Virus record (IMG/VR): IMGVR_UViG_3300029258_002750 | Span: 186,001-250,000 of that record | Length of the DNA stretch: 64,000 nt | Direction: 5' to 3' (one strand) | Shown here: positions 1-64,000 of the stretch, piece by piece | How positions within the stretch are numbered: position 1 is the stretch's first letter | Layout of the letters: each line of letters opens with the position of its first letter | Position numbers and translations under genes: made by a program | The notes under the pieces: generated by a model | Told to the model about the DNA's origin: nothing | Databases searched by the model: none | What the model saw: only the letters and a program-made list of their open reading frames with translations

Positions 1-2
1 GC

Positions 3-56
3 TCGCTGAACATCTTCCGCAACCGGCTCAAGACCGCAATTGGAGGACAGTCGTGA
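3..56 (+). CDS. 3' end of an upstream gene (partial, ...SLNIFRNRLKTAIGGQS*)
   Basis: Open frame from the window edge ending in TGA 54-56, overlapping the GTG start of the next gene (GTGA coupling). Confidence 0.4.
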   Translation, partial: SLNIFRNRLKTAIGGQS

Positions 57-607
57 GTTTCTACGATCGCATCGTCGAAGGCGGCGGCTACGACGACCCG
101 CCCGACCTTTCCGAGTTCCAGCGCCAGGTGCTCAGGGCTGCGCGGGCGACGCCCAGCGTGAGTGGCACGGGCCGGTTTATCGGCGGAAAGGCGGCGGGTT
201 CAGTCATCAAGACCATGCGCAAGCAGGGCGTCACCGTGAAGGCGGCGGAGGGCAAGAAGAAGGTAGAGAAGGCGCTCGCCCAGCTCCACAAGCGCGGCCT
301 AGTCTGGACCCGGCGCGAGGGTACCTGGTCCGGCAAGGCAGGTGGCGAGGTCTTCCACACGCGCGTCTCCACGCCATCCGCAACCTCGATCAAGAGGGGC
401 GGCTACGTCGACCTGTTGCTCAAGAAGCTGAAGAAGGCTGGCATCAAGACGGCGACGACGTGCCAGCTCGACTACAGCAAGACCCTGAACCGGCGCGAGG
501 GGATCGGTATGTCCATCGCCGATGTCGTGAAGCTCGCCGCACTTCCGTCCTTCAAGCTCCCGACGAAGGACGAAGCCCGCGCCCACAGGCACGCGAAGGG
601 GAAGTAG
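53..607 (+). CDS. Basic hypothetical protein, candidate internal head protein
   Basis: 184-aa Lys/Arg-rich ORF, GGAGG upstream, coupled to both neighbours. N-terminus MSFYDRIVE resembles the T4 capsid-targeting sequence (MKTYQEFIAE). Confidence 0.7.
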   Translation: MSFYDRIVEGGGYDDPPDLSEFQRQVLRAARATPSVSGTGRFIGGKAAGSVIKTMRKQGVTVKAAEGKKKVEKALAQLHKRGLVWTRREGTWSGKAGGEVFHTRVSTPSATSIKRGGYVDLLLKKLKKAGIKTATTCQLDYSKTLNRREGIGMSIADVVKLAALPSFKLPTKDEARAHRHAKGK

Positions 608-1092
608 TGGTCCCGTACGGTCTGGCAGAAGGAGCGCTCATCTACGCGGCCGATGGTTCGATCATCATGCCAACGTCGATCGAGAAGCTCGCCAAGACCG
701 GGGAGCAGCCCGAGGTTCTCGCCTACCACAAGAAGAAGGACAGGATCGTCAAGGTTGTGGCGCAGTACCCACGGATGGCCAGTACCGAGGCCGAGATCGT
801 GGAGGTGACCCTCTTCAACATGCACAAGCTCCGATGCACGCCGAACCACAAGGTGCTCACGACGGTTGGCCTCATCGAAGCCAGGGACCTGAGGACGGGC
901 GACAAGCTCGTTAGTCCGTCTGCCGGAGCGGGCATTCCCGGCCAGTTCATGTTCACCGCCAACAGGGCCAATCGCGTGGCGGTCGCGGGCGACCCTGTCC
1001 CAGCTGGAAAAGCGCGTGTGTTCGACATCACCACCACGACGGGCAACTTCGTTTGCGAGGGTATCGTCGTCTGCGGCAAGGATGCGAAGTGA
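607..1092 (+). CDS. Free-standing Hint (intein-like) domain protein, splicing residues degenerate
   Basis: GTG at 607 overlaps the upstream TAG. Block A-like GLAEGALIYAADGS, block B LRCTPNHKVLT, blocks F/G VFDITTTTGNFVCEGIVVCG. Has G where Cys1 is expected and CG where His-Asn is expected. Confidence 0.8.
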   Translation: MVPYGLAEGALIYAADGSIIMPTSIEKLAKTGEQPEVLAYHKKKDRIVKVVAQYPRMASTEAEIVEVTLFNMHKLRCTPNHKVLTTVGLIEARDLRTGDKLVSPSAGAGIPGQFMFTANRANRVAVAGDPVPAGKARVFDITTTTGNFVCEGIVVCGKDAK

Positions 1093-1826
1093 GCATTGCG
1101 GGCGACACGGTTATCCACACCCTCACCGGCCCGCAAACCGTCACTCGCATCGCCAACACCGACAAGGCTGTTCACGTCTTCGCCTGGAACGGGGCGAAGA
1201 TCGCGGGCGGCCGGATCTACATTCCGCCGACACCGTGCCGCGCTCAGACGTATCGCGTCGTCCTCGACAACGGCCGCAGCTTGCGGGTCAGCGCCGACCA
1301 GCGCTTCCTGGTATTCACCAAGAGCGAACCGAAGGGCGTTGAGACCGTTCAGGCGATAGACCTCAAGCCGGGCACGAGCCTGCTCCCCCTCTACCTCGGT
1401 CGTATCAAGCAAGGTGGCTATCCGACCTTCAAGCAGGTGGGCGATCATTGGAAGCGATCGGCGTGCGCCAGCGACCGGAAAAGATGGCGGAGCGTCGCTC
1501 GAATGGTGTATGAATGGGCCTCTGGCGACGCTCTCGTTCCTGGGCTTCGGGTGAAGCACAAGGACGGCAATCCTGACAACTGCCACCCCAAGAATCTCTA
1601 CATCGACGGGACCCCACGGCCGGGGAACCGCAGCAAGCTCAATCGTCTTCTCGATCTCCAGAGGAAGATCATGCCAGGCAACCACAAGGTCGCCGGTTGC
1701 GAACCCTGGATCGAAGAGGAAGATGTATACGACGTCCTTCCACAAGACTGCTCGAGCGTTGCGGCGACCGAGGTCTTCTTGGGGGTCGGCGAGGAGACTG
1801 GAGGACTAGATGGCCCTCCGCGATAG
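1089..1826 (+). CDS. Free-standing intein-like protein (Hint + HNH endonuclease domain), splicing residues degenerate
   Basis: GTG at 1089 (GTGA overlap). Block A MSIAGDTVIHTLTG, degenerate block B LRVSADQRF, LKPGTSLLPLY, HNH-like ARMVYEW...VKHKDGNPDNCHPKNL, block F NHKVAGCEPWIEEEDVYDV. No terminal HN. Confidence 0.75.
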   Translation: MSIAGDTVIHTLTGPQTVTRIANTDKAVHVFAWNGAKIAGGRIYIPPTPCRAQTYRVVLDNGRSLRVSADQRFLVFTKSEPKGVETVQAIDLKPGTSLLPLYLGRIKQGGYPTFKQVGDHWKRSACASDRKRWRSVARMVYEWASGDALVPGLRVKHKDGNPDNCHPKNLYIDGTPRPGNRSKLNRLLDLQRKIMPGNHKVAGCEPWIEEEDVYDVLPQDCSSVAATEVFLGVGEETGGLDGPPR

Positions 1827-3711
1827 GGCGGTCAAGGCGCTCCGAAACGTGTTCGGCGCTCCTCAAGCGGAGCGCGCCAAAGCCGACTCGCCCTCGGTCG
1901 CGGCGATGCGGCATCACGTGCCCAGCATGTTCACGGTCTGGGGACGCGAGGACATCGGCGGCCTGCTCACCGTCTCCCAGTCCCTCATGGATCGGTTCGC
2001 CGACTACGAGGCGATGGAGGAGTACCCAGACATCAACTCGGCCTTCCACTACTTCGCTAATGACGCGACTCAGCCCTCGGTCAAGGACGGCCGATGCATC
2101 TGGGTCCAGTCGGAGGACAGTGCGATCAAGGGCCTGGGCGACGACCTGATGCATCGGACGCTGCGGGTCGAGGATGAGATCTGGCCGCAGGCGTACGGTC
2201 TCGGGATGATGGGCAACGACTATCTCGAGCTGCTCATCACCGAGAACGGCGTCGTCGGGACCAACACGCTCCCCGTGCCCACGATGAGGCGCGTCGAGCG
2301 GCTTGACGGCGGCCTGATCGGCTTCGTACAGGACGTGACCGGCCAGTTCACCGCGAACAGCCAAGAGCTGCGGCGGATGCTCGCAGGCAATGTCGAGATC
2401 CCCAGGAGCCTCGCCCTGTTCGAGGACTGGCAGGTCGCCCACTTCCGACTGCGCGCGACGCGGCGGCGCATTCCCTACGGCGTCTCCGTCGCCGAGGGCG
2501 CCCGTTGGATCTGGAAGCGCCTGGTGATGCTCGAGGACAGCGTGCTGATCTACAAGCTCACACGCGCGCCAGCTCGCTACGCCTACTACATCGACACGAC
2601 GGACGTGCCATCCGATCAGGTCGGGTCGTTCCTCCAGAAGGCGAAGAGGGACCTCAAGAAGAAGCGGATGGTCAACCCCCGCTCCGGTCGCCTGGATCTC
2701 CGCTACAACCCGCTGGCGAGAGACGAGGACTTCTTCATCGCCGTTCGCGAGGGCCGCGAGCTGGCCCGGGTGGACGTCCTCTCCGGTCCCGACTACCAGG
2801 CTGTCGATGACGTGGAGTACTTCAAGCAGATGCTCCATGCGACGCTGAAGGTCCCGCGCGCCTACCTCGGCAAGGACGAGGCTCCGCCGTCGAAGTCGAT
2901 CCTCTCGAACGACGACGTGCGGGCGGCCAGGGTGACCTTGAACCTCCAGCGCGAGCTGAAGATCGGCTGGGAGCGGATCATCCGCACGCACCTGGCCGCG
3001 CGAGGCGTGCGCGATCCCTGGAAGCCCGAGTTCACGATCGAGATGACCATTCCTTCGGGGATCTGGGAGCTGTCGGCCTACGAGACCCTCAATGCGGCGG
3101 CCGACTATGCGAGCCGGATCCAGCCGTGGGTCAGTACCCGCTGGATTCAGGAGAAGATCCTCAAGTTCTCGGAGGAGGAGATCAAGGAGATCGAGAAGCA
3201 GCAGAAGAAGGACTCCGAAGAAGAGCAGTCCGGCGACCTGCCCAGCTATGCGATGGGCGGTGCCCAGGGAGGTCCGCCGGAGGCTCCGCCACCTGGCGGG
3301 GAGGAAGAGCCCGAGGAACCCGCGCCCGAGGAGAAGGAGGGCGAGGAGGAAGAGGGGACTCCCAAGCCGAAGCCTGCGCCCAAGCCTGCGCCGAAGCCCA
3401 GGGCTCCTGCGGTCGGGAAGTCGAAGAAGGCGACGCCGGAGGAGATGAAGCGGTGGGACTATGAGCGGCGGCTCGAGGAGTGGAAGTACAGGGAGTCGAA
3501 CCGGCGGCACGCCGAGATCATGGACAAGCTCGGCCAGCTGACAAAGGATGATCCGGGCTTCGCCAGGCGCGATCGGGAGCGCCGTGCGTTCTTCGAGGAC
3601 GTGCGCGGCCTACTCCGGCGAACCAACGGCGGCGGCATCGCTGTACCGCCTGGGGGGAAGTTCTCCCGGAAGGAGCTGCTCTCGATGTCCCGAAGATTCC
3701 ACGGCCGGTAG
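1810..3711 (+). CDS. Portal protein (T4 gp20-like)
   Basis: gp20-family motifs DYEAMEEYPDINSA, LEDSVLIYKLTRAPARYAYYID, YNPLARDEDFFIAVREG. GGAGG RBS. Position before core, protease and capsid genes. Confidence 0.93.
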   Translation: MALRDRAVKALRNVFGAPQAERAKADSPSVAAMRHHVPSMFTVWGREDIGGLLTVSQSLMDRFADYEAMEEYPDINSAFHYFANDATQPSVKDGRCIWVQSEDSAIKGLGDDLMHRTLRVEDEIWPQAYGLGMMGNDYLELLITENGVVGTNTLPVPTMRRVERLDGGLIGFVQDVTGQFTANSQELRRMLAGNVEIPRSLALFEDWQVAHFRLRATRRRIPYGVSVAEGARWIWKRLVMLEDSVLIYKLTRAPARYAYYIDTTDVPSDQVGSFLQKAKRDLKKKRMVNPRSGRLDLRYNPLARDEDFFIAVREGRELARVDVLSGPDYQAVDDVEYFKQMLHATLKVPRAYLGKDEAPPSKSILSNDDVRAARVTLNLQRELKIGWERIIRTHLAARGVRDPWKPEFTIEMTIPSGIWELSAYETLNAAADYASRIQPWVSTRWIQEKILKFSEEEIKEIEKQQKKDSEEEQSGDLPSYAMGGAQGGPPEAPPPGGEEEPEEPAPEEKEGEEEEGTPKPKPAPKPAPKPRAPAVGKSKKATPEEMKRWDYERRLEEWKYRESNRRHAEIMDKLGQLTKDDPGFARRDRERRAFFEDVRGLLRRTNGGGIAVPPGGKFSRKELLSMSRRFHGR

Positions 3712-3723
3712 GCGCAAACCTAG

Positions 3724-3752
3724 TTGCGCAGGATAGATGTAGACCGTAGAAA
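3724..3752 (+). promoter_or_regulatory. Possible sigma70-type promoter (TTGCGC-N17-TAGAAA)
   Basis: Intergenic, 17-nt spacer. The -35 overlaps a GCGCAA/TTGCGC inverted repeat. The -10 lacks the final T. Confidence 0.3.
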
Positions 3753-3773
3753 GTTAGGAAGGGAGCGCCTGTC

Positions 3774-4607
3774 GTGAACGACGCAGCCATCATCAGTCTC
3801 CTGCGCAACGTGAGGCAGGCCGACGACGTCCTCTCGCGTCTGCGGGATGGGTCGCTCGAGGTCCGGCGGGAGCGGATCGCCGAGGCGTTAGCCAGCCCCG
3901 ACTGGGCTGCCGGACCGGCGCAGCTCCTTGCCACGTACCCGCACCACGCGCTCATCGAGAAGAACGACATCCTGATGCGCGTCCGGGTCGAGGAGGAGGA
4001 CGGCAAGATCGAGTTGGGCGAGGTGGAGGTGTTCGACATCCCCGACAAGGTGGGGGATGTCGGTGCCGAGGTCATGGAGACAGCCAAGGCGGCCGTCGAC
4101 CTGATCCTGGCGGACGACTACGACGCTGCGACCCCGCTTGTTGCGGGCATTGCCAACGCGCTCAACTACAAAGGCGATCTCGGCGAGCAGGTCGCGACCG
4201 AAGTGTCCAAGCGTTCCATCCAGCGGGACGCCTGGTGGCACAAGGTCGTGCGCGAGGGAGTCGGCGAGGACGCGCAGATCGAGATCCCTGCTCCTCGCGC
4301 GAACGACCTGCCGGGGAGTATCGACGATCTCCGAGAGGCGCTGACGACGGCCGCGAGGACCGTGGCGGAGGTCGTGCAGCAGATCCCCGGGGAGCGCGCC
4401 ACGAAGGAGATCGTGGAAGCGGCCCGGGACATTGCGGCAGACATGAAGTACGCCATTCAGGCGCTCGGTGCCGCGAGCCGTGACGACGAAGCCGAGCTGG
4501 CAGGCGTCTACGAGGGCGTGTCCGGCATGGCGAGCCACCTTCTGATGGGTGCCAAGTTCCTCGCGAGCCTGGCCGAGCAAGACACCGCGAACGCAACGAA
4601 GGAGTAG
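3774..4607 (+). CDS. Hypothetical protein (head assembly region)
   Basis: 277-aa ORF with genome-typical codon usage, AAGGGAG upstream of GTG. Confidence 0.75.
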   Translation: MNDAAIISLLRNVRQADDVLSRLRDGSLEVRRERIAEALASPDWAAGPAQLLATYPHHALIEKNDILMRVRVEEEDGKIELGEVEVFDIPDKVGDVGAEVMETAKAAVDLILADDYDAATPLVAGIANALNYKGDLGEQVATEVSKRSIQRDAWWHKVVREGVGEDAQIEIPAPRANDLPGSIDDLREALTTAARTVAEVVQQIPGERATKEIVEAARDIAADMKYAIQALGAASRDDEAELAGVYEGVSGMASHLLMGAKFLASLAEQDTANATKE

Positions 4608-4611
4608 GACC

Positions 4612-5862
4612 ATGATGCTGGGAGACCAAGGACCCCAGACTTCGATCGAGGAGGATCTTCAGGCTCTCGGAATGGGTCACCTTCTCGCTGAGGCCGACAC
4701 TTGCCCGTCCAGCAAGGGCGACGGGGATGACGACGACGAGGACGAGGACGAGGGCAAGGAGGAACAGACCGAGGCGCGCGAGTACGACGAGGAGACCGGC
4801 CGTACCGAGATCGAGGTTCGCGCCGAGGACGAGGACGAGTACGAGATCGACGAGGACGAGTTCTTCGAGATCGTCGGCGAGTTCATGGAGTCGCTCGATC
4901 TGGACGAGGACCAGGTCGACGACGCCCTCGAGAGCGAGGAGTTCACGGACATCTTCGTCGAGGCCCTCGTGGCGAACGATGCCCTGGACGAGATCGACGA
5001 GGACGAGGAGGACGAAGAGATCGAGGAGGACGAAGACGAGATCGACGACCCCAGGATGGAGGCCGCTGCCGATCTGCTCGGCCTGTTCTACGATCATCTC
5101 CAGACCATGACCGAGGACGACGACAGGCCCAACTACGACGACCTGGTCGGAGTGATCGAGGCGTTCGAGTACCTCACGGACGGGATCCTCGACGAGACCA
5201 AGCGGACGATGGGTCTCCGCGCCCTCCGCAAGGCCCGCCGGACGAAGAGTCGCCTGGCCAAGCGCGGGAAGATGAAGCGGTCGACCTTCAAGGCCGCGAA
5301 GCGCGGCCGGATGATGATCGGCGGCCACGAGTTCAAGGCCGGTGCCGCGTCCCGCGCCCAGTTCCGCAAGCTGATGCGGAGCGCGAGCCCGAGGCGCCGG
5401 AAGGCCCTCAAGAAGCGGCTCAAGGCTCAGATGGGCGTGACCTCCAAGGACGTCAAGGCCCGGATCACCGGCAAGAAGATGGCAGCCGACGTGGAGCCCC
5501 AGGGCAGCCCGATCTCCGAGCTGGTGCAGCACCTCAACGACCTGCGCGAGGCCGTCCAGAGCGACGACTCCGCCGCCGAGGAGCTGGTCGACGGGCTCAG
5601 GAGCGTCTTCGAGACGGCGACCACCTTCTACGAGCGGATCGCGGAGGAGGTCAGCAGCGACGAGTCGATCGAGGAGGAGGACAAGGAGGACGACCCGCGC
5701 GTGGCGATGGGTCGGCACCTCGAGTCGATCGCCGAGGACTCGGCGGCCGTCGCCCAGCGGATCGTCGAGGGAGAGGCGGACATCAACGACGCGGCCGACG
5801 ACCTGCGCGCCCTGGCGGCGGACCTCGACGATGCGATGGAGGCGATGAAGGGGATCGAGTAG
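4612..5862 (+). CDS. Acidic/basic prohead core protein (T4 gp67/gp68-like position)
   Basis: ATG at 4612 after AAGGAG. Very acidic flanks around a K/R-rich core (LRALRKARRTKSRLAKR...RRRKALKKRLK). Lies between portal and protease like T4 core genes. Confidence 0.6.
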   Translation: MMLGDQGPQTSIEEDLQALGMGHLLAEADTCPSSKGDGDDDDEDEDEGKEEQTEAREYDEETGRTEIEVRAEDEDEYEIDEDEFFEIVGEFMESLDLDEDQVDDALESEEFTDIFVEALVANDALDEIDEDEEDEEIEEDEDEIDDPRMEAAADLLGLFYDHLQTMTEDDDRPNYDDLVGVIEAFEYLTDGILDETKRTMGLRALRKARRTKSRLAKRGKMKRSTFKAAKRGRMMIGGHEFKAGAASRAQFRKLMRSASPRRRKALKKRLKAQMGVTSKDVKARITGKKMAADVEPQGSPISELVQHLNDLREAVQSDDSAAEELVDGLRSVFETATTFYERIAEEVSSDESIEEEDKEDDPRVAMGRHLESIAEDSAAVAQRIVEGEADINDAADDLRALAADLDDAMEAMKGIE

Positions 5863-5915
5863 TCCAGCTGACCTGGTAACCTACTCGCTCAACATCTAGC
5901 CTTACGGAGATACCG

Positions 5916-8747
5916 ATGACGACAAACAGGCGCGTGCTGGTCGACCACTACGGTCCTCCCATGAAGATGCAGATCCTCGAGGGGAAGGACGGCGGCAAGC
6001 TCGTTGTCGAGGGCAAGATCGGCCACGTCGACAAGCCCACGGCGAACAACCGCGTCTACCCCCGCTCGGTCATGGAGAGGGAGATCGGAAGACTCCGGCC
6101 CCGGATCGAGCAGGGGTCCGTCATCGGGGCAGTCGATCATCCCGGTGATGGCAAGTGCCTCGGCCTGGGGACTCCGGTTCTCATGGCCGACGGTCGCGTG
6201 CTCCCGGTCGAGGAGATCGTCACCGGCGACCGCCTCATGGGACCGGATGGCAAGGCGCGGACGGTGCTGGCGACGACCGCTGGCACCGGCCCGCTCTACC
6301 GGGTTGACCCCAAGAAGGGCGATCCGTGGGTCTGCAACGACAAGCACGTCCTGACGCTGGTCCACACGTCCAACGGCGAGGTCGTGGACATCCCGGTCGA
6401 GGACTACCTCGACAAGAGCATCTACTACAAGAGCCGCTACAAGCTGTTCAGCACCGGCGTCGAGCGGTTCGAGGACGAGGCCGAGCCGCCCAGCGTCGAT
6501 CCCTACTTCCTGGGCGCCTGGTTCGGTGATGGTTCCAAGACGAAGATCAACTTCGTCGCGCCCGAGACGATGGGTCTGTCGGCTGTGCGCGCTGTGGCGA
6601 TCACGACCATCGACCCGGAGATCCGGGAGATGTGCGAGGACATCGCCGCCAAGTGGGAGGTTCGCGTCAACGAGGTTCCCAAGACCACGGGGACCGAGGC
6701 CGTCACGCTCTACCTGTCCACTGACAAGGGGCAGGACAACCGCCTGCTCCGCGCTGTGCGCGATCTCGTCGGGCCGGACATGCGCGTTCCCGATCAGATC
6801 GTGCGCGGGAGCCGCGAGACCCGTCTCCAGTTCCTCGCCGGTCTGATCGACACCGACGGGCATCTCCAGCACAACTGCTTCTACATCACCCAGAAGCGCG
6901 CCGACTACGCACAGGTCGCGCACCGGATCGCCAAGTCGCTCGGCTTCCAGGCCGTGCTCTCCACGCGCAAGGTGCAGGGCTACAGCGACGACTACCACAC
7001 GCTCACCATCTGGGGCGACGTGGAGCAGATCCCGACCCGTCTGGAGCGCAAGAAGGCCGAGCTGCGCGAGCAGCGGAAGGACGCGCTCAGGACCGGGTTT
7101 ATCGTCACGCCCATCGGAACCGGCGACTACGCCGGGTTCGAGCTGGACGGCGACGGTCGGTTCCTGCTGGGCGACTTCACCGTCAGCCACAACAGCCGGA
7201 TCCGGGAGGGTGGCTGCATCGTCCGAGGTCTCTGGATCGAGGACGATGGCACGATCAACGGCAAGTTCGAGGTCGTTGAGGAGGCCGACGCGGGTCGCAA
7301 CCTCGCCGCGTTCCTGCGGCGGGGTGCGGCCATCGGCATGTCCAGCCGGGGCATGGGTTCCACGTCCACCGGCCCCCAGGGCTGGGACGTGGTCGGCGAG
7401 GACTTCAAGCTCAACACGTGGGACTTCGTGGCCGATCCGGCCTGCCACGACGCCTACCCGTCCGTGATCTCCGAGGACGTGGACGGCGAGGGCAAGCCCA
7501 CCGGCAAGCTCGTGGTCAACCCCGAGGAGGTCAACGAGACGGTGCTGCGGCAGCACTTCCCCGACGCGGTTCGCGTGATCGAGCAGCACGCGATGCGCGT
7601 GGCCTCGGAGACGGCGGCCGAGGACGCCGACGACCGGGTCAACGGCGAGGTCGAGTCCCAGAAGGAGGAGATCTACAAGAAGGCGATCGACGAGCTGCGC
7701 GAGGACTTCGCGGCCAAGCTCGTCCGCGCGCTGGCCGAGATGCGCACGAAGGTCGAGGAGGACGTCCGCAGCGACTTCGCGAGCGACCCCGAGACGGCTG
7801 GCGCCAAGCTGGCCCTCAAGAAGATCGCCGAGATGGTCAACCCCTATGCCCCGTCGCCGGACGAGAAGAAGGTCTTGGACGAGAAGGACGCCAAGATCGA
7901 GGAGCTGTCCCAGGCAGCGGACGAGCAGGAGAAGAAGGCCCGCGATGCCGAGCTGCGCGTCGTCCGCGTCGAGGAGAAGACGCGCGAGCTGGCCTTCCAG
8001 CTCTACGTCGAGCAGATGATCGGCGGTCGCGAGGACCGCGAGAACGTCCGCGACCTGATCGGCGACCTCTCCGCGTGCAAGAACGCCGAGGAGCTGAAGA
8101 CGCGAGTCGAGTCTGCGCTGACCTCGATCGAGGAAGCCCAGATGTCGGCGAAGAACGAAGCGAACGAGGAGGCCGAGGCTGCGATCCGGCTCGCGGAGGA
8201 GCGAGCGAGCGACGCCGAGATCGCGCTTGCCCAGGCGGAGGCACGCGAGAAGCGCTACCGCGCCGAGGTCACCAAGCGGTTCGAGGCTCTGGAGTCCCAG
8301 CTGACCTCGGCCATCGAGAGCAAGGACGAGGAGATCGGTGCGGCCCGTGCCCGTATCGAGGAGCAGGCCGACATGCTGGAGCGGGCGGTCACCGCAGGCA
8401 CCCGCGCGAAGCTCCTGGCCTACGCGAGCGACCGCACGGTCGGTCACCCGCACCGCGACGCGATCATGGAGGACGTGAAGAACGACGAGCTGACGTCCAT
8501 CAAGGAGATCGATGCTCGCGCTTCCGAGACCGAGCGTCGAGCGCAGGAGCCGGGCGGCCCGATGGAGCGGGTGCGCCGGTCCATGAGTGCCGGTCGCGAG
8601 CACATCACCGAGGACGAGCGACGCGCGTTCGAGGCGAGCGAGAACCAAGGTTTCGTCGGTGGGGACGATGCTTCCCGGGACCTGGAGTACCTGGGAACGT
8701 CCTTGACCGAGCAGCAGCGCTTGGCCGGGAGGACCCGGCGAGCTTGA
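5916..8747 (+). CDS. Prohead protease (T4 gp21-like) with intein, fused to a C-terminal coiled-coil scaffold (gp22-like)
   Basis: TANNRVYPRSVMEREI, GAVDHP (catalytic His), AIGMSSRGMGS (catalytic Ser), WDFVADPA. Long E/A/K/R-rich C-terminal region. Directly upstream of the capsid gene. Confidence 0.9.
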   Translation: MTTNRRVLVDHYGPPMKMQILEGKDGGKLVVEGKIGHVDKPTANNRVYPRSVMEREIGRLRPRIEQGSVIGAVDHPGDGKCLGLGTPVLMADGRVLPVEEIVTGDRLMGPDGKARTVLATTAGTGPLYRVDPKKGDPWVCNDKHVLTLVHTSNGEVVDIPVEDYLDKSIYYKSRYKLFSTGVERFEDEAEPPSVDPYFLGAWFGDGSKTKINFVAPETMGLSAVRAVAITTIDPEIREMCEDIAAKWEVRVNEVPKTTGTEAVTLYLSTDKGQDNRLLRAVRDLVGPDMRVPDQIVRGSRETRLQFLAGLIDTDGHLQHNCFYITQKRADYAQVAHRIAKSLGFQAVLSTRKVQGYSDDYHTLTIWGDVEQIPTRLERKKAELREQRKDALRTGFIVTPIGTGDYAGFELDGDGRFLLGDFTVSHNSRIREGGCIVRGLWIEDDGTINGKFEVVEEADAGRNLAAFLRRGAAIGMSSRGMGSTSTGPQGWDVVGEDFKLNTWDFVADPACHDAYPSVISEDVDGEGKPTGKLVVNPEEVNETVLRQHFPDAVRVIEQHAMRVASETAAEDADDRVNGEVESQKEEIYKKAIDELREDFAAKLVRALAEMRTKVEEDVRSDFASDPETAGAKLALKKIAEMVNPYAPSPDEKKVLDEKDAKIEELSQAADEQEKKARDAELRVVRVEEKTRELAFQLYVEQMIGGREDRENVRDLIGDLSACKNAEELKTRVESALTSIEEAQMSAKNEANEEAEAAIRLAEERASDAEIALAQAEAREKRYRAEVTKRFEALESQLTSAIESKDEEIGAARARIEEQADMLERAVTAGTRAKLLAYASDRTVGHPHRDAIMEDVKNDELTSIKEIDARASETERRAQEPGGPMERVRRSMSAGREHITEDERRAFEASENQGFVGGDDASRDLEYLGTSLTEQQRLAGRTRRA
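6156..7193 (+). mobile_element. Intein with LAGLIDADG homing endonuclease (346 aa) in the prohead protease
   Basis: Starts CLGLGTPVLMADG and ends GDFTVSHN followed by Ser(+1). LAGLIDADG motifs YFLGAWFGDGS and FLAGLIDTDG. Confidence 0.95.
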
Positions 8748-8761
8748 TGAGGAGGTAGCCG

Positions 8762-10195
8762 ATGTTCACGGCTCGAGGCATGTTAGCCGAGAACCTCGGA
8801 GACTCGACTGCCATCGCGGACGAACCGGCCGTCAGCCGGTACGTGCGCAAGTGGCACAAGATGCTCCGGGGTCTCAACGAGGAGATGGGGCCGGGCTACG
8901 CGCCCTCCCACGTCAACTACGTTCGGGGCCTCTGCGCCCTGATGATCGAGCAGGAGGTGCGTCACCTCAAGCGGCTCAACGAGGAGACTCGCGCTCTCTC
9001 GGTCGGGCCGTTCATGAAGTACGTCCTGCCCGTCATCCGCCGGACCGCGATCCGCCTGGTCGCGACGCAGATCGCGTCCGTTCAGCCGATGACCGGCCCG
9101 ATCGGCGGCATCGCGTTCTACCGGCCCCGCTACGCGTCGGACAAGGGCTCCGTCGCCGCCGGGACCGAGATGAACAAGGTTCTGTCGAAGTGGTACAGCT
9201 CGAACTTCATCGACGGCGAGCGGTTCGGGACGGGCGACGGCGGGACCACCGTCTTCTCCCGGAACCTGGCGTGGCCGCGTCCTCGCCAGTCCACCGTCGT
9301 CGTGAAGGTCAACGGCGTCGTCAACGCGACCGACAACGGCGCTGGCGCGTTCACGGTCGTGGCGGGCACCCCGATGGCGGGCGGCAGCGGCACGGTCAAC
9401 TACGCGTCGGGCCAGATGTCGCTCACGTTCGGCACCGCTCCGGCGCTGAACGACGTCATCCTGGTCGAGTACCGCTACGACAACGAGCTGAACGCTCGGA
9501 TCCCCGAGGTCCAGCTCGACATCCAGCTCCAGAGCATCGAGGCCGAGAGCCGGAAGCTCAAGAGCCTGGCGAGCGTCGAGGCGGCCGACGACCTCCGCGC
9601 TCTGTGGGGCAGGGACATCGACGCCGACCTGGTCGCGCAGATGTCGGACGAGATGACGGCGGAGATCGACCGTGAGATCGCCGGAACGGCGCTCAACGCG
9701 GTCGAGCCCATCGCGGTCGTCAAGTGGGACCGGGCCACGCCCTCGGGCGTCAACGATCCCGACCACCTGAAGAGCCTCGTGATCCGCATGTCGCGGGCGA
9801 GCCACATCGTGCACCGTCGCACGCAGCGGGCTCCCTGCAACTGGGCGATCACCAGCTCCGAGGTGGCGAGCCTGCTCGACAACATCGACGGCTTCTCGGC
9901 CGTCGAGGAGGGTCACGTCTACCAGGGCGGGATCCTCAAGCAGGGCGTCCTCAAGAGGAAGTGGCTGATCTTCGTCGATCCGCTCTTCCCGGCCAACCAG
10001 ATCCTCATGGGATACCAGGGGCCGAGCATCCTCGACACGGGCCTGATCTACAGCCCGTACATCCCGATGGAGATCACGCCGAACTTCATCGATCCCAACG
10101 ATTTGAGCCTCCGGCGGGCGGTCAGGACCAGGCACAAGATCACCCTGACCCGCGCCGAATTCTTCGCCAGGGTGGAGATCGACAATCTCCTCTAG
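8762..10195 (+). CDS. Major capsid protein (T4 gp23-like)
   Basis: IASVQPMTGPIGGIAFY, ESRKLKSLASVEAADDL, MTAEIDREI, GLIYSPYIPM. Strong GAGGAGGT RBS. Confidence 0.95.
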   Translation: MFTARGMLAENLGDSTAIADEPAVSRYVRKWHKMLRGLNEEMGPGYAPSHVNYVRGLCALMIEQEVRHLKRLNEETRALSVGPFMKYVLPVIRRTAIRLVATQIASVQPMTGPIGGIAFYRPRYASDKGSVAAGTEMNKVLSKWYSSNFIDGERFGTGDGGTTVFSRNLAWPRPRQSTVVVKVNGVVNATDNGAGAFTVVAGTPMAGGSGTVNYASGQMSLTFGTAPALNDVILVEYRYDNELNARIPEVQLDIQLQSIEAESRKLKSLASVEAADDLRALWGRDIDADLVAQMSDEMTAEIDREIAGTALNAVEPIAVVKWDRATPSGVNDPDHLKSLVIRMSRASHIVHRRTQRAPCNWAITSSEVASLLDNIDGFSAVEEGHVYQGGILKQGVLKRKWLIFVDPLFPANQILMGYQGPSILDTGLIYSPYIPMEITPNFIDPNDLSLRRAVRTRHKITLTRAEFFARVEIDNLL

Positions 10196-10240
10196 GCCGA
10201 AGACGGTTCGATCGGCGATCTTATAGGTCGCACGTTCAAC

Positions 10241-10278
10241 GGAGGGGCGACGGTTTCGGCCGTCGCCCCTTCTGCTTG
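10241..10278 (+). terminator. Stem-loop with UUCG loop after the capsid gene
   Basis: GGAGGGGCGACGGT-TTCG-GCCGTCGCCCCTTC (14 bp, two G-U pairs) followed by a weak U tract (TGCTT). Confidence 0.7.
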
Positions 10279-10304
10279 TGAAGCGTCGAGCGCCGATCTA
10301 TATT
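10276..10304 (+). promoter_or_regulatory. sigma70-type promoter for the HNH gene (TTGTGA-N17-TATATT)
   Basis: Near-consensus hexamers, 17-nt spacer, GGAGG RBS and GTG start downstream. Confidence 0.6.
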
Positions 10305-10322
10305 AGTTGGTGGAGGTTCGCT

Positions 10323-11429
10323 GTGCCCACCAACTACCCCAAGTTCTCGCCGCGCGACCTGGAGCGATGGAACCAGAAGATCGAGCCCTCGGCCGTAGAC
10401 CGGCTTGCCGCTCCAGACGCCTGCGTCCTGTGGACGGCGAGCAAGAACGCGCGCGGCTATGGCGTCTTCAGGCTGGACAACCGCTCTCTGCTCGCCCACC
10501 GGGTGGCCTATGTACAGGCGAACGGTCAGATCCCGGACGGCGCGCTCGTGCGGCACACATGCGACGACCCGGCCTGCGTGAACCCACGACACCTGGTTCT
10601 CGGCACGCCAGCTGACAACTCGGCCGACATGGTTGAGCGCGGCCGATTCGCGGACCAGAGTGGGGAGAAGAACGGTCGCGCCAAACTCGACTGGGCGAAG
10701 GTGGACGAGATCCGCGCCCGGCTGGAAGCGGGGGAGTCCCAACGGGCACTGGCCGAGGAGTTCGGCGTCAGCCAGCCTCACCTGTCGGACATCAAGCTGG
10801 GACGGACCTGGCAGCGGCAGGACGTACCAGTGGTGCCGAAGAAGGCGCGATCGGATCGCGGGAAGAGGAGACGCGGCAGGAGCAGTCCGATCGAGGCAGA
10901 TGAGAAGACAACCAGGCGCTTCTGGAAGAAGGTCGCCAAGGCCGGACCCGACGACTGCTGGGAGTGGCAGGCCGCGAAGGACAGCTCGGGCTACGGCGCC
11001 TTCAACATCTGCGGCCGGGTCCGGGGCGCCCACCTGGTCTCCTACCTGATCGCCAACGGCAAGATGGCTGAGAACGACGTCGCCCACACCTGCGCGAACC
11101 GCGCCTGCGTGAACCCAGCTCACCTGAAGGACACGACCCGCACCAGCAACATGCAGAACCCGGAGACCCGCCGCCGGATCTCGAAGAAGGCGCGCGGCGG
11201 CCGGAGGAACACGAAGCTGACGGACGAGCAGATCAGGTTCGTCAAAGAACGGTTCAGGGACGACAAGCTACTCTCAGCTCGTAAGCTCGCCGACGAGCTG
11301 GGCAACGTGGTCACGCCCGAGTGCCTGGCCAACATCCGCAAGGGCAAGACCGGCCGCCACGTGAAGGTCCCTGGGTTCAGGGCGCGGAAGGTGACTCCGA
11401 AGCGGGCGGCGGCGATGAGGGCTTGTTAG
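10323..11429 (+). CDS. Free-standing homing endonuclease with two tandem HNH + HTH units
   Basis: Two CxxW...GYGxF...AHxVxY...HTCxNxxCVNPxHL units, each followed by a KLxxxxVxxIR HTH-like segment. GTG start at 10323 after GGAGG. Confidence 0.9.
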   Translation: MPTNYPKFSPRDLERWNQKIEPSAVDRLAAPDACVLWTASKNARGYGVFRLDNRSLLAHRVAYVQANGQIPDGALVRHTCDDPACVNPRHLVLGTPADNSADMVERGRFADQSGEKNGRAKLDWAKVDEIRARLEAGESQRALAEEFGVSQPHLSDIKLGRTWQRQDVPVVPKKARSDRGKRRRGRSSPIEADEKTTRRFWKKVAKAGPDDCWEWQAAKDSSGYGAFNICGRVRGAHLVSYLIANGKMAENDVAHTCANRACVNPAHLKDTTRTSNMQNPETRRRISKKARGGRRNTKLTDEQIRFVKERFRDDKLLSARKLADELGNVVTPECLANIRKGKTGRHVKVPGFRARKVTPKRAAAMRAC

Positions 11430-11835
11430 AGCCCCGGGCGCGCCCCTCGTGCACGCGCACTTCCCTTGCTCGGCGCCTACGACACAGCTCTTTAGGTGAG
11501 GGCGGCTTTGGGTCGCATAGTCCGAGAGCTTGGAGCGCGCGCTTTGCCTTGTGGTCATAGAGCCAGGTGTCGGGGGCGAATTGTAGAACGACTCTGCCTT
11601 GTGTTGACGGGCAGTTGCAGAGGAACTTGATGGACCAGATCAGACGGCCGTTGTTCTGTTTTCGCATGGCGATCGTGAGACCATCGTCATCGGCCGCCAT
11701 CTCGCAGTTGCCGGTATTGATGATTTCCACGAACTTGGCGACGCGGGTGCGCAGTCCGTTCCAATTCGTCTGTCCCGATTGAGGTTTGTCCTTGGTCAAT
11801 ACCAGCATGAGATCGATCGCCTCGTCCTTAGTCAT
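11377..11835 (-). CDS. Hypothetical protein
   Basis: ATG at 11835 with AAGGAG RBS (MTKDEAIDLMLVLT...). The 3' end overlaps the HNH stop, so the exact end is uncertain. Confidence 0.5.
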   Translation of the reverse strand: MTKDEAIDLMLVLTKDKPQSGQTNWNGLRTRVAKFVEIINTGNCEMAADDDGLTIAMRKQNNGRLIWSIKFLCNCPSTQGRVVLQFAPDTWLYDHKAKRALQALGLCDPKPPSPKELCRRRRAREVRVHEGRARGSNKPSSPPPASESPSAP

Positions 11836-11852
11836 AGAGATCGCTCCTTGAG

Positions 11853-11867
11853 ACTGTTCTACCCAGC
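11853..11867 (-). repeat. 15-bp direct repeat copy 1 (ACTGTTCTACCCAGC; minus strand GCTGGGTAGAACAGT)
   Basis: Exact match to 14178-14192. Both copies lie just upstream of leftward genes. Confidence 0.85.
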
Positions 11868-11954
11868 ACTTCGGACGCTCAGTGCAGGCCGAGAAAACCG
11901 GCGAGGTGTCGGAAGACCGGGGTAGAACTGACCGATGAAAGCGGGCAGCTCGAC

Positions 11955-12551
11955 ATGCCATTCGTAGCCAAGAGCCGTAGTTCTGGAAAGCGCTTGGATC
12001 TGACGCAGATCGATGAGCCGCAAAGGCTCGATCGTCGGGATGTGATGTGCCAACTCTGTGGCGGAGACATGGTACTCAAGTGCGGCCAGATCATTCGGCC
12101 ACACTTCGCCCATCTGGCGCGAACGTGTTCCTCTGACTACAGGTTTCACCCAGAGTCGTTGGACCACCTGATCGCGAAACAGGTTGTAGTTTCCCTGCTT
12201 CGCCGTTCATATGCCGATTTCCTACCAGACATCCTGCTGGAGTACGCGATCGAGGATCGCAAGCGGGTGGCCGACGTCATGTGCATATGGTCGACCGGGT
12301 GGTGGCAGGCGCACGAAGTCCAGCTCGCGTCGATCACGCAAGGGGAGCTGGAGGAGCGTACTAATGACTACGCCGAGCAGGGTATCGACGTCCGGTGGTG
12401 GCTTGGGAAGAGGGCGGATACGCCTCGCAACCGCGAGTGGTGCAACCGCAAGTGCGGTGAAGTCGGTCTCGTCTCGTTCTACGAGGAAGACGATGTTGGA
12501 GAATCGCTTCCGGCACGCGCTGGTTGGGTGCGAATCAAGCACGGAGACTAA
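11955..12551 (+). CDS. CoiA-like PD-(D/E)xK nuclease with N-terminal Zn ribbon
   Basis: CQLCGGDMVLKCGQIIRPHFAH, ESLDHLIAK, RVADVM...AHEVQLASIT...RTNDYAEQGIDVRWWLG match competence CoiA-family motifs. Confidence 0.8.
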   Translation: MPFVAKSRSSGKRLDLTQIDEPQRLDRRDVMCQLCGGDMVLKCGQIIRPHFAHLARTCSSDYRFHPESLDHLIAKQVVVSLLRRSYADFLPDILLEYAIEDRKRVADVMCIWSTGWWQAHEVQLASITQGELEERTNDYAEQGIDVRWWLGKRADTPRNREWCNRKCGEVGLVSFYEEDDVGESLPARAGWVRIKHGD

Positions 12552-13245
12552 GGAGGGCGTTGTTCCTCCGGTATGCGCCAGCTGTGGTGATGCTGGGATG
12601 GTCGTTCGCTACAGGAGACGCGATGGTAAGGCATTCTGGGGGTGTTTTAGGTTTCCGCACTGCCGGTACACGCTTGAACTGCGACCCGGCGATCACGGGG
12701 TGGATGATGGCTACCTCCGTCAGCGAGAGCTTGCTATCCGACAGGCCATCTTCCGAACGCTTGAGCTGTGGGGATCGATGACCTTCAGCGAGTTGTGCAA
12801 CGCGCTGTCGGGCCGGTGGTGCCAGTTCGATGGTGGCGGTGAGGTTTGCTATGAGTGTCCGAACAATCTCCGCTTCGAGGTAGACACCGCCGTCGATGAC
12901 GCCGTCGATGACGGCTGGCTCTCAGAGAGTCCGGCTGGACGGCTCTCCTTACGATCTACCCCGGAGGGGATGATTCCATTATCGGCCGACGTCAAGGCGG
13001 CGAGTCTGGCGCGCGCAACTCATCCTGATCGCGAGAAGTGGCTGCTTAGATGCGGACGATGCGGTCGGCCGATTCCAGAGAGAGTTGCCGCTCAGTCTGC
13101 TGTCCAGCGCACGTCGTTGGATTGTTCGGGATGTGGAAGCAGATTCACGTCGTCCGATTCCCGAGAGGTGTTGTCGATCTTGAGCAGATGGCGCCTGCGC
13201 GTACAGCGGCATCCAGACTCTCATATCGCTCATGGTGTCACCTAG
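12493..13245 (+). CDS. Protein with topoisomerase-type C4 zinc finger and further Cys pairs
   Basis: CASCGDAGMVVRYRRRDGKAFWGCFRFPHCRYT, plus CGRCG and CSGCG near the C-terminus. Start codon uncertain. Confidence 0.6.
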   Translation: MLENRFRHALVGCESSTETKEGVVPPVCASCGDAGMVVRYRRRDGKAFWGCFRFPHCRYTLELRPGDHGVDDGYLRQRELAIRQAIFRTLELWGSMTFSELCNALSGRWCQFDGGGEVCYECPNNLRFEVDTAVDDAVDDGWLSESPAGRLSLRSTPEGMIPLSADVKAASLARATHPDREKWLLRCGRCGRPIPERVAAQSAVQRTSLDCSGCGSRFTSSDSREVLSILSRWRLRVQRHPDSHIAHGVT

Positions 13246-14174
13246 ATCTCGAACTCCCGCCTCCGCTTCAGCTCGCGCTCGATCGCGGGCGCAGCCCGCT
13301 TCCAGTCATCGCGGTGCATGAAGTGGTGGGAGAAGAACCCGGGCATACCGTTGATCGAGCGCGGGCCGCGCTTCTCGAACCACTCCCACACGATCGCGAT
13401 CTTCTCCGCGTAGTCCGGCGGTGGGGGCGGGGACAGCATCAGGCACATGAAGACCATCGAGCAGTCGCGGCCCCACCGCTCGGCGGCCCGCTGGGCCTCT
13501 TCCTCGGTTTCGGCGGCGGCCACGGCCTCCCAGGACGGAATGTGCCGGTCCGAGTAGACGCTGCCGTCGAGGAAGCCGAGCACGAACCTCTTCAGCTCCT
13601 CCTCGGAGAGGCGACCCGGCTCGAGCGGCCAGGTGCGCTCCATCACGGCCGCGCGGAAGCAGCGTGGGCACAGCTTCAGCTCGGCCGCGCTCTCGTAGGC
13701 TTCGTCGGGTAGCTCGCGGTCCTTGAGCGGCTCGCTGCGGTCGCTGTAGTCCAAGGCCAGTGCGGTGTCCTCGATCAGCTTCTTCCACGGATCATCGGAG
13801 CAGAATCCGCGCTGATGCACACGGAGCGGATCGACCTCGGCCTTTGGGCTGTGAAGCGACCACGGCTTGTGCTCGGTGTTGATCTTCCAGTCGCCGCAGT
13901 AGGTCGCCTTGGGGTGTCCCCGGCCGCCCTCGTAGCACTCGATCAGGTGGGACAGGTGCATGACGATCGGAGCCAGCTCCGCCAGCTGATCAACGCCAGA
14001 AGCGAGCCTCATCCTGGTCGGGCTGAGTGCTACGTGCTCCTCGAGCTGGAGCCGACCGAGCACATCGTAGGGCCGGACAACCAGCTCGCCGTCGCTGTCA
14101 CAGACCCGACCTCGCCGTCGCTCGTCCTTGTCGTCGTACCAGAAGACCTCGTCGCCGACCTCTAGTTCTCTCAT
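13242..14174 (-). CDS. Hypothetical protein
   Basis: 310-aa ORF with genome-typical codon usage on the minus strand, converging on the Zn-finger gene. Confidence 0.75.
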   Translation of the reverse strand: MRELEVGDEVFWYDDKDERRRGRVCDSDGELVVRPYDVLGRLQLEEHVALSPTRMRLASGVDQLAELAPIVMHLSHLIECYEGGRGHPKATYCGDWKINTEHKPWSLHSPKAEVDPLRVHQRGFCSDDPWKKLIEDTALALDYSDRSEPLKDRELPDEAYESAAELKLCPRCFRAAVMERTWPLEPGRLSEEELKRFVLGFLDGSVYSDRHIPSWEAVAAAETEEEAQRAAERWGRDCSMVFMCLMLSPPPPPDYAEKIAIVWEWFEKRGPRSINGMPGFFSHHFMHRDDWKRAAPAIERELKRRREFEI

Positions 14175-14177
14175 GCC

Positions 14178-14192
14178 ACTGTTCTACCCAGC
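14178..14192 (-). repeat. 15-bp direct repeat copy 2 and possible -10 element (TAGAAC) for a leaderless transcript
   Basis: Identical to 11853-11867. TAGAAC lies 6 nt before the ATG at 14174, which has no RBS. Confidence 0.7.
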
Positions 14193-14193
14193 T

Positions 14194-14850
14194 CTACCAG
14201 TCGTCGATGGTCGCGTCATCGCCGACCAGGTCCATCAGCTTCGGCAGCCGCTTGCGAACGGCATCGACGATCTCTGGGGGCCTGGTCTCGGTCGCCTCGG
14301 GCTCGGCCGGTTCCTGCTCCCCGTCGTCATCCTCCTGGGGGAAGACCTCGCTCGGAAGCAGGGTCGGCTTGTCCTTGCCCTTCAGGGCGGCGTCTCGGCG
14401 GACGAGACGGTCCATTCGCACGTGGGCCGTCTTCTCGGTCACGGGCTCGCCTGACCGCGCATCCACGCGCTTCGCCGTGGCCCAGACGCGGGCCGGGGTG
14501 ATGATCGTGACGGCCGACCAGCCGGAGCCGCCCCACGCGGCCCAGGCGGTCGTCCCCTTGCAGACCGACCAGTCGGCCAGGAAACGGTCGCATCGCAGCT
14601 CCGCCAGGTGCTTCGCCCGGACCTCCTCCTCGGTGGGAGGGGGCGGCGGCGGGGGAGGTGGCGCGTAGGGATCGGGCGGCACGTCGAGCTGGCGGGCGTC
14701 GGCCTCGGCCAGCGCGAACTTCAGCTTGCGCCGCCACGAGCGCAGCTTCTTGGCGCACGACGGCTCCTTGTGGAACGGCTTGTAGTGAGCGACCCACTTG
14801 CGGGCCGCCCGGATGGTCTTCAAGACGTCGCGGTCAGTTGGACTGGGCAC
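14194..14850 (-). CDS. Hypothetical protein with poly-proline linker
   Basis: 218-aa ORF, GAGGAG RBS before GTG, PPPPPPPP tract. Confidence 0.75.
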   Translation of the reverse strand: MPSPTDRDVLKTIRAARKWVAHYKPFHKEPSCAKKLRSWRRKLKFALAEADARQLDVPPDPYAPPPPPPPPPTEEEVRAKHLAELRCDRFLADWSVCKGTTAWAAWGGSGWSAVTIITPARVWATAKRVDARSGEPVTEKTAHVRMDRLVRRDAALKGKDKPTLLPSEVFPQEDDDGEQEPAEPEATETRPPEIVDAVRKRLPKLMDLVGDDATIDDW

Positions 14851-15118
14851 GGGTCTCCTCGGTGATCCTCCGGGCGCACTTGGCGATCCGGGTCGCCACC
14901 GACGTGCGGCCGGTCAGCTTGAACGAGCGGTCGCGGTTGCGCGCGGCGGCGCGGCCAGCGGTGCAGAGGCGGAGCCCGGAGGAGTTGGTCCTGGTCCTGA
15001 TGTCCACGTGCAGCCACTTGTTGATGCGGAAGACGAGGCCATGGCAGTCGGGGCCGGTGCGATCGTCGGCCAGGTCGCGGCACAGGTCGCGGATCTCGAT
15101 CAGGTCAGGGTCGGTCAT
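14834..15118 (-). CDS. Hypothetical protein
   Basis: ATG at 15118 with AAAGGAG RBS (MTDPDLIEIRDLCRD...). Confidence 0.65.
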   Translation of the reverse strand: MTDPDLIEIRDLCRDLADDRTGPDCHGLVFRINKWLHVDIRTRTNSSGLRLCTAGRAAARNRDRSFKLTGRTSVATRIAKCARRITEETRAQSN

Positions 15119-15238
15119 GAGGCTCCTTTCATCCCTCTCAACAATCTCGCCCGCCATTCTCACACCGTTCCCCTAAGTAGCGCTGTAGCCCGGCCCTCCA
15201 CCGCAAGTTAGGATGGAAGCGGACCCCAGGAGCAACCC

Positions 15239-16075
15239 ATGACCCAAGCTCCAGAGCCCCCCGTTCCCGACGACCTCCCGGCGATCTCCGGCCAGGGCAA
15301 GAGCGAGCCCGAGCACTGGCGCTGGGTGCTCCGTAAGCTCGGCGGCGGGATCGTGGACATCGAGTTGACCTCGCCCGGCGATCTCGACCCGCTCACCGGC
15401 CAGCCGTTCCCGCCCGGCGAGACCCACTACGACGACTGCATGGAGGAGACGAAGCGCTGGTACTGCGAGCGAGTCGGCTTCCGCAAGGTGCTCCAGATCC
15501 CTCTCGCCAACGGGCAGACCTCCTACCTGCTGCCGCCCGACATCATCGAGGTGATCCGCATCGACTACCCGAACTACCAGCTCCCGACGCTCGACGCGGA
15601 CCAGTTCAGCTACACGTACTTCTCGCTCCTGTTCGGCCAGTGGACGAACCCGAACGTCGCGCCGCTACCCTACTCCGACCTGGTGCAGCGGCTCCAGTAC
15701 CTCGAAGAGATCGGCCGGATCTTCTCGACCGACCGGGACTGGGAGTGGACGAAGGAGACGCGCACGCTCGAGATCATGCCGCCTCCCGCGTCCGTCAACT
15801 CTGGGCTGGACCAGGCGCTCGTGACCGTCTGGTCGTGGAACATCGACACGCGCGTACTCGATCCGCAGGAGACGGGCTTCTTCAGGCGGAAGCTCCTGGC
15901 CGAGGCGATGGGTACGCTGGGGAACATTCGCATGACTGTGGACTCGTGGCCGTCGATCGCTGGCGATCGGACGATGAACGGCACCGACCTGATGTCCAAC
16001 GCCGAGACCGTCATGGAGAAGCTCAACCAGGACATCCTCAACTGGAAACGCGCCGTTCCGATCATCACCGGGTAG
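15239..16075 (+). CDS. Neck protein (T4 gp13-like head-tail adaptor)
   Basis: WVLRKLGGGIVDIEL...DDCMEE...WY N-terminal pattern typical of gp13 homologues. First gene after the insertion following the capsid gene. Confidence 0.7.
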   Translation: MTQAPEPPVPDDLPAISGQGKSEPEHWRWVLRKLGGGIVDIELTSPGDLDPLTGQPFPPGETHYDDCMEETKRWYCERVGFRKVLQIPLANGQTSYLLPPDIIEVIRIDYPNYQLPTLDADQFSYTYFSLLFGQWTNPNVAPLPYSDLVQRLQYLEEIGRIFSTDRDWEWTKETRTLEIMPPPASVNSGLDQALVTVWSWNIDTRVLDPQETGFFRRKLLAEAMGTLGNIRMTVDSWPSIAGDRTMNGTDLMSNAETVMEKLNQDILNWKRAVPIITG

Positions 16076-16078
16076 CCG

Positions 16079-16537
16079 ATGGCCAAAGAGCCTCAAGAGA
16101 AGTTCGATCCCTACGTCGCGATCCGTGATCCCGATAGTCTGCCGCCGCTGGTGATCTCGGGGATCTACTCGCACATCATGCGCGAAGCGTCCGGCAATGA
16201 CCCGACTGAGGACGACTTCGTCAAGGCGTTCAACGTCGTTACGTGGGGCCTGCTCACTGCCGGTCCCAGGCGAGATGGCTCTGAGGCCCGGATCAAGACG
16301 AATGCCCAGGACGAGAGCCGTGTCCAGCTGACGAACGCGGGGAAGCAGCGCGAGCGCGAGATGTTCGTGCGCGAACGGCAGCCGCTCCGGCATAGGAAAC
16401 GTCGCGGCGGGAAGCGGCCTCCGCCGATCGTCAAGTTCTCGGTCAAGGTCAGGAAGGTGCGGGGCTGGGCCAAGGGGCTCTACGAGGATGCGCCCGAGAG
16501 GTTCTCTCGGAACTGGTGGGAGGTGAACCGTGGCTGA
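16079..16537 (+). CDS. Hypothetical protein
   Basis: 152-aa ORF coupled between neck genes. Confidence 0.65.
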   Translation: MAKEPQEKFDPYVAIRDPDSLPPLVISGIYSHIMREASGNDPTEDDFVKAFNVVTWGLLTAGPRRDGSEARIKTNAQDESRVQLTNAGKQREREMFVRERQPLRHRKRRGGKRPPPIVKFSVKVRKVRGWAKGLYEDAPERFSRNWWEVNRG

Positions 16538-17315
16538 CGTGCGACCCCCCACTCCTCCCTCCTACGAGTACGGCCAGTTCAAGAACCTCGCTGGTACCAA
16601 GGGCACGGCCGGTGTTCCAGACACGTTCATTGGCCCGCGCAACAAGGCGTACGCGGACTTCATCTCGCGGCAGCTCACACGGCTTCGCGGCATGAACGCC
16701 TACTACTACGTGCTCGAGGACCAGAACAGGCGGATCGACGGCGACCATCCGCTGTCGAACGCCGGTCACCGCAGCAAGATCGCAACGCCGGAGACCGAGC
16801 CTGACGACCCGTTCGCGAGGAAGAAGCACGCGGGCTATGCGCTCTATGGAGAGCGCGTAATCATCAAGAGCAGGCTCGACTCGGCCCGCCGAGAGATCCA
16901 GCCGGATTGGCCGTACTTGCAGCCGATCCTCGTTCGCGGCCGAGTGGACAACGTCGAGCACGAGCAGGAGCCGGACGAGCGCGGCGTGATCTACGTCCGC
17001 CGGTGCGAGTACTTCCTCGCCCGAGTGTTGTGCGAGCGCGAGTGGGATCTCCAGCCGCGCCCCGGCGACATCGTCCGGTTCACCAAGCTGCTCGATATGT
17101 ACATGGACGTGGAGGATGTCGATCGTGACACCGAGGGCCGCTTCGGCGGCGATGGATTCTTCGTCTCCTACAAGCTCATCCTCGTGAAGTCCTCCAAGTA
17201 CGAGCCGCAGCGCAAGCTCGCCGAGAGGAAGCTCTCGGAGTCGCCGCCTGACGGGTCGACGGGTGACACGACGCCGGGGGACCTCTCGCCGGACTCGCCG
17301 CCGCCGAGAGCGTAA
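16530..17315 (+). CDS. Putative neck/head-closure protein (T4 gp14-like)
   Basis: RGMNAYYY and LQPRPGDIVRF...MYMDVEDV patterns. Position after the gp13-like gene. Confidence 0.5.
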   Translation: MADVRPPTPPSYEYGQFKNLAGTKGTAGVPDTFIGPRNKAYADFISRQLTRLRGMNAYYYVLEDQNRRIDGDHPLSNAGHRSKIATPETEPDDPFARKKHAGYALYGERVIIKSRLDSARREIQPDWPYLQPILVRGRVDNVEHEQEPDERGVIYVRRCEYFLARVLCEREWDLQPRPGDIVRFTKLLDMYMDVEDVDRDTEGRFGGDGFFVSYKLILVKSSKYEPQRKLAERKLSESPPDGSTGDTTPGDLSPDSPPPRA

Positions 17316-18074
17316 GTGGCTAAGTTCATAAAGATTACGACGACTGGCGGGATCCCCAAGACCTTCCGGCGGGACGTGCACAAGCGCGCGCGAGCTGCGG
17401 CCACAGCTGCCGGTCGGGCCATCGCCAAGGGCATTCAGGAGGACGTACAGGAGAGAATCCCGAAGGGAGAGAAGTGGCTCGACCTCTACCGTGACGCGAT
17501 CAAGTTCCTCGAGAACGACAAGAAGGACGAGTGGGCCATCGCGGGTCTTTCACGAACGAAGCTGACCACGGTTCCGGCCGAGAGCACCCAGATCAAGATC
17601 GGTGGCTCGAACCCGATTGCGATCGAGATGGCGAAGCACAACCCATGGACCGTGGACACGCTCCCGCCGATCTCGGGCGGTATCCCAGCTGAGGCGGAGG
17701 TTCGGCCTGCTTCGCCTGCCGAGATGGACGGCCATCGCCGTCGTCTGCGCGAGGTCTACGCTGACCTCGTGAGCAAGATCACGAAGCTCGGCGCAACAGT
17801 GACCGATGGCGTGAAGCCGTCGATCAACGGGAAGGTCTTCATCGACCTCGTGTTTCTCCAGATGCGCCTGGAGCACGGCCTGGGCGGTTTCCCCCGTGTT
17901 CCGCACTGGCTGAAGACGGCTAGGGCGGCGAAGAACCAGGCCCCGAGATGGGTCGCGGCTGCTGGCCGAGAGATCAGAGAAGCGCTGGCCGGTGGTCGGC
18001 TGGACGAGGTGGACAAACTGACCGAGGATCTCAGGAAACGCCTGGAGAAACGGCGGGACGAGAGCTGGCTGTAG
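17316..18074 (+). CDS. Hypothetical protein (neck/tail-completion region)
   Basis: 252-aa ORF abutting the upstream stop. Confidence 0.65.
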   Translation: MAKFIKITTTGGIPKTFRRDVHKRARAAATAAGRAIAKGIQEDVQERIPKGEKWLDLYRDAIKFLENDKKDEWAIAGLSRTKLTTVPAESTQIKIGGSNPIAIEMAKHNPWTVDTLPPISGGIPAEAEVRPASPAEMDGHRRRLREVYADLVSKITKLGATVTDGVKPSINGKVFIDLVFLQMRLEHGLGGFPRVPHWLKTARAAKNQAPRWVAAAGREIREALAGGRLDEVDKLTEDLRKRLEKRRDESWL

Positions 18075-18101
18075 TTTATGGCGGCCAGCGGCCCTCCGCC
18101 G

Positions 18102-18107
18102 TAGAAT
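18102..18107 (+). promoter_or_regulatory. -10 element TAGAAT, possible leaderless promoter
   Basis: TAGAAT ends 7 nt before ATG 18115, and no Shine-Dalgarno is present. Confidence 0.4.
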
Positions 18108-18114
18108 GTGTCCC

Positions 18115-18909
18115 ATGCCGTCGCTCGAGTTCGGAGAACGGACCGGCCACATCGACCTGATCGACTTCGATCAGGGCGTGGTCGAAGGTCTCGGCGCCCA
18201 GCTCGATCCAGAGAAGAACCAGTACTACCTTCCGCTCGAGGGCGTCTTCGTCGAGCCTGAGAACAGCAACGACGCGCCGATCAAGATCGAGCGCGCGTTA
18301 GTCGGGTTCAAGCAGTCCGAGCCCACCGACCAGGAGTGGGAGCTGCCATGCGTCCTGGTCATTCGCGACGACGCAACCCCGTCTCAGCAGCGCGTCTGGT
18401 CGCCGACGCTGTCGTACCGCCTTCCCGCCGAGGGAGCCACTCCGATCTCGGTCGGCCCCGACCTGGGCTGGTCTCACTACGAGATCAAGGAGAAGGAGTG
18501 GCCCTACGACTTCACCTACACGATCGAGTGCTGGAGCCGCCATCGGACCGTCGCCCAGGTGCTTCTCCAGATGGTCATGGTTCGGTATCCTCTCTACGGT
18601 GATGTGACGGTGGTGGATGGGCTCGGGGTCGAGCGCACTTACCACACGTTTCAGGAGGGGACAGCGGATCTCACGGAGATCAACTCGCTCGTCGATCGGG
18701 TGTGCGGGTACAGTGTGTCGCTTCGCGTCGAAGGGGAGCTGACGCTCGACAAGGTGCCCAAGGTCGTTCCGGGATTCGTCGGAGGGACGCAGCCTGATCC
18801 AATCGAGCCGGTCGATCCGAACAACCCTGGACCTGATCCGGGAGGCGGCGGCCTCTACGGTGATGGCCAGCCGATCAAGCGGGTGACCGCCATAGGGAGA
18901 GACGAATGA
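18115..18909 (+). CDS. Putative tail completion/terminator protein
   Basis: PYDFTYTIECWSRHRTVAQVLLQMVM fold pattern, two genes upstream of the sheath. ATG 18115 preferred as start. Confidence 0.5.
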   Translation: MPSLEFGERTGHIDLIDFDQGVVEGLGAQLDPEKNQYYLPLEGVFVEPENSNDAPIKIERALVGFKQSEPTDQEWELPCVLVIRDDATPSQQRVWSPTLSYRLPAEGATPISVGPDLGWSHYEIKEKEWPYDFTYTIECWSRHRTVAQVLLQMVMVRYPLYGDVTVVDGLGVERTYHTFQEGTADLTEINSLVDRVCGYSVSLRVEGELTLDKVPKVVPGFVGGTQPDPIEPVDPNNPGPDPGGGGLYGDGQPIKRVTAIGRDE

Positions 18910-19226
18910 GGACTCAGTACTACCAGGTCACCGGGCGCGGTCCGTGGATGGTGGACTTTCCCGGAGGCGTGACGAAGGCGCACCGTCCCGGCCAGATCTT
19001 CGAGGCCAGCCCCTCCAACAAGGGAGTCGTGCGCGGCCTGCGCGCGAAGCGCCTCCGCAAGCTGTCCGATCGCGAGGCCAACGCCCTCCGCGCGACGAAG
19101 CAGGCGACCGTGGTCAAGCCGAAGCCCGCACCAGCTCCCAAGAAGACCTCACCGGCCCGGCCGACCAGGGCGGCCAGGCCGGACGACACCCCCATCGTGA
19201 TCACCGACGACGACGAGCCCAAGTAG
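18906..19226 (+). CDS. Hypothetical protein
   Basis: 106-aa basic ORF, ATGA coupled, immediately before the sheath. Confidence 0.65.
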   Translation: MRTQYYQVTGRGPWMVDFPGGVTKAHRPGQIFEASPSNKGVVRGLRAKRLRKLSDREANALRATKQATVVKPKPAPAPKKTSPARPTRAARPDDTPIVITDDDEPK

Positions 19227-19269
19227 GGTGCTCGGTCCGCAATCAGCCAAGAGAGCTTAGGAGAGCGCC

Positions 19270-22050
19270 GTGGCCCAACTCGAAATCCTCAGCCCAGGTG
19301 TCTACGGCTTCGAGAAGGAGCCGTCCCGTGCCCCCGAGGGCATCTCTCCCGCGAAGGCCGGGTTCGTCGGCTGGACCGACGAGGGTCCGAGCAATACGCC
19401 AGTCGAGGTTCGCTCGACCGTCGAGTTCGAGCGTGTCTTCGGACCGATCTCGTCGTTAGGTCTGGTCCCGATCGGGATCCAGGGCTTCTTCGGGAACGGT
19501 GGCCAGCGGGCCTACATCGTCCGCGTGGTCCCGTCCGACGCCATCTCGGCGTGGGCGGACATCGACCCGACGCCCGGTCCCACCAAGTGGACCTTCACCA
19601 TGAAGGGGGAGGGGACCTGGGGCAACGACACCCGGATCCACATCCGAGGGAACCGCAACTTCCTCGATCGGACGGCCGGTGCCGAGCAGTGGGAGAAGTT
19701 CGACCTGCTCGTCCTCCGTCCTTCGGAGTACGACGCGTCGATCCTCGTCTCCGAGGAGACCTACGAGGCGGTCCAGTTCACCGACCCGGACGCGGCCGAC
19801 TACGTCACCACCGTCCTGACCGATCCCCGGAAGCCGTCTCAGCTGGTGGAGATCACCGAGGGCGCGGGCGGCACGCCCAGCGGGCTGATCCCCTCCTACG
19901 AGGAGGACGAGGTGCTGGTGGCCGGTGGCTCGGTCAACGGCATCGACACCAACTTCTCCGGGACGCTCGCCCAGGGCGCCTGCCTGGACAACACGCTGCG
20001 GATCGTCGCGGCCGACGCCCAGGTGGACGACGAGGCGCAGACGCCGACACCGGCGATCGACGGGATCGTGACGACCTTCGCGATCACCCTGCCGACGACG
20101 CCGGTGCTCGACGGCAGCCTGCGGATGTTCTACGCCAAGGTCGGCGACCAGGTCGACAACCTCGGCAGTGGTCCGTTCGCGGTCGGCACGGTCAACGGCA
20201 TCGACACGGCCTTCCAGATCGCGGCCGGTGCGCTGACCGCTCCGGTCCACCGGGAGAACACCGTCTTCCGTATCCGCTACGCGGTACCGGCTGGCGGATC
20301 GCCGTGGGTGCCCATCGGCGCGGCCACGCCCGGCCAGATCTACGACCTCGCCTCCACGCCGATTCCAGGCGTCACCCCGTCCACTCCGGTTCACCCTGGC
20401 ACGCTGGCCATCGCGGTGACGACTGTGGACGACGGTGCCCAGGTCATCCTCGACGACGGCGCTGGGAACCTCATCAACCCGCTCGTCTTCCAGGGCGGCA
20501 CCGGGACCATCGACTACACCACCGGCGCCATGACCGGGCAGACGCTCGGCTCGCTCGGCGGCGGCCTCGCCGGTGGCTCCCCGGTGACGGTGACCTACGA
20601 TGAGTCGGACATCATCACCAAGGCGGCGGCCACCGACAACATGGCCCAGGCGGTGGCTCTCGCGGGCGCGATCGGCGCGGGCACGAACGCGATCGACCTG
20701 GTGGACAGCGTCACGGCGCCTACCCAGAGCGGCCTGATCGACTTCACGACCTCGACTCCGCCGCAGAGCGGCACCAACATCCTGGTGGACTACGTGCCGC
20801 TCGGGATCGTGAACGGCGACGTGGCCGGGGATCTGACCGAGCTGGGCGGTGTCGCGGGCGCGGCCGGGTCGGCCGACTACGTCACCGGCGCCGTGGCGCT
20901 CACCACGCTGCTGGCTCCGAGGGCAGCCACCACGATCGACGCCGACTACCAGTCGGGCCAGGTCGCGACCGACGACGGCCTCGGCAACCTGGTCGGGGAT
21001 GTGGACGCGGCCGGGACCAACACGATCGACTACGACACTGGCGCCTACGACATCACCTGGGACAGCGCACCCACGGCGGGCACCGACATCCTGGGCAACT
21101 ACACCGGCCTCGCGAGCGACGTCGAGTGGCAGATGTCCGGCGGCGTCAACGGCTCTGCCGTCACCCGCGCGGACATCTCGGCCGCCGCGCTCGAATCCAG
21201 CAAGCAGGGCATCTACGCCCTGGATCTGGTCGAGGAGCCGCTCAACGTCGTGGTGCCCGACTTCGAGGGTTCGGAGTTCGTCCAGTTCGACATGGTGCAG
21301 TTCGCCAAGAACCGGCCCGACCTGCGCTACCTGATCATGGGCTACGCCAACGGGACGACCGTGAGCGAGGCGATCAAGTACATCCAGGTGGACCAGGCGT
21401 GGGACGAGAAGATCGGGGCGATGTACTACCCCAACGTCTACTTCGTCAACCCGCTCACCGATCGGGTCGAGCTGGTGCCGATCACTCCGCTCGTGGCGGG
21501 CGTCTACGCACGCACGGCGAACACCAAGAACGTCGGGAAGGCTCCGGGCGGTGTCGAAGACGGCGCGCTCAACGCGGTTGGCGTCGTCGCCGCCGAGTTC
21601 GTGCTGGAGAAGTCGGACCGGGACAACCTCTACCAGTCGCGGATCAATCCGATCATCTCCAGCGACGCGACCGGGATCGCCGTCTGGGGAGTGCGCAGCC
21701 TCTCGCGCGAGACGCGCTGGCGCTACATCAACGCGCGCACGCTGCACAACTTCCTGATGTACGCGACCAGCCTGAACCTCCAGTGGGCGGTGTTCGAGAA
21801 CAACGGCCCGCCGCTCTGGGCGAAGATCGAGACCGCGCTGAAGGGCTACTACGGCAGCCTCTTCCGGCTCGGCTACTTCGCAGGCCAGAACGAGGACGAG
21901 GCGTTCTTCGTGACGTGCAACGCCACGAACAACAACGCCTCGACCGTGGCGGAGGGCAAGGCGATCATCGACATCGGATTCAACCCCGGCACCCCGGCGG
22001 AGTTCATCACCTTCACCCTCCAGCAGCCGGTCGGCACGCAGACCTCGTAG
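19270..22050 (+). CDS. Tail sheath protein with large inserted surface domains
   Basis: N-terminal LSPGVYGFE...GFVGWTDEGPSNTPVEV...EFERVFG. C-terminal RDNLYQSRINPI...VWGVRSL...RYINAR...PGTPAEFITF. Confidence 0.93.
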   Translation: MAQLEILSPGVYGFEKEPSRAPEGISPAKAGFVGWTDEGPSNTPVEVRSTVEFERVFGPISSLGLVPIGIQGFFGNGGQRAYIVRVVPSDAISAWADIDPTPGPTKWTFTMKGEGTWGNDTRIHIRGNRNFLDRTAGAEQWEKFDLLVLRPSEYDASILVSEETYEAVQFTDPDAADYVTTVLTDPRKPSQLVEITEGAGGTPSGLIPSYEEDEVLVAGGSVNGIDTNFSGTLAQGACLDNTLRIVAADAQVDDEAQTPTPAIDGIVTTFAITLPTTPVLDGSLRMFYAKVGDQVDNLGSGPFAVGTVNGIDTAFQIAAGALTAPVHRENTVFRIRYAVPAGGSPWVPIGAATPGQIYDLASTPIPGVTPSTPVHPGTLAIAVTTVDDGAQVILDDGAGNLINPLVFQGGTGTIDYTTGAMTGQTLGSLGGGLAGGSPVTVTYDESDIITKAAATDNMAQAVALAGAIGAGTNAIDLVDSVTAPTQSGLIDFTTSTPPQSGTNILVDYVPLGIVNGDVAGDLTELGGVAGAAGSADYVTGAVALTTLLAPRAATTIDADYQSGQVATDDGLGNLVGDVDAAGTNTIDYDTGAYDITWDSAPTAGTDILGNYTGLASDVEWQMSGGVNGSAVTRADISAAALESSKQGIYALDLVEEPLNVVVPDFEGSEFVQFDMVQFAKNRPDLRYLIMGYANGTTVSEAIKYIQVDQAWDEKIGAMYYPNVYFVNPLTDRVELVPITPLVAGVYARTANTKNVGKAPGGVEDGALNAVGVVAAEFVLEKSDRDNLYQSRINPIISSDATGIAVWGVRSLSRETRWRYINARTLHNFLMYATSLNLQWAVFENNGPPLWAKIETALKGYYGSLFRLGYFAGQNEDEAFFVTCNATNNNASTVAEGKAIIDIGFNPGTPAEFITFTLQQPVGTQTS

Positions 22051-22079
22051 GGGTCGGGCAGACGAGATAGGAGACTGAC

Positions 22080-22565
22080 ATGGCTCGTGCAGCGTCCACT
22101 GATCCGTATTTGAACTACAGGTTTCACGTGGTCGATCCGGCCGGGGGGCATCTCGATCCCGTCGCCGGGTTCTCGACCGTCTCGACGCCCGAGGTCAGCA
22201 TCGACCCGGCGGAGTACCGCGAGGGCGTGTACCGCTGGACCCGGAAGTACCCGGGCATCCAGACGGTGGGCGAGTGCCAGCTGATGAAGGGCACCGTCCA
22301 GCGCGAGAGCGACTTCTACAAGTGGCTCATCGACGTGATCAACGGCGCGGCGGACACCTACCGCTCCGACCTGATGATCATGGAGTTCCACATCACCGAC
22401 GAGTTCGGGATCGACGGGTCGCCTTCCCGGATCATGCGCCTGCGCGAGTGCTGGCCCTCCACGGTGAAGCCGATGGCGGACAAGGACGCCACCGGCTCCG
22501 AGGTCGCTCTCCAAGAGCTGACCCTCACCGTCGAGGAGCTGGAGGTGGAGATCATCTCGGCGTAG
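22080..22565 (+). CDS. Tail tube protein (T4 gp19/eCIS-like)
   Basis: DPYLNYRFHV...AGFSTVSTPE...EYREG...KYPG...CWP...EVALQELTLTVE. Confidence 0.9.
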   Translation: MARAASTDPYLNYRFHVVDPAGGHLDPVAGFSTVSTPEVSIDPAEYREGVYRWTRKYPGIQTVGECQLMKGTVQRESDFYKWLIDVINGAADTYRSDLMIMEFHITDEFGIDGSPSRIMRLRECWPSTVKPMADKDATGSEVALQELTLTVEELEVEIISA

Positions 22566-22606
22566 CGTCGAGGTCAGCGCAGACCAGACACCAGAAAGAG
22601 GACGTG

Positions 22607-22915
22607 ATGAGCCACTTCGACAAGCTGGCGGGCCTGACCGAGCAGGAAGAGCAGGGCGATCAGGACGACGGCCGGAACCCGCTGCACGAGATGATGGGCA
22701 TGATGCCCCGCCGCTACCTCAACAAGCGCGACCTCCAGTACGCGCTCGAGGATGCGGCGACCACGTGCGATCGGATGTGGAAGGAGAAGAAGCGCTTCGC
22801 GAAGGGCGACGAGCTGGGAAAGATGAAGCCCAAGTACGACGCCCTCGTTTCCGCGCTCAAAGCCGCCGCAAAGGCGGCCGAGGCGTGCGCCGACGCCCAG
22901 GACGACAAGTACTAG
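22607..22915 (+). CDS. Hypothetical helical protein, candidate internal head protein
   Basis: ATG 22607 after AGAGGA. N-terminus MSHFDKLAGLTE. Confidence 0.65.
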   Translation: MSHFDKLAGLTEQEEQGDQDDGRNPLHEMMGMMPRRYLNKRDLQYALEDAATTCDRMWKEKKRFAKGDELGKMKPKYDALVSALKAAAKAAEACADAQDDKY

Positions 22916-22920
22916 GCGTC

Positions 22921-23751
22921 GTGAGTCTGTTCGAGCGGGTCGTTCCATCTGACGCCCGCCTTCTGCACGAGGGCATCTTCGATCCGCATATCCTGAAAGC
23001 GATCTTTCTGGGCGGCGGCATGGGATCCGGCAAATCGTGGACTGCCGGAACGATGTTCGGGAAGCTCGGCAGCCAGCTCGGCGGAGCCTTCGGGCTCAAG
23101 ACCCTGAGCGTGGATGAGATCTACGCTTGGCGCGTCAAGCAGAAGGGCCTCGATCTCAAGACGGCCTTCGAGGTGCCGACCGACAACCCGAAGTTCCCAT
23201 CGATCGGGAAGGAGCTGCACGACCGCTCGTGGTACACGATGATGAATCAGCGCGCGCACTTCGCGCGTGGGCGACTCGGCGTGATCGTCGATGGCACGGC
23301 CAAGAACCCCACCTACATCCTGAAAGGCAAGAAGGCGCTCGAAGACCTCGGCTACGACTGCTCGATGGTGATGGTGGTCACACCGATCGAAGTGGCTCGC
23401 GAGCGCAACCAGGCGCGCGGCCGGACCGTCCCGGATGCGGACGTGGTCGCCTCGCATCAGGCGGTCGCGAAGGCTGGTCAGACCTACAAGAAGAAGTTCG
23501 GCCATCGCTACTACGAGATCGAGAACAAGGGGACGTACGACACGGGCAGCGCCGAGTTTCGTACCGAGATCGAGCCGAAGATGCACCGGATGGCCTCGAA
23601 GATTCTCGCCAAACCGCTAGAGAACCCGAAGGGGAAGGCGTGGGTCGAGGGCCAACTGGCCGGAGCGCCTGAACACCTCAAGCGGAAGGTCTACTCCGGC
23701 CTGGGCATTCGGCCGAAGAAGAGGAAGCGGCGGAAGCTCAAGACGCGGTAG
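22921..23751 (+). CDS. P-loop kinase (Zeta-toxin/AAA_33-like)
   Basis: HEGIFDPHILKAIFLGGGMGSGKSW (Walker A), GVIVDGTA, VARERNQARGRTVP. GTG start at 22921. Confidence 0.8.
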   Translation: MSLFERVVPSDARLLHEGIFDPHILKAIFLGGGMGSGKSWTAGTMFGKLGSQLGGAFGLKTLSVDEIYAWRVKQKGLDLKTAFEVPTDNPKFPSIGKELHDRSWYTMMNQRAHFARGRLGVIVDGTAKNPTYILKGKKALEDLGYDCSMVMVVTPIEVARERNQARGRTVPDADVVASHQAVAKAGQTYKKKFGHRYYEIENKGTYDTGSAEFRTEIEPKMHRMASKILAKPLENPKGKAWVEGQLAGAPEHLKRKVYSGLGIRPKKRKRRKLKTR

Positions 23752-23760
23752 GATGGGCGC

Positions 23761-24288
23761 ATGGCCAGATCGGTGAACTCAGACCCGCTCTTGAGTCACA
23801 ACTTCGCGCTGCTCGACGTCCCCGTCGCTGGCGTCTTCCCCACCGCGTTCCCACTGAAGTCCGCCCAGTCCGCCATCAACAACGGGAGCTACATCGGCTT
23901 CCAGTCGATCTCGATCCCCGAGATGACGATGGACGTGAAGGACATCCGCGAGGGGAACTGGCCGTACGTGCACCGGGTGCCGCAGGGCTACGTTACCGGC
24001 GGCGACTGCACGCTCCGGTTCGCGGTCTTCAACACGAACCTTGATATGTACCTCTGGTTCATGCAGGTCGTCTGGGGCCGCGTCGCGCCCCGGCGGAGCT
24101 TCATCGTCGTGCAGACGAGGAACCAGAAGGTCATTCCACAGCGGATGCTCTGGATGCGGGACGCCATTCCCACTACGTGGAAGCCCGCGACCGACCTGGA
24201 CGCCTCGGGTTCCGAGGTCGTGATGGAGGAGCTGACTCTCTCCGTTCAGCGGGTCACGGTCCTGCCGCTTCCCGTGCCCCAGGTCTAG
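23761..24288 (+). CDS. Second gp19-like tail tube protein
   Basis: DPLLSHNF...GFQSISIPEM...REGN...AIPTTWKPATDLDASGSEVVMEELTL. Paralogue of 22080-22565. Confidence 0.85.
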   Translation: MARSVNSDPLLSHNFALLDVPVAGVFPTAFPLKSAQSAINNGSYIGFQSISIPEMTMDVKDIREGNWPYVHRVPQGYVTGGDCTLRFAVFNTNLDMYLWFMQVVWGRVAPRRSFIVVQTRNQKVIPQRMLWMRDAIPTTWKPATDLDASGSEVVMEELTLSVQRVTVLPLPVPQV

Positions 24289-24292
24289 GGGG

Positions 24293-24340
24293 TTGCGCCG
24301 TCCAGCTGCGTGAGGCAGAATGCCTCCTCAAGTGAGGAGG
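24293..24340 (+). promoter_or_regulatory. Promoter (TTGCGC-N17-CAGAAT) with perfect palindrome CCTCCTCA-AG-TGAGGAGG covering the RBS
   Basis: Inverted repeat at 24323-24340 whose right arm is the Shine-Dalgarno of the RHH gene. Confidence 0.6.
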
Positions 24341-24348
24341 TCTTCCTC

Positions 24349-24834
24349 ATGGAAGCCAGCTTGAAGCCCCGTCTCAACTTTGTCATTCCAGAGGACTTAG
24401 ACGACACGCTCGCGTCCTACTGCGAGGAGACCGGCCGCTCCCAGAGTGAGGTCATCCGCCAGGTCGTGCTGGAGTGGCTCGACGGGGACAGGCGCCTGCC
24501 CGCGCCCGCGCGTGTGCACCCGTCTGGTCGACGTACCAACATGCAGCTCTCCCACGTCCTCCGGGGCGCTCTGGAGGCCAAAATCAAGGAGGAGGGCCAC
24601 GGGACCATCTCCGCCGTGATCGAGGCTCTCCTGCGCTCCTACGTGGCCCACAGGGGCAACGGAGGGGACGGCACGACCATCGTTCGGGTCGCTCTCCCGA
24701 CCGGGGTCTACGACGAGCTGTTCGTCTTCTGCCAGCGTTGGGGATGGACCGTCGCAGACGGTCTCAAGGTGCTGGCCGAGAGTCCAGAGAGGTTCGAGCG
24801 CTTGGTGAGGTACGCGCTCGAGAAGGAGGCATAA
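24349..24834 (+). CDS. Tandem ribbon-helix-helix (CopG/Arc-like) DNA-binding protein
   Basis: RLNFVIPEDLDDTLASYCEETGRSQSEVIRQVV, RTNMQLSHVLRGALEAKIKEEGHGTISAVIEALL and a third VRVALPTGVYDEL unit. ATG 24349 follows GAGGAGG. Confidence 0.75.
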   Translation: MEASLKPRLNFVIPEDLDDTLASYCEETGRSQSEVIRQVVLEWLDGDRRLPAPARVHPSGRRTNMQLSHVLRGALEAKIKEEGHGTISAVIEALLRSYVAHRGNGGDGTTIVRVALPTGVYDELFVFCQRWGWTVADGLKVLAESPERFERLVRYALEKEA

Positions 24835-24894
24835 GTGCCAGGAATTGTTGATGTTCCGGGGGTAGAGGTGTTCGGCAAGGGCCGTGGGCGATGA
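24835..24894 (+). pseudogene. Stranded original 5' end of the tail chaperone gene (19-codon minigene MPGIVDVPGVEVFGKGRGR*)
   Basis: 17 of the first 18 aa match the N-terminus of the gene at 26240. Has an AAGGAGG RBS, abuts the RHH stop, and its TGA overlaps ATG 24891. Confidence 0.85.
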
Positions 24895-25226
24895 AGGACT
24901 ACGCCCGGGACGACAACGGCGACATCGTGCTCCGCGCCTACGAGATTCCCTATCGGCCGCAGTACGTGCTCACGTTCACGCCGGGCGAGTTCGGCCCGGA
25001 CGCTAGCTCGCTACCGTCTGGGGAGTGGGACCAGGACTACCCCGGCTTTCGCTTCCACCTGTCGCCCGAAGCGCTGGCGCTGGTCGCCGAGCAGGGCGCC
25101 AACCGAGATGACGGGTTCCAGCGGATCGAGGTCATCTGGGATGCCACGGACCCCGGTCCGGTGAAGCTCCGAGCGACGCAGGCTGTGACCGAGGAGCAGC
25201 TCGCTTCTTTGGGAGGGGGCGACTAA
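24891..25226 (+). CDS. Hypothetical protein (cassette cargo)
   Basis: 111-aa ORF, ATGA coupled to the minigene. No recognisable motif. Confidence 0.65.
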   Translation: MKDYARDDNGDIVLRAYEIPYRPQYVLTFTPGEFGPDASSLPSGEWDQDYPGFRFHLSPEALALVAEQGANRDDGFQRIEVIWDATDPGPVKLRATQAVTEEQLASLGGGD

Positions 25227-25236
25227 GTGCTACTAT
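25209..25236 (+). promoter_or_regulatory. Internal promoter for the nuclease gene (TTGGGA-N16, extended -10 TGCTACTAT)
   Basis: TGn-TACTAT at 25228-25236, GGAGGT RBS at 25251, ATG at 25260. Confidence 0.55.
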
Positions 25237-25259
25237 GTCTGCGGAAACGCGGAGGTAGT

Positions 25260-26255
25260 ATGGGACGCCCGAGGACCAACGTGTCTGCGGCGAAGCGTGC
25301 CGAGGTGCGCTGTCGATACAAGGCCGGAGCTACGCTGGATGAGGTCTCGGCTGCGACTGGGTTGTCCGTCTGGCTCGTCCGTCGCGAGCTGGGGCGCACG
25401 CGCCGTCATCCGGCACGCAAGCGGCATCTGTTCGCGGATGATCCGAGCGCGCGGGCCGAGATTGTCAGTCGCTACGAGGCCGGGGAGTCGGTCAACTGGT
25501 TGGCCGAGTGGTTCGAGTGCTCGGCGAGCCCGATCAAGCGCGTGCTGCTCGAAGAGGGTGTCGATGTTCGCGGACGAGACAGGTGTCGCGGCTTCACCTT
25601 CCGCGATCGGCTGGGTCGCGTGTTCTTCTTCCGATCTTCGTGGGAGGCGAAGACCGCCGCCTGGCTCGATGCGCGCAGGTTCAACTGGGACTACGAGGTC
25701 GAGCAGTTCGACGACTACCTGCCGGACTTCTGGATCTACAACAGCGGTGGCGAGATCGACTACTTGATCGAGGTCAAAGGCTGGCTCTCCCCGGAGGGTG
25801 CCGAGAAGATCGAGCGCTTTCGGGAGAGGCATTCAGAGATCAGATTGAAGCTGTGGCGCAAGGCCCAGCTGAAGAGGCGCGGGATCTTGGACCTACGACC
25901 GGAGACGCTAGTCGATCACAGGTTCCGCACGCGCATGAATCGGGCGGTGCGCAAGCAGATCATCAAGCTCTACGAGAGCGGCATGTCGGCGATCGAGGTT
26001 GGACGCGAGGTCGGGCGTGCGAAGTCGAGTGTGCTGCGTGTGCTCCACATCGCCGGTGTGGTTCGCGGTGTGTCCGAAGCCAAGCTGCTCAACTCCAGCT
26101 TCGCACCATCGAAGAGAAACAAAGCGGAACAGCTCTACAGGAAGGGGCTGTCGCTGAACGAGGTGTCAGAGAAGATCGGTGTTCCGTTGGGCACCGTCTA
26201 CGACGAGTTACGCAAGCGAGGCGTGGTCAGGAGGAAAGCGTGCCGGGGATCGTAG
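25260..26255 (+). CDS. PD-(D/E)xK endonuclease flanked by multiple HTH repeats (homing endonuclease-like)
   Basis: FRSSWEAKTAAWLD...WDYE...YLPDFWI...LIEVKGW nuclease core. Four HTH-like segments of the Y.xG.S..E(I/V) type. Confidence 0.8.
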   Translation: MGRPRTNVSAAKRAEVRCRYKAGATLDEVSAATGLSVWLVRRELGRTRRHPARKRHLFADDPSARAEIVSRYEAGESVNWLAEWFECSASPIKRVLLEEGVDVRGRDRCRGFTFRDRLGRVFFFRSSWEAKTAAWLDARRFNWDYEVEQFDDYLPDFWIYNSGGEIDYLIEVKGWLSPEGAEKIERFRERHSEIRLKLWRKAQLKRRGILDLRPETLVDHRFRTRMNRAVRKQIIKLYESGMSAIEVGREVGRAKSSVLRVLHIAGVVRGVSEAKLLNSSFAPSKRNKAEQLYRKGLSLNEVSEKIGVPLGTVYDELRKRGVVRRKACRGS

Positions 26256-27139
26256 ACGTACCGGGTGTTGAAGTATTTGGGCGTGGTAGGGGGCAGTACC
26301 AACTCCCCTGCGGTTACGTGGACGAGCAGGGCAAGGTCCACAAGACCATCGTCCTCCGTGAGATGACCGGCACGGAGGAAGACATCATGGACGATGACGA
26401 GCTGCCTGTTCACGAGCGGACAACCATGCTCCTCTCGGCCTGCTGCGAGAAGATCGGCAACGAGACCGATCCTGAGAAGATCAAGGCGATCATCGGTGAC
26501 GACCTGAAGGCGGGTCTGCCGATCACGTCGTCGGACCGGCTGGCGATGCGGATCTTCCTCCGCCGCTGCTCCTGCGGTGACGTCTACAAGTTCGAGCGGA
26601 CGTGCCCGCGCTGCGGCCACCTGAACAAGAACAAGCAGCTCGACCTGCGGACGATCGAGATGACCGAGGTCCCCGAGGATCGGGTGTCGAAGCGCCGCGT
26701 CGAGGTCGTGCTCCGCCGGTCCGGCCGGAAGGCGATCGTGCGCGTGCTGACGGCCAGCCACGAGGAGAAGCTCACGGGCCTGAGCCTGAACCAGAAGGAT
26801 CTGCGGTCCTACGCGATCCTCGCCAGGCTCGAGCAGCTCGAGGTCGAGACAGAAGTTCCTGGGGCTGACGGTCAGCCACCACAGAAGCAGAAGCAGATGA
26901 TCACGCTCGGCGATCCGAAGCGAGACCTGGATCTGGTGAAGGCGCTCCCGAAGGACGACCGGAACCATCTCCGCGAGGTCTACAACGCGATGGAGGCCGA
27001 CGTGGACACGAGCGTCCAGGTCAGCTGCCAGGGCCGCCTCTGCAACTGCGAGTTCGAGTTCCCGCTCGACCTGGGGCAGGCTTTTTTCTCGAACACGGGA
27101 GCCGAGCCTGTTACGGCCGAGGGGCTGAACTGGTTGTAG
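26240..27139 (+). CDS. Tail/baseplate assembly chaperone (eCIS-type LPCGYVD family, T4 gp26-like position)
   Basis: GTG 26240 after AGGAGG. YQLPCGYVDEQGKVHKTIVLREMTGTEED and CPRCG. Directly upstream of the tape measure. Confidence 0.75.
   Translation: MPGIVDVPGVEVFGRGRGQYQLPCGYVDEQGKVHKTIVLREMTGTEEDIMDDDELPVHERTTMLLSACCEKIGNETDPEKIKAIIGDDLKAGLPITSSDRLAMRIFLRRCSCGDVYKFERTCPRCGHLNKNKQLDLRTIEMTEVPEDRVSKRRVEVVLRRSGRKAIVRVLTASHEEKLTGLSLNQKDLRSYAILARLEQLEVETEVPGADGQPPQKQKQMITLGDPKRDLDLVKALPKDDRNHLREVYNAMEADVDTSVQVSCQGRLCNCEFEFPLDLGQAFFSNTGAEPVTAEGLNWL
27082..27088 (+). other. Candidate -1 programmed frameshift slippery site T TTT TTC
   Basis: In-frame XXXYYYZ heptamer near the end of the chaperone gene. 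The -1 frame is open from here to 27423. Confidence 0.65.
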
Positions 27140-27423
27140 GACCGCGCTTCCATGCGTTCCTACCTCTTGGTTCCCGGGCGAATCTGGAGCACGACATCGT
27201 GTTCCTCATGGAAGCCTACAATCAGCCGTACGACGCCGTGATGAGTATGCCCTCGTCACGAAGGCATCGGTTGGTGAAAATACGAGAGGAGATCGTCCGA
27301 ACGCGGAAGACGGGTGGCGGCGGTGGGACTCAGCGCCAGGTGACATACTCGACTGGTCTGAGCCCTCACGCCTCTCAGCCGGTCGCAGAGAGGCCATCTG
27401 CTGGAGCTGCCTGGGGAGTCTAA
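27082..27423 (+). CDS. -1 frame extension of the tail chaperone (gpGT-like), or small gene from GTG 27199
   Basis: NLEHDIVFLMEAYNQPYDAVMSMPSSRRHRLVK resembles the small pre-tape-measure chaperone part. The motif begins upstream of the only start codon. Confidence 0.6.
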   Translation, partial: FFLEHGSRACYGRGAELVVGPRFHAFLPLGSRANLEHDIVFLMEAYNQPYDAVMSMPSSRRHRLVKIREEIVRTRKTGGGGGTQRQVTYSTGLSPHASQPVAERPSAGAAWGV

Positions 27424-30400
27424 GTGGAACTCTATAACCTCGGAATCGGCCTCACAGTTGTCGATCACGCGACGAAGCCGATCAAATCGGTTGACGCGGC
27501 GCTGGTGTCGTTGGCCTCGTCGACCGAGGCGGCGACGAAGGCGGCTGGGGGACTCGACCACGCGTTAGTCGGCGGGTCCGTCGCTCCGGCGATGGACGAG
27601 GCGGCCGAGGGTGGCGAGGATCTGACCATCAAGATCACCGAGACAGGGCTGGCCTTCAACAGGTTTACCGCGTCGGCCGGTCTCCTCAGCAAGGCGCTGG
27701 GCCTGGTTGGTACCGACCTTCAGGGGTTGCCCCGGTGGATGAGCCAGGTCCGGGATGAGCAGGGCCGGTTCACCTCGGTGACGTGGGAGAACATGGACGC
27801 GCTCGAGCGCGTTGCGCTCGGGGCCGGGAAGACGGTCGGCTCATTCAGGGAGCTTCTCAGTACGGCCACGAAGGTCCATCCCGCGTTCTCCGCACTCGCC
27901 CGGGAGCTGAAGGAGAGCGGCCAGGCGATCTCTGGTTTCGTGCAGGACGTCGAGAACCTGGAATTCCTCGGCCGGGAACGGGACACGTTCCTCGAACTGG
28001 AGGACTCGTCACGGAAGATGGCGGCAGGATTCGGCGAGGGGCGCGAGGCCGCGTTCGAGCTTCGCAGCGACATGCTTCAGCTGGTCGGTACGACACAGTT
28101 CAGCATTGGCGAAGTCACCCGGATGACCCAGGGCTTGGCGGCGGCCGGTGTCTCTCTCACCGAGCTGTCCGAGGACCAGCAGCAGGCGTTCATCGCGCTC
28201 AACGACCTATATGGTGTGTCTGGTCAGGAGATCGCGAAGGCCGATTCCGCTATGCGGACGTTCGGTGGCTCGATGGTCGGGGCGCTGGACGATGCCACCA
28301 AGTTCCAGTCGGCGTTCCGAATGCCGGGGATGATGGAGCAGCTCCCGGGCGTGATCGAGGGCGCAATGGACGCCACAGTCTCGTTCGGCAAGGCCGTGGT
28401 CGGCTCCGGCGCTGGGATCGTGAAGAGCGTCTCCCAGACGGCCGGTGTCTACGCCAAGGCGTTCGGCAAGACGATGGCCGAGGCTGTCCAGGCCGCCCAG
28501 CGCACGTTCGAGCGCTTCGCCAGGGCGTCGCAGACGCAGCGGCGCGTGTTCCTCGGTCTCAGCGACAGCTTCGACCCGCTCCAGATGGCAATGATGGAGA
28601 CCGGGATCTCGCTCGACCAGAGCGGCGCACTGATGCGTCAGGCGCAGACGGACACGCTCGGGTTCGTCACATCCCTGCGCGGTCACATCGACTCGATCCC
28701 GTCCCAGTTCCTCCGTGACAGGTTCATGGAGCAGCTCCGTGACGAGCTGCCCGCAGAACTCATGCGAGCGATCGAGCACACCGAGGACTACAACGCGATG
28801 GTGCGCGAGCAGGAGGAAGCCGAACGGCGTCGCGCGCTCGGGACTGCTGCCGGAGTCCAGTCGTTCGACGAGCTGACGTCTGGAATGCTCGACACGACGA
28901 AGGAACTACAGAAGATGTGGTTCAACGTCAAGCAGCTCGGCATCGCGTTCCTCACGCAGACCGGACTGATCGACGTGCTGAAGGACGCCTTCGGTGGGGC
29001 GAAGGACACGCTCGCCAGTCTCAGCTTGACGATCAAGGACTTCATCGAGAGCGAGCGGATGCGCGAGTGGGGTCAGGCCCTTGCGCCGATCCTGGGTACT
29101 GTCGGCAAAGGCGTCCTGCTCCTGGGGACAGCGTTCGGCACGCTGCTGGGCGTGGCTGGTGGTGCTACGGGGGCCATCGGCAAGCTGAATGCGATCGGCA
29201 AGTTGTTCGGCCGGTTCCCCAAGCTCGCCGGGGCGTTGCGAGCGATTGGCCCCAGGCTCCTCAAGATCCTGGGACCGATCGGGCTGATCGTCTCCGGGAT
29301 CGACGCGGTGATGGACGGGATGGATCGCATGAGCAAGGTGCTCTCCGATCCCGAGGCGTCCGGGCTGGACATCTTCCAAGGCGCTGTGGAGACGGCCATC
29401 GTCACTCTCGGTACCTTCCTCGACAACATCCTGCTTGGCATCCCCAGCTGGCTTGCTGAGAAGTTCTTCCCGGAGCTAGGCGACATCTGGGAGCACGGCC
29501 TGAGCGACATCATTGGGGGGATCGGACTCAGCTTCAAGGTCTCGTTCTTCGAGATCAAGAGCCTCGGCATCACCGTGGGCAAGTTCCTGCTCGAGCACAT
29601 GGGCGGCATGTGGGTGTCGGTCGCGCAGATCGCTCTCAGCTCGTTCGAGAAGATCTCCAACGCGATCGTGGCGATCAAAGGTGTCGGACAGTTCGTTGTC
29701 GATGCCTTCAGTGGAAGCTGGGAGAAGGGCTGGGCGGCGATCAAGGTGGCCGGGCTCACTGCCGCGAAGGCCATCTCCGACATGCTGCTGGGAGAAAACG
29801 GCATCCTTAGCGGAGCGCTCACCGCTGTTGAGAAGCTATTGGACTACGCATACAACTACGGACCACGCGGGGCGTCGGACATGGCGCTGGAGGCGCTTAC
29901 CGCTATCCGTGGCGTGCGGTCCAGTGCCGTAGGCTTCGGTAGGGACATGGCCGCGTCCCTGACGGCCGCCGCCGACGAGCAAGCCAGAATATCCGGGCTG
30001 GGCGCCGACTGGGAGACCACGCAGCAGCGAATTGCGGCCGAGCAGAAGGCCGTGACGTCGGGTGTGGCCGGTATGAAGGAGGGTCTAGACGACGCCCACC
30101 AGTCGGCGCTGAAGTTCATGGACGACCAGAAGGTCATCGCCGAAACGGAAGTGGCCAATTCGCGCGCCGAGTTGGAGCTGAACAGGCGGAAGCGCAAGGA
30201 GAACAACGAGAACTTCGGCGAGGCCGCCGAGTTCCGCCGCCGGGCGAAGAGCCACACGGAGCAGGCTCTCCGAGAGCTGGCCGAGAAGGGTACCGCTCTC
30301 AGCGCGTCCGGTATGCGCGAGGCCGAGCGCCGCCTCAGGTCGCACATGGAGAAGTCCCTGAGCGACATCGCATCGTCGGTCGCCAAGGGCGAGATCGAGC

Positions 30401-30669
30401 TGGACGAGGGGATCACGAGATTTGCCGAGGCCAAGCGCCGTGGCCTGGAAGCTGCCATGAAGGGCAAGGCCCCGGGCGAGGTCGCGGATAGCGCGGGCAA
30501 GGGCGCGGGCGCGGGCGGCATCCCAGCTGAGGCGTGGGCCGCGCTGGTTAGGAAGCTCGAGGGGCGCGGCGGCGGCGATCAGAAGGTGCGCGTCGTGTTC
30601 CGGGGCGTCGGCAACGGCATCGATGAGCACATGGCTCGGAAGGCGTCTGTTGAGGAGGCGCAGATGTAA
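27424..30669 (+). CDS. Tape measure protein
   Basis: 1081 aa, helical A/G/L-rich with a hydrophobic middle. LGIGLTVVDHATKPIK N-terminus. Follows the chaperone genes. Confidence 0.85.
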   Translation: MELYNLGIGLTVVDHATKPIKSVDAALVSLASSTEAATKAAGGLDHALVGGSVAPAMDEAAEGGEDLTIKITETGLAFNRFTASAGLLSKALGLVGTDLQGLPRWMSQVRDEQGRFTSVTWENMDALERVALGAGKTVGSFRELLSTATKVHPAFSALARELKESGQAISGFVQDVENLEFLGRERDTFLELEDSSRKMAAGFGEGREAAFELRSDMLQLVGTTQFSIGEVTRMTQGLAAAGVSLTELSEDQQQAFIALNDLYGVSGQEIAKADSAMRTFGGSMVGALDDATKFQSAFRMPGMMEQLPGVIEGAMDATVSFGKAVVGSGAGIVKSVSQTAGVYAKAFGKTMAEAVQAAQRTFERFARASQTQRRVFLGLSDSFDPLQMAMMETGISLDQSGALMRQAQTDTLGFVTSLRGHIDSIPSQFLRDRFMEQLRDELPAELMRAIEHTEDYNAMVREQEEAERRRALGTAAGVQSFDELTSGMLDTTKELQKMWFNVKQLGIAFLTQTGLIDVLKDAFGGAKDTLASLSLTIKDFIESERMREWGQALAPILGTVGKGVLLLGTAFGTLLGVAGGATGAIGKLNAIGKLFGRFPKLAGALRAIGPRLLKILGPIGLIVSGIDAVMDGMDRMSKVLSDPEASGLDIFQGAVETAIVTLGTFLDNILLGIPSWLAEKFFPELGDIWEHGLSDIIGGIGLSFKVSFFEIKSLGITVGKFLLEHMGGMWVSVAQIALSSFEKISNAIVAIKGVGQFVVDAFSGSWEKGWAAIKVAGLTAAKAISDMLLGENGILSGALTAVEKLLDYAYNYGPRGASDMALEALTAIRGVRSSAVGFGRDMAASLTAAADEQARISGLGADWETTQQRIAAEQKAVTSGVAGMKEGLDDAHQSALKFMDDQKVIAETEVANSRAELELNRRKRKENNENFGEAAEFRRRAKSHTEQALRELAEKGTALSASGMREAERRLRSHMEKSLSDIASSVAKGEIELDEGITRFAEAKRRGLEAAMKGKAPGEVADSAGKGAGAGGIPAEAWAALVRKLEGRGGGDQKVRVVFRGVGNGIDEHMARKASVEEAQM

Positions 30670-30977
30670 TGGCGAGTCCGATCAGACGAAACCCAAAGGG
30701 TCCGCTGCGTTTTTCGACGCTCGTCAAGTACGAGGAGGTGATCTGGTGGGACAAGACGCGCCCACCGGCCCTCAACCCTCACTCGGACGACCACGAGTAC
30801 GTCGTCCACTACCTCGACCGCCCAGACAGCCTGGCTGACGAGGAGCTGGGCGACGACGCGACCGGCCACCTCATCATGCTCCGCAACGACATGCGGCTCT
30901 GGCCGAACGACTTCCTTCCCGGCCTCCGTATCCAGGTTCCGACCAGGCTCAGTCTCAGTGAGAGGGGCTTCCTCTAG
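30669..30977 (+). CDS. LysM-like baseplate protein (gp53/tail X-like)
   Basis: YVVHYLDRPDSLADEELGD...IMLRND...PGLRIQVP, directly after the tape measure. Confidence 0.7.
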   Translation: MASPIRRNPKGPLRFSTLVKYEEVIWWDKTRPPALNPHSDDHEYVVHYLDRPDSLADEELGDDATGHLIMLRNDMRLWPNDFLPGLRIQVPTRLSLSERGFL

Positions 30978-32497
30978 TGGGCGACGGGCGCTACAACCCG
31001 CTTTCCGGCGCCGAAGGTACAGGTGACTTCTTCGCGCCGTTCTTCACGTTGAAGTTCCTCACCGTGGAGCAGCTCGAGGGGAACGTCAACGTCGATGGCG
31101 AGCAGGTTGGCAACAACGAGCGTCAGCCCATTGAGGAGTCCAAGGGCCAGACGAGCAGCGGTGACATCACGCTCGAGTTCGACTACAGCAGTTGGCTGCG
31201 GAGCTTTTCCCCATCGATCGAGATCAGGCTCGAGGGCGGCGGCTTCGCCGAGGCGACGGTGACGCTCGAGCCGCCGTTCGCCGACGCGGTCAAGATCGTC
31301 GATGACCGCGCGATCCAGAGGAACGGCGTCATGGTGATCGAGTGGGGCTGGCTGCCGAGCACGCCCACCGCGAAGAAGCTCACCAGCGACAAGCACATCT
31401 TCATGATCACGAAGCCGGGTCTCGATATGTCGGGCACCGACATTCGGGTGACAATCCACGGCACGGACCTCCTCAGCGGCAGCGGAATTGCCAGGCAGGC
31501 GAAGACAAGCTACGCGAGGAACTCGGGAGCTGCTGCTAGGGCTGAGGAGAACGGGACGTTCGCTACCGATCTAGCCGTTCTCGAACACCTCGCCAGGAAG
31601 ACCAACCTGGAGCTGGATGTATCGCAGGTCGGCGCTGACTCGCCGCTCCGCCAACAGAGGCCGCTCAACAAGGAGGAGCCGGAGGTACTCGAGCAGAACT
31701 CTAGTGACTGGCTCTTCTTCAAGGAGCTGTGCGATACGAACCGCTGCTCGTTCTTCGTGCTCGGTGACAAGGTGATCGTGGGCGACATGAACACGATCAA
31801 GAAGGTGGACGCGTCCTACAACCTGCTGTTCATGCAGGCGCCCGAGAACGACCGCGACATCCCGATGGAGGCGTTCTCGACGAGGGCGCTGGAGACCTTG
31901 TTCTCGACTCCGGCCGGTCGAGGCATGACGCACTCGTACGCCGACCCGGATACGGGAGAGGTCACTACACTGGTGCTCGATCCACTAGACATGGCGGACG
32001 AGGAGCACACCGGCCAGCTGAATGCGGCCGGTGCGAGGAACGCAGATGGAACCACCTACCAGGTAGATCAGCAGGGGACAGCGGTTACCCCGAATCCGGC
32101 CATGACGGGGAACACGGTCGGTACGCACAAATCAAACTCTAATGCTATCCCGAACCGCGATGAGCACGCCAAAAAGCCTGTCCGGGACGGGAACACCTGG
32201 ATGAACACGGAGGCAACGGCCACGGTCCTCGGTCACCCGGATCTGGTGCCGATGATGATCGTGCGCGTGCTGTGCGGTAGCGAGACGTTCAGCGGTGCCT
32301 ACCGGATCATCGAGGTGACGCACCGGATCGGGATGGACGGCTACTCCACTGATCTGAAGCTGAAACGAGAGTCCTCGAGCGGTGACAAGAACACCGGAAC
32401 AGGGAAGGTTCCGATCACGGGCGGGCAGGATCCTCCCACGAGGGAGGGCGGGGGCGAGGCTGTAGACCCGGAGCCGCAGGAAAGGGTCGACAGCTGA
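30977..32497 (+). CDS. Baseplate hub protein (gp27/gpD-like)
   Basis: Position before the spike. QNSSDWLFFKEL and ATVLGHPDLVPMMIVRV...FSGAYRIIEVTHRIGMDGYST hub-type motifs. Confidence 0.7.
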   Translation: MGDGRYNPLSGAEGTGDFFAPFFTLKFLTVEQLEGNVNVDGEQVGNNERQPIEESKGQTSSGDITLEFDYSSWLRSFSPSIEIRLEGGGFAEATVTLEPPFADAVKIVDDRAIQRNGVMVIEWGWLPSTPTAKKLTSDKHIFMITKPGLDMSGTDIRVTIHGTDLLSGSGIARQAKTSYARNSGAAARAEENGTFATDLAVLEHLARKTNLELDVSQVGADSPLRQQRPLNKEEPEVLEQNSSDWLFFKELCDTNRCSFFVLGDKVIVGDMNTIKKVDASYNLLFMQAPENDRDIPMEAFSTRALETLFSTPAGRGMTHSYADPDTGEVTTLVLDPLDMADEEHTGQLNAAGARNADGTTYQVDQQGTAVTPNPAMTGNTVGTHKSNSNAIPNRDEHAKKPVRDGNTWMNTEATATVLGHPDLVPMMIVRVLCGSETFSGAYRIIEVTHRIGMDGYSTDLKLKRESSSGDKNTGTGKVPITGGQDPPTREGGGEAVDPEPQERVDS

Positions 32498-33789
32498 TGA
32501 GTCCCTTCTTCCGATTCGTGAAGAACATCCGAGATCGCGGCCTGGAGTACGTCACAGGCAGGCACTACTCGAAGTATCAGGGGACCGTCGTCGACAACGA
32601 GGATCCGCAGGGCCAGGGCCGAGTCAGGGTCAGCTGCGAGTCGGTGACCGGCCGCAAGGGTGAGCTGAGTATCTGGGCCTACCCCAGCTCGGACTTCGCT
32701 GGGCCGGACAAGGGTATCTTCTTCCCCCCGAACAAGGACGACAAGGTCTGGGTCTGGTTCGACTACGGCGACCTCCGTGTGCCGAGGTTCTCCGGGTCCT
32801 GGTGGGGGAACAGGGACCAGGACAAGGGCGCGAACGGCGCCCAGGTGCCGAAGGAGTTCGCGACCGAGGGCGGCGAGCCCACGAAGCGCGGTATCAAGAC
32901 GAAGGCGGGTCTCGGACTCCTGTTCGAGGACAAGGCTGGCGAGCAGAAGGTCCAGGTCTGGACCGGCGCCCAGGGAGAGGCGGGAACCGAGGCCGAGAAG
33001 CACCACCAGATGACCCTCTCCGACAAGAGCGGGGAGGAGCAGATCGTTATCGCGTCGTTCGGGGGGCGTCAGTCCAGTTGGATCGACATCTCCGGCCAGG
33101 AGGCGATCGAGCACAGGTCCGCGAACGACCACTTCATCAAGATCAGCGACGCCCAGGACAACATCGTCCTCCAGCTCGCGAACGGGAACACGATCAAGAT
33201 CGAGACGAACCCCAGCAAGATCACCGTGCAGACGACCGGCCAGCAGAAGGCCGAGTTCTTCGACTCGCCTGCCTCGATCAACGTGCAGGACGCGAACGGG
33301 AACATCGTCAACATGGGTCCGACCGGCGTGAACGTCAATGCAGCCGCGCTGGTGAACGTGGTGGCCGGAACGACCGCGAACGTCACGGCTGGCGGGGCTG
33401 CGACCGTGACGGCCGCCGGTCTCCTGACGCTCGCCGGTAACGGTCTGACGATGCAGAGCACGGGGTCAGCGCCGACCCAGATCACAGGCGGCGGGGTCGC
33501 GAATGAGACGTTCGCCGGGGCCAAGACGTCGCAGGATGGGGGCTCGATCCACACGTCCACAGGCCCGTGGCGGGTGACTGGCGCAGGGGTCGAGCTGATC
33601 TCGGCCCTCGGGTCCTCGACCTGCTTCGTGGGCGCGAACGGGGTCAAGTACCGGCTCGTCGATGAGCGGTTCTTGGTCTGGGCCGAGAACCACACGCATC
33701 TGCTCGGCTTCAGCGGTGCGCCGACTGGCAAGCCGATCCAGCCGGTCATACCGAACCTCATGGCTACCGACGCGCTGAGGGGGAACTGA
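32497..33789 (+). CDS. Baseplate spike (gp5/VgrG OB-fold + beta-helix)
   Basis: YQGTVVDNEDPQGQGRVRV...WAYP...GIFFPPNKDDKVWVWFDYGDLRVPRFSGSW. Beta-strand repeats and terminal NHTH. Confidence 0.88.
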   Translation: MSPFFRFVKNIRDRGLEYVTGRHYSKYQGTVVDNEDPQGQGRVRVSCESVTGRKGELSIWAYPSSDFAGPDKGIFFPPNKDDKVWVWFDYGDLRVPRFSGSWWGNRDQDKGANGAQVPKEFATEGGEPTKRGIKTKAGLGLLFEDKAGEQKVQVWTGAQGEAGTEAEKHHQMTLSDKSGEEQIVIASFGGRQSSWIDISGQEAIEHRSANDHFIKISDAQDNIVLQLANGNTIKIETNPSKITVQTTGQQKAEFFDSPASINVQDANGNIVNMGPTGVNVNAAALVNVVAGTTANVTAGGAATVTAAGLLTLAGNGLTMQSTGSAPTQITGGGVANETFAGAKTSQDGGSIHTSTGPWRVTGAGVELISALGSSTCFVGANGVKYRLVDERFLVWAENHTHLLGFSGAPTGKPIQPVIPNLMATDALRGN

Positions 33790-34169
33790 TGGCCACGATC
33801 AAAGGGCTCTACGGGCCAATCAGGTTCACCTCCCGAGGCTACCCGGAGGCGGCCACAGACATCGACCTCCTGGGAGTGTCGATCAACACGATCCTCAAGA
33901 CCGGGATCGGTGAGCGTGTTCGTCGGCCGTTGTTCGGCTCCGGGCTCAAGCGACTCCTGTTCTCCAACGTGTCTCGGGCCACGGCTCTCCGGGCGAAGGT
34001 CGAGGCGCGGCGGGCGATCGAGCAGTGGGAGCCCCGTGTTGTGGTGGACGAGATTCTCGTTAGGACCGAGGAGAGTAGAATCGTGCTCGAAGTCATCTGG
34101 CGCCAGCGTGGGTCGATCGGCGACGCTCGACGGACGCAGGTTCCATTTGACGCGGCGGGGGCGCGCTGA
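33789..34169 (+). CDS. Baseplate wedge protein (gp25-like)
   Basis: SINTILKTGIGERVRRPLFGSGLKRLLF...IEQWEPRVVVDEI. Confidence 0.9.
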   Translation: MATIKGLYGPIRFTSRGYPEAATDIDLLGVSINTILKTGIGERVRRPLFGSGLKRLLFSNVSRATALRAKVEARRAIEQWEPRVVVDEILVRTEESRIVLEVIWRQRGSIGDARRTQVPFDAAGAR

Positions 34170-35785
34170 TGAGCAACGGCATTTCGCTGAGTACGACCGC
34201 ACGGGATCTCGTCAGATCGGGTTTATTTGGCAAGGACTTCGAGACCAACCGAGACGAGATCATCTCGTTCCTCCAGCTCCGCTTCGGCCCCGAAGTTTCC
34301 TCCAACATCGTCGCGTCCGAGAAGGGCATCGAGCTGATCGAGATGTTCGCCTTCGGACTCTCGACGATGAACTGGTACGGGGACCGGCAGGCGGACGACA
34401 CCAACCTGCGCGACGTGCGTCTGCGAGCTGCGGCCGTCACAATCGCCCGCCAGCTGGGCTACAAGCCTGCGGCGGCCGTTCCACCTGCCGTGCGGATCAC
34501 GATGACGTTAGCTGCCCCAGCCCCGAGCCGGTTTACGATCGAGAAGGGACGTAAGCTCCAGGGGCCGAGCGGCTTGATCTTCGAGGTCGTGGACGAGACC
34601 ATCTTCGATGTCGGGGAGTCGGGTCCCAAGGAGTTCGACGCCAGGCAGGGCGAGTCGCTCGAGTCGGTCTTCGTCTCCACCGGCGAGCCCGCCCAGATCT
34701 TCCAGATCACCAACGTCCCGGATGGGTTCTCGATCGCTCAGGACAGCCCGCAGCTCTTCGTGTCGGCTGTCGAGTGGGACGAGAACCGCTTCATGGAGTT
34801 CGAGCAGACCAACCAGTTCGAGTTCCAGTACGGCTTCTCGCCGCCCCGCGCGGTGATGGGCGATGGTGTGGCCGGAAACATTCCACTGAAGGACGCCGAG
34901 CTGCGCTTCAAGTTCTTTGTGACGAGCGGTACCGGCGGTTCCGTGGCCGCGAACACGGTGACGGCCTTCATGGAGCCGGTCGTGGCCGGTACGACCCTGA
35001 TCGAGCCGATCCTGGTCCACGACGAGCCCTCCACGCCCGGGTCTGACCGGGAGACGATCGACGCGATCAAGGTGAACGCGCCCCTGGTCTTCCAGACGGC
35101 CCAGCGAGCCGTCACCCAGGTGGACCTGGACGGATGGATCAACTCCTTCTCCGACCCGACGTGGGGCAGCGTGGCGATCGGCCGCGCGACCACACCCAGG
35201 AGTGTCGAGCAGGACGCCGAGGCCCTCACGATCCTCGAGGAGATGGCGAATGCGGGGGTCCCACAGGACACAATCGACCGGCTCTACAACTACTGGAACC
35301 GGGTCCTGGCGTCGAACGGGCAGGCGGAGATCATCCTGGCCCAGATCCTCGCGGAGGACGACGTTGGGCGCTACGTGACTGCTCCGGTCGGGCTGGCCCA
35401 GGCGCTAGAAGTCTTCCTCGACGAGAAGGCGGTCAGCACGGCGAAGGTCCACGTCACCGACGGGTCGGTCAACCTCCTCTCGGTCGATCTGACGGTCTCG
35501 ATCACGACGACCGAAGACTACAGCAGCCAGGAGCAGAAGGAGACCGTGCTTGCCGAGGTACGGTCACAGCTAGAGGACGAGCTTCTGGGCAGGGCCTACG
35601 GGGAGTCGATTCGCATCAGCGACATCTACCAGCTGATCAACGGCATCACCGGGGTGAGCTGGAGCCATGCTGCTATCACCGGCGATACCGAGTCGCTCGG
35701 CCGCGTCAACGGCTTCGGCGATCTGGAGATCGAGGACTTCGAGGTGATCACGATGGGCGCGATCCCAGCGGTCACGGTGCAGTAG
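34169..35785 (+). CDS. Baseplate wedge subunit (gp6/baseplate J-like)
   Basis: DFETNRDEII...LIEMFA...ARQLGYKP, GDGVAGNIP, GSDRETIDAIKVNAP...RAVTQVD. Confidence 0.88.
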   Translation: MSNGISLSTTARDLVRSGLFGKDFETNRDEIISFLQLRFGPEVSSNIVASEKGIELIEMFAFGLSTMNWYGDRQADDTNLRDVRLRAAAVTIARQLGYKPAAAVPPAVRITMTLAAPAPSRFTIEKGRKLQGPSGLIFEVVDETIFDVGESGPKEFDARQGESLESVFVSTGEPAQIFQITNVPDGFSIAQDSPQLFVSAVEWDENRFMEFEQTNQFEFQYGFSPPRAVMGDGVAGNIPLKDAELRFKFFVTSGTGGSVAANTVTAFMEPVVAGTTLIEPILVHDEPSTPGSDRETIDAIKVNAPLVFQTAQRAVTQVDLDGWINSFSDPTWGSVAIGRATTPRSVEQDAEALTILEEMANAGVPQDTIDRLYNYWNRVLASNGQAEIILAQILAEDDVGRYVTAPVGLAQALEVFLDEKAVSTAKVHVTDGSVNLLSVDLTVSITTTEDYSSQEQKETVLAEVRSQLEDELLGRAYGESIRISDIYQLINGITGVSWSHAAITGDTESLGRVNGFGDLEIEDFEVITMGAIPAVTVQ

Positions 35786-35795
35786 GAGAATCGAG

Positions 35796-36779
35796 ATGGC
35801 CGATCTCACCCCGCGTCTTTCGATCCCGGTTCCCTCGGAGTTCGAGGAGCCCTACTACGAGACGTCCCGCGACGGGTCGCTGGCCTTGGACTCCATCGGT
35901 TACAGCAACGCCGAGAACAGTCAGCTCCAGTTCCTCTCCACTGGCTCGGTCGGCTGGGACGTCGCCGGGGCGCCGCCGAATGGCCTGGTCTACTGGACCG
36001 AGGACATCGATGTCACCGGATTCTCCGACGCCTTCAAGGCTTACATCGCAGGCGGGGCCTCGGTCGAGATGCAAGACGGGGAGGTGCTGTTCTTCCTCCT
36101 CCCGCGCGCGCTCAGGGCCAGGACGGAGCTGACGCTCTACCGGAGCAACCGGATCTTCCTAGAGGGCTCTCGGCTGCCGGATCTTCGACTGTTCTGCGCC
36201 CGGGTGGGCGACAAGCTCTACTTCCAGAATGGCCTGAGCCTCAAGGACGGCCAGGAGGGGGAGTTGTTCGGTGGCGGCCTGTTTCCCTCCACCATCACGC
36301 CGATCCACCAGCACGAGCCAGCGCTGATCATCCAGCCGCCATCGGCCGGGGTCTCGACGCTCGATGCGGGCATCACTGCCCCAGACCTGATCAAGGTGGA
36401 GGTCTACCGGAACGGCCAGCTTCTCGCCGCACCGGACGACTACACGATCAACCTGGGAACCGGGATCGTCACGCTCGTCATCCCCACGGTGCACGGCAGC
36501 GAGCGCTTCGTGCTCCTGCGCGAGACCCGTGACCCGATCTCGCTCACGCTGGGACACTCGCACCTCTCGACGCTCGTGCTCAAGCCAGCCCCGGCCACGG
36601 CACTGCTCGACATGCTGGTGACCGCCCCTGTGCTGGACGCTGTGGACCTGTTCCGTGGCGGTGCCATCCTGGTCGAGCCTGACGACTACACCCTCGATAC
36701 CGGCACCGGCTTTGTCACACTCGTGACGCCAACCGGGGTTGGTGAGGTCTTCGTGGCGCATCGGAGGATCAACGTCTAG
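35796..36779 (+). CDS. Baseplate-associated structural protein with two C-terminal repeats
   Basis: Two ~70-aa repeats (VYRNGQLLAAPDDYTINLGTGIVTL / LFRGGAILVEPDDYTLDTGTGFVTL). Confidence 0.6.
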   Translation: MADLTPRLSIPVPSEFEEPYYETSRDGSLALDSIGYSNAENSQLQFLSTGSVGWDVAGAPPNGLVYWTEDIDVTGFSDAFKAYIAGGASVEMQDGEVLFFLLPRALRARTELTLYRSNRIFLEGSRLPDLRLFCARVGDKLYFQNGLSLKDGQEGELFGGGLFPSTITPIHQHEPALIIQPPSAGVSTLDAGITAPDLIKVEVYRNGQLLAAPDDYTINLGTGIVTLVIPTVHGSERFVLLRETRDPISLTLGHSHLSTLVLKPAPATALLDMLVTAPVLDAVDLFRGGAILVEPDDYTLDTGTGFVTLVTPTGVGEVFVAHRRINV

Positions 36780-36781
36780 TC

Positions 36782-37711
36782 ATGGGCAAGCCGTCGAGAA
36801 TCGGTTACGGCCACAACCCCTTCGGGCATCCGCACGGCGGCGCCTTGTTCAGCGTCCCCGGCGGCGGCCCGTACTCGGTCAATGCTGGGTTCGGCCGAGG
36901 CGACTGGGCCGAGGAGGTCACCTGGCGGATCCTCCCCGACGACACGCGGGATGAGGACGGGCTCGGCAGCGACGTTCCAGAGCCGCTCCGGGGGATCATT
37001 GAGGCCGTCAAGCCGCTCCTGAACGAGCTGCTCGCCAAGTGGGCGATCTTCCCGAGCTTGTGGGACGCGGTCACCTGTCCGATCGACCAGCTGCCGATGC
37101 TGGCCTACAACGTGGGGATCACGCTCGATCCCACGAAGAACGAGCGGCTTCAGCGCTCGGAGGTGCTCAACGCTCCCCAGCTGTTCCTGCACAAGGGAAC
37201 CGACCTGGGCTACACGATCCTCGCTGCCTTCGAGGATCTCCTGGTCGAGATCATTCCGCTCTGGGCCGAGAGCGCCGACCCCAGCGCCGCACTGACCCCG
37301 GTCGACCCGACCGTGTTTATCCCGTACTACAACAGCGAGGTCACCGACGTGGTGCCCCTCGACGCGGAGTACGACGACCGCTTCGCGCTGTGGCCCAAGT
37401 ACCTGGGTGTCAAGGACGAGAAGCGGTCCCACTTCCTGCGGCTGATCTTCTATCCGACAGATGACCCTTCGCAGGACTTCGACCCCGATGTGGCCGCGCG
37501 TCTGGCCGAGCGGCTGCTGCGGTTTAAGCCGATCTACGTGGAGATCGACAGGATCGTGTTCGACGGCCTACGCGGGTCGAGTCAGACGTGGACACAGAGC
37601 ATCGAGGCTGGCGACCACGCCGCCGGAATGTGGATGAATGGCCCAATCGTCGCGATGTTGACCGCAGCCAGCCAGACGTGGACCGGCGCTGTCGTGGCGG
37701 ACACGGTATGA
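36782..37711 (+). CDS. Baseplate/tail protein (P2 gpI or gp7-like)
   Basis: CPIDQLPMLAYNVGI...QLFLHKGTDLGY, follows the baseplate J-like gene. Confidence 0.65.
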   Translation: MGKPSRIGYGHNPFGHPHGGALFSVPGGGPYSVNAGFGRGDWAEEVTWRILPDDTRDEDGLGSDVPEPLRGIIEAVKPLLNELLAKWAIFPSLWDAVTCPIDQLPMLAYNVGITLDPTKNERLQRSEVLNAPQLFLHKGTDLGYTILAAFEDLLVEIIPLWAESADPSAALTPVDPTVFIPYYNSEVTDVVPLDAEYDDRFALWPKYLGVKDEKRSHFLRLIFYPTDDPSQDFDPDVAARLAERLLRFKPIYVEIDRIVFDGLRGSSQTWTQSIEAGDHAAGMWMNGPIVAMLTAASQTWTGAVVADTV

Positions 37712-37905
37712 GCGAGCTGACGATGGCGAGGATGGAATACGCCAAGCGAGTTGCCCCATTCGTGTCAACGAGCTGGCTCGCAAAGACGATTCTCGATCTC
37801 AGCGAAGATGAATACCAGGCGCTCAGGCGCAAGGTGATCTACGAGACGCTCTACGAAGAGAGCGCAGTTGACCTGCTCGGCGCTCTCGCGGAGAGGAAGA
37901 GCTAG
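37708..37905 (+). CDS. 65-aa protein homologous to the portal C-terminal (crown) helices
   Basis: EYAKRVAPFVSTSWLAKTILDLSEDEYQAL vs portal DYASRIQPWVSTRWIQEKILKFSEEEIKEI: 13/30 identical by manual alignment. ATGA and TAGATG coupling. Confidence 0.7.
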   Translation: MSELTMARMEYAKRVAPFVSTSWLAKTILDLSEDEYQALRRKVIYETLYEESAVDLLGALAERKS

Positions 37906-39309
37906 ATGGCGAAGGCGCTAGCGTTCAGGCGAGACACCAGCACGGTCGTCACGATCGACACCATCAACAACGTCGTGGCCGACGTTGGAATCGCGATTCC
38001 CGGAGCGCTCACGACGACGGTGTTTCCGGGGCGTACCAGGAACAACATCGCCGTCTACAACGGCGATCCCTACCTGCTCTACATCCACTCGTCAGGCGAG
38101 GCCCGTGTCGCGGTATACCAGAGCGGCTCGTGGTCCGACGTTCCATCGGCCGCTTTCCCTCCTGTGTCGGGAACCGTCGTTCCGATCAGCCTGGAGGTCG
38201 TCCAAGACTACCTCGTGATGAGCGTGTGGCGGCAGAACTCCGCCAGCGTGGATGGTCTGATCGTGAAGCGGACGGCCGATGGCTCGACGTGGGACGCGCC
38301 GGTGGCACTCGGCGCCCCTGTGCAGCCCACGGTCTCGGAGGGCTGCGCCTCGATCGCCTGGCGACAGGTCATGTGGTACGCCACGGCGAGCGGGATCGCC
38401 TACTACAACCCGATCACCAACACGATGTCGGCCGCCTTCGATGACGGGGACGACGGCAACCTCGACGGTCCAGAGGTGCCCGTCGGCTCGTTCGCGTTCT
38501 GGAACAACAACCTCTACGTCCTGAAGCCTGGGACAGCCCTGTCCCTCTACCAGCTCGACACCGCGTGGCAGCCGACAGCGCCAACCGCCCCGCCCTCGTG
38601 GACCAAGCTCTCGGCTACCGGCATCCCGAGCTTGGGATCGCTCACGATCGTACCGGACACGCCACCTGCGCTGCTCTTCGTCAACAGGGTCGATGAGTTG
38701 TGCATCCTCTACTCGGCCGCGCTTGGCTCGAAGCTCGTCAAGACGGACGCGGCGGCCTTCCCAGTCTTCGCCTTCACGGACGTGACGACCAGCCTGCTAC
38801 CCTCGGCCATCCAGGGCATCTCGGACGGCGGCTTCACGCTCTACCAGGACGACCGGCGACGGGTCAACGAGGTTCAGAACATCCTGATTCACAGTAGCTC
38901 CACCACCCAGCTGGCTACGTGGGATGGCGTGTCGGAGATCAACGTCCGAACGACATTCTCCCATCGGGTCATGCCGCCCGATGAGCGGTTTGGCGCGCTG
39001 CGGACGTTCACGAACCTCCAGCCGACGACTTCGATTACTGGCGTCGCGCAACCGTGGGACGGTCGCGTCGTGATCGACTACGACGTCAGAGATGCCAGTT
39101 CGCGGCCGGTGGACATCTTCGGCGAGTACTCGGTCGATGGCGACGAGTGGTCGCCGATGACCCAGGGCGACGGGGATGACGGCAACGAGCAGCTCGCGAC
39201 AACCCCGGCAGGCAGCAGCTACCAGTTCTACTGGGACGCCTGGGCCGACCTGACCGGCACGTACCCCAACATGAACATGCGGATCGTCTCCCGGATCTCC
39301 GGGGTCTAG
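37906..39309 (+). CDS. Hypothetical beta-rich structural protein
   Basis: 467-aa ORF rich in W/Y beta-strand motifs, in the baseplate/fibre region. Confidence 0.65.
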   Translation: MAKALAFRRDTSTVVTIDTINNVVADVGIAIPGALTTTVFPGRTRNNIAVYNGDPYLLYIHSSGEARVAVYQSGSWSDVPSAAFPPVSGTVVPISLEVVQDYLVMSVWRQNSASVDGLIVKRTADGSTWDAPVALGAPVQPTVSEGCASIAWRQVMWYATASGIAYYNPITNTMSAAFDDGDDGNLDGPEVPVGSFAFWNNNLYVLKPGTALSLYQLDTAWQPTAPTAPPSWTKLSATGIPSLGSLTIVPDTPPALLFVNRVDELCILYSAALGSKLVKTDAAAFPVFAFTDVTTSLLPSAIQGISDGGFTLYQDDRRRVNEVQNILIHSSSTTQLATWDGVSEINVRTTFSHRVMPPDERFGALRTFTNLQPTTSITGVAQPWDGRVVIDYDVRDASSRPVDIFGEYSVDGDEWSPMTQGDGDDGNEQLATTPAGSSYQFYWDAWADLTGTYPNMNMRIVSRISGV

Positions 39310-39381
39310 GAAGATAGAGGCACTCGGTCGGTGAATGGTGGTAAGTTCGCTCTCTGGCACGCTAGGTGAGGTGGAGAGCAA

Positions 39382-39651
39382 ATGCCGAAGATCGAACTGG
39401 ACGAGTTAGGAGAGGCCCACGTCAAGCTGCTCATGGAGACGAGAGGCAGGGCAGTGGCCGAGGCCGAGAGGAAGTTCAACGAGGGCCTGGAGATCGTGCT
39501 GCGAGCGAGCAACCACGAGTGGCCCGGCACAGACCTGGGTGTCCGCAAGAAGGAAGGCAAGATGCTCCTTGTGTGGGGGGATGAGCTGACCAAGGAGAAG
39601 GGGGCCATCGCGGCCAGCGGTGGTCCGCCGGAAGATACGCCGCCCTACTAG
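39382..39651 (+). CDS. Hypothetical protein
   Basis: 89 aa, GGAG RBS. Confidence 0.6.
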   Translation: MPKIELDELGEAHVKLLMETRGRAVAEAERKFNEGLEIVLRASNHEWPGTDLGVRKKEGKMLLVWGDELTKEKGAIAASGGPPEDTPPY

Positions 39652-39661
39652 GAGGCGATGA

Positions 39662-40129
39662 ATGAGCACCCTGATTCGACAAGGCGACACGCTTCCGCTG
39701 TCGTTGCAGCTCCCGGACGGGGTCACCTCGAAGTACCCGCAGGCGGACATCTACTCGGTGGCCGGGGCACTCCTGACCACCGTGGACCTCGTCCACCGCG
39801 CCACCGGGCTCTACACGGTCGACACGGAGAACATGCCTGCCCAGGACTTCGTGACGGTCGTCTACACCGTCTACGATGACGCCGGTCACACGATCGTCTC
39901 TGCCACGTACGACCGGACGTCCGAGGTGTTCGTTCGGGCCGCGTTCATCGCGCTGGGCGACCTCGTGGACGGGACGGTCACCGTCCAGACAGCCCTGGCT
40001 CGCGCGAACGCGGCTGCGGCCGGGAAGGTCGTCAGAACGATGGGTAACCGTTACGAGTACCGCAATGACGCGGACACGGGCGCCCTGTTCACCAACATCG
40101 ACAACGACACGGAGCGGACCCCGGTGTGA
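39662..40129 (+). CDS. Hypothetical structural protein
   Basis: 155 aa, GGAGG RBS, Ig-like beta pattern. Confidence 0.65.
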   Translation: MSTLIRQGDTLPLSLQLPDGVTSKYPQADIYSVAGALLTTVDLVHRATGLYTVDTENMPAQDFVTVVYTVYDDAGHTIVSATYDRTSEVFVRAAFIALGDLVDGTVTVQTALARANAAAAGKVVRTMGNRYEYRNDADTGALFTNIDNDTERTPV

Positions 40130-40401
40130 CGACGGTCAGGCGCGTCTACACTTTCGGATGGGATGGACCTCCGCCCTCAGGCGAGGAGGACGAGCCCACG
40201 TTCGTCTTTACCGGCGGCTGGTTCGGACAGTCGTACGACATTCCGCTCATCGAACCGCTGGATCCATCGATCGTGGCTCACGAGCAGAAGATCACCGGCC
40301 AGCTGACGACGTTCTTCGCACAGGGCACAGGCTCGACGATCAGTCCCGGCACCAGGGGCGTGGAGAGCGGAGACGCGAGGGTTGGTGAGGTGGTGCTGTA
40401 G
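40126..40401 (+). CDS. Hypothetical protein
   Basis: 91 aa, GTGA coupled. Confidence 0.55.
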   Translation: MTTVRRVYTFGWDGPPPSGEEDEPTFVFTGGWFGQSYDIPLIEPLDPSIVAHEQKITGQLTTFFAQGTGSTISPGTRGVESGDARVGEVVL

Positions 40402-42596
40402 TGGCTGTCTTCCCGACGAGCACGATCAACAAGCAGAACGTGAAGTTCCGGTACGGGGAGCAGTACGTCTCGGAGGCCGCGAACCGGAAATTCCTCGCGA
40501 TCCCGAGAGGCGTCTACTACGGCTTCATCCCCACGTTCGAGAACGACGTGCTGACCCTCGCGCCGGACCCGACCTACGGAGTCTCTCAGGCTCGGCTCAC
40601 GTCGTCCGACGATCCGCTGATCGCGCTCGATGTCGTGACCACTGAGTCGATCACGCTTGACTTCACCGGTCACTCGAGCTACCCGGTGAACGTGGTCCTC
40701 AAGGCCAACGGGGCGCTGGGGCTGGCGCACTCAGCCCAGGTCTTCACCAAGGTCGGGGCCGCGACTGATCCGACCGAGCTGCTGCTCGGCGAGGTCACGG
40801 CCGCGAACACGATCGACGTGACGCTGCCCGCCAAGAGGAGCAACCCCTACGCCTACGCCGGGGCGCCTCTCGGCTACGGCTTCATGCCCTCGGGGTCGGT
40901 CGAGGATCTCATCGCCGCCGTCTCCCTGGTGCAGGAGGTCGAGAACGCCAGAACCGATCTGACTGGCTTCACGCACCCGACCCTGCGTGAGCGGCTCGAC
41001 GCCGACGCCACTGGTCCGGCCATCGCCGAGCGGCTGGGGAAAGAGCTGCGGACGATTGTCAGCGAGGACATCACGCTGCCGTCTGCGCCTACCGGCAGTA
41101 TCAACGTGAGCCGGTCGTTCTCGGCCCTCTACCGATCGTCCTCGCCTGTCGAGAACATCCCCGGGTTCGCCTCCGAGGACCGCAACGGTGCGATCACGGG
41201 TGGAACACTCCCAGTTCTGGTGCCGCCGGGTGCGCTGTCTGACTCGGAGCGCAACGTCTGCATGGTTATCGATACCTCGACCGAGCGCCGGATCCAGAAC
41301 ACTGCCAAGGTGGCGGCCTACGGGCGGCTGACGCTCTCCGAGGTCGTGCTCACGGGCACGCTCACGTTCGTGGCCGCAAGCGATCGGGTCAGCGGAGCTG
41401 GAACCGACTTCCCGAACCAGGTAGAGGTTGGGGACATCGTCCAAGATACGGCCGATGACTACTACGAGGTGACCGCGATTCCCCAGACCGTGACAGGCGA
41501 GCTGCTCGCGACGATCGGCGGCTCACCCGCTCCGCACGATCTCTCGACGACTCCGCTCTCGAACCCAACGGCGATCATCCCCGGCTCCGTCTCGATCGAC
41601 GTCGTGGTGGACGGTGTAGGGTCCGACGTCATCATCGACGACGGGGCCGGGAACCTCACGAGCGCCGCGCTGACCGCACCCGGGACGATCAATTACACGA
41701 CCGGGGCAATGACCGGAGTCACGGTCAACCTCCAGGCGGCCTCGCTGGTCCAGGCCAACTACACCACGGTGACCAACGAGATCCAGATCTCGACGCCAGC
41801 TGCCACCCCCGGCTCGTCGGCTACATTGCTGAGGCGGCGGTTCACTCTCTCCTTCTACGTTCGCACCGGCATCGGAGCCGAGTCCGGCCTGGCGCTCGAC
41901 GGCGGCCCGACGCTTCGGTTCTTCTTCCCGCTCTGGGACACGATGGAGACGTCGCAGTTCGACTACCTGCCGTACCTCTTCAGGAACGCGGACGCCGAGC
42001 CGGTGATCGACGCGACGACCGTGATCTCAGGCCGCGCGCTGGTAGCCGCCAACGCGGGTGATGGGAAGGCCGGGGCCATCAACGAGATTCAGGACACGGG
42101 GAACCCGCTGCCGGACGGCTTCTACCACACGCTCAACTTCAACGGCGCATCCGATGGCGGGAGCGGCGTTGCCAACATCACGCAGCGAGGGCCGACCGGG
42201 CCAACAGGGCCAGACGCATCTGGCGGGCCGGTCGGACCAACTGGTCCGAAGGGCGATCAGGGACCCGGCTTCGAGCGATCGTCCGGCGACAACCCTGGAA
42301 CCTATCCGATCGTAGAGACATTCAACGTACCCCAGGGCTACTTTGGGTATACGCCAGGGACGACCTGGACCGACACGCACGACTTCAGTGCCACTCACAG
42401 CATCTCGGAGATCTTGTTCGGAACGACGGGGCTCTCGAAGTGGAACCCGAACGACGACCATGGGGACGACCGCTGGCAGATCGAGCTGCTCGAGAAGATC
42501 TCGGCTACGACGTTGCGGGTGACCGGCTATGTGCCGCTCGGCAACCCGGATGTCGCCGGTATCCGATTCCTCTTCAACGCTGCGGGGCTTGACTGA
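40401..42596 (+). CDS. Tail fibre-like protein, paralogue 1 (short collagen stalk)
   Basis: Shares GVYxGFxP, GFMP, ERLxAD...RLG, RRxTL, RFxFP and HTxNF motifs with the next two genes. GPTGPT triplets at 42189-42269. Confidence 0.75.
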   Translation: MAVFPTSTINKQNVKFRYGEQYVSEAANRKFLAIPRGVYYGFIPTFENDVLTLAPDPTYGVSQARLTSSDDPLIALDVVTTESITLDFTGHSSYPVNVVLKANGALGLAHSAQVFTKVGAATDPTELLLGEVTAANTIDVTLPAKRSNPYAYAGAPLGYGFMPSGSVEDLIAAVSLVQEVENARTDLTGFTHPTLRERLDADATGPAIAERLGKELRTIVSEDITLPSAPTGSINVSRSFSALYRSSSPVENIPGFASEDRNGAITGGTLPVLVPPGALSDSERNVCMVIDTSTERRIQNTAKVAAYGRLTLSEVVLTGTLTFVAASDRVSGAGTDFPNQVEVGDIVQDTADDYYEVTAIPQTVTGELLATIGGSPAPHDLSTTPLSNPTAIIPGSVSIDVVVDGVGSDVIIDDGAGNLTSAALTAPGTINYTTGAMTGVTVNLQAASLVQANYTTVTNEIQISTPAATPGSSATLLRRRFTLSFYVRTGIGAESGLALDGGPTLRFFFPLWDTMETSQFDYLPYLFRNADAEPVIDATTVISGRALVAANAGDGKAGAINEIQDTGNPLPDGFYHTLNFNGASDGGSGVANITQRGPTGPTGPDASGGPVGPTGPKGDQGPGFERSSGDNPGTYPIVETFNVPQGYFGYTPGTTWTDTHDFSATHSISEILFGTTGLSKWNPNDDHGDDRWQIELLEKISATTLRVTGYVPLGNPDVAGIRFLFNAAGLD

Positions 42597-44578
42597 TGGC
42601 GATCTACCCCGTCGAGTTCTTCACCCTGGGCAACGCGCTACTCAACTACTCCGACGAGTGGCAGTCGGCGCCGCTCGTTCAGAAGTTCGGGGGGATGCCG
42701 AAAGGCGTCTACGTCGGATTCACGCCAACCGTGGCCTCGCCGGTGCTCAACCTGGTGACCGACGCCGCCGAGGGCTTCTCGCTCCTCAAGACAGCATCTC
42801 AGGACGATCCGGGAGGACTGACAGTCGCTCTGGACTCGAACATCTCCCTGGACTTCACGGGTCAGCCTCCAGGCGACTTCCCGCTTCACGTGATCGCGCG
42901 AGCCTCGTACACAGCCGACGGGTCAGCGCCGACCTCGGCCGAGATCATCACCAGGTCAGCTGGACCAGTGGCCCACGACGAGGTGCTAGTCTGCATCGTG
43001 ACCGGGAACGCCGGGGCGATGACGATCTCCTACCGGCTTGTGCTGAACTTCGGCCACTCCCACACGGTCGAGCTGGACGCCAGCCTCAACGGCACTTCTT
43101 CGATCGACGACAGCCACTCCCACACGGTCGTCGCCGGGGTCGTGCAGATGGCGTCCGGCCACACGCACTCCCTGGATATGCTGCGGGATGCGCCGCTGGC
43201 CTACGACGGTGTCGACTTCGGCTTCATGCCCGCCGGATCTGTCGAAGACCTCGCGACGGCCGTCGAGATCGTCAACGAGATGGCCGCAGCTCGGATCGGG
43301 CTGGATTCGACCGTCTACGACACGCTCTCCGAACGACTCGCTGCCGACCAGAGCGCGCCCTCGATGGGCGGTCGGTTGGGTTTCATCCTCGCGGCGCTAC
43401 GAAGCAACGACTACCTGGTCGAGTCGGGCGATACCTCGGTCAACGTCTCGGGATCGTTCTCCGAGGTCAACCGGCTCCACAAGCCCGAGATCACTCTCGA
43501 CGGCCAGGGCGCCGAGGGTGTGCGCGGGGCCGTCTCGTCGCCCAACGACGACGTACGCAACATCGCGGTGGTGCTTGACGCGGTGACCGGATACCGGCTC
43601 CTCGACGATGACGACACTCGGCGAGTGATCTTCGGCCGCGTGACCGGCCCAGAGGAATCCACGCTCACCGGGACCTACAACTTCCTGAACGCCCAGAAGG
43701 CCGTGTCGATCACGGACGGCCAGGCGGTCGGAGAGCTGGAGGTTGGGGACACGATCATGGGTGTTGACGGCCTCTACTATGAGGTCGGGACGATCTTCTC
43801 TGACGAGCTGATCGAGCTGGTCGACGAGTACCAGGGGCCAAACGCCGCGTCGGGCGGCCTGACGAAGCGGCGCTGGACGCTGGAGCTGAAGAAGATCTCG
43901 GGCACGCTCGAGATCGATGCCGAGGCTGATGCGGCGACCACCATCCGGTTCATCTTCCCCGCCTTTGTGCCGCTCGAGACAGGCATGGCCGATCAGCGGC
44001 TCATTCACCACATGCCGGGCGGTAAGCCGCCGCTGCCCGACGCGACTACGACGCAGCGAGGCCGCGTGCTCTTGTCTCAGTCTGGCGCGAAGCTGGGCGC
44101 GATCAATATCCAAAACGCGGGTGCACCGCTGGTTGGCGGACCGTTCCACACGATCAACTTCCGTGACGGAGGCGGCCAGGTCATCGAGACCGGCGATGGT
44201 GAGGTCACAGTCGGCGAGATCGGACCGACTGGACCAACAGGCGACCCCGGCATCCCGGGAGCCCCAGGACCAACCGGGCCGGATGGTGTTGGATTCGACG
44301 AGATCAACGTCTGGGAACTCAGCGGGTGGTTGCCCAGCTCCGGCTACAACTCGGGTGGCCCGAACACCTACAGCTTCCAGACGGGGATGGGGCACACGAT
44401 CAGGGCCTTGTGCGGCGGCATCGCCTCGTGGGATGACGATGGCGTCTTCGAGACCAGTACGCCGGACGAGATCGAGATCATCGACATCACCGGCGTAGGA
44501 ACAGGCACCGGCCGGATCGAGATCACCCTGCGCAACGACACGCGCGCGAAGCTCTTCTTGTCATCGGCGGGGTCGTAA
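42596..44578 (+). CDS. Tail fibre-like protein, paralogue 2
   Basis: Same architecture. His-rich insertion. Eight Gly-X-Y triplets at 44222-44293. Confidence 0.75.
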   Translation: MAIYPVEFFTLGNALLNYSDEWQSAPLVQKFGGMPKGVYVGFTPTVASPVLNLVTDAAEGFSLLKTASQDDPGGLTVALDSNISLDFTGQPPGDFPLHVIARASYTADGSAPTSAEIITRSAGPVAHDEVLVCIVTGNAGAMTISYRLVLNFGHSHTVELDASLNGTSSIDDSHSHTVVAGVVQMASGHTHSLDMLRDAPLAYDGVDFGFMPAGSVEDLATAVEIVNEMAAARIGLDSTVYDTLSERLAADQSAPSMGGRLGFILAALRSNDYLVESGDTSVNVSGSFSEVNRLHKPEITLDGQGAEGVRGAVSSPNDDVRNIAVVLDAVTGYRLLDDDDTRRVIFGRVTGPEESTLTGTYNFLNAQKAVSITDGQAVGELEVGDTIMGVDGLYYEVGTIFSDELIELVDEYQGPNAASGGLTKRRWTLELKKISGTLEIDAEADAATTIRFIFPAFVPLETGMADQRLIHHMPGGKPPLPDATTTQRGRVLLSQSGAKLGAINIQNAGAPLVGGPFHTINFRDGGGQVIETGDGEVTVGEIGPTGPTGDPGIPGAPGPTGPDGVGFDEINVWELSGWLPSSGYNSGGPNTYSFQTGMGHTIRALCGGIASWDDDGVFETSTPDEIEIIDITGVGTGTGRIEITLRNDTRAKLFLSSAGS

Positions 44579-46444
44579 ATGGCGAGCTTCCCTACATACG
44601 ACTTCACCGAAGAGTTCGTGAAGACTCGCTTCTTGGAGCCGTTCGCGGGTGATGCCATCAACGTGCGCGCGCTCGCCCTTCCGCGAGGTGTGTATCTGGG
44701 CTTCATCCCGCAGACGACGCCAGGCTCCGACATCCTGGTGCTGGCCACCGACCCGAACCACAACTTCTCCAAGCTGTCGGTCGGTTCCCAGACCAGGAAG
44801 ATGAACGTCGACCTCTTCACGGCCAACGATGTGGACCTGAACTTCAACGGACACACCGTGTTCCCGGTCTACGTGATCGCAAGGGCGGACTACCGAGACA
44901 AGATCGCGACCCAGGCCAAGATCCTGACGAGGGCGACGACCGCCTCCGGGCCACAGGAGGTGCTGATTTGCAAGGTGGACAAGGTCGGCGCTGACCTTAC
45001 GGTCACGTACGACTTCCCGGACACGCGTCAGCCGCCGATCGCGTTCGACGGGCAAGTGGTCGGATTCATGCCTGACGACGCGATCACCGACCTGGAGATC
45101 GGCAACTCGACGCGGGCCGAGGTTACCGACGCGCGGCTGTCGGCGCACACGACGCCCGCGCCGCACCCGAGCCTGGCCGATCGTATCGAAGCCGATCTGG
45201 TCGGTCCGTCGATGGCCGACCGACTCGGCTACCGGCTCAGTCTCCTCGTCGGCAACCTGGTAACGGGGGTGGCCGGAACAGCGACGAATGTGTCCGGTTC
45301 GTTTGCGGCCACGAATCGCGAGTTCGCTCCTCTGATCGACGTCGTCCCCGGCGGAACAGAGACGGACGAGGGCGCGCTCACCGACCCTACCGACACGCTC
45401 CGCAACCTGTGTTTCGTCGTGGACGGAGGCACCGGCCAGCGGGTCGTCGACTCGACCAGCCGGGAGCCGATTTACGGCAGTCTCGTGTTCACGGAGTCGG
45501 CCCCCGGCTCCGACATCTCCGGCAACGTGTCCGGGACGATCAACTTCTACAACGGCACAACCACCGTCGATGGGACCGGCAACCCGTTCGCCTCCATCCA
45601 AGAGGGCGACCTGGTCAAGGCGACGAGTCCGCCTGGCGACGACAGGTGGTACGAGATCGCCGAGATCGACGACGCGAACAACGCCACGCTGGGAGCCGCC
45701 TTCCAAGGCGGGACGCCTGGAGGTCCGGCCATTCCCGTCGTCAATCCGCCGTTCCGTCGGTACACCCTGAACTTCTTCACCGTGTCGGGTGGTGCTCACT
45801 CGATGCCGGGTGGCAGCTCGATCAGGTTCCTCTTCCCGGCCTTCTACCGCGCCGACAGGTCGATCTTCGATGGGTGGCTGCTCCTCAAGCGGAACGGTGA
45901 GCTGCCGCCGGTGCCCGATGCGACCGAGTCCACGCCCGGCAAGGCGCTGCTCGCAGCCCCAGACGGCAAGGTGGGCTCGCTCAGATCGGTCGAGAACAAC
46001 GGAACGCCGGTTGGCAACGACTACCACACGCTCAACTTCGTCTACGGCGGTGCCTCGGACGCTGGTCTGGGCGTGGCCGAGGTGTCGGTAATCGGCGCGA
46101 AGGGGCCGAAGGGGGCTGACTCGAACCCGGGTCCAACGGGGCCGCAGGGAGACCCCGGCTACGGCTTCACGAACTGCAACCCGTTCGAGAAGGATTCGTT
46201 GTGGGTCGGCCCTGGCCCGACGGTCTCGAAGTCGTTCACGGTCGATTTCAGCTCGGTGTCCCCGTCGATCTCTTCGATCCGACACGTCTGGGGCGGCCTC
46301 GCCGGATTGCGAGGGTTCAACCAGGGGAGAGAGATCAGAATCGACCACCTCAGCTTCTCCGGCTCGACGGGCCGGATCGACGGTCGCCTGATCGGCGCGG
46401 CCGAAAACATCTACTTCAAGCTATGGTTGGGGGCCTGCGAATGA
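44579..46444 (+). CDS. Tail fibre-like protein, paralogue 3
   Basis: Same architecture. Gly-X-Y triplets at 46094-46165. Confidence 0.75.
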   Translation: MASFPTYDFTEEFVKTRFLEPFAGDAINVRALALPRGVYLGFIPQTTPGSDILVLATDPNHNFSKLSVGSQTRKMNVDLFTANDVDLNFNGHTVFPVYVIARADYRDKIATQAKILTRATTASGPQEVLICKVDKVGADLTVTYDFPDTRQPPIAFDGQVVGFMPDDAITDLEIGNSTRAEVTDARLSAHTTPAPHPSLADRIEADLVGPSMADRLGYRLSLLVGNLVTGVAGTATNVSGSFAATNREFAPLIDVVPGGTETDEGALTDPTDTLRNLCFVVDGGTGQRVVDSTSREPIYGSLVFTESAPGSDISGNVSGTINFYNGTTTVDGTGNPFASIQEGDLVKATSPPGDDRWYEIAEIDDANNATLGAAFQGGTPGGPAIPVVNPPFRRYTLNFFTVSGGAHSMPGGSSIRFLFPAFYRADRSIFDGWLLLKRNGELPPVPDATESTPGKALLAAPDGKVGSLRSVENNGTPVGNDYHTLNFVYGGASDAGLGVAEVSVIGAKGPKGADSNPGPTGPQGDPGYGFTNCNPFEKDSLWVGPGPTVSKSFTVDFSSVSPSISSIRHVWGGLAGLRGFNQGREIRIDHLSFSGSTGRIDGRLIGAAENIYFKLWLGACE

Positions 46445-47043
46445 GGCACTACTTCGGATACCTGGCAGACGGCGCCTTGACCTCGATCGAGACCCACACG
46501 CCCGGCGGCTGGCCGCCCTGTGACTGCTCGCCTGGCTGCGAGGGTCTCTCCAACCCGGACTGCAAGCACGAGAATTCGACGACGCTTCGGGCGAGTCGGG
46601 CCAAGCACCGGCCGGACATCGTCGGCTACATCGCCTACGATTGTCCATGCCCAGCTGAGATGAAGCACTGCGCAGGTCACGTGAGCGTAGTCTTCGCCGA
46701 GAACTGGGTCGTGGACGGCAAGCTGACCCCCAAACCTGTGACGAAGCACTACATCGACGGCGAGGAGGTCACACAGGGCCAGACGATCGCGAGGCCGCCT
46801 GGCACCGAGCTGGAGTACAAGCTCGCGTCGCCTGGGATCCCAGATGGCACCAAGGTCAACTGCTCACAGGCCCGGTCTACGTGGGTTGCCCCCGAGGCCG
46901 AATGGGAGATGGTCTTTACCAACGGCGAGACGCCGGTGAAGAGGCTGGTTGTGCCTGCCCAGGGCGCTGTCGGTATGGTCAAGGCCGCCGGGATGCTGGC
47001 GCGCGGCACTCGGTTTAGGATTCTCGGCTGGGCAGTAGGGTAA
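46441..47043 (+). CDS. Cys-rich hypothetical protein (possible fibre assembly chaperone)
   Basis: ATGA coupled to paralogue 3. CDCSPGC...C...CPC...C cluster. Confidence 0.55.
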   Translation: MRHYFGYLADGALTSIETHTPGGWPPCDCSPGCEGLSNPDCKHENSTTLRASRAKHRPDIVGYIAYDCPCPAEMKHCAGHVSVVFAENWVVDGKLTPKPVTKHYIDGEEVTQGQTIARPPGTELEYKLASPGIPDGTKVNCSQARSTWVAPEAEWEMVFTNGETPVKRLVVPAQGAVGMVKAAGMLARGTRFRILGWAVG

Positions 47044-47087
47044 GCTGTTCGGCCCCAACAATCAGCCCACTGTGGGAGGAGGAAGAC

Positions 47088-47405
47088 GTGAGACGAGTTC
47101 TCGCTATGACGGTGCTGGTGGGCGTTCTGTTCTTGAGCGCCTGTGCTTGCGATCGTCATCCGGTGACGATGGTGAGCATCGACAGCTACGTCGAGTCCAT
47201 CGAGAAGATCAAGGACAACCTGGAGAAGGACATCCGCCCCGGCTACTCGGAGGCGCTGGACGCGGCCGTCGAGGCCGAAGCGATCATCCCCGAGCTGAAG
47301 GAGGGACGGCTGGACGTCGTGGACGCCACGATCCTTCTCTGCGACGACTGTCTGACAGGCGCCGTCGAGGAGAAGAAGGCCGCCGAGGGCGGAGGTGACC
47401 AGTGA
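47088..47405 (+). CDS. Lipoprotein
   Basis: MRRVLAMTVLVGVLFLSAC signal peptide with lipobox LSAC. GGAGGAGG RBS. Confidence 0.75.
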   Translation: MRRVLAMTVLVGVLFLSACACDRHPVTMVSIDSYVESIEKIKDNLEKDIRPGYSEALDAAVEAEAIIPELKEGRLDVVDATILLCDDCLTGAVEEKKAAEGGGDQ

Positions 47406-47923
47406 GCGACGAGTCCGCCCCGACCCCCGACCTGAAGGAGCAGGTCATCGCCATCGCCGAGCCGAAGCTCGTCGAGGCAGCCGACCGGATTCGCGGCAAC
47501 TTCATGACGAAGTTCGGCGAGTTCGTCGAGGCAGCTCACAAGGACGAGCTGGAGGATCTGTTCAAGGGCGCGGCCGACGCCAAGGTCAAGTGTCTCGTGC
47601 AGACGGATCCCGAGAAGGCCCGGCAGTGGGCGCAGGTCTACGAGTCCAAGGTCCGCGCGATGGAGACGCTGGGCCTGGGCGCGAAGGTTGTCGCGGATGC
47701 CAAGGCCGCGAGCTTCCTGATGGAGACCGTGAACCTCGTCCTCGACACACTCGAGGACATCGCGATCAGCATCATCAAGGGCGTCACGGCCGGACTCGTG
47801 TCCGGCGCGATCAACGCCCTCACCGGCGGCGCAGCCGGGGCCGTGGGAGGAGGGATCGCGGGCGCGGTCGATTCCTTTCTCGACGCTGCTGGAGACGCCG
47901 CCACCGGACCCTCTGAGAGCTGA
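47402..47923 (+). CDS. Hypothetical protein with C-terminal glycine-zipper-like hydrophobic segment
   Basis: GVTAGLVSGAINALTGGAAGAVGGGIAGAV. GTGA coupled to the lipoprotein. Confidence 0.65.
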   Translation: MSDESAPTPDLKEQVIAIAEPKLVEAADRIRGNFMTKFGEFVEAAHKDELEDLFKGAADAKVKCLVQTDPEKARQWAQVYESKVRAMETLGLGAKVVADAKAASFLMETVNLVLDTLEDIAISIIKGVTAGLVSGAINALTGGAAGAVGGGIAGAVDSFLDAAGDAATGPSES

Positions 47924-47942
47924 CGGGCTCAAGGACAGAACG

Positions 47943-48326
47943 ATGGCAGAGTTCACGATCGAACAGGTGGAGCAGCACGCCAAGGACGTGCTCGAGGTGT
48001 TCGAGGACGGCTGGCAGTGGACCGATCTCTTCGAGATCGTCCCGAAGGTGATGGAGATCGTCGAGGCGGTCGAGGGCATGACCGGCGCAGAGAAGGCTGC
48101 GGCGGCCGAGCAGATCCTCGACTACGTGATCGATGAGACCGACATCCCGTGGCTGCCGGACAGCCTCATCGACCCGATCCTCAAGAAGGGGGTCCGCTAC
48201 ATGATGCCCGTCATCTGCAAGGCGGCGAAGGGCGGCGAGGACGGCTACGCGATCAACAACGACGCGGTCACCAGGCTGGGCGACCTCGCCCGCGACCCGG
48301 AGACCGGGGGCGCGGCCGAAGGGTAG
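47943..48326 (+). CDS. Hypothetical helical protein
   Basis: 127-aa ORF with typical codon usage, followed by a terminator. Confidence 0.65.
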   Translation: MAEFTIEQVEQHAKDVLEVFEDGWQWTDLFEIVPKVMEIVEAVEGMTGAEKAAAAEQILDYVIDETDIPWLPDSLIDPILKKGVRYMMPVICKAAKGGEDGYAINNDAVTRLGDLARDPETGGAAEG

Positions 48327-48351
48327 GACTCATCCCGTCTTGGGACAGCTT

Positions 48352-48390
48352 GGGGCGGCTCGCGGGGTACTCGGGCCGTCCCTTGTTGTT
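48352..48390 (+). terminator. Rho-independent terminator-like hairpin
   Basis: GGGGCGGCTCG / CGGGCCGTCCC 11-bp stem followed by TTGTTGTT. Confidence 0.55.
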
Positions 48391-48450
48391 CGGGCGCGTC
48401 CTGGTGCTCTCCCGCCTTGGGGCGCATAATGGGGCACGGAGCTTCGGCTT

Positions 48451-49200
48451 ATGTCGATCAACACGCGCCTGAGCGACACGCAGGACATCTTCCGCGACGG
48501 CGAGCCGCGCGCGGCCTATATGTTCCCGGAGATGGTGAGCATCGCCGGGAACAAGAGGACGGGCGCGATCAGCGACGAGACGTTCGTCTTCCAGTACTGG
48601 CCGGAATCGCTCGACGACACCTACAACGTCGAGTACGCCCAGAAGCAGGTTCCGGGAGCGAGCCATCCGCTGCTTCAGTGGATCGGCGGGAGCGGCCGAC
48701 AGATCACCTTCACGGCTCAGTTCACGGCCGAGTTGGACATGGGCGAGGAGCGCGGCGGCCTGAGCGTGCAGGCCAGCATCAACCAGGGGTTAGCTCGCAT
48801 CGGGATGATGCCGTCCGACCGATACACGGTGGACATCCGAGCTGCGCTCTCGCGCCTGCGCTCGTTCATGATGGCCGACTACGGGACCCAGGCGAGCGGC
48901 CTCAACTCGTTAGCCAGCCCGCCCAAGAAGCTCTGGCTCGTGCTCGAGGGCTCGCTGCTCGGTGGCACCGACGACGCGATCCTGGTGGTCCTCCGCAGCG
49001 CCCCGATCACCTACGAGTCCTGGTTCCCGAACGGCCACCCGCGCATGGTCCAGGTCTCACTCACCTTCGACGAGATCGTCCAGCACTCGTCAGCTGGCAG
49101 GGGTCAGTCGTCGATCAAGTACATCGGCCGGACTCCGTTCGAGCAGGACGGCCGCAACTACCAGTACAGGGGCACCGTCGATAGGGTGCTGGGGCAGTAG
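48451..49200 (+). CDS. CIS tube-initiator/P2 gpU-like protein
   Basis: FVFQYWPESLDDTYNVEYAQKQVPGASHPLLQWIGGSGRQITFTAQF...SWFPNGHPRMVQVSLTFDE. CATAAT upstream at 48425. Confidence 0.7.
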   Translation: MSINTRLSDTQDIFRDGEPRAAYMFPEMVSIAGNKRTGAISDETFVFQYWPESLDDTYNVEYAQKQVPGASHPLLQWIGGSGRQITFTAQFTAELDMGEERGGLSVQASINQGLARIGMMPSDRYTVDIRAALSRLRSFMMADYGTQASGLNSLASPPKKLWLVLEGSLLGGTDDAILVVLRSAPITYESWFPNGHPRMVQVSLTFDEIVQHSSAGRGQSSIKYIGRTPFEQDGRNYQYRGTVDRVLGQ

Positions 49201-49216
49201 ATCCCAGGGGGCTTGA

Positions 49217-49534
49217 ATGGCAGGCACAGGCGAGACGAGCATTCGCTCCTACAACTACTTCGTGGACTCCACGATCCAGGGCGCTGGCACCTACACCGAC
49301 AACGTGTTGGTGTTCGAGGATCTGGACACGACCAACCCGTTCACGAGCCACTCGATCATGCTGGCGAACGACGCGGGATCCGACATCTACTTCCGCGTCG
49401 CGCCAGACACCGGCGGTCTACCGGACCACGGACGCGTGAAGGCTGGTGAGTCGCTGGTGCAGGACTTCCGGCGGCTGAAGGCCATCTACCTCAAGGGGAC
49501 TCCGGGAGCCGCCTTCCGCTTCTGGGCCTGGTAG
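49217..49534 (+). CDS. Hypothetical beta-rich protein
   Basis: 105 aa, terminal aromatic FRFWAW. Confidence 0.65.
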   Translation: MAGTGETSIRSYNYFVDSTIQGAGTYTDNVLVFEDLDTTNPFTSHSIMLANDAGSDIYFRVAPDTGGLPDHGRVKAGESLVQDFRRLKAIYLKGTPGAAFRFWAW

Positions 49535-49548
49535 CGTCAGGAGGACCC

Positions 49549-50088
49549 GTGAGCGGTATCGGCAAGCGTGGCCCCGGGGGCTTCACCGTTGGCGCGCTCC
49601 AGGGCGTGCACGGCAATGAGCGCATCTTCGTTGCGGACATGCTCCAGGTGCCCGGCGGCACGTGGCCGGTCTCGTCCAACGCCCCGGTGGTCGCCGACTC
49701 CCCTTACTCGGCGTCCGGGCTAGCTCGAGCCTTCGTGGACTCCGGCGAGACCGGCGCCGGGTTCTCGCTCCAGATCCCGTCCGGCGTGACGACGATGGTC
49801 GTGAGGATGCCGGGCCGAGCCGGGGACGCTCCCGCTGTGGCCGGTGACGTCGTTGTACGCCTGCACGCGCGGGTGGGAGCTGGCGCGTGGTCAGGTCCGG
49901 TTGCCTTGGGGATCCTCGCTGTGCCCAACGACCTGGCGCAGAGCTGGTCGTTCTCCACGACGCTCGCTGGTCTGAGCCTGAGCCCGGGTGACGATGCGCA
50001 GTTCATCGTGAGTAGGAATCCGGCCTCAGGCTCGGACACCCTGGTGGGCCGTTGGTTCCTCTACGAGCTGGGGGTCAACTTCGCATGA
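49549..50088 (+). CDS. Hypothetical jelly-roll-like structural protein
   Basis: 179 aa, AGGAGG RBS. Resembles the repeated domain of 58129-60543. Confidence 0.6.
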   Translation: MSGIGKRGPGGFTVGALQGVHGNERIFVADMLQVPGGTWPVSSNAPVVADSPYSASGLARAFVDSGETGAGFSLQIPSGVTTMVVRMPGRAGDAPAVAGDVVVRLHARVGAGAWSGPVALGILAVPNDLAQSWSFSTTLAGLSLSPGDDAQFIVSRNPASGSDTLVGRWFLYELGVNFA

Positions 50089-50930
50089 GCAGTCTCGGCA
50101 GACCCGGCTACAGCACGCTCGGCACTCCAGTCGATCCTGCTTCGCCGTCTGGCATCCTGATCGACCCGACCACCGAGATCGGCGGATCTCCCGCGCTCAA
50201 CGATGTCCTCAAGGGCGACGGCCTGGGCGGCTGGACCGTTGGCCCGGCGCCCGGCGCTGGCGGCATCACCTACAAAGGCACGTGGGACGCTTCTACGAAT
50301 ACTCCCGCGCTCGCTTCTGGTGTTGGCACCCCGGGCGAATACTACATCGTCGCGGTCGGCGGAACCACGACCCTCGACGGTGTCAGCCTGTGGACCGTGG
50401 GCGACTGGGCTATCTTCAACGGGACCGCCTGGCAGAAGATCGACAACGACACCAGGCCGGACTACGGACCGCTTGCTGCCGATCCGGCAGGGACTTCGCC
50501 GGACGGCTCCAAGTACTACAACACCGCGCTCGACATGGAGATGCGCTACGACGCCACCCGCGCGAAGTGGGTCTCTGTTGAGGCCAAGGTGTGCACCTTC
50601 TCGAACTCGGGCTTCTTCGGAACAGCGGCCGGGGCTTACTACCGTGGTATCGGGGCCGTCACCGGGGCAGGCGCTACGGGGTACCTCTTGCCGCACAACG
50701 CAACTGTGGTGGCAATGGGCTACACCAGGACGGACACGGATGCGGCAACCTTCGAGGTGATGGACGATGGGGCCTCGGTCGCTACACTGGCGTCCTCGGC
50801 CGCGTCTGGCAAGAGCACCGCACTGAACGTGGACATCGCCTCCGACAGCGTGCTGTCCCTGCGGAACCAGTCCGGGGGGAACACCACCTCCGGGGTCCAG
50901 GCGTGGGTGAAGGTCCGGTGGAGGGCGTAG
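50085..50930 (+). CDS. Fibre/decoration protein
   Basis: YKGTWDASTNTPALASGVGTPGEYYIVAVGG...GDWAIFNGTAWQKIDN fibre module. C-terminal module duplicated in the next gene. Confidence 0.7.
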   Translation: MSSLGRPGYSTLGTPVDPASPSGILIDPTTEIGGSPALNDVLKGDGLGGWTVGPAPGAGGITYKGTWDASTNTPALASGVGTPGEYYIVAVGGTTTLDGVSLWTVGDWAIFNGTAWQKIDNDTRPDYGPLAADPAGTSPDGSKYYNTALDMEMRYDATRAKWVSVEAKVCTFSNSGFFGTAAGAYYRGIGAVTGAGATGYLLPHNATVVAMGYTRTDTDAATFEVMDDGASVATLASSAASGKSTALNVDIASDSVLSLRNQSGGNTTSGVQAWVKVRWRA

Positions 50931-51150
50931 CGTGACGACCATCATCGCGAAGAACCAGACCGCAGGCGACCTCGCGCTCACGCGCTTGGTTGCGCCCGAT
51001 GCCAAGATCCCGGCGAGCGGCCAGGCCCAGCTGACCGACTGGAACGCGCCCTACGAGATCACGATCGACCCGGAGCTGGTCGCCTACATCAACGCCGACC
51101 AGGTGCTCCTGAACATCGACGGCGTGGACCTGACCAAGGCGGAGAGCCTG
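50460..51150 (+). repeat. Diverged tandem duplication, copy A (C-terminal module + junction + MTTIIAKNQ module)
   Basis: Protein-level match to 52615-53307, including the stop/start junction GGAGGG(C/T)GTAGCG. Confidence 0.85.
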
Positions 51151-53085
51151 ACGGCCGCCGAGCAGAAGGTCGCGGGCACGAACATCGGCAACCTGGTCGA
51201 GGTTGTGGATGTTGGCGGAAGTGTCGCCGGACTACCGGCGCTGGACGGCTCCTTGCTCACCAATCTGGCGGCCTCCGGCGCCTACCGGCTTCCCCCGAAC
51301 CTCGTGCTGGTGGATCCAGCCCAGCCAGCCCTGGTCGGGGTTCGATACCAGACATGGGCCGCCGCCGACACCTACGTGGCAACGCAAACACCGTCCTCCA
51401 CGAACAGGTGGGGCATCCAGATCACCGGCACGAACAGCGAGAACATCGTCGTGCGCCCGTGGGTGGTCATCGTGGGGATGCCAGAAGGGTCCACGAGGCT
51501 CACCGGCAACCTGACCTCGACGGTCAGCTTCAACGGCACAGGCGACCCCACCATCGGGCTCGTGCGCGAGTGCGAAGTCGCCAGTCTCGCTTTCTCGGCC
51601 GCGAACGAGTGGACCATCTTCCACAACTGCAAGCTGACGGGAGGAACTCCCACCGGAGGTTGGTGCCGACTCGACCATTGCCGCGTGGATGGCGGCAACT
51701 ACTTCAACATGGATCTGATGCAGATCTACCGCAGCATCGTCGATGGTTCCGGCGGCGGCTTCCCGGACGTGGTCCAGGCGCACTGGACCAGGTTCGCGTC
51801 GAACTACACCCTGCGGGGCGGCAACTTCAACTTCTGCGAGATCTTCATCGGCGGCACCACAACCTACCTGGCCGGGAGCTACACGCTCTGGAACTGCGTC
51901 AGCTACGCTGCGCTGAACGCGGCCAGCGCCGGGCATCGGATCAGGATTCTCAACACCATCCTGGTGGGAAACCCCACGATCACCCTCAACCCCGGTGACC
52001 TGACCACGCGCTCGGTCGTGGGGGACTTCGCCGTCTCTAACACAGGCGGCAACTGGACCAACGAGGGCGACTTCTACGACAACACGGCCTCCGGCCTCGC
52101 GGCGGATGAGGTCCAGGCGGCCATCGACGAGATCGTGGCCGGTCTGCCCACTGGCGATGTCGTCGGGCCGGGAAGCTCGACTACCAACAACGTGCCCCAG
52201 TTTGCGGACACGTCCGGCAAGCTCCTGAAGGATGGGCTGACGCCTGGCGGCGCAAATGGTCTGGCCACGCTCAACTCGGGCAGCAAGGTACCGCTGATCC
52301 AGCTCCCAGCTTCGCAGACGCCAGCTGTGGACACGATTCCCGTCTCTGGCTCGGTTCAGCCCACGATCAACCCAGGTTGGCTCCCGGGCGCGTCCGAGAG
52401 CGCGCAGGGCGCTATCGAGATCGCCACCCAGACCGAGACCGACACCGGCACGGACAATACGCGTGCTGTTACTCCGCTCAAGCTAGCTGGTCGAACGGCT
52501 ACAGAAACGCGCGCTGGTATTGCCGAGCTTGCGACTCAGGCCGAGACGGATACCGGTACAGACGATGCCAGGATCGTCACCCCGCTCAAGCTCAAGGGAA
52601 GGGTGCCGCGCACGGACTTCGGCGCATCGGCCAGTGACCCAGCCGGGTCTCCTGTTGACGGGGACATCTACTACAACACGGCGCTCGACAAGGAAATGCG
52701 ATACGACGCGACGAGAGCTAAGTGGCTTTCGGTTGCCGAGGCCGCCTACCAGTTCGGCCGCAACGGAGACACGCCTAGCGGCTCGTTCTATCGCGGTATC
52801 AACGGGCTTGCGTTTTCTGCTACGCGGGGGCTGACTATGCCGCATGACGGAACAATTGTCGCCCTGGGCTATCACCGGGATGATTCAGATGCTGCAACCT
52901 TTGCGATTAGAAACAATACGACAGCAAGCGTCGTTGTGACAGTCGCCTCGACCGCTAACAAGGGAGTTGACTCGTCACTGAACGCTAACTTCTCGGCCCA
53001 GGACGTTCTCGCTCCCGGCAACAATACGGGCTCTAATACGACCTCCAATGTAATCGGCTGGTTCAAGGTCAAATGGAGGGTGTAG
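50932..53085 (+). CDS. Tail fibre protein
   Basis: Beta-helix-like middle, two A(S/T)E...G..E.ATQ.ETDTGTD....VTPLKL fibre repeats. Confidence 0.75.
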   Translation: MTTIIAKNQTAGDLALTRLVAPDAKIPASGQAQLTDWNAPYEITIDPELVAYINADQVLLNIDGVDLTKAESLTAAEQKVAGTNIGNLVEVVDVGGSVAGLPALDGSLLTNLAASGAYRLPPNLVLVDPAQPALVGVRYQTWAAADTYVATQTPSSTNRWGIQITGTNSENIVVRPWVVIVGMPEGSTRLTGNLTSTVSFNGTGDPTIGLVRECEVASLAFSAANEWTIFHNCKLTGGTPTGGWCRLDHCRVDGGNYFNMDLMQIYRSIVDGSGGGFPDVVQAHWTRFASNYTLRGGNFNFCEIFIGGTTTYLAGSYTLWNCVSYAALNAASAGHRIRILNTILVGNPTITLNPGDLTTRSVVGDFAVSNTGGNWTNEGDFYDNTASGLAADEVQAAIDEIVAGLPTGDVVGPGSSTTNNVPQFADTSGKLLKDGLTPGGANGLATLNSGSKVPLIQLPASQTPAVDTIPVSGSVQPTINPGWLPGASESAQGAIEIATQTETDTGTDNTRAVTPLKLAGRTATETRAGIAELATQAETDTGTDDARIVTPLKLKGRVPRTDFGASASDPAGSPVDGDIYYNTALDKEMRYDATRAKWLSVAEAAYQFGRNGDTPSGSFYRGINGLAFSATRGLTMPHDGTIVALGYHRDDSDAATFAIRNNTTASVVVTVASTANKGVDSSLNANFSAQDVLAPGNNTGSNTTSNVIGWFKVKWRV

Positions 53086-53307
53086 CGTATGACTACGATC
53101 ATCGCTAAGAATCAGACGGCCGGTGACCTGTTGCTGACATTGCTGTCAGTACCAGACACTGTGATTCCAGCCTCCGGCCAAGTCCAGTTGACGGATTGGA
53201 ACACAGTCACAGAAATTCAAAACGATCCCGAACTGCTTGCTTACATTAACAGCGATCAGGTGCTGCTGAACATCGACGGCGAGGACCAGACCAAGGCGCA
53301 GAGTCTT
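52615..53307 (+). repeat. Diverged tandem duplication, copy B (low GC)
   Basis: See copy A. About 50-57% GC by manual line counts. Confidence 0.85.
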
Positions 53308-54051
53308 GCGGCCCAGTCCACAGTGTCCTTTCCGGTTGACGACACGACCGAACTCGTCCGCGATCCTGTCGATACAACGAAGCGACTACGGCTAGACGCT
53401 GGGGCGGTCACGACAGGTACAACGAGGATAGTCTCTGTTCCAGACAAGAACGTCACGCTGGACGACGCGGCAGATTCCCGAGATCCGAACACGCACGCGA
53501 GTAGCCACCGGAACGGCGGCACTGACGAAGTAGCCACGGCAACCCCGGCCGCGAACGCGATCCCCAAGGCGGACGGTTCAGCCAAGCTCGATGGATGGGT
53601 TACTGCCGATGTCGCTGGACCTTCGTCAGCAACGGACAACGCTGTTGCTAGGTTTGACGGTACGACGGGGAAGGTGGTCCAGGGGTCGGACGTAGTCATT
53701 GACGACGACGGCGCTGTCTCCAACGTCGAGCGGATCGCCTACAAGACGGAGATCAACAACGGAAACAGCGGCGCGACGAAGACTATCGACTGGACAGCCG
53801 GTCAGAAGCAACGTGTGACCATGACAGCCGACTGCACGTTCTCCTTCACGGCGCCCGCCGGGCCTACCAACCTGTTGCTCAAGTTGGTACAGGATGTCAC
53901 CGGCGGACACGACGCGACCTGGCCGGGTTCCGTGCTATGGGCGAAAGGCAAGGCGCCGAACCTCACAAACGGCGGCGATGCCATCGATATCGTCACGTTC
54001 TACTACGACGGGACGAACTACTTCGGCGTGGCGAGCCTGGACTTCAGCTAG
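53089..54051 (+). CDS. Tail fibre-related protein
   Basis: GPSSATDNAVARFDGTTGK and NSGATKTIDWTAGQKQRVTM...WAKGKAPNLTNGGDAIDIVTFYYDGTNYFG modules common in phage fibres. Confidence 0.7.
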   Translation: MTTIIAKNQTAGDLLLTLLSVPDTVIPASGQVQLTDWNTVTEIQNDPELLAYINSDQVLLNIDGEDQTKAQSLAAQSTVSFPVDDTTELVRDPVDTTKRLRLDAGAVTTGTTRIVSVPDKNVTLDDAADSRDPNTHASSHRNGGTDEVATATPAANAIPKADGSAKLDGWVTADVAGPSSATDNAVARFDGTTGKVVQGSDVVIDDDGAVSNVERIAYKTEINNGNSGATKTIDWTAGQKQRVTMTADCTFSFTAPAGPTNLLLKLVQDVTGGHDATWPGSVLWAKGKAPNLTNGGDAIDIVTFYYDGTNYFGVASLDFS

Positions 54052-55755
54052 ATGCCTACCTGGGGACGAACTACTGCCAATCCGACGGAAACGTCGGTCG
54101 ACTGGTGTCGAGCGATGGGCGGGACTTCGCCCAACGTCGACTACATGAAGTTGACCTCGGTCTCGGTCTACGTCGGGTCGCCGCACACCAACCAGGTCCG
54201 GGTCGCCGTGTACCAGGGCGGCGCGCTTGACGATCCGTCCGGCGCAACGCTGGTCTACGACTTCGGCCTCACGTCCGGTTCCGCTACCGATCAGTTCTTG
54301 ACGCTGTCTGTCGTTGGCGACATCGACCTCGCTGCGAACGAGGTCACCTGGATCGCGGTTAAGGGCAACGACAGCGGATTCGATGTCGTCTACCAGAACA
54401 GTTCCGCCGGGGCCGGTGACTTCCAGACGGCGCGAGGTAGGTTCGAGTCTAGCGGCATTTCCTCAAACGAGAACACCGCTTACCCGAGCACGTTCCCGGC
54501 TGGCGGCTCGTTCAGCGACTTCTGGTACAGCTTCTACCTGACCTACATGGTGGAGCCGCCCGATGAGCCTGACGAGCCCTCCAACATCCTGAAGACAGAG
54601 GCACTGACCGAGCAGAGCACGAGCAGTGGCACCTTCGTGGACGTACCTAATTCGTCGCTGACGGTGACACCTACGCGCGACGAGGATGTGTGGCTCGTTT
54701 TCGTGAGCGGGGTGATGCGCTCGTCCAGTACAGCCGAGACCTCGGCCGAGATGCGGCTGCTCATCGACGGGTCCGAGGTCGACTACTGGGGGCATCAGGT
54801 AGATCCGACCACCACGCCGAACGGCGCGGGGTTCTTGATCTTCGACCGTATTACCGGGGTCACGGGCGACCAGGTGATCCAGCCGCAGTTCCGGGCCGCC
54901 GCAGGCACCACGTACGTCAGCCAGCTGCGCGTGGTGGCGGCCCGGCTACCACATGGCGCCGATCTCCAGTTCGCTCGGTCGAACTCAACCGTTCAGACCA
55001 CGGGGGTGAATCAGCAGATCCAGGCTCTCACCTTCACGCCGTCGAGCGCTGGCAACTACTTCGTGTTTGGCAAGGCGTCCATCCAGGAAGCTCCGGGCGG
55101 GAGCACAGCACAGATCTGGGTGCTCGGGGCCGATAGCACTCAGCACCCGAACTCGCCGTCCGGCGTCCACTACTCGAACGCGAGAGACTGCTGGAGCCCC
55201 TTCTCCACAGCGTATCGTGAGAGCTTGGGTAGCGGCTCGCAGACCATCAGTCTGCGGTTCACGTCGAGCGCCTCGGGCACGGAGGGTAGTCAGCACAGGT
55301 ACCGGAAGCTGATGACCTTCCGCGAAGACGTGTGGGACCTGGTGCAGTACGACCTTGAGGCTGCGCAGACGACGACCACGTCCACGTCCTACGTGCAGAA
55401 GAACGCGATCACCACAACTGCGCCGTCAGAGGAGCGGGAGTACCTGGTGATTCAGTCCATGCGCATCTCGGGCGACACGACTGGATCGGGCCGCAAGTCC
55501 GGGGTGATCGCAGAAGACTCCTCCGCCGTGCTGCTCACGAATCATCGGATCAGCCGCAATGGCAGCGCCGACCAGGGCTACCACCACATCGCCGGGGTCG
55601 CGGACGTCAGGACGCGGTCGGTCTCGGCCATCTGCCGTAACGGCGGGATCTCCCCCGACGGCATCACGCTCCAGGCAGCAGAGAGCGTCATCATCGTACT
55701 CAGGTATCCCGCCCTCCAGCGGTGGAACAGTCCGTTCTTTGGAACGGTGGCGTAG
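54052..55755 (+). CDS. Beta-rich fibre/decoration protein
   Basis: 567 aa S/T-rich. Repeated E..T.S.T...V..LT.T modules. Confidence 0.65.
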   Translation: MPTWGRTTANPTETSVDWCRAMGGTSPNVDYMKLTSVSVYVGSPHTNQVRVAVYQGGALDDPSGATLVYDFGLTSGSATDQFLTLSVVGDIDLAANEVTWIAVKGNDSGFDVVYQNSSAGAGDFQTARGRFESSGISSNENTAYPSTFPAGGSFSDFWYSFYLTYMVEPPDEPDEPSNILKTEALTEQSTSSGTFVDVPNSSLTVTPTRDEDVWLVFVSGVMRSSSTAETSAEMRLLIDGSEVDYWGHQVDPTTTPNGAGFLIFDRITGVTGDQVIQPQFRAAAGTTYVSQLRVVAARLPHGADLQFARSNSTVQTTGVNQQIQALTFTPSSAGNYFVFGKASIQEAPGGSTAQIWVLGADSTQHPNSPSGVHYSNARDCWSPFSTAYRESLGSGSQTISLRFTSSASGTEGSQHRYRKLMTFREDVWDLVQYDLEAAQTTTTSTSYVQKNAITTTAPSEEREYLVIQSMRISGDTTGSGRKSGVIAEDSSAVLLTNHRISRNGSADQGYHHIAGVADVRTRSVSAICRNGGISPDGITLQAAESVIIVLRYPALQRWNSPFFGTVA

Positions 55756-55766
55756 CAGGAGTTTCA

Positions 55767-56840
55767 ATGCCCTCAACCGAATACCCGTTCGTCATTGCCA
55801 CGGACTTCCCAAACGGGAAGGTGAACATCCCACGTCTCTTGGAGGACATCCGCCAGTCGCCCATCAAGACAGCGGTGGACTACATCACAGCGTCGGGCGC
55901 CGCGTGCTCCGTCTGGTTCAAGGCCGAGTTGGACAGCACTGACGAAGGCATCCTGTACGGGGGCGTCTCGCCAGCCAGCGACGAGAGCATCATCGGCTCG
56001 CACTCTGGCGCCGTTCTGCTCGAAGCGGGCGTGACGAAGATCGTCAACGACGACCAAAGCACCGTCTGGAACCAGCCGCAGACGACGAACAAGACGCCGA
56101 TCTTCAACCCGGACGTCATTCCGCCGAGCTACCTGCTCTACCTGACCGGGGCCTTCGACGATCTCGGTGGCGGGCTGATCGGTGCCGGTGACCAGATCGA
56201 GATCGAGGCTACCTACGATGGCGGCCCCAAGACGGAGACGCTGGACGGCCAGTACCTCACGCACCAGTACATCGTCGGTGGCGAGATCGGCGTGATTGGG
56301 ACGATCGGCAAGGGGGACTGGGCATCGATGATGGCCTACGCTCCCGCGAGTGCGCCCGAGGACCGGACCGGCACGCACGACGGCAACGCGAACAAGGTGG
56401 CCACCGGCATGGGCTTCAACATCATCGTGCCAGCGCCCGGGAACGACGGCGACTGGAACGTGGATGGGTCAGCGCTGACCGCCGGTGAGATCAACACGGG
56501 CCTGGTTCCGGTGCCGAGCGCAAGCACACCGCAGACCGGCTACTGGAACTGGGACCCGGACGAGGATCCGTCGATCACGCCGGTCGCCAATCCGGGGGCT
56601 CCAGACGGCGCCTATGATCTCTACGACGTGGCAATGCCGCTCGTCCGCCAGGCGAACCGACTCGGTCTGGCGGCGGTGACCGGGAAGAACTGCTGCCCGC
56701 CGAACGTTCGCGGCAAGAAGTTCCTCCCGCACTGGAAGTGCCGGTTCTTCCTGCACCGCGAGACATCGGGCAGCATCGTCGCCCAGTTCAGCATGAAGTT
56801 CGGCCGCAGAAGCACCACGAACCCGAACGACCTGTTGTGA
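55767..56840 (+). CDS. Hypothetical structural protein
   Basis: ATG 55767 after AGGAG. G/P/D-rich. Confidence 0.65.
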   Translation: MPSTEYPFVIATDFPNGKVNIPRLLEDIRQSPIKTAVDYITASGAACSVWFKAELDSTDEGILYGGVSPASDESIIGSHSGAVLLEAGVTKIVNDDQSTVWNQPQTTNKTPIFNPDVIPPSYLLYLTGAFDDLGGGLIGAGDQIEIEATYDGGPKTETLDGQYLTHQYIVGGEIGVIGTIGKGDWASMMAYAPASAPEDRTGTHDGNANKVATGMGFNIIVPAPGNDGDWNVDGSALTAGEINTGLVPVPSASTPQTGYWNWDPDEDPSITPVANPGAPDGAYDLYDVAMPLVRQANRLGLAAVTGKNCCPPNVRGKKFLPHWKCRFFLHRETSGSIVAQFSMKFGRRSTTNPNDLL

Positions 56841-57445
56841 TCGTCGTAGTCCTCTCGACCCCCAGGTCGTTCCACCTGTCCTCGTGGTTGATCAAGATCG
56901 GGACGGGCTACCCGGCCAGCCACGCGTCCCTGCACATCATGGGACGCGGCCTGTTCGAGGGCGAGCGGATGGTCTTCGAGGCAACTGCGCACGGGATCGG
57001 CCTGGTCCACCCGTCGCGGTGGGACAAGCTGAACCGGCCGGTCGCGGCCTACGAGATGGTCGAGCAGCACGAGGTCATCGGAAGGGCCGCGTTCCGGGAG
57101 ATGTGGAAGAACCTGGGCGCGGATTACGACTGGAAGGGCGCGTTCAGCTTCGCGTTGCGGATCATCGTCGCCAAGCTCTATGGCGTGACGGTCCCAGTGG
57201 AGGATACCCCAGAGAAGATGTTCTGTTCTGAGCTGGTGGCAAGGTGGCTGAACGAGGTGCAACTCCGGCTCGACCAACCCCAAGACGCGCTCCGCCCTGA
57301 CGACGTATCGCCAGCGGGATTGTCAGCCGTGCTGGAGCGTTCCGAGCTTTTTCGGAGCGTGCCATGCGAACCCTCGTTGTCAGCGATCTTCACCTCGGAG
57401 CCCCCGGACGCCTCCCCCAAGCGGACGGAGAACTCTGCAACTTGA
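56837..57445 (+). CDS. Permuted papain-like amidase (YaeF/YiiX, NlpC/P60 superfamily)
   Basis: His before Cys order: SWLIKIGTGYPASHAS...YDWKG...KMFCSELVA. GTGA coupled. Confidence 0.8.
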   Translation: MIVVVLSTPRSFHLSSWLIKIGTGYPASHASLHIMGRGLFEGERMVFEATAHGIGLVHPSRWDKLNRPVAAYEMVEQHEVIGRAAFREMWKNLGADYDWKGAFSFALRIIVAKLYGVTVPVEDTPEKMFCSELVARWLNEVQLRLDQPQDALRPDDVSPAGLSAVLERSELFRSVPCEPSLSAIFTSEPPDASPKRTENSAT

Positions 57446-58056
57446 TCCACCGGGGCGACTGGGGGCAGATCGTCCTCCTGGGCGACGTCTTCGATCTGTG
57501 GGCCGCGCCCTTCCATAAGATCGCGAGGATGCACGCAGCGGTGCTGGCGGTGCTCGAGGCAGCCGAGTGCACCGTCACCTACGTTCCCGGCAATCACGAC
57601 GACGCGTTTCGCGGCCTCAGCTACCTCAACTCGTTCCAGACCGTCTGGCCCTACTATCGCTTCAGCTCGGGCGGGAAGTGGGTTGTCGCAGCGCACGGAG
57701 ATACCTACGACGAGTTTGAGGGTGTTCCGTCCAGGTTCGGTGCGTGGGCTTCTCGACTGGCCGACCGCGTTGCCCGCTGGTTCGCTGGCCCGGGTGTCTC
57801 GATCACCAGGAGCTTCCGGTACTCGTATGCCGAGCGAGGACCGGGGCGGTCGAGCTACGTTGCCCCGATCCACAGCAAGGCGGCGGCCGACCTCGACGGG
57901 GACATCGTCCTCATCGGCCATACCCACGTCCCTACGACCCGCGAGGAGCACGGCGAGAAGATCCTGGTGAACACAGGCGATTTCGGCCCGGAGCACATGA
58001 CCTACGTGGTCGTTGAGGACGGCCGGGCGGAGCTGCGCTCAATCGACCCGTCCTGA
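57364..58056 (+). CDS. Calcineurin-like metallophosphoesterase (YbbF/LpxH-like family)
   Basis: VVSDLHLG, LLGDVFDLW, VPGNHD, HGD, IGHTH. Confidence 0.9.
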   Translation: MRTLVVSDLHLGAPGRLPQADGELCNLIHRGDWGQIVLLGDVFDLWAAPFHKIARMHAAVLAVLEAAECTVTYVPGNHDDAFRGLSYLNSFQTVWPYYRFSSGGKWVVAAHGDTYDEFEGVPSRFGAWASRLADRVARWFAGPGVSITRSFRYSYAERGPGRSSYVAPIHSKAAADLDGDIVLIGHTHVPTTREEHGEKILVNTGDFGPEHMTYVVVEDGRAELRSIDPS

Positions 58057-58087
58057 TAGACAGAAGGGCACGCCGGGACGCGCTTTG

Positions 58088-58112
58088 TATAATGCCCGTT
58101 CGTAGCGGACGG
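58088..58112 (+). promoter_or_regulatory. Perfect -10 (TATAAT) followed by a 5' hairpin CCGTTCG-TAG-CGGACGG
   Basis: Intergenic, AGGAG RBS downstream. No consensus -35. Confidence 0.5.
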
Positions 58113-58128
58113 ACAGGAGTCGAGCAAG

Positions 58129-60543
58129 ATGCCGCCCTTCCCCACTGAGCAAGTACTCGACATCCAGAGCGACAAGACCCTCACCGACGCCAGGCTCCAA
58201 TCCACTGTCGAGCTGCAAGATGCGTCAGCGATCCGCAAGCTCATCATGGACTGGGACGAGCCCGCCACGGTCGATCGCGTGGTCAAGTTCACCGATCCCG
58301 GCCGAGACGCGGAAGTCGCCTACAAGCATGAGGTTGCGGCGGGCCAGGCTGGCTGGAAGGAGGTGCTGCTCACCGCGACCCAACTCGACAGCGTCAACGA
58401 CGGGATCCAGCCCGCGATCGTCTTTGCGCTCTCCGGTCTCCCAGCTGACGGCCAGACGCTCATCATCGAGAACGACACCGATGGCGCCGAGACCTTCACG
58501 TGGCGGGCCGCAGCGGCAGCTCCGTTCGAGGTGCAGATCGGCGGCGATGTTCCGACCTCGCACGCGAACTTGGCGTCCCAGATCGGCACGGACTCTACCT
58601 ACTGGGGAGCCGCCGTTCACACGAACCTGACCTCGATTGCGCCCAACGTGGTCGTGATCCGCAAGCTCATCCCCGATGACGGCGACAACGACCGCCTCTA
58701 CGGCTCGACCACGAACGGCCAGGTCGTGGACTACGGGACGATCCCCGACGACCTGGACTACGGAAACAAGTCGCTGACCGCGCTCCCGGCCGCCGACCCG
58801 GGGACCAGGAACTTCGGGATCAGCCGAGCCCTGGCCTCCCTCGATCCCGGCGAGCAGCACCTCGTCCTTGCCGAGGATCTCCAGTACGCCTGGGACGCGG
58901 ACGCGACCCAGTGGAACCAGATCGGGATCGTGGTGCCGGTCGCAACGTCAGGCTCGGGCGGCGGCACCATCGGCAAGCTCACGATGGACGAGGACAAGGC
59001 GCTCAAGATCACCGCTGGCGTCGCCGAGGTGCTGGTCGACGGCGTCACGATGACGATCGACGGGTTCGGCAAACTCGCCTCGCTTGGTACTGGTAGCGGT
59101 GCGCTGACAGCCGACGCGACCTACGCGCCCGTCTTCGTCAGGAACGCGTCGGGGATCACGCCCGCGACCCCCGGGACGACCGGAACCGACACGGACACTC
59201 TGGACCACCCGGCCGGGTCGGACACCGGCCAGCGCTTCGAGTACGTGGTCCCGGACGACTACGCGGGCGGCGATCTCACGGTCCTGGTCGTCTATCGGAT
59301 GGACAGTGTCGGCACGGCCGGGAACCTGCGGATGCGAGGGCAGGCCGAGGTCCACGACATCGACGCTGGCGGCACGACGCTTCTCTCAGCCGTGGACTAC
59401 GACTTCGCGCCCCTGGTCACCACGAACATCGACCAGGAATCGATCTTCGCGATCCCGGCCGCCAACGTGACGCGCGGGGACACGCTCCAGATCTTCATGC
59501 AGCGGATCGGGACGTGGGGCGGCGAGACCGACACCCGGGCCTTGAAGCTCATTGCCTACCAGGTCCGCTACAAGAGCGAGATCACCAATCGCGCACGCAC
59601 GATTCACGTGGAGGCGCTCCGCTCGACCGACGAGCCTGCTCCAACGTCCGGCACGATTGGCACGGACACGGATACCGAGGAGTTCCCGACCGGCTCCGAC
59701 ACCGAGGTGAAGTTCTCCTTCCACATCCCGGACGAGTGGGACGAGATCACGCCACCGGCCCTGCGCGTCGTCTACGCGATGAGTACCGGCGCTGGCGGAA
59801 CCGTCCGTATGGCCACCGAGGGCGAGATCATGTCCATCGGTGGTGCGGTTGTTCCCATCGGGATCGTGAACGCCGATCTCCTGGTTCCGGCGAACACGAA
59901 CATTCATCGGTCCACGATCATCAGGGAGCTGACGCCCACGGCCCTCCAGCGCGGGGACTTCGTCACCCTCAAGCTGGCTCGCCGAGTGGCGGTCGGGGGC
60001 AACTCGCCCGCGAACTTCCGTATGGTTGCGGTGACGATCACCTTCACGAACATTGCTCAGGGCGGGTTTACGACCGTCCAGACGGAGGAGAAGTTCCTCG
60101 AGCTGGGCGTCTTCAGCCAACCAGCTGACATCGACATCTTCGGTGACACGGCCTATCCCTCGTTCGGCGGCGACTTCCACGCGATGGACCACATCTACGC
60201 TACATCGAACGGCAAGCAGCTCGACGTCGCCTACCAGGGCCGGATCGCGGCCTATCAGGCCAACGGTCTGAAGTCGGTGCGGATCTTCATCAAGGGAGTC
60301 GGCCCCAGCCCACGCTACAAGCTGAAGATCTATACGGCCACGGGCGGGGCCACACCGATCTACGACAACAGCGGCGGCGGATCGCCCGTGGCGGCGCCGC
60401 TCACGCTTACTCCGATCGTCTTGACCAGCCCCGGCGACTTCTCGGCCACGACCGCGAACGAGATCTACCACGTCGTTGTCGAGGCTCACCTCGACAACAC
60501 CGAGGAACTCTACGTGAGCCGCCCGTGGGTGAGGCACGAGTAG
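58129..60543 (+). CDS. Large virion structural protein with two internal jelly-roll-like repeats
   Basis: GTDTDTLDHPAGSDTGQRFEYVVPDD and GTDTDTEEFPTGSDTEVKFSFHIPDE repeats. Confidence 0.7.
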   Translation: MPPFPTEQVLDIQSDKTLTDARLQSTVELQDASAIRKLIMDWDEPATVDRVVKFTDPGRDAEVAYKHEVAAGQAGWKEVLLTATQLDSVNDGIQPAIVFALSGLPADGQTLIIENDTDGAETFTWRAAAAAPFEVQIGGDVPTSHANLASQIGTDSTYWGAAVHTNLTSIAPNVVVIRKLIPDDGDNDRLYGSTTNGQVVDYGTIPDDLDYGNKSLTALPAADPGTRNFGISRALASLDPGEQHLVLAEDLQYAWDADATQWNQIGIVVPVATSGSGGGTIGKLTMDEDKALKITAGVAEVLVDGVTMTIDGFGKLASLGTGSGALTADATYAPVFVRNASGITPATPGTTGTDTDTLDHPAGSDTGQRFEYVVPDDYAGGDLTVLVVYRMDSVGTAGNLRMRGQAEVHDIDAGGTTLLSAVDYDFAPLVTTNIDQESIFAIPAANVTRGDTLQIFMQRIGTWGGETDTRALKLIAYQVRYKSEITNRARTIHVEALRSTDEPAPTSGTIGTDTDTEEFPTGSDTEVKFSFHIPDEWDEITPPALRVVYAMSTGAGGTVRMATEGEIMSIGGAVVPIGIVNADLLVPANTNIHRSTIIRELTPTALQRGDFVTLKLARRVAVGGNSPANFRMVAVTITFTNIAQGGFTTVQTEEKFLELGVFSQPADIDIFGDTAYPSFGGDFHAMDHIYATSNGKQLDVAYQGRIAAYQANGLKSVRIFIKGVGPSPRYKLKIYTATGGATPIYDNSGGGSPVAAPLTLTPIVLTSPGDFSATTANEIYHVVVEAHLDNTEELYVSRPWVRHE

Positions 60544-60547
60544 GACT

Positions 60548-60976
60548 ATGGTCTTTTCCATCGACAAGGCTATCGAGTCGGGCTCTGCCGCAGCCGGTCT
60601 GCCCGAGGTCATTCGGAACTACACGGGCGGAGTGCAGATCCGCGATGTCGTCTACCAGAAGAGCGACGGCACCGTGGACCGGGCCGATGCCTCGTCGATC
60701 ACGACCGCCGAGACCGCCATTGGGCTAGTGATTGCCATCGACGACCCCGGCGCTGGCGAGTGCCGCGTCAGGCTCCACGGCGACATGGACGGTTTCACCG
60801 GCCTCACGGTCGGTGGGCTCTACGTCCTGGCGTCTTCGCCGGGCCAGATCGTTCGCGTTGACGACACCGGAAACCCCAACTACCCAGGGCCAGGTCACGC
60901 GCTGCGTGAGGTCGGGAATGCTGTTAGCACCACGAAGCTGTTCATCGAGCCCGGCAGGGATTTCGAGGTGCTGTAG
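60548..60976 (+). CDS. Small decoration/cement-like protein
   Basis: DVVY...ADA...IG...G...V..G...GLTVG..Y.L..PG module, also at the C-terminus of 61241-63334. Confidence 0.6.
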   Translation: MVFSIDKAIESGSAAAGLPEVIRNYTGGVQIRDVVYQKSDGTVDRADASSITTAETAIGLVIAIDDPGAGECRVRLHGDMDGFTGLTVGGLYVLASSPGQIVRVDDTGNPNYPGPGHALREVGNAVSTTKLFIEPGRDFEVL

Positions 60977-60984
60977 GAGGAAGC

Positions 60985-61233
60985 ATGGCAGACTACGACG
61001 TGGACGATCTCGTCGATGTGAGGGCCGACAAGACCCACTCATGGCGGGCTGGTACGGTCACGGCCGCCGAGGACACTCGCTACCAGGTGACGCTCGACAC
61101 GCCGGTTACCGCAGACACTTGGTCCGGGGCGACCCGGAAGTACGGAGGGTCGGACACGCTCTCCGTGGTCTACATTCTCAAGAACGCTGAGGTCGTCGCG
61201 GAAGGCGAACTCATCAGGACCCAGGGAGGCTAG
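60985..61233 (+). CDS. Hypothetical protein (SH3-like pattern)
   Basis: 82 aa, AGGAGG RBS. WRAGTVTAAEDTRYQVTLD. Confidence 0.6.
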   Translation: MADYDVDDLVDVRADKTHSWRAGTVTAAEDTRYQVTLDTPVTADTWSGATRKYGGSDTLSVVYILKNAEVVAEGELIRTQGG

Positions 61234-61240
61234 GTAGGAG

Positions 61241-63334
61241 ATGGCAACTGCAACTCTCGTCAAGCGCACCTCTCGGGCGCACATGCAAGTGCTCCCGGAC
61301 ACGGACGATGCCGTCATCGGCAGCATCGTCCGGTCCACCGCTGGAGCGATGAAGATCGGTGACGACACGAACTCGACGTCGATCCAGCTCGGCGGCGCTG
61401 CTGCCGACAACGTCACGCAGATCGACATCGGGCAGGACTCGGGGATGACCTCCCTGACTACCCTGAACCTCGCCACCGTAGCCACCATGACCGCGCTGAA
61501 CATCGGCACGGGCATGGGGTCCGGTGACACGATCGCGATCGGTGCTACCGGGACCGCTGTGAACATCCCGGCTACGGTGACGATCACCGACCTGACGGTC
61601 AACGGAACGACCACAACGGTCTCGACCACGAACCTGTCCGTTGCGGACGACCTGATCATCCTCCGGGGCGACTCGTCGGCCCAGGCGGCGGCCGACTCCG
61701 GCATCGTGGTCGAGCGCGGTACGACCAGCGCGGACGACGCGATCTGGCTCTGGAGCGAGACGAACGATCGCTTCGAGCTGGGCTTGTTCGCCTCGAACAA
61801 CGGAGCCAACAGCGCGCCTTCGGACGTGACTACGGCGGGCTACAAGGATCTCAAGATCCTCAACCTGCTGCTGGATGGCACTGGCGTCACGTTCGATGGC
61901 GCAGGTACGGTCGCGGCCACAGGTGCGGTCCTCAGCCTCGACGGCACCGGGATCGAGACCAGCGCGGCCACGATCACGGCGGACGCAGGGCTCGACATCG
62001 TCACGACCACGACCGGCAACCTGGTCCTCGACAGCGGGACCACTGGCTCGGTTAGCTTGGGCGTGGACGCCGCCAACGCCAAGACCGTGACGGTTGGCGC
62101 GTCAGCTGGCGCTTCGACAACCGCCATCGAGTGCGGCACGGGCGGCCTGAACCTCGGAACCACGGCCAACGCTCACACGGTCACCCTGGGCAGCACGACG
62201 GGCGCGAGCGCGACCACGATCCAGTGCGGCACCGGAGCCATGACCTTTACGGCGGGCGGCGCCTTCGACGTCAACACCGCCGGTGCGGTCACCATCGACA
62301 GCTCTGGTGGGACGATCAGCATCGGTGCCGACGACGTCGATCAGGCGATCAACATCGGCGGCCAGGGCGAGCGCACTACAACGATCGGCAACAACGTCGG
62401 GGCCAACGGGATCGCGCTCGAGACTGGAACCGGTGGACTGGGCGTGGACGCCGATGGCGACTCCACCTGGACCATGTTCGACTGGACCATCACGCTCAAC
62501 GAGACCCAGACGGCCGGGTCCACCACGGCGGGTAACCCGTACGCGCTGACGGCTGGCGCTGGCGCAGCGGCCGATGCGGCTGCGGCTGGTGGTGTCGGTG
62601 GCGCGATCGGTCTGACGGCCGGTGTCGGTGGTGCGGGCGACGACAACCCGCAGGATGGCGGCGCGGGTGGCGCGCTCACGATCACGTCTGGTGTTGGCGG
62701 GGTCTCAGGCAACAACGCCGGTTCGACCTCGGGCGCTGGTGGCGACGTTCTGATCGTTGCTGCGGACGCAGGAGCGATCGTCGGTGCCGGAGCCAAGGGG
62801 AACCCTGGCCGTGTGGCCTTCACCTCCGGGACGACCCAGTACTACCTGACGGCTGCTGGGACCGGGCCTGCGCTCGCTACTACGGCACAGACGATCATCG
62901 AGGCGATCAACGAGGTTGCGGGCGGCACGTCCTCGGCCGCGACCATGATCACCACGACCTTCGCCACGACCGGGCTCACGGTCGGGGCTCCGTGCTACGT
63001 GTCGGCGCTCGACACGGCTTCGGAGTGCGACGCCGACGCGGTCGCCACGTCGGATGTGATCGGCTTCGTCAAGACGGTCGGCGCGGCCGGAACCGGCGAG
63101 GTCGTCCTGGGCGGCGTGACCAACATGGCCTTCGAGGTCGGGCTCAACGTCCTCCCCGGCGAGGTGATCTACCTCTCGACCGTCACCGGCCGCGTGACCA
63201 ACGTCGCCCCGTCTGGGACGGGTGATACGGTCTACGAGGTCGGATTCGCGAACGACTCCGAGGCGGGCGGCGCCACGACCGATGGTGAGGCGCTCGAGTG
63301 CGTCATTCACTTCGGTTCCCGGGTCGTCGTCTAG
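61241..63334 (+). CDS. Gly/Thr/Ala-rich beta-helical fibre protein
   Basis: LTVNGTTTTVSTTNLSVADDLIIL...DSGIVVERG...IWLWSETNDRF module, then G/A/T repeats. Confidence 0.75.
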   Translation: MATATLVKRTSRAHMQVLPDTDDAVIGSIVRSTAGAMKIGDDTNSTSIQLGGAAADNVTQIDIGQDSGMTSLTTLNLATVATMTALNIGTGMGSGDTIAIGATGTAVNIPATVTITDLTVNGTTTTVSTTNLSVADDLIILRGDSSAQAAADSGIVVERGTTSADDAIWLWSETNDRFELGLFASNNGANSAPSDVTTAGYKDLKILNLLLDGTGVTFDGAGTVAATGAVLSLDGTGIETSAATITADAGLDIVTTTTGNLVLDSGTTGSVSLGVDAANAKTVTVGASAGASTTAIECGTGGLNLGTTANAHTVTLGSTTGASATTIQCGTGAMTFTAGGAFDVNTAGAVTIDSSGGTISIGADDVDQAINIGGQGERTTTIGNNVGANGIALETGTGGLGVDADGDSTWTMFDWTITLNETQTAGSTTAGNPYALTAGAGAAADAAAAGGVGGAIGLTAGVGGAGDDNPQDGGAGGALTITSGVGGVSGNNAGSTSGAGGDVLIVAADAGAIVGAGAKGNPGRVAFTSGTTQYYLTAAGTGPALATTAQTIIEAINEVAGGTSSAATMITTTFATTGLTVGAPCYVSALDTASECDADAVATSDVIGFVKTVGAAGTGEVVLGGVTNMAFEVGLNVLPGEVIYLSTVTGRVTNVAPSGTGDTVYEVGFANDSEAGGATTDGEALECVIHFGSRVVV

Positions 63335-63351
63335 GAGACTAGGCTTCTTCT

Positions 63352-63389
63352 GGGGGCCGAGTAGGGCAGAGGCGATCCTACCGGCCCCC
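63352..63389 (+). other. Intergenic stem-loop
   Basis: GGGGGCCG/CGGCCCCC outer stem plus GTAGG/CCTAC inner stem. Confidence 0.5.
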
Positions 63390-63418
63390 TGGGTTCTTCA
63401 ACTTCAGTGGAGAGAGAC

Positions 63419-63829
63419 ATGCCAAGCCGAGGAAAGCAGGGCAGGTTGCAGTCGATTCCCAACAACGCTCCCAAGGGTCCCAAGGTCCCCAAGATTGGGG
63501 GCAACAACGACGGATCCGACAAGAAGGAAGCGGACGATCGGATCCCGGCCACCGAGCTGGACTATCTGGGAGTGCAGCTTCACCAGGCCAGGGAAGACGC
63601 CAATCGGCTGCGCACCCAGTTGCTCGCGAGGGAGAAGGAGATCGTCGAGCTGCGGACCCAGCTGGGCGTCGCAAATCAGCGGATCCTCACGATGGAGATC
63701 GAGGACAGCGCGAAGGAGAACCAGTCGCTTGTCAAGGAGCGCAAGTTCGAGCTGGGGCGGTCCATCACGAAGGACGACAAGACCGGCGAGTTCTTCTGGG
63801 AGAAGGCGCGGGCACCGGCCCAGGGGTAG
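63419..63829 (+). CDS. Coiled-coil hypothetical protein
   Basis: ATG 63419. LHQAREDANRLRTQLLAREKEIVELRTQL heptads. Confidence 0.65.
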   Translation: MPSRGKQGRLQSIPNNAPKGPKVPKIGGNNDGSDKKEADDRIPATELDYLGVQLHQAREDANRLRTQLLAREKEIVELRTQLGVANQRILTMEIEDSAKENQSLVKERKFELGRSITKDDKTGEFFWEKARAPAQG

Positions 63830-63841
63830 GGAGGCTAGCAG

Positions 63842-64000
63842 ATGTCGTCCCTGAAGCTGCTCAGGCGGTACGGGACGAGGGCGTTCGGCCAAGCAGTGGC
63901 GGCTCCGTTCGTCCTCGAGACCGTGTCCGGCATCAACGCGCTGTCGGAGACCGAGACATCCCTCTATACAGTGCCCACCGGCGAGGAAGTGGTCGTCATC
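63842..64000 (+). CDS. Hypothetical protein (partial, runs off window)
   Basis: GGGAGG RBS, ATG 63842, open to the window end. Confidence 0.6.
   Translation, partial: MSSLKLLRRYGTRAFGQAVAAPFVLETVSGINALSETETSLYTVPTGEEVVVI

Follow-up and report, generated by a model that had tools for sequence, protein, structure and literature searches.

The region examined lies within a 64,000-nt stretch of viral DNA (positions 186,001 to 250,000 of IMG/VR record IMGVR_UViG_3300029258_002750), which is referred to here as the window. At this locus a ribbon-helix-helix (RHH) gene is followed by a 19-codon stub, an ORF encoding 111 aa (ORF111), a gene for a putative homing endonuclease and a tail gene (Table 1). 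Related loci are designated by L numbers and related proteins by P numbers.

Table 1. Features of the locus, numbered from the first nucleotide of the window.
Position	Strand	Feature	Observations
24310-24834	+	RHH gene, 174 aa; upstream flank and left homology arm	Pfam RHH_1, E 3.5e-10; 87% identical to L003, where its stop codon is followed directly by the tail-gene start
24823-24829	+	Native Shine-Dalgarno sequence of the tail gene	AAGGAGG, 5 nt before the stub GTG
24835-24894	+	Stub: stranded native 5' end of the tail gene	Start codon, 17 native codons, one junction codon and stop (TGA, 24892-24894); 7/51 nt differences from L003, 5 of 17 codons differ from the L023 gene start; absent as a separate copy in L003/L004
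24886-24889	.	Left junction, GGGC	Insert is 24890-26294 (1405 bp) if GGGC is assigned to the left flank; blastn of the window against L003 ends at 24889 and resumes at 26229
24891-25226	+	ORF111, conserved passenger gene	ATG overlaps the stub TGA as ATGA (24891)
25227-25259	+	33-nt leader of the nuclease gene	In-frame GTG directly after TAA; TG-n-TACTAT at 25228-25236; GGAGG at 25251-25255; homologous leader in L009, directly after the RHH stop codon
25260-26255	+	Putative homing endonuclease, 331 aa	ATG 25260, TAG 26253-26255; two N-terminal HTH modules, PD-(D/E)xK core (E129 at 25644-25646, P155-D156 at 25722-25727, E171-V172-K173 at 25770-25778), two C-terminal HTH modules
26230-26234	+	Replacement Shine-Dalgarno sequence (GGAGG), inside the 3' end of the nuclease gene	5 nt before the new start; same GGAGGAAAGC-GTG arrangement in L009, remnant in L023, where the nuclease is deleted
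26240-26293	+	Replacement (foreign, differently spelled) codons 1-18 of the tail gene	First 16 nt overlap the nuclease ORF; 14/51 nt differences from L003, 14 of 17 codons differ from L023
26291-26294	.	Right junction, GGGC	Native-type sequence resumes here at the latest and after codon 16 at the earliest; codons 17-20 (AGG GGG CAG TAC) equal L003 and belong to the ambiguity zone
26240-27139	+	Target gene, 299-aa tail assembly / baseplate-hub-like protein between tube 2/RHH and the tape measure gene	Pfam T4_baseplate 24.3 bits (cut-off 24.5); PHROG 150 baseplate hub; present at this position in the related loci whose contig reaches it

The stub encodes MPGIVDVPGVEVFGKGRGR and the tail gene, which also starts with GTG, begins with MPGIVDVPGVEVFGRGRGQY. 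Codons 1, 8 and 18 were identical in the two copies, whereas the other 15 of 18 differed, 14 synonymously and one by a K/R replacement (AAG/CGT). In total there were 20 nt differences in 57, and the longest in-register identical run was 5 nt. Both copies end in GGGC and diverge after it. These results confirmed the observation made in the original prediction, namely that the tail gene is preceded by a nuclease gene lying between two differently spelled copies of its 5' end.

To determine if this difference was more than chance, synonymous change was compared along the gene. Relative to the closest uninterrupted relative, it was concentrated in codons 2-18, with 11 of 16 aa-identical codons changed compared to 39 of 253 in the rest of the gene (Fisher p = 7e-6); relative to L023 the corresponding values were 13/16 and 23/84 (p = 8e-5). 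The arrangement is not an assembly artefact, since it was found in six assembly records from five samples (L001/L002, L007, L012 and L027).

The original prediction would have been refuted if relatives lacking ORF111 and the nuclease had still carried both peptide copies. This was not the case; L003/L004/L013 had a single peptide copy and an uninterrupted junction between the RHH gene and the tail gene, at the same nucleotide and with flanks 84-87% identical. Empty and occupied alleles therefore exist in relatives about 87% identical in DNA. The reverse was observed at the sheath/tube 1 site, where L003 and L023 are occupied and the window is empty. Comparison with the uninterrupted allele showed that the stub is the native copy and that the downstream copy is the odd one. 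The whole insert, comprising ORF111, the nuclease and the 18 codons, is foreign: ORF111 was only 65% identical to that of L023, while flanking proteins were 84-95% identical, and the nuclease was 71% identical to that of L009. The "recoding" is therefore an orthologous 5' end from a distant lineage carried inside the cassette, rather than a special rewrite; the distance between the stub and the new copy (18/51 nt) was within the range seen between distant lineages for this very conserved peptide (9-21/51). For the window alone, selection for dissimilarity is not demonstrated. No close relative was found in isolate phage records.

Analysis of the nuclease gave Pfam matches to HTH_38, HTH_7 and HTH_58, but the protein did not reach any Pfam nuclease threshold; it had no Phage_endo_I (PF05367) hit and only a weak match to DUF1064 (18.3 bits, cut-off 24.7). 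Homologues at 32-35% identity did pass the PF05367 threshold (P0010, 39.8 bits; P0009, 34.3 bits; cut-off 29.1), so the relationship to the T7 endonuclease I family is indirect. Residues E129, D156 and K173, the predicted catalytic residues, were invariant across six relatives, and position 171 was E or D. The core of the AF2 model had a pLDDT of 81-92, and a Foldseek search with the whole multi-domain model returned T7 endonuclease I chains at a probability of 0.93-0.97, although these matches were weak (E about 0.1, low TM). PHROG hits included resolvase families. No chain of the characterised PD-(D/E)xK homing endonuclease I-Ssp6803I, which is intron-encoded, appeared among the PDB sequence hits or the 50 best matches listed by the fold search. 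The dN/dS was 0.22 against L009, and the family had 255 representatives at E<=1e-30.

ORF111 had no Pfam, PHROG, Atlas or fold match, and its dN/dS was about 0.29. Homologues were located at the same junction in L020/L016 and L023-L025, fused in frame to short stubs, and in another context in L026. In contrast to the original prediction, which assigned the nuclease its own extended -10 promoter, a consensus scan of 24200-26600 found no sigma-70-type promoter; the TG-n-TACTAT motif does exist and has a counterpart (TG-n-TACATT) in L009, but it is not a motif that the scan tests.

To determine if homologues also sit between differently spelled duplicates, the positions of related nucleases were examined. 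In L003 a stub encoding MARAAS is fused to the nuclease, and both the stub and the RBS region are near-identical to the uninterrupted tube 1 start of the window; all six following codons of the new copy differ synonymously and the next eight are identical (6/6 versus 28/149, p = 8e-5). The pattern recurred in L017, L023, L010, L028, L030, L032 and L045, and before tube 2 in L044, with stubs of 4-7 codons followed by a differently spelled new start. The family thus occupies the first codons of three different tail genes across very different phages, and 10 of 149 top family members begin with a tube-like MAR[AST]. Group I introns (Rfam RF00028, 62-88 bits) without ORFs were found directly downstream of the new start in L010, L028/L029, L030 and L032, interrupting the tube gene about 4 codons beyond the stub boundary. 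No intron was detected in L003, L017, L023 or L009, and no Rfam family reached the gathering score in the window, where the nuclease ORF is separate from the target ORF. The cassette has a deeper history than its flanks, since dS between L003 and L023 was 0.95 for the nuclease compared to 0.42 for the adjacent tube 1. Across ten duplicates, 52 of 65 synonymous-eligible codons differed (binomial p = 0.006 against a saturation level of 0.65); this excess depends on the assumed null (p = 0.048 at 0.70), and the duplicates are not fully independent.

Other lineages showed decay states. L023 retains a 24-nt remnant of the nuclease 3' end in front of the tail gene, the L020 junction reads like that of the window with the nuclease removed, and the L017 nuclease lacks the helix that carries the catalytic Glu. 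In other cases the stub is shortened and fused to ORF111. The functional 5' end in L023 is native-like despite the nuclease remnant upstream, which requires a further recombination event to explain.

Taken together, these data are best explained by a free-standing homing-endonuclease cassette lodged 55 nt inside the 5' end of a conserved tail gene, a reading that we consider likely. In this view, the mobile block (about 24890-26294) carries ORF111, the nuclease gene and, at its 3' end, a new ribosome-binding site, a start codon and the first 18 codons of the target gene. These codons come from a distantly related phage and encode the same conserved peptide, but their synonymous sites are saturated. 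The target gene would be rebuilt as a chimera with foreign codons 1-18 (1-16 at the least) and native sequence from codon 19 at the latest, whereas the native ribosome-binding site, start codon and 18 codons would remain upstream and feed ribosomes into the cassette through the stop/start overlap. The nuclease would cut the uninterrupted allele near codon 18/19, where both junctions coincide, and the break would be repaired from an occupied genome, with RHH plus the stub as the left homology arm and codons 19 onward as the right arm, so that everything between is copied in. Insertion would split the recognition site, and the replacement codons, which share no run longer than 5 nt with the stub, could therefore neither rebuild it nor act as a direct repeat that would delete the cassette; in the intron-bearing loci, the intron in the same few codons would add a second disruption of the site. 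The stub retains the complete native sequence up to codon 18, and self-immunity would therefore require the recognition site to extend past the junction. The lineages with a deleted nuclease or a trimmed stub would represent the usual decay phase of homing endonuclease genes.

The interpretation in the original prediction, that this is a homing element which enters an essential gene without splicing and supplies a replacement N-terminus, was partly supported, with the homing reading itself largely supported. The sequence analysis itself established the empty and occupied alleles, the foreign origin of the block, the conservation that makes the nuclease look functional, the same architecture at other sites, the adjacent introns and separate history, the decay states and the degree of difference between the copies. 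By contrast, endonuclease activity and its specificity, cleavage of the empty allele, homing, expression, promoter function, immunity of the cassette to its own nuclease, resistance to deletion, essentiality of the target gene and any adaptive value of the recoding are inferred; resistance of the occupied allele, for example, is inferred only from the coincidence of both junctions at GGGC and from the altered codons next to the right junction. The nuclease family does behave like homing endonucleases in its presence/absence polymorphism between close relatives, repeated occupation of gene 5' ends, decay states and adjacency to group I introns, and donor flanking sequence (foreign codons 1-18) adjoins the nuclease, as in co-conversion. 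However, at this locus the stub is followed by ORF111 rather than by the nuclease, and in L009 the nuclease sits at the same junction, directly after the RHH stop codon, with no stub and no ORF111. The cassette is therefore composite, and the duplication cannot be assigned to the nuclease alone.

It remains possible that the homing cassette is real but that the different spelling has no function, being simply the orthologous 5' end of the donor, copied during a transfer between distant phages and then inherited with the cassette, without selection for nuclease immunity or repeat stability. The foreign nature of the whole insert (about 65-71% aa identity) and the inter-lineage range of the stub-to-new-copy distance are consistent with this view, as is the divergence of the new copies at the same rate as the nuclease gene (L003 versus L023: nuclease 73% nt identity, flanks 88-89%), and the same reading was given for C-terminal duplications in fungal mitochondria (PMC3630166). 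The pooled proportion of changed codons, however, is above the level of roughly 0.65 seen between distant naive alleles, and pS for the stub versus the new copy was 1.02, compared to 0.51-0.60 for whole genes between distant lineages. Stubs of only 5-6 codons are also matched by almost fully changed copies, including Ser and Arg codon-family switches, and since identical copies would be lost by deletion some filtering is hard to avoid. We regard as unlikely a two-step origin, in which an ORF111-type gene first created the stub and the new start and the nuclease arrived later at the stop/start junction (TAA|GTG) between ORF111 and the tail gene. This scenario is suggested by the stubs fused to ORF111 homologues without an intact nuclease in L020/L016 and L023-L025, by the L009 arrangement, by the nuclease leader starting directly after a stop codon in the window, and by a 7-nt direct repeat, TAAGTGC (24832-24838 and 25224-25230), that brackets the stub plus ORF111. 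The L023 remnant and the L020 junction nevertheless indicate that those lineages once had the nuclease, at the tube-gene sites the nuclease itself follows the stub with no passenger, and ORF111 has no detectable mobility function.

A one-off illegitimate insertion (a moron), in which the nuclease serves the phage or acts against competitors, for example as a junction resolvase or an exclusion nuclease, appears very unlikely. Although the core appears related to T7 endonuclease I, a Holliday-junction resolvase, this reading is opposed by the four flanking, putatively sequence-specific HTH-type modules, the presence/absence polymorphism at the same nucleotide position in close relatives, the occupation of three tail genes, the pairing with ORF-less group I introns at the same spot in four loci, and the decay states. 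Least probable of all is in situ tandem duplication of the gene start followed by accelerated synonymous divergence of one copy. The near-identical peptides and shared GGGC are compatible with such an event, but it would need 14 or more substitutions in 51 nt while the rest of the gene changed at 15% of aa-identical codons relative to L003, the 1.35 kb between the copies is itself foreign, and the closest relatives have a single copy.

The closest precedent is provided by mobile endonuclease ORFs (mORFs) in fungal mitochondria (Allomyces macrogynus atp6; Glomus atp6, atp9, cox2 and nad3; PMC3630166), where an endonuclease ORF lies inside a conserved gene without an intron or intein and brings a foreign copy of the gene end that becomes the expressed one, leaving the native end stranded. 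There, too, the native end is close to that of sister taxa (91-98% nt) and the inserted one is far (64-81% nt), with nearly identical protein. The present case is the mirror image, in that the 5' end is replaced together with translation signals, and the stub keeps the ribosome-binding site and start codon, which would be used to translate the cassette. It is also found in a phage, includes a passenger gene, and encodes a predicted PD-(D/E)xK nuclease of the T7 endonuclease I type with HTH modules rather than LAGLIDADG or GIY-YIG; it is thus an analogue and not a member by descent. Free-standing homing endonuclease genes of phages, such as the T4 seg and mob genes (PMC2988022; PMC10448857), likewise lie next to a conserved essential-type gene, are present or absent between close relatives, sit at a boundary of sequence exchange and show co-conversion of flanking donor sequence, but these classical cases lie between genes, whereas here the insertion point is inside the coding sequence and the element carries the replaced gene start. 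No phage case of this form was found in the literature searched, although this does not prove that none exists.

The intron-bearing relatives resemble collaborative homing, in which a free-standing endonuclease gene lies beside an ORF-less group I intron (T3/T7-like phages and cyanophage S-PM2 psbA, PMC10448857; F-CphI, PMC6083498), but their nuclease gene is additionally bracketed by a stub and a new start, which is not known to be part of the described cases. In engineered home-and-rescue (HomeR) and cleave-and-rescue gene drives (PMC7968924; PMC10592828), a nuclease gene is placed in an essential gene together with a recoded portion that restores function, cannot be cut and has little homology to the original; those are synthetic, use Cas9, sit in animals or plants and were recoded by design, whereas here the arrangement is natural and the different spelling comes from a foreign orthologue. 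The translational bypass of T4 gene 60, linked to the mobA endonuclease gene (bioRxiv 10.1101/2022.08.31.505936), is another way in which a mobile endonuclease-linked insert inside a phage coding sequence is made harmless without RNA or protein splicing, by ribosome hopping over a 50-nt gap rather than by supplying the interrupted gene end again.

A broader reading, which we hold only tentatively, is that a large family of T7-endonuclease-I-like homing endonucleases has this stub-plus-rescue architecture as its normal mode of life, taking over the ribosome-binding site, start codon and first codons of the target gene for its own expression and carrying a replacement start that is kept as different as possible from the native one. 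This would be a natural home-and-rescue drive operating at three or more phage tail genes, and its intron-bearing and intron-free forms could be stages on the path between free-standing and intron-borne endonuclease genes. The side-by-side occurrence of the same nuclease with and without a group I intron, at the same few codons, bears on how mobile introns arise. Selfish nuclease genes are thought to survive inside essential genes only by hiding in self-splicing introns or inteins, or by staying between genes; here the element enters the coding sequence and brings a spare copy of the part it displaces. It gives a natural system with which engineered rescue-type drives can be compared, including how different the rescue copy must be and how such elements decay. 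The coincidence of both junctions also predicts the cleavage site of an uncharacterised nuclease family with long, modular HTH recognition, which may be useful as a source of rare-cutting enzymes. Finally, the arrangement explains short orphan ORFs and odd N-terminal "fusions" beside phage tail genes, such as nuclease ORFs that begin with the MARAA(S/T) of the tube protein, and warns against calling truncated tube genes where an intron is present.

The sequence of the target region was first examined to determine if the duplication described in the original prediction was present, and it was found to be real and arranged as described. The first copy is a short ORF, hereafter the stub, which encodes MPGIVDVPGVEVFGKGRGR followed by a stop codon and lies directly after the stop codon of a ribbon-helix-helix (RHH) gene and 5 nt after AAGGAGG. 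The second copy forms the start of the tail gene, which begins MPGIVDVPGVEVFGRGRGQY. Fifteen of the first 18 codons differ between the copies, 14 synonymously and one by a K/R change; the longest in-register identity is 5 nt, and both copies end in GGGC. Between them lie ORF111 and the putative nuclease ORF, and the latter contains the new GGAGG.

All long ORFs in the window are on the + strand and GC is about 64%. The gene order is sheath, tube 1, a zeta-toxin/AAA_33-like kinase, tube 2, RHH (CopG/Arc-like), the cassette, the target tail gene and a tape-measure-like gene. The tail module is therefore interrupted by two non-structural genes, the kinase and the RHH gene, both of which are conserved in relatives down to about 45-68% identity. 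The target gene matched Pfam T4_baseplate just under threshold and PHROG 150, baseplate hub. The window was identical to a 275-kb IMG/VR contig. DNA and protein searches of isolate phage records (INPHARED) gave no match, and a scan of species-representative genomes gave only 23-30% identical relatives of the tail gene, from which no host could be inferred.

Coordinates of the features in the window and, where a prefix is given, in other contigs.
Feature	Coordinates	Description
Sheath gene	19270-22050	
Zeta-toxin/AAA_33-like kinase gene	22574-23751	Between the two tube genes
Uninterrupted counterpart of L003:5165-6190	22900-23751	
RHH gene	24310-24834	174 aa, between tube 2 and the tail gene
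TAAGTGC repeat, first copy	24832-24838	Stop codon plus GTG
Stub, start codon	24835	GTG; 19-codon ORF
End of the left blastn match to L003	24889	
ORF111	24891-25226	ATG overlaps the TGA of the stub
TAA between ORF111 and the nuclease leader	25224-25226	
TAAGTGC repeat, second copy	25224-25230	Stop codon plus GTG
Putative nuclease ORF	25260-26255	331 aa; last 16 nt overlap the new gene start
Start of the right blastn match to L003	26229	
Target tail gene, start codon	26240	GTG; 299 aa
Tape-measure-like gene	27424-30669	1081 aa; compared with L003:9185-12412
Loss of DNA similarity to L003	between 29475 and 30473	
Adjacent gene pair	50932-53085 and 53089-54051 (also 50514-50580 versus 52669-52735)	717 and 320 aa, no Pfam match
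Insert in the L003 kinase gene	L003:5165-6190	About 1 kb, reads as an intein
HNH_3 endonuclease ORF in that insert	L003:5358-6068	Minus strand
Tube-site nuclease of L017	L017:587-1426	
Two members of the nuclease family in L044	L044:1-411 and L044:2501-3403	
Loci at which gene callers truncated the tube gene	L010:2049-2390; L028:3844-4200; L030:3884-4300; L032:3893-4260	122-143 aa, or a wrong start

An uninterrupted allele, the search for which had been proposed as a check beforehand, was found in the relatives L003/L004 (also L013). These carry a tail gene whose protein is 90% identical to that of the window, and in them the RHH stop codon is followed at once by the gene start. In a blastn comparison with L003, similarity ran at 87% up to the left junction and resumed at the right one; the window therefore has 1405 extra bases bounded by GGGC. 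Over codons 2-18 the stub differed from the L003 start at 7 of 51 nt and the new copy at 14, whereas stub and new copy differed from each other at 18. Within the gene, synonymous change relative to L003 affected 11 of 16 aa-identical codons in positions 2-18, but only 39 of 253 afterwards (p = 7e-6); against L023, a relative with a different arrangement at this junction, the figures were 13/16 versus 23/84 (p = 8e-5). The occupied arrangement recurred in six assembly records from five samples.

To determine where the different spelling came from, the gene start was compared between lineages. The N-terminal peptide is conserved in lineages whose tail-gene proteins are only 55-68% identical, while their third codon positions vary freely; distances between such lineages over codons 2-18 were 9-21 nt, so that 18 is typical of a distant orthologue. 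The rest of the insert was equally foreign. ORF111 was 65% identical to its counterpart in L023, whose flanking proteins are 84-95% identical to those of the window, and the only close relative of the nuclease was 71% identical. The insert is therefore a block from an unsampled, distant member of the same phage group, and it includes the first 18 codons of that donor. Foreign-specific spellings stopped after codon 16 and codons 17-20 equalled L003; the switch back to native sequence thus lies at the same place as the left junction. Two DNA-pattern scans of viral contigs for further empty alleles or the donor lineage returned only contigs already known, and a profile scan of viral contigs with ORF111 likewise returned only the window's own contigs.

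Analysis of the putative nuclease with Pfam identified HTH modules at both ends and only a weak DUF1064 hit in the middle. An alignment with five relatives showed that the predicted catalytic residues E129, D156 and K173 were invariant, together with P155, V172 and G174, and that position 171 was E or D, the pattern of a PD-(D/E)xK site. Two relatives, P0010 and P0009 (32-35% identical), passed the Pfam threshold for Phage_endo_I. The AF2 model had a well-predicted core (pLDDT 81-92 for residues about 121-210), and Foldseek listed T7 endonuclease I, NucS/EndoMS and VRR_NUC among weak hits, in addition to paired-type HTH DNA-binding domains. A PDB sequence search with the nuclease returned only an HTH protein (2lvs) and noise. 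The dN/dS value against L009, a relative that carries the nuclease without ORF111, was 0.22. A profile search found 255 representative clusters at E<=1e-30 and 5603 at E<=1e-10, although the looser count also includes proteins matched mainly through their repeated HTH or Myb-like modules. No second copy of the family was found in the window. The original prediction had also given the nuclease its own extended -10 promoter, but a consensus scan found no sigma-70-type promoter.

The same architecture was found at the sheath/tube 1 junction, where L003 and L023 carry a 299-aa paralogue and the window has none. The L003 ORF begins MARAAS, the first six codons of tube 1; its 18 nt are identical to the uninterrupted tube 1 start of the window, and the upstream RBS region matches closely. 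Tube 1 then restarts with all six following codons changed synonymously, including Ser TCC to AGT, whereas the next eight codons are identical to the window (6/6 versus 28/149, p = 8e-5). The tube site of a further relative, L017, is similar (MARAAAT, 5/6 codons changed), but its nuclease lacks the segment containing the conserved FRSSWE helix with the catalytic Glu; it retains PDF and EVK and is probably an inactivated copy. Further members were fetched from unrelated contigs (L010, L028/L029, L030, L032-34 and L045), all of which lie between the sheath and tube genes. Each has a tube stub upstream, which is fused in frame, closed by a stop a few codons later, or eroded as in L032, and each has a new ribosome-binding site and start at the nuclease 3' end. 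The contig L044 carries two members in the same tail module, one before tube 1 and the other before a tube 2-like gene, and the ORF of the latter begins VARSIT, copying the MARSIS start of that gene. Ten of the 149 best family representatives start with MAR[AST].

Over ten duplicates, 52 of 65 synonymous-eligible codons differed (p = 0.006 against a level of 0.65, p = 0.048 against 0.70). Between L003 and L023 the nuclease had a dS of 0.95 and the adjacent tube 1 a dS of 0.42; the new copies differed at 4 of 6 codons, while the stubs differed at one nucleotide. The new start therefore shares the history of the cassette and not that of the host gene.

In L010, L028/L029, L030 and L032, Rfam identified a complete group I intron (62-88 bits) starting 8-11 codons into the tube gene, about 4 codons beyond the stub boundary. 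Gene callers had truncated the tube genes in L010, L028, L030 and L032; the short first exon lies inside or just after the nuclease ORF. In L010, splicing is predicted from the sequence to occur after codon 11. No intron was found in the window, L003, L017, L023 or L009. This layout is the one called collaborative homing (summarised in PMC10448857), and it places the likely cleavage site of those nucleases in the same few codons.

Four other states of the RHH/tail-gene junction were observed. The junction was empty in L003/4/13, L014, L015, L017, L018 and L022. In L008/L009 only the nuclease was present, directly after the RHH stop codon, with the same 33-nt leader and the same 16-nt overlap with the tail gene as in the window. 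In L020/L016 a stub of 7-8 codons was fused in frame to an ORF111 homologue without a nuclease; the L020 fusion equals the window arrangement minus 38 nt. In L023-L025 a stub of about 4 codons was fused to ORF111 and followed by 77 nt, of which the last 24 nt match the nuclease 3' end, and then by a native-like gene start. The L009 arrangement equals the window minus the segment between two TAAGTGC repeats, a 7-nt direct repeat that brackets exactly the stub plus ORF111; deletion between the repeats would give the arrangement seen in L009. In addition, ORF111 and the nuclease ORF of the window are in the same reading frame, separated by a single TAA and 11 sense codons that begin with GTG, and the same in-frame GTG-plus-11-codon leader precedes the nuclease in L009. 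These arrangements look like decay or rearrangement products of one composite cassette, although the data did not decide the order of events between the window-type, L009-type and L020/L023-type arrangements.

ORF111 also occurred in an unrelated context with an N-terminal extension (locus L026) and is under purifying selection (dN/dS about 0.29). No recognisable family or fold was identified: nothing was found in Pfam or PHROG, the ESM Atlas gave only low scores, and an AF2 model (pLDDT 70.6) had no Foldseek match in PDB or BFVD at E<0.6. A programmed frameshift joining the stub to ORF111 was considered but rejected, since there is no slippery sequence and the ATGA overlap is sufficient for coupling.

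The comparative data established the insertion point, the foreign origin of the block, the chimeric nature of the target gene, the retention of the native translation signals upstream, the recurrence of the layout across the family, its link with introns and the apparent decay states. The mechanism itself is inferred from sequence: the nuclease would cut empty alleles near codon 18/19, repair would copy the block with RHH plus the stub and codons 19 onward as homology arms, the split site plus the altered codons would protect the carrier, and the lack of any shared run longer than 5 nt would stabilise the insert. Because the stub preserves the native sequence up to codon 18, self-protection would require a recognition site that crosses the junction. 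Stubs of 5-6 codons are too short to matter for repeat deletion, yet they are also paired with changed copies; for those sites, site disruption or mere foreign origin is therefore more likely than recombination avoidance. The original interpretation, a homing element that supplies a replacement N-terminus and is immune to its own nuclease and to deletion because the duplicate is recoded, was thus supported only in part. The homing reading is well supported by comparative evidence, although no step has been shown biochemically, whereas the "recoding" should be read as a foreign orthologous gene start that is part of the mobile unit, possibly filtered for dissimilarity. The more interesting result is that this is a family habit rather than a single oddity.

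The closest precedent is the fungal mitochondrial mORF, in which an endonuclease ORF brings a foreign C-terminal gene end and strands the native one; the native copy is close to sister taxa and the inserted copy is distant, with the protein conserved (PMC3630166). The phage case is the mirror image at the 5' end, adds the takeover of translation signals and uses another nuclease class. Phage free-standing endonuclease genes and collaborative homing are well known (PMC2988022, PMC10448857, PMC6083498), but literature searches found no description of a phage element that enters a coding sequence and supplies the displaced start. Engineered home-and-rescue and cleave-and-rescue drives use the same logic by design (PMC7968924, PMC10592828).

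Other features were observed in the window and in L003. The P-loop of the L003 kinase gene is split by an insert that reads as an intein (Pfam Intein_splicing 35.6 bits, cut-off 35.8); an HNH_3 endonuclease ORF lies on the opposite strand inside it, and the plus-strand frame stays open across the whole insert. The 50.9/53.1 kb gene pair of the window was considered as another case of a stub with a replacement start but was rejected. The two genes share an ordinary N-terminal domain of about 85 aa, starting with the same 14 residues at about 70% nt identity, which looks like ordinary paralogy, perhaps of fibre-like proteins. Finally, the tape-measure-like protein was only 56% identical between the window and L003, whereas the tail gene immediately upstream was 90% identical, which marks a sharp mosaic boundary a short distance downstream of the cassette.

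Follow-up and report, generated by a model that had tools for sequence, protein, structure and literature searches.

A small accessory protein in the baseplate operon of an uncultured phage is a diverged copy of the portal crown helices and ends in a helix tag found throughout the phage

The window analyzed here is a stretch of 64,000 nucleotides, positions 186001-250000 of a 275,101-bp viral record with direct terminal repeats (the phage genome, G000). The DNA is about 65% G+C and occurs in sediment and seawater metagenomes. The portal's best match in a collection of cultured phages is 31% identical, and there is no DNA match in that collection. The head genes are T4-like while the baseplate genes are P2-like. 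Within the baseplate operon lies a small ORF whose ATG overlaps the TGA of the upstream gene (ATGA at 37708-37711) and whose TAG (37903-37905) abuts the ATG of the next gene at 37906. All translations used genetic code 11. The features that concern us are as follows.

1810..3711 (+), portal gene (633 aa, T4 gp20 type; Pfam PF07230 Portal_T4, E 4.9e-51; PDB 3JA7/6UZC, E about 4e-23), in which a long acidic, proline-rich and then basic extension follows the crown
3082..3201 (+), portal residues 425-464, the crown helices that the small ORF resembles
36782..37711 (+), upstream baseplate gene (P2 gpI-like, 309 aa; Pfam Tail_P2_I, E 5e-7)
37708..37905 (+), small accessory ORF, 65 aa plus stop, predicted to form four helices (3-15, 21-27, 33-47 and 53-64)
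37714..37833 (+), portal-crown-like segment of the small ORF (residues 3-42, helices 1-3)
37861..37887 (+), C-terminal tag SAVDLLGAL of the small ORF (residues 52-60, in helix 4), which ends 5 aa before the stop
37906..39309 (+), downstream 467-aa gene with no Pfam family, probably a peripheral baseplate or fibre protein, whose Shine-Dalgarno-like GGAGAGGAAG (37890-37899) lies inside the end of the small ORF
37708..37906 (no strand), presence/absence polymorphism, 199 nt that in a close strain are replaced by a 14-nt spacer (GTAGGAGGCCAAGG)

Upstream of the small ORF lie the Tail_P2_I-like gene and a baseplate-wedge (J-like) gene. In an orthologous locus from a related phage (L022) the order is Phage_base_V, GPW_gp25, a J-like wedge protein, a 327-aa protein, Tail_P2_I, the small ORF, a 467-aa protein and a large fibre-like protein of about 730 aa. 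The window's 731-aa copy of this last protein has collagen-like Gly-X-Y repeats.

An earlier note, made from the sequence alone, had described the small ORF as a stand-alone copy of the portal crown helices with 13/30 identity to a portal segment 35 kb away, with codon usage unlike its flanks and tight coupling on both sides. We found that every part of this observation holds. BLASTP of the small protein against the 633-aa portal gives exactly 13/30 identities, residues 3-32 against 425-454, with E 3e-6. To determine if this pair had simply been picked from many, we conducted a six-frame search of the whole 275-kb genome with the 65-aa protein and found only the protein itself and the portal (E 2.9e-6 per genome, residues 6-50). 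The codon usage does differ from the flanks, with a GC3 of 0.77 against 0.85-0.88 and a CAI-like index of 0.52 against 0.69-0.72, lower than 99% of 65-codon windows of neighbouring genes. The note also considered the ORF likely to be expressed. Since no RNA sequencing run was found to hold this DNA, expression and translation remain inferred from the junctions.

We next asked if the portal segment is the crown. The portal aligns to T4 gp20 (3JA7, 6UZC) over residues 237-474, which puts portal residues 425-464 at about gp20 461-500, and the segment as a whole aligns at about residues 461-510. The gp20 crown is residues 451-524 and is made of three helices, alpha10-12 (PMC4493910). A profile of the three small-ORF orthologues was then searched against nine related phage records. 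The portal crown was the best non-self hit in 9 of 9, always at profile positions 3-42, with E-values from 7e-8 to 1e-2 per genome. In profile-profile comparison, hhalign gave 96.3% probability with four portals and 97.0% (E 1e-10, 40 columns, 3-42 against portal 425-464) with twelve. A score that rises as data are added is what homology predicts.

To further examine the assignment, an AlphaFold2 model was made without templates from a two-sequence alignment (mean pLDDT 70). Its top PDB hits are T4 gp20 chains, and model residues 1-48 superpose on gp20 459-510 with Z 5.1 and rmsd 2.0 A over 48 residues. The model is of medium confidence, none of these hits is significant on its own and a Z-score of 5.1 would be unremarkable alone for a small helical protein; its weight comes from hitting the same residues that the sequence route predicts. 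BFVD top hits are likewise enriched in portals, and of the 30 nearest named ESM Atlas clusters 14 are Portal_T4, at scores of 0.95-0.96.

The earlier note had proposed a profile search as the test that could refute the portal link, and we conducted one exhaustively with HMMER against 1.84 billion representative proteins. This returned only three orthologue clusters and one 135-aa protein (E 6e-4) that passes Pfam Portal_T4 in its own right, as a C-terminal piece. No full-length portal reached significance at that library size. A word-index search of 5.8 billion proteins found only the query itself, the cultured-phage collection holds neither a DNA nor a protein relative, and the small-ORF profile did not reach T4 gp20 or any other portal in a PDB sequence search. 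A further hit from a pattern scan, at locus L004, is a chance LSEDEYQA word inside a primase-helicase. The small protein has no Pfam or PHROG portal hit, falls below every Pfam threshold and, at 65 aa, lacks the clip, stem and wing of a portal protein. It also has a fourth helix that no portal has.

These data leave room for the view that the similarity is chance or convergence of amphipathic helices. Only 30-40 residues are aligned, and at the DNA level the aligned 120 nt are 49% identical, with 11 of the 15 identical residues using different codons and both conserved serines in different codon families. However, nine independent genome searches point to the same portal segment in the same register, the template-free model maps to the same gp20 residues, and the best non-orthologue among 1.84 billion proteins is a portal piece. 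We therefore consider chance or convergence very unlikely and take homology as established with high confidence, on per-genome and profile-level significance and not on a database-wide hit. The small protein is about equally far from every portal of the clade (12-16 of 40 identities), so no donor portal stands out, and it is no closer to its own portal than to those of relatives. This suggests that it is not a recent duplicate of the resident portal gene but an old fragment that has evolved fast, or one that came from elsewhere.

To determine if the ORF is conserved we compared the same slot in related loci. Three orthologues occupy it, in L006/L007 (61 aa) and L022 (54 aa), with the same ATGA and TAGATG junctions and with indels of 12 and 33 nt that are in frame. 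The orthologues are 49-72% identical while the two flanking proteins are 83-91% identical. Between the window and L006, dN is 0.41 and dS 0.82 (ratio 0.50), whereas the flanks have dN 0.05-0.07 and ratios of 0.12-0.14, so that the ORF evolves about eight times faster in dN than its neighbours. A dN/dS of 0.5 on about 40 synonymous sites also fits weak constraint. The orthologue in L022 lacks most of helix 1, which indicates that the complete crown fold is not required.

In contrast, three more distant relatives (loci L009, L010 and L011) go directly from the gpI-like gene to the next gene. A contig of sequencing run X8, from a sediment strain about 90-93% identical in the flanks, bridges 37707 to 37907 through the 14-nt spacer, which carries a stop and a GGAGG site, and runs X5 and X7 show the same loose end. 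The 199-nt unit is thus a presence/absence polymorphism with gene-exact borders, which excludes a core structural role in the P2 V-W-J-I module; the downstream 467-aa gene is conserved in all relatives whether or not they carry the small ORF. We found no promoter-like site in the stretch scanned, and the four terminator-like sites lie away from the ORF's ends (nearest at 37299-37313 and 38047-38067). No Rfam family reaches significance. The ORF is therefore an accessory gene, recently gained or easily lost, although ages and the direction of change are inferred from a few genomes, most of them fragments.

The position and translational coupling of the ORF, and the use of the same slot in three phages, could suggest a small assembly chaperone or adaptor for the neighbouring gpI-like or 467-aa proteins. 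However, relatives with the same two neighbours at 61-93% identity lack it entirely, it matches no tail-chaperone family, it evolves far faster than its neighbours and it carries the tag of a non-structural small-protein class described below. We consider this role unlikely. Phage morons are likewise gene-sized insertions between conserved late genes, with deviating composition and present in some strains only, but here there is no promoter or terminator of its own and no intergenic space on either side.

Weak profile hits of positions 48-65 to other ORFs of the genome led us to search for a motif, a feature the earlier note did not see. We found that the last helix, SAVDLLGAL, is one instance of S-A-[IV]-[DE]-x-L-[GA]-x-[LIV]. 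A strict pattern has 45 ORF hits in the genome and 0 in a reversed-translation control, and a broad pattern has 90 against 3. Of the 90, 53 lie within 10 aa of a stop and 66 within 30 aa, so that the motif ends about 60-66 otherwise unrelated small ORFs. The carriers have a median of about 120 codons, and most are packed in arrays at 100-140 kb on the minus strand and 140-180 kb on the plus strand, where almost every consecutive gene ends in the motif. Their N-terminal bodies show no similarity to one another, and Pfam and PHROG searches with ten of them found nothing. An ESM Atlas search with residues 41-65 of the small ORF was uninformative.

We tested whether a promoter, terminator or recombination site might explain the motif. 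Information lies at codon positions 1 and 2 and third codon positions carry little, serine is encoded by both TCN and AGY codons, and every extra hit of a DNA matrix translates to a D-to-E or similar conservative variant of the same peptide. The constraint therefore acts on the peptide, not the DNA. In 17 orthologue pairs between G000 and its close relative G001, tag identity is 87.6% against 63.4% for the rest of the protein (p = 2e-10). In the small ORF's own orthologues the tag is invariant except for one V/I change. G001 is equally rich in tags, two further related records (G003 and G005) carry variants, and a distant relative of 35% G+C (G004) shows none in 52 kb. A degenerate DNA pattern for the tag gave one hit among 2.9 million viral contigs, in the same clade, and was too specific to be informative.

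The strongest tag in any large protein is in the PolA DNA polymerase. It lies inside a 25-aa loop insertion that the G004 polymerase lacks, and a second insertion carries AVDALAWL. A tag-like helix in the portal's C-terminal extension (EIMDKLGQL) is not conserved in relatives and we treat it as coincidence. The small ORF shares with the tagged class a fast-evolving ORFan body and a conserved tag near the stop, but differs in two respects. It is the only tagged ORF that resembles part of a large protein of the genome, and it is the only one in the late structural region, at genome position 223.7 kb, whereas all other near-stop tags lie at 0-180 kb. It may therefore not share their timing or fate. 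The T4 late promoter TATAAATA is absent from the genome and gave no basis for inferring gene timing.

The tag argues against the possibility that the ORF is a nearly neutral passenger, kept because an open frame would keep ribosomes flowing between two coupled late genes. Weak codon adaptation, lower GC3, high dN and dS, the presence/absence polymorphism and variable length in the orthologues would fit such a passenger. However, the downstream gene has its own strong Shine-Dalgarno-like site with or without the ORF, residues of helices 2-4 and above all the tag are conserved while the rest diverges, dN/dS is below 1 and tags are selected genome-wide. We consider this reading unlikely, though somewhat less so than a baseplate role.

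The product is a chimera, in which helices 1-3 are an old, much diverged copy of the three-helix crown of a T4-type portal of this phage clade and helix 4 is the phage's own C-terminal tag, a short capped amphipathic helix with the motif (E-P)-S-A-[IV]-[DE]-x-L-[GA]-x-[LIV]. The P-S-x-x-D/E residues form a helix-capping box followed by an amphipathic turn, which reads as a short docking helix. An L-x-E-P is frequent just upstream of the tag. In this view the tag would be the working end, docking the protein onto one common receptor or site that would also receive the 60 or more other tagged small proteins and probably the PolA polymerase, while the crown-like helices would be a re-used helical module supplying the specific surface, which may or may not still recognise what a portal crown recognises. 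The protein would be translated by coupling within the late baseplate operon. The analysis itself establishes the homology to the crown, the tag and its selection at the protein level, the accessory status, and fast evolution with the frame kept open; docking by the tag (drawn from the motif's position, shape and conservation), the identity of any receptor, expression and any effect on portals are inferences. We hold this reading with moderate confidence, on a family of only three orthologue clusters.

The interpretation in the earlier note is thus supported only in part. The stand-alone crown copy and the conservation of the ORF are supported, and of its three functional ideas a re-used helical module fits best, while a packaging regulator or a dominant-negative mimic acting on competing phages or satellites is not shown. 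Such a mimic would bind portal subunits, or the crown's normal partner, and poison or tune portal-ring or prohead assembly of the phage itself, of co-infecting relatives or of satellites, and the tag could add recruitment to a common machine. The true homology to the crown, the most internal, ring-forming part of the portal, and the accessory, polymorphic and fast-evolving nature of the gene, as expected for conflict genes, would fit this, as would its about equal similarity to all portals of the clade, so that it is not tuned only to its own portal. However, no positive evidence of binding was obtained. A complex prediction of the small ORF with the portal crown segment (alignments A4 and A5) gave ipSAE 0.13 and 0.10 without controls, which is evidence neither for nor against binding. 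One orthologue lost most of helix 1, the orthologues are less portal-like (7-11 of 40 identities) than the window copy, and the most conserved residues lie in the tag. A strong dominant negative co-expressed with the phage's own late genes would also harm the phage itself. Portal mimicry is neither shown nor excluded, and we consider it unlikely.

MicroProteins, single-domain copies that titrate their multi-domain parent such as plant LITTLE ZIPPER and animal Id proteins, are likewise short proteins made only of an oligomerisation-type module of a larger protein from the same genome lineage. Binding to the parent is their defining property, and they are described in eukaryotes and not known from phages. 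Portal crowns are known only as parts of portals. A free, polymorphic, fast-evolving crown copy would be a natural probe for what the crown binds during head assembly, and a possible case of a phage microprotein.

Short conserved peptides at the ends of many otherwise unrelated proteins are the hallmark of a common receptor, as with the T4 capsid targeting sequence of internal proteins (PMC3012670, PMC9026906). Encapsulin cargo-loading peptides and bacterial beta-clamp-binding motifs are of this kind as well. The tag matches none of these in sequence: the T4 sequence is N-terminal, encapsulin peptides are GSL-rich, and clamp motifs are QL[SD]LF- or QLxLxL-like (Dalrymple et al. 2001), whereas the tag consensus has no conserved Q or F and a different leucine spacing. 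The number of carriers is also far larger, about 60-90 in one phage. Roughly a quarter of this jumbo phage's genes end in the same selected peptide, which implies one common reader for a whole class of phage "dark matter" proteins. Finding the reader would assign a shared cell-biological fate to dozens of ORFans at once and would give a transferable tag for an uncultured phage lineage.

A more far-reaching possibility, which we regard as doubtful but not excluded, is that the C-terminal helix is a previously undescribed phage-wide sorting or docking signal that would send about 60-90 ORFan proteins and, through a loop insertion, the PolA polymerase to one hub. Candidate hubs are the phage's own beta clamp or replication site, or the prohead interior for co-injection. 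The small ORF would then be a crown decoy delivered by the tag, bringing a portal-type surface to that hub or bringing portals of competitors to it. The phage encodes a bacterial-type beta clamp (genome positions 31955-33064), DnaB, a primase and RecA, which makes a replisome hub one candidate reader even though the tag does not match the clamp-binding consensus. A near-tag is also present in an HNH endonuclease encoded in the window.

A selected C-terminal peptide, S-A-[IV]-[DE]-x-L-[GA]-x-[LIV], was found across the whole genome of this phage (G000), mainly at 100-180 kb, which lies outside the window. We found that this peptide ends about 60-66 otherwise unrelated small ORFs, and that these ORFs are arranged in divergent arrays in which almost every gene carries it. 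The peptide is also abundant in the relative G001 and is present in two further related phage records, G003 and G005. Within the window the peptide is found at 37861-37887, and a near-match is found in the ORF at 10278-11426. Other features observed in the window are as follows.

1053-1826 (+), ORF just upstream of the portal
3220-3711, portal residues 471-633, the part of the portal that follows the crown
10278-11426 (+), free-standing HNH homing endonuclease
40401-42596 (+), downstream 731-aa protein

The ORF at 10278-11426 encodes a free-standing HNH homing endonuclease, with two HNH_3 stretches plus HTH domains, and lies inside the head-gene region. Its near-tag, EPSAVDRLAAP, is located at residues 36-45. 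A further instance of the tag was found in the PolA-type DNA polymerase (G000:40799-43636, loci L071 and L078), which carries an exact tag (SAVDQLGDL) in a 25-aa loop insertion of its exonuclease domain as well as a second, tag-like AVDALAWL insertion. In contrast, both are missing in the polymerase of the tag-less relative G004. The polymerase gene also seems to hold a mini-intein at about residues 477-610. We found that the phage encodes a bacterial-type three-domain beta clamp (G000:31955-33064) together with the PolA polymerase, and that genes at 2-95 kb also encode DnaB, a primase, RecA, a class II ribonucleotide reductase, a Ro60/TROVE protein, a MoxR-like AAA with a VWA/metallopeptidase partner, and CobT-like VWA proteins.

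The portal reading frames of relatives (G001:105627-108866, G003:26511-29960, G005 near 6.2 kb, and the related phage record G009 near 9.1 kb) are 1016-1591 codons long, with large insertions that split the match to the 633-aa portal of this window. These insertions are most likely inteins, and the window's portal is free of them. The ORF at 1053-1826 has weak HNH_3 and intein-splicing matches, and is possibly an intein or homing-endonuclease remnant next to the packaging genes. After the crown the portal continues for about 160 residues, first as an acidic, proline-rich linker and then as a basic helical tail. This layout is conserved in relatives, though the sequence is not.

A stand-alone portal piece was also found on an unrelated low-GC Logan contig (L023:2360-2767), which encodes a 135-aa protein (P0005) that passes Pfam Portal_T4 with only a wing stretch and the crown helices. 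This gene lies next to a tmRNA gene and an M24 peptidase, with no other portal part nearby. It is a second, independent mini-portal piece, which is either real or a decayed gene. In the ESM Atlas we found that clusters of 48-70-aa proteins with 50 or more members carry Portal_T4, and BFVD holds "portal" entries of 71-124 aa. These may be truncated gene calls at contig ends, or they may represent a wider class of free crown pieces. Lastly, the downstream 731-aa protein encoded at 40401-42596 has collagen-like Gly-X-Y repeats (GPTGPTGP...GPKGDQGPG) and is probably a fibre.
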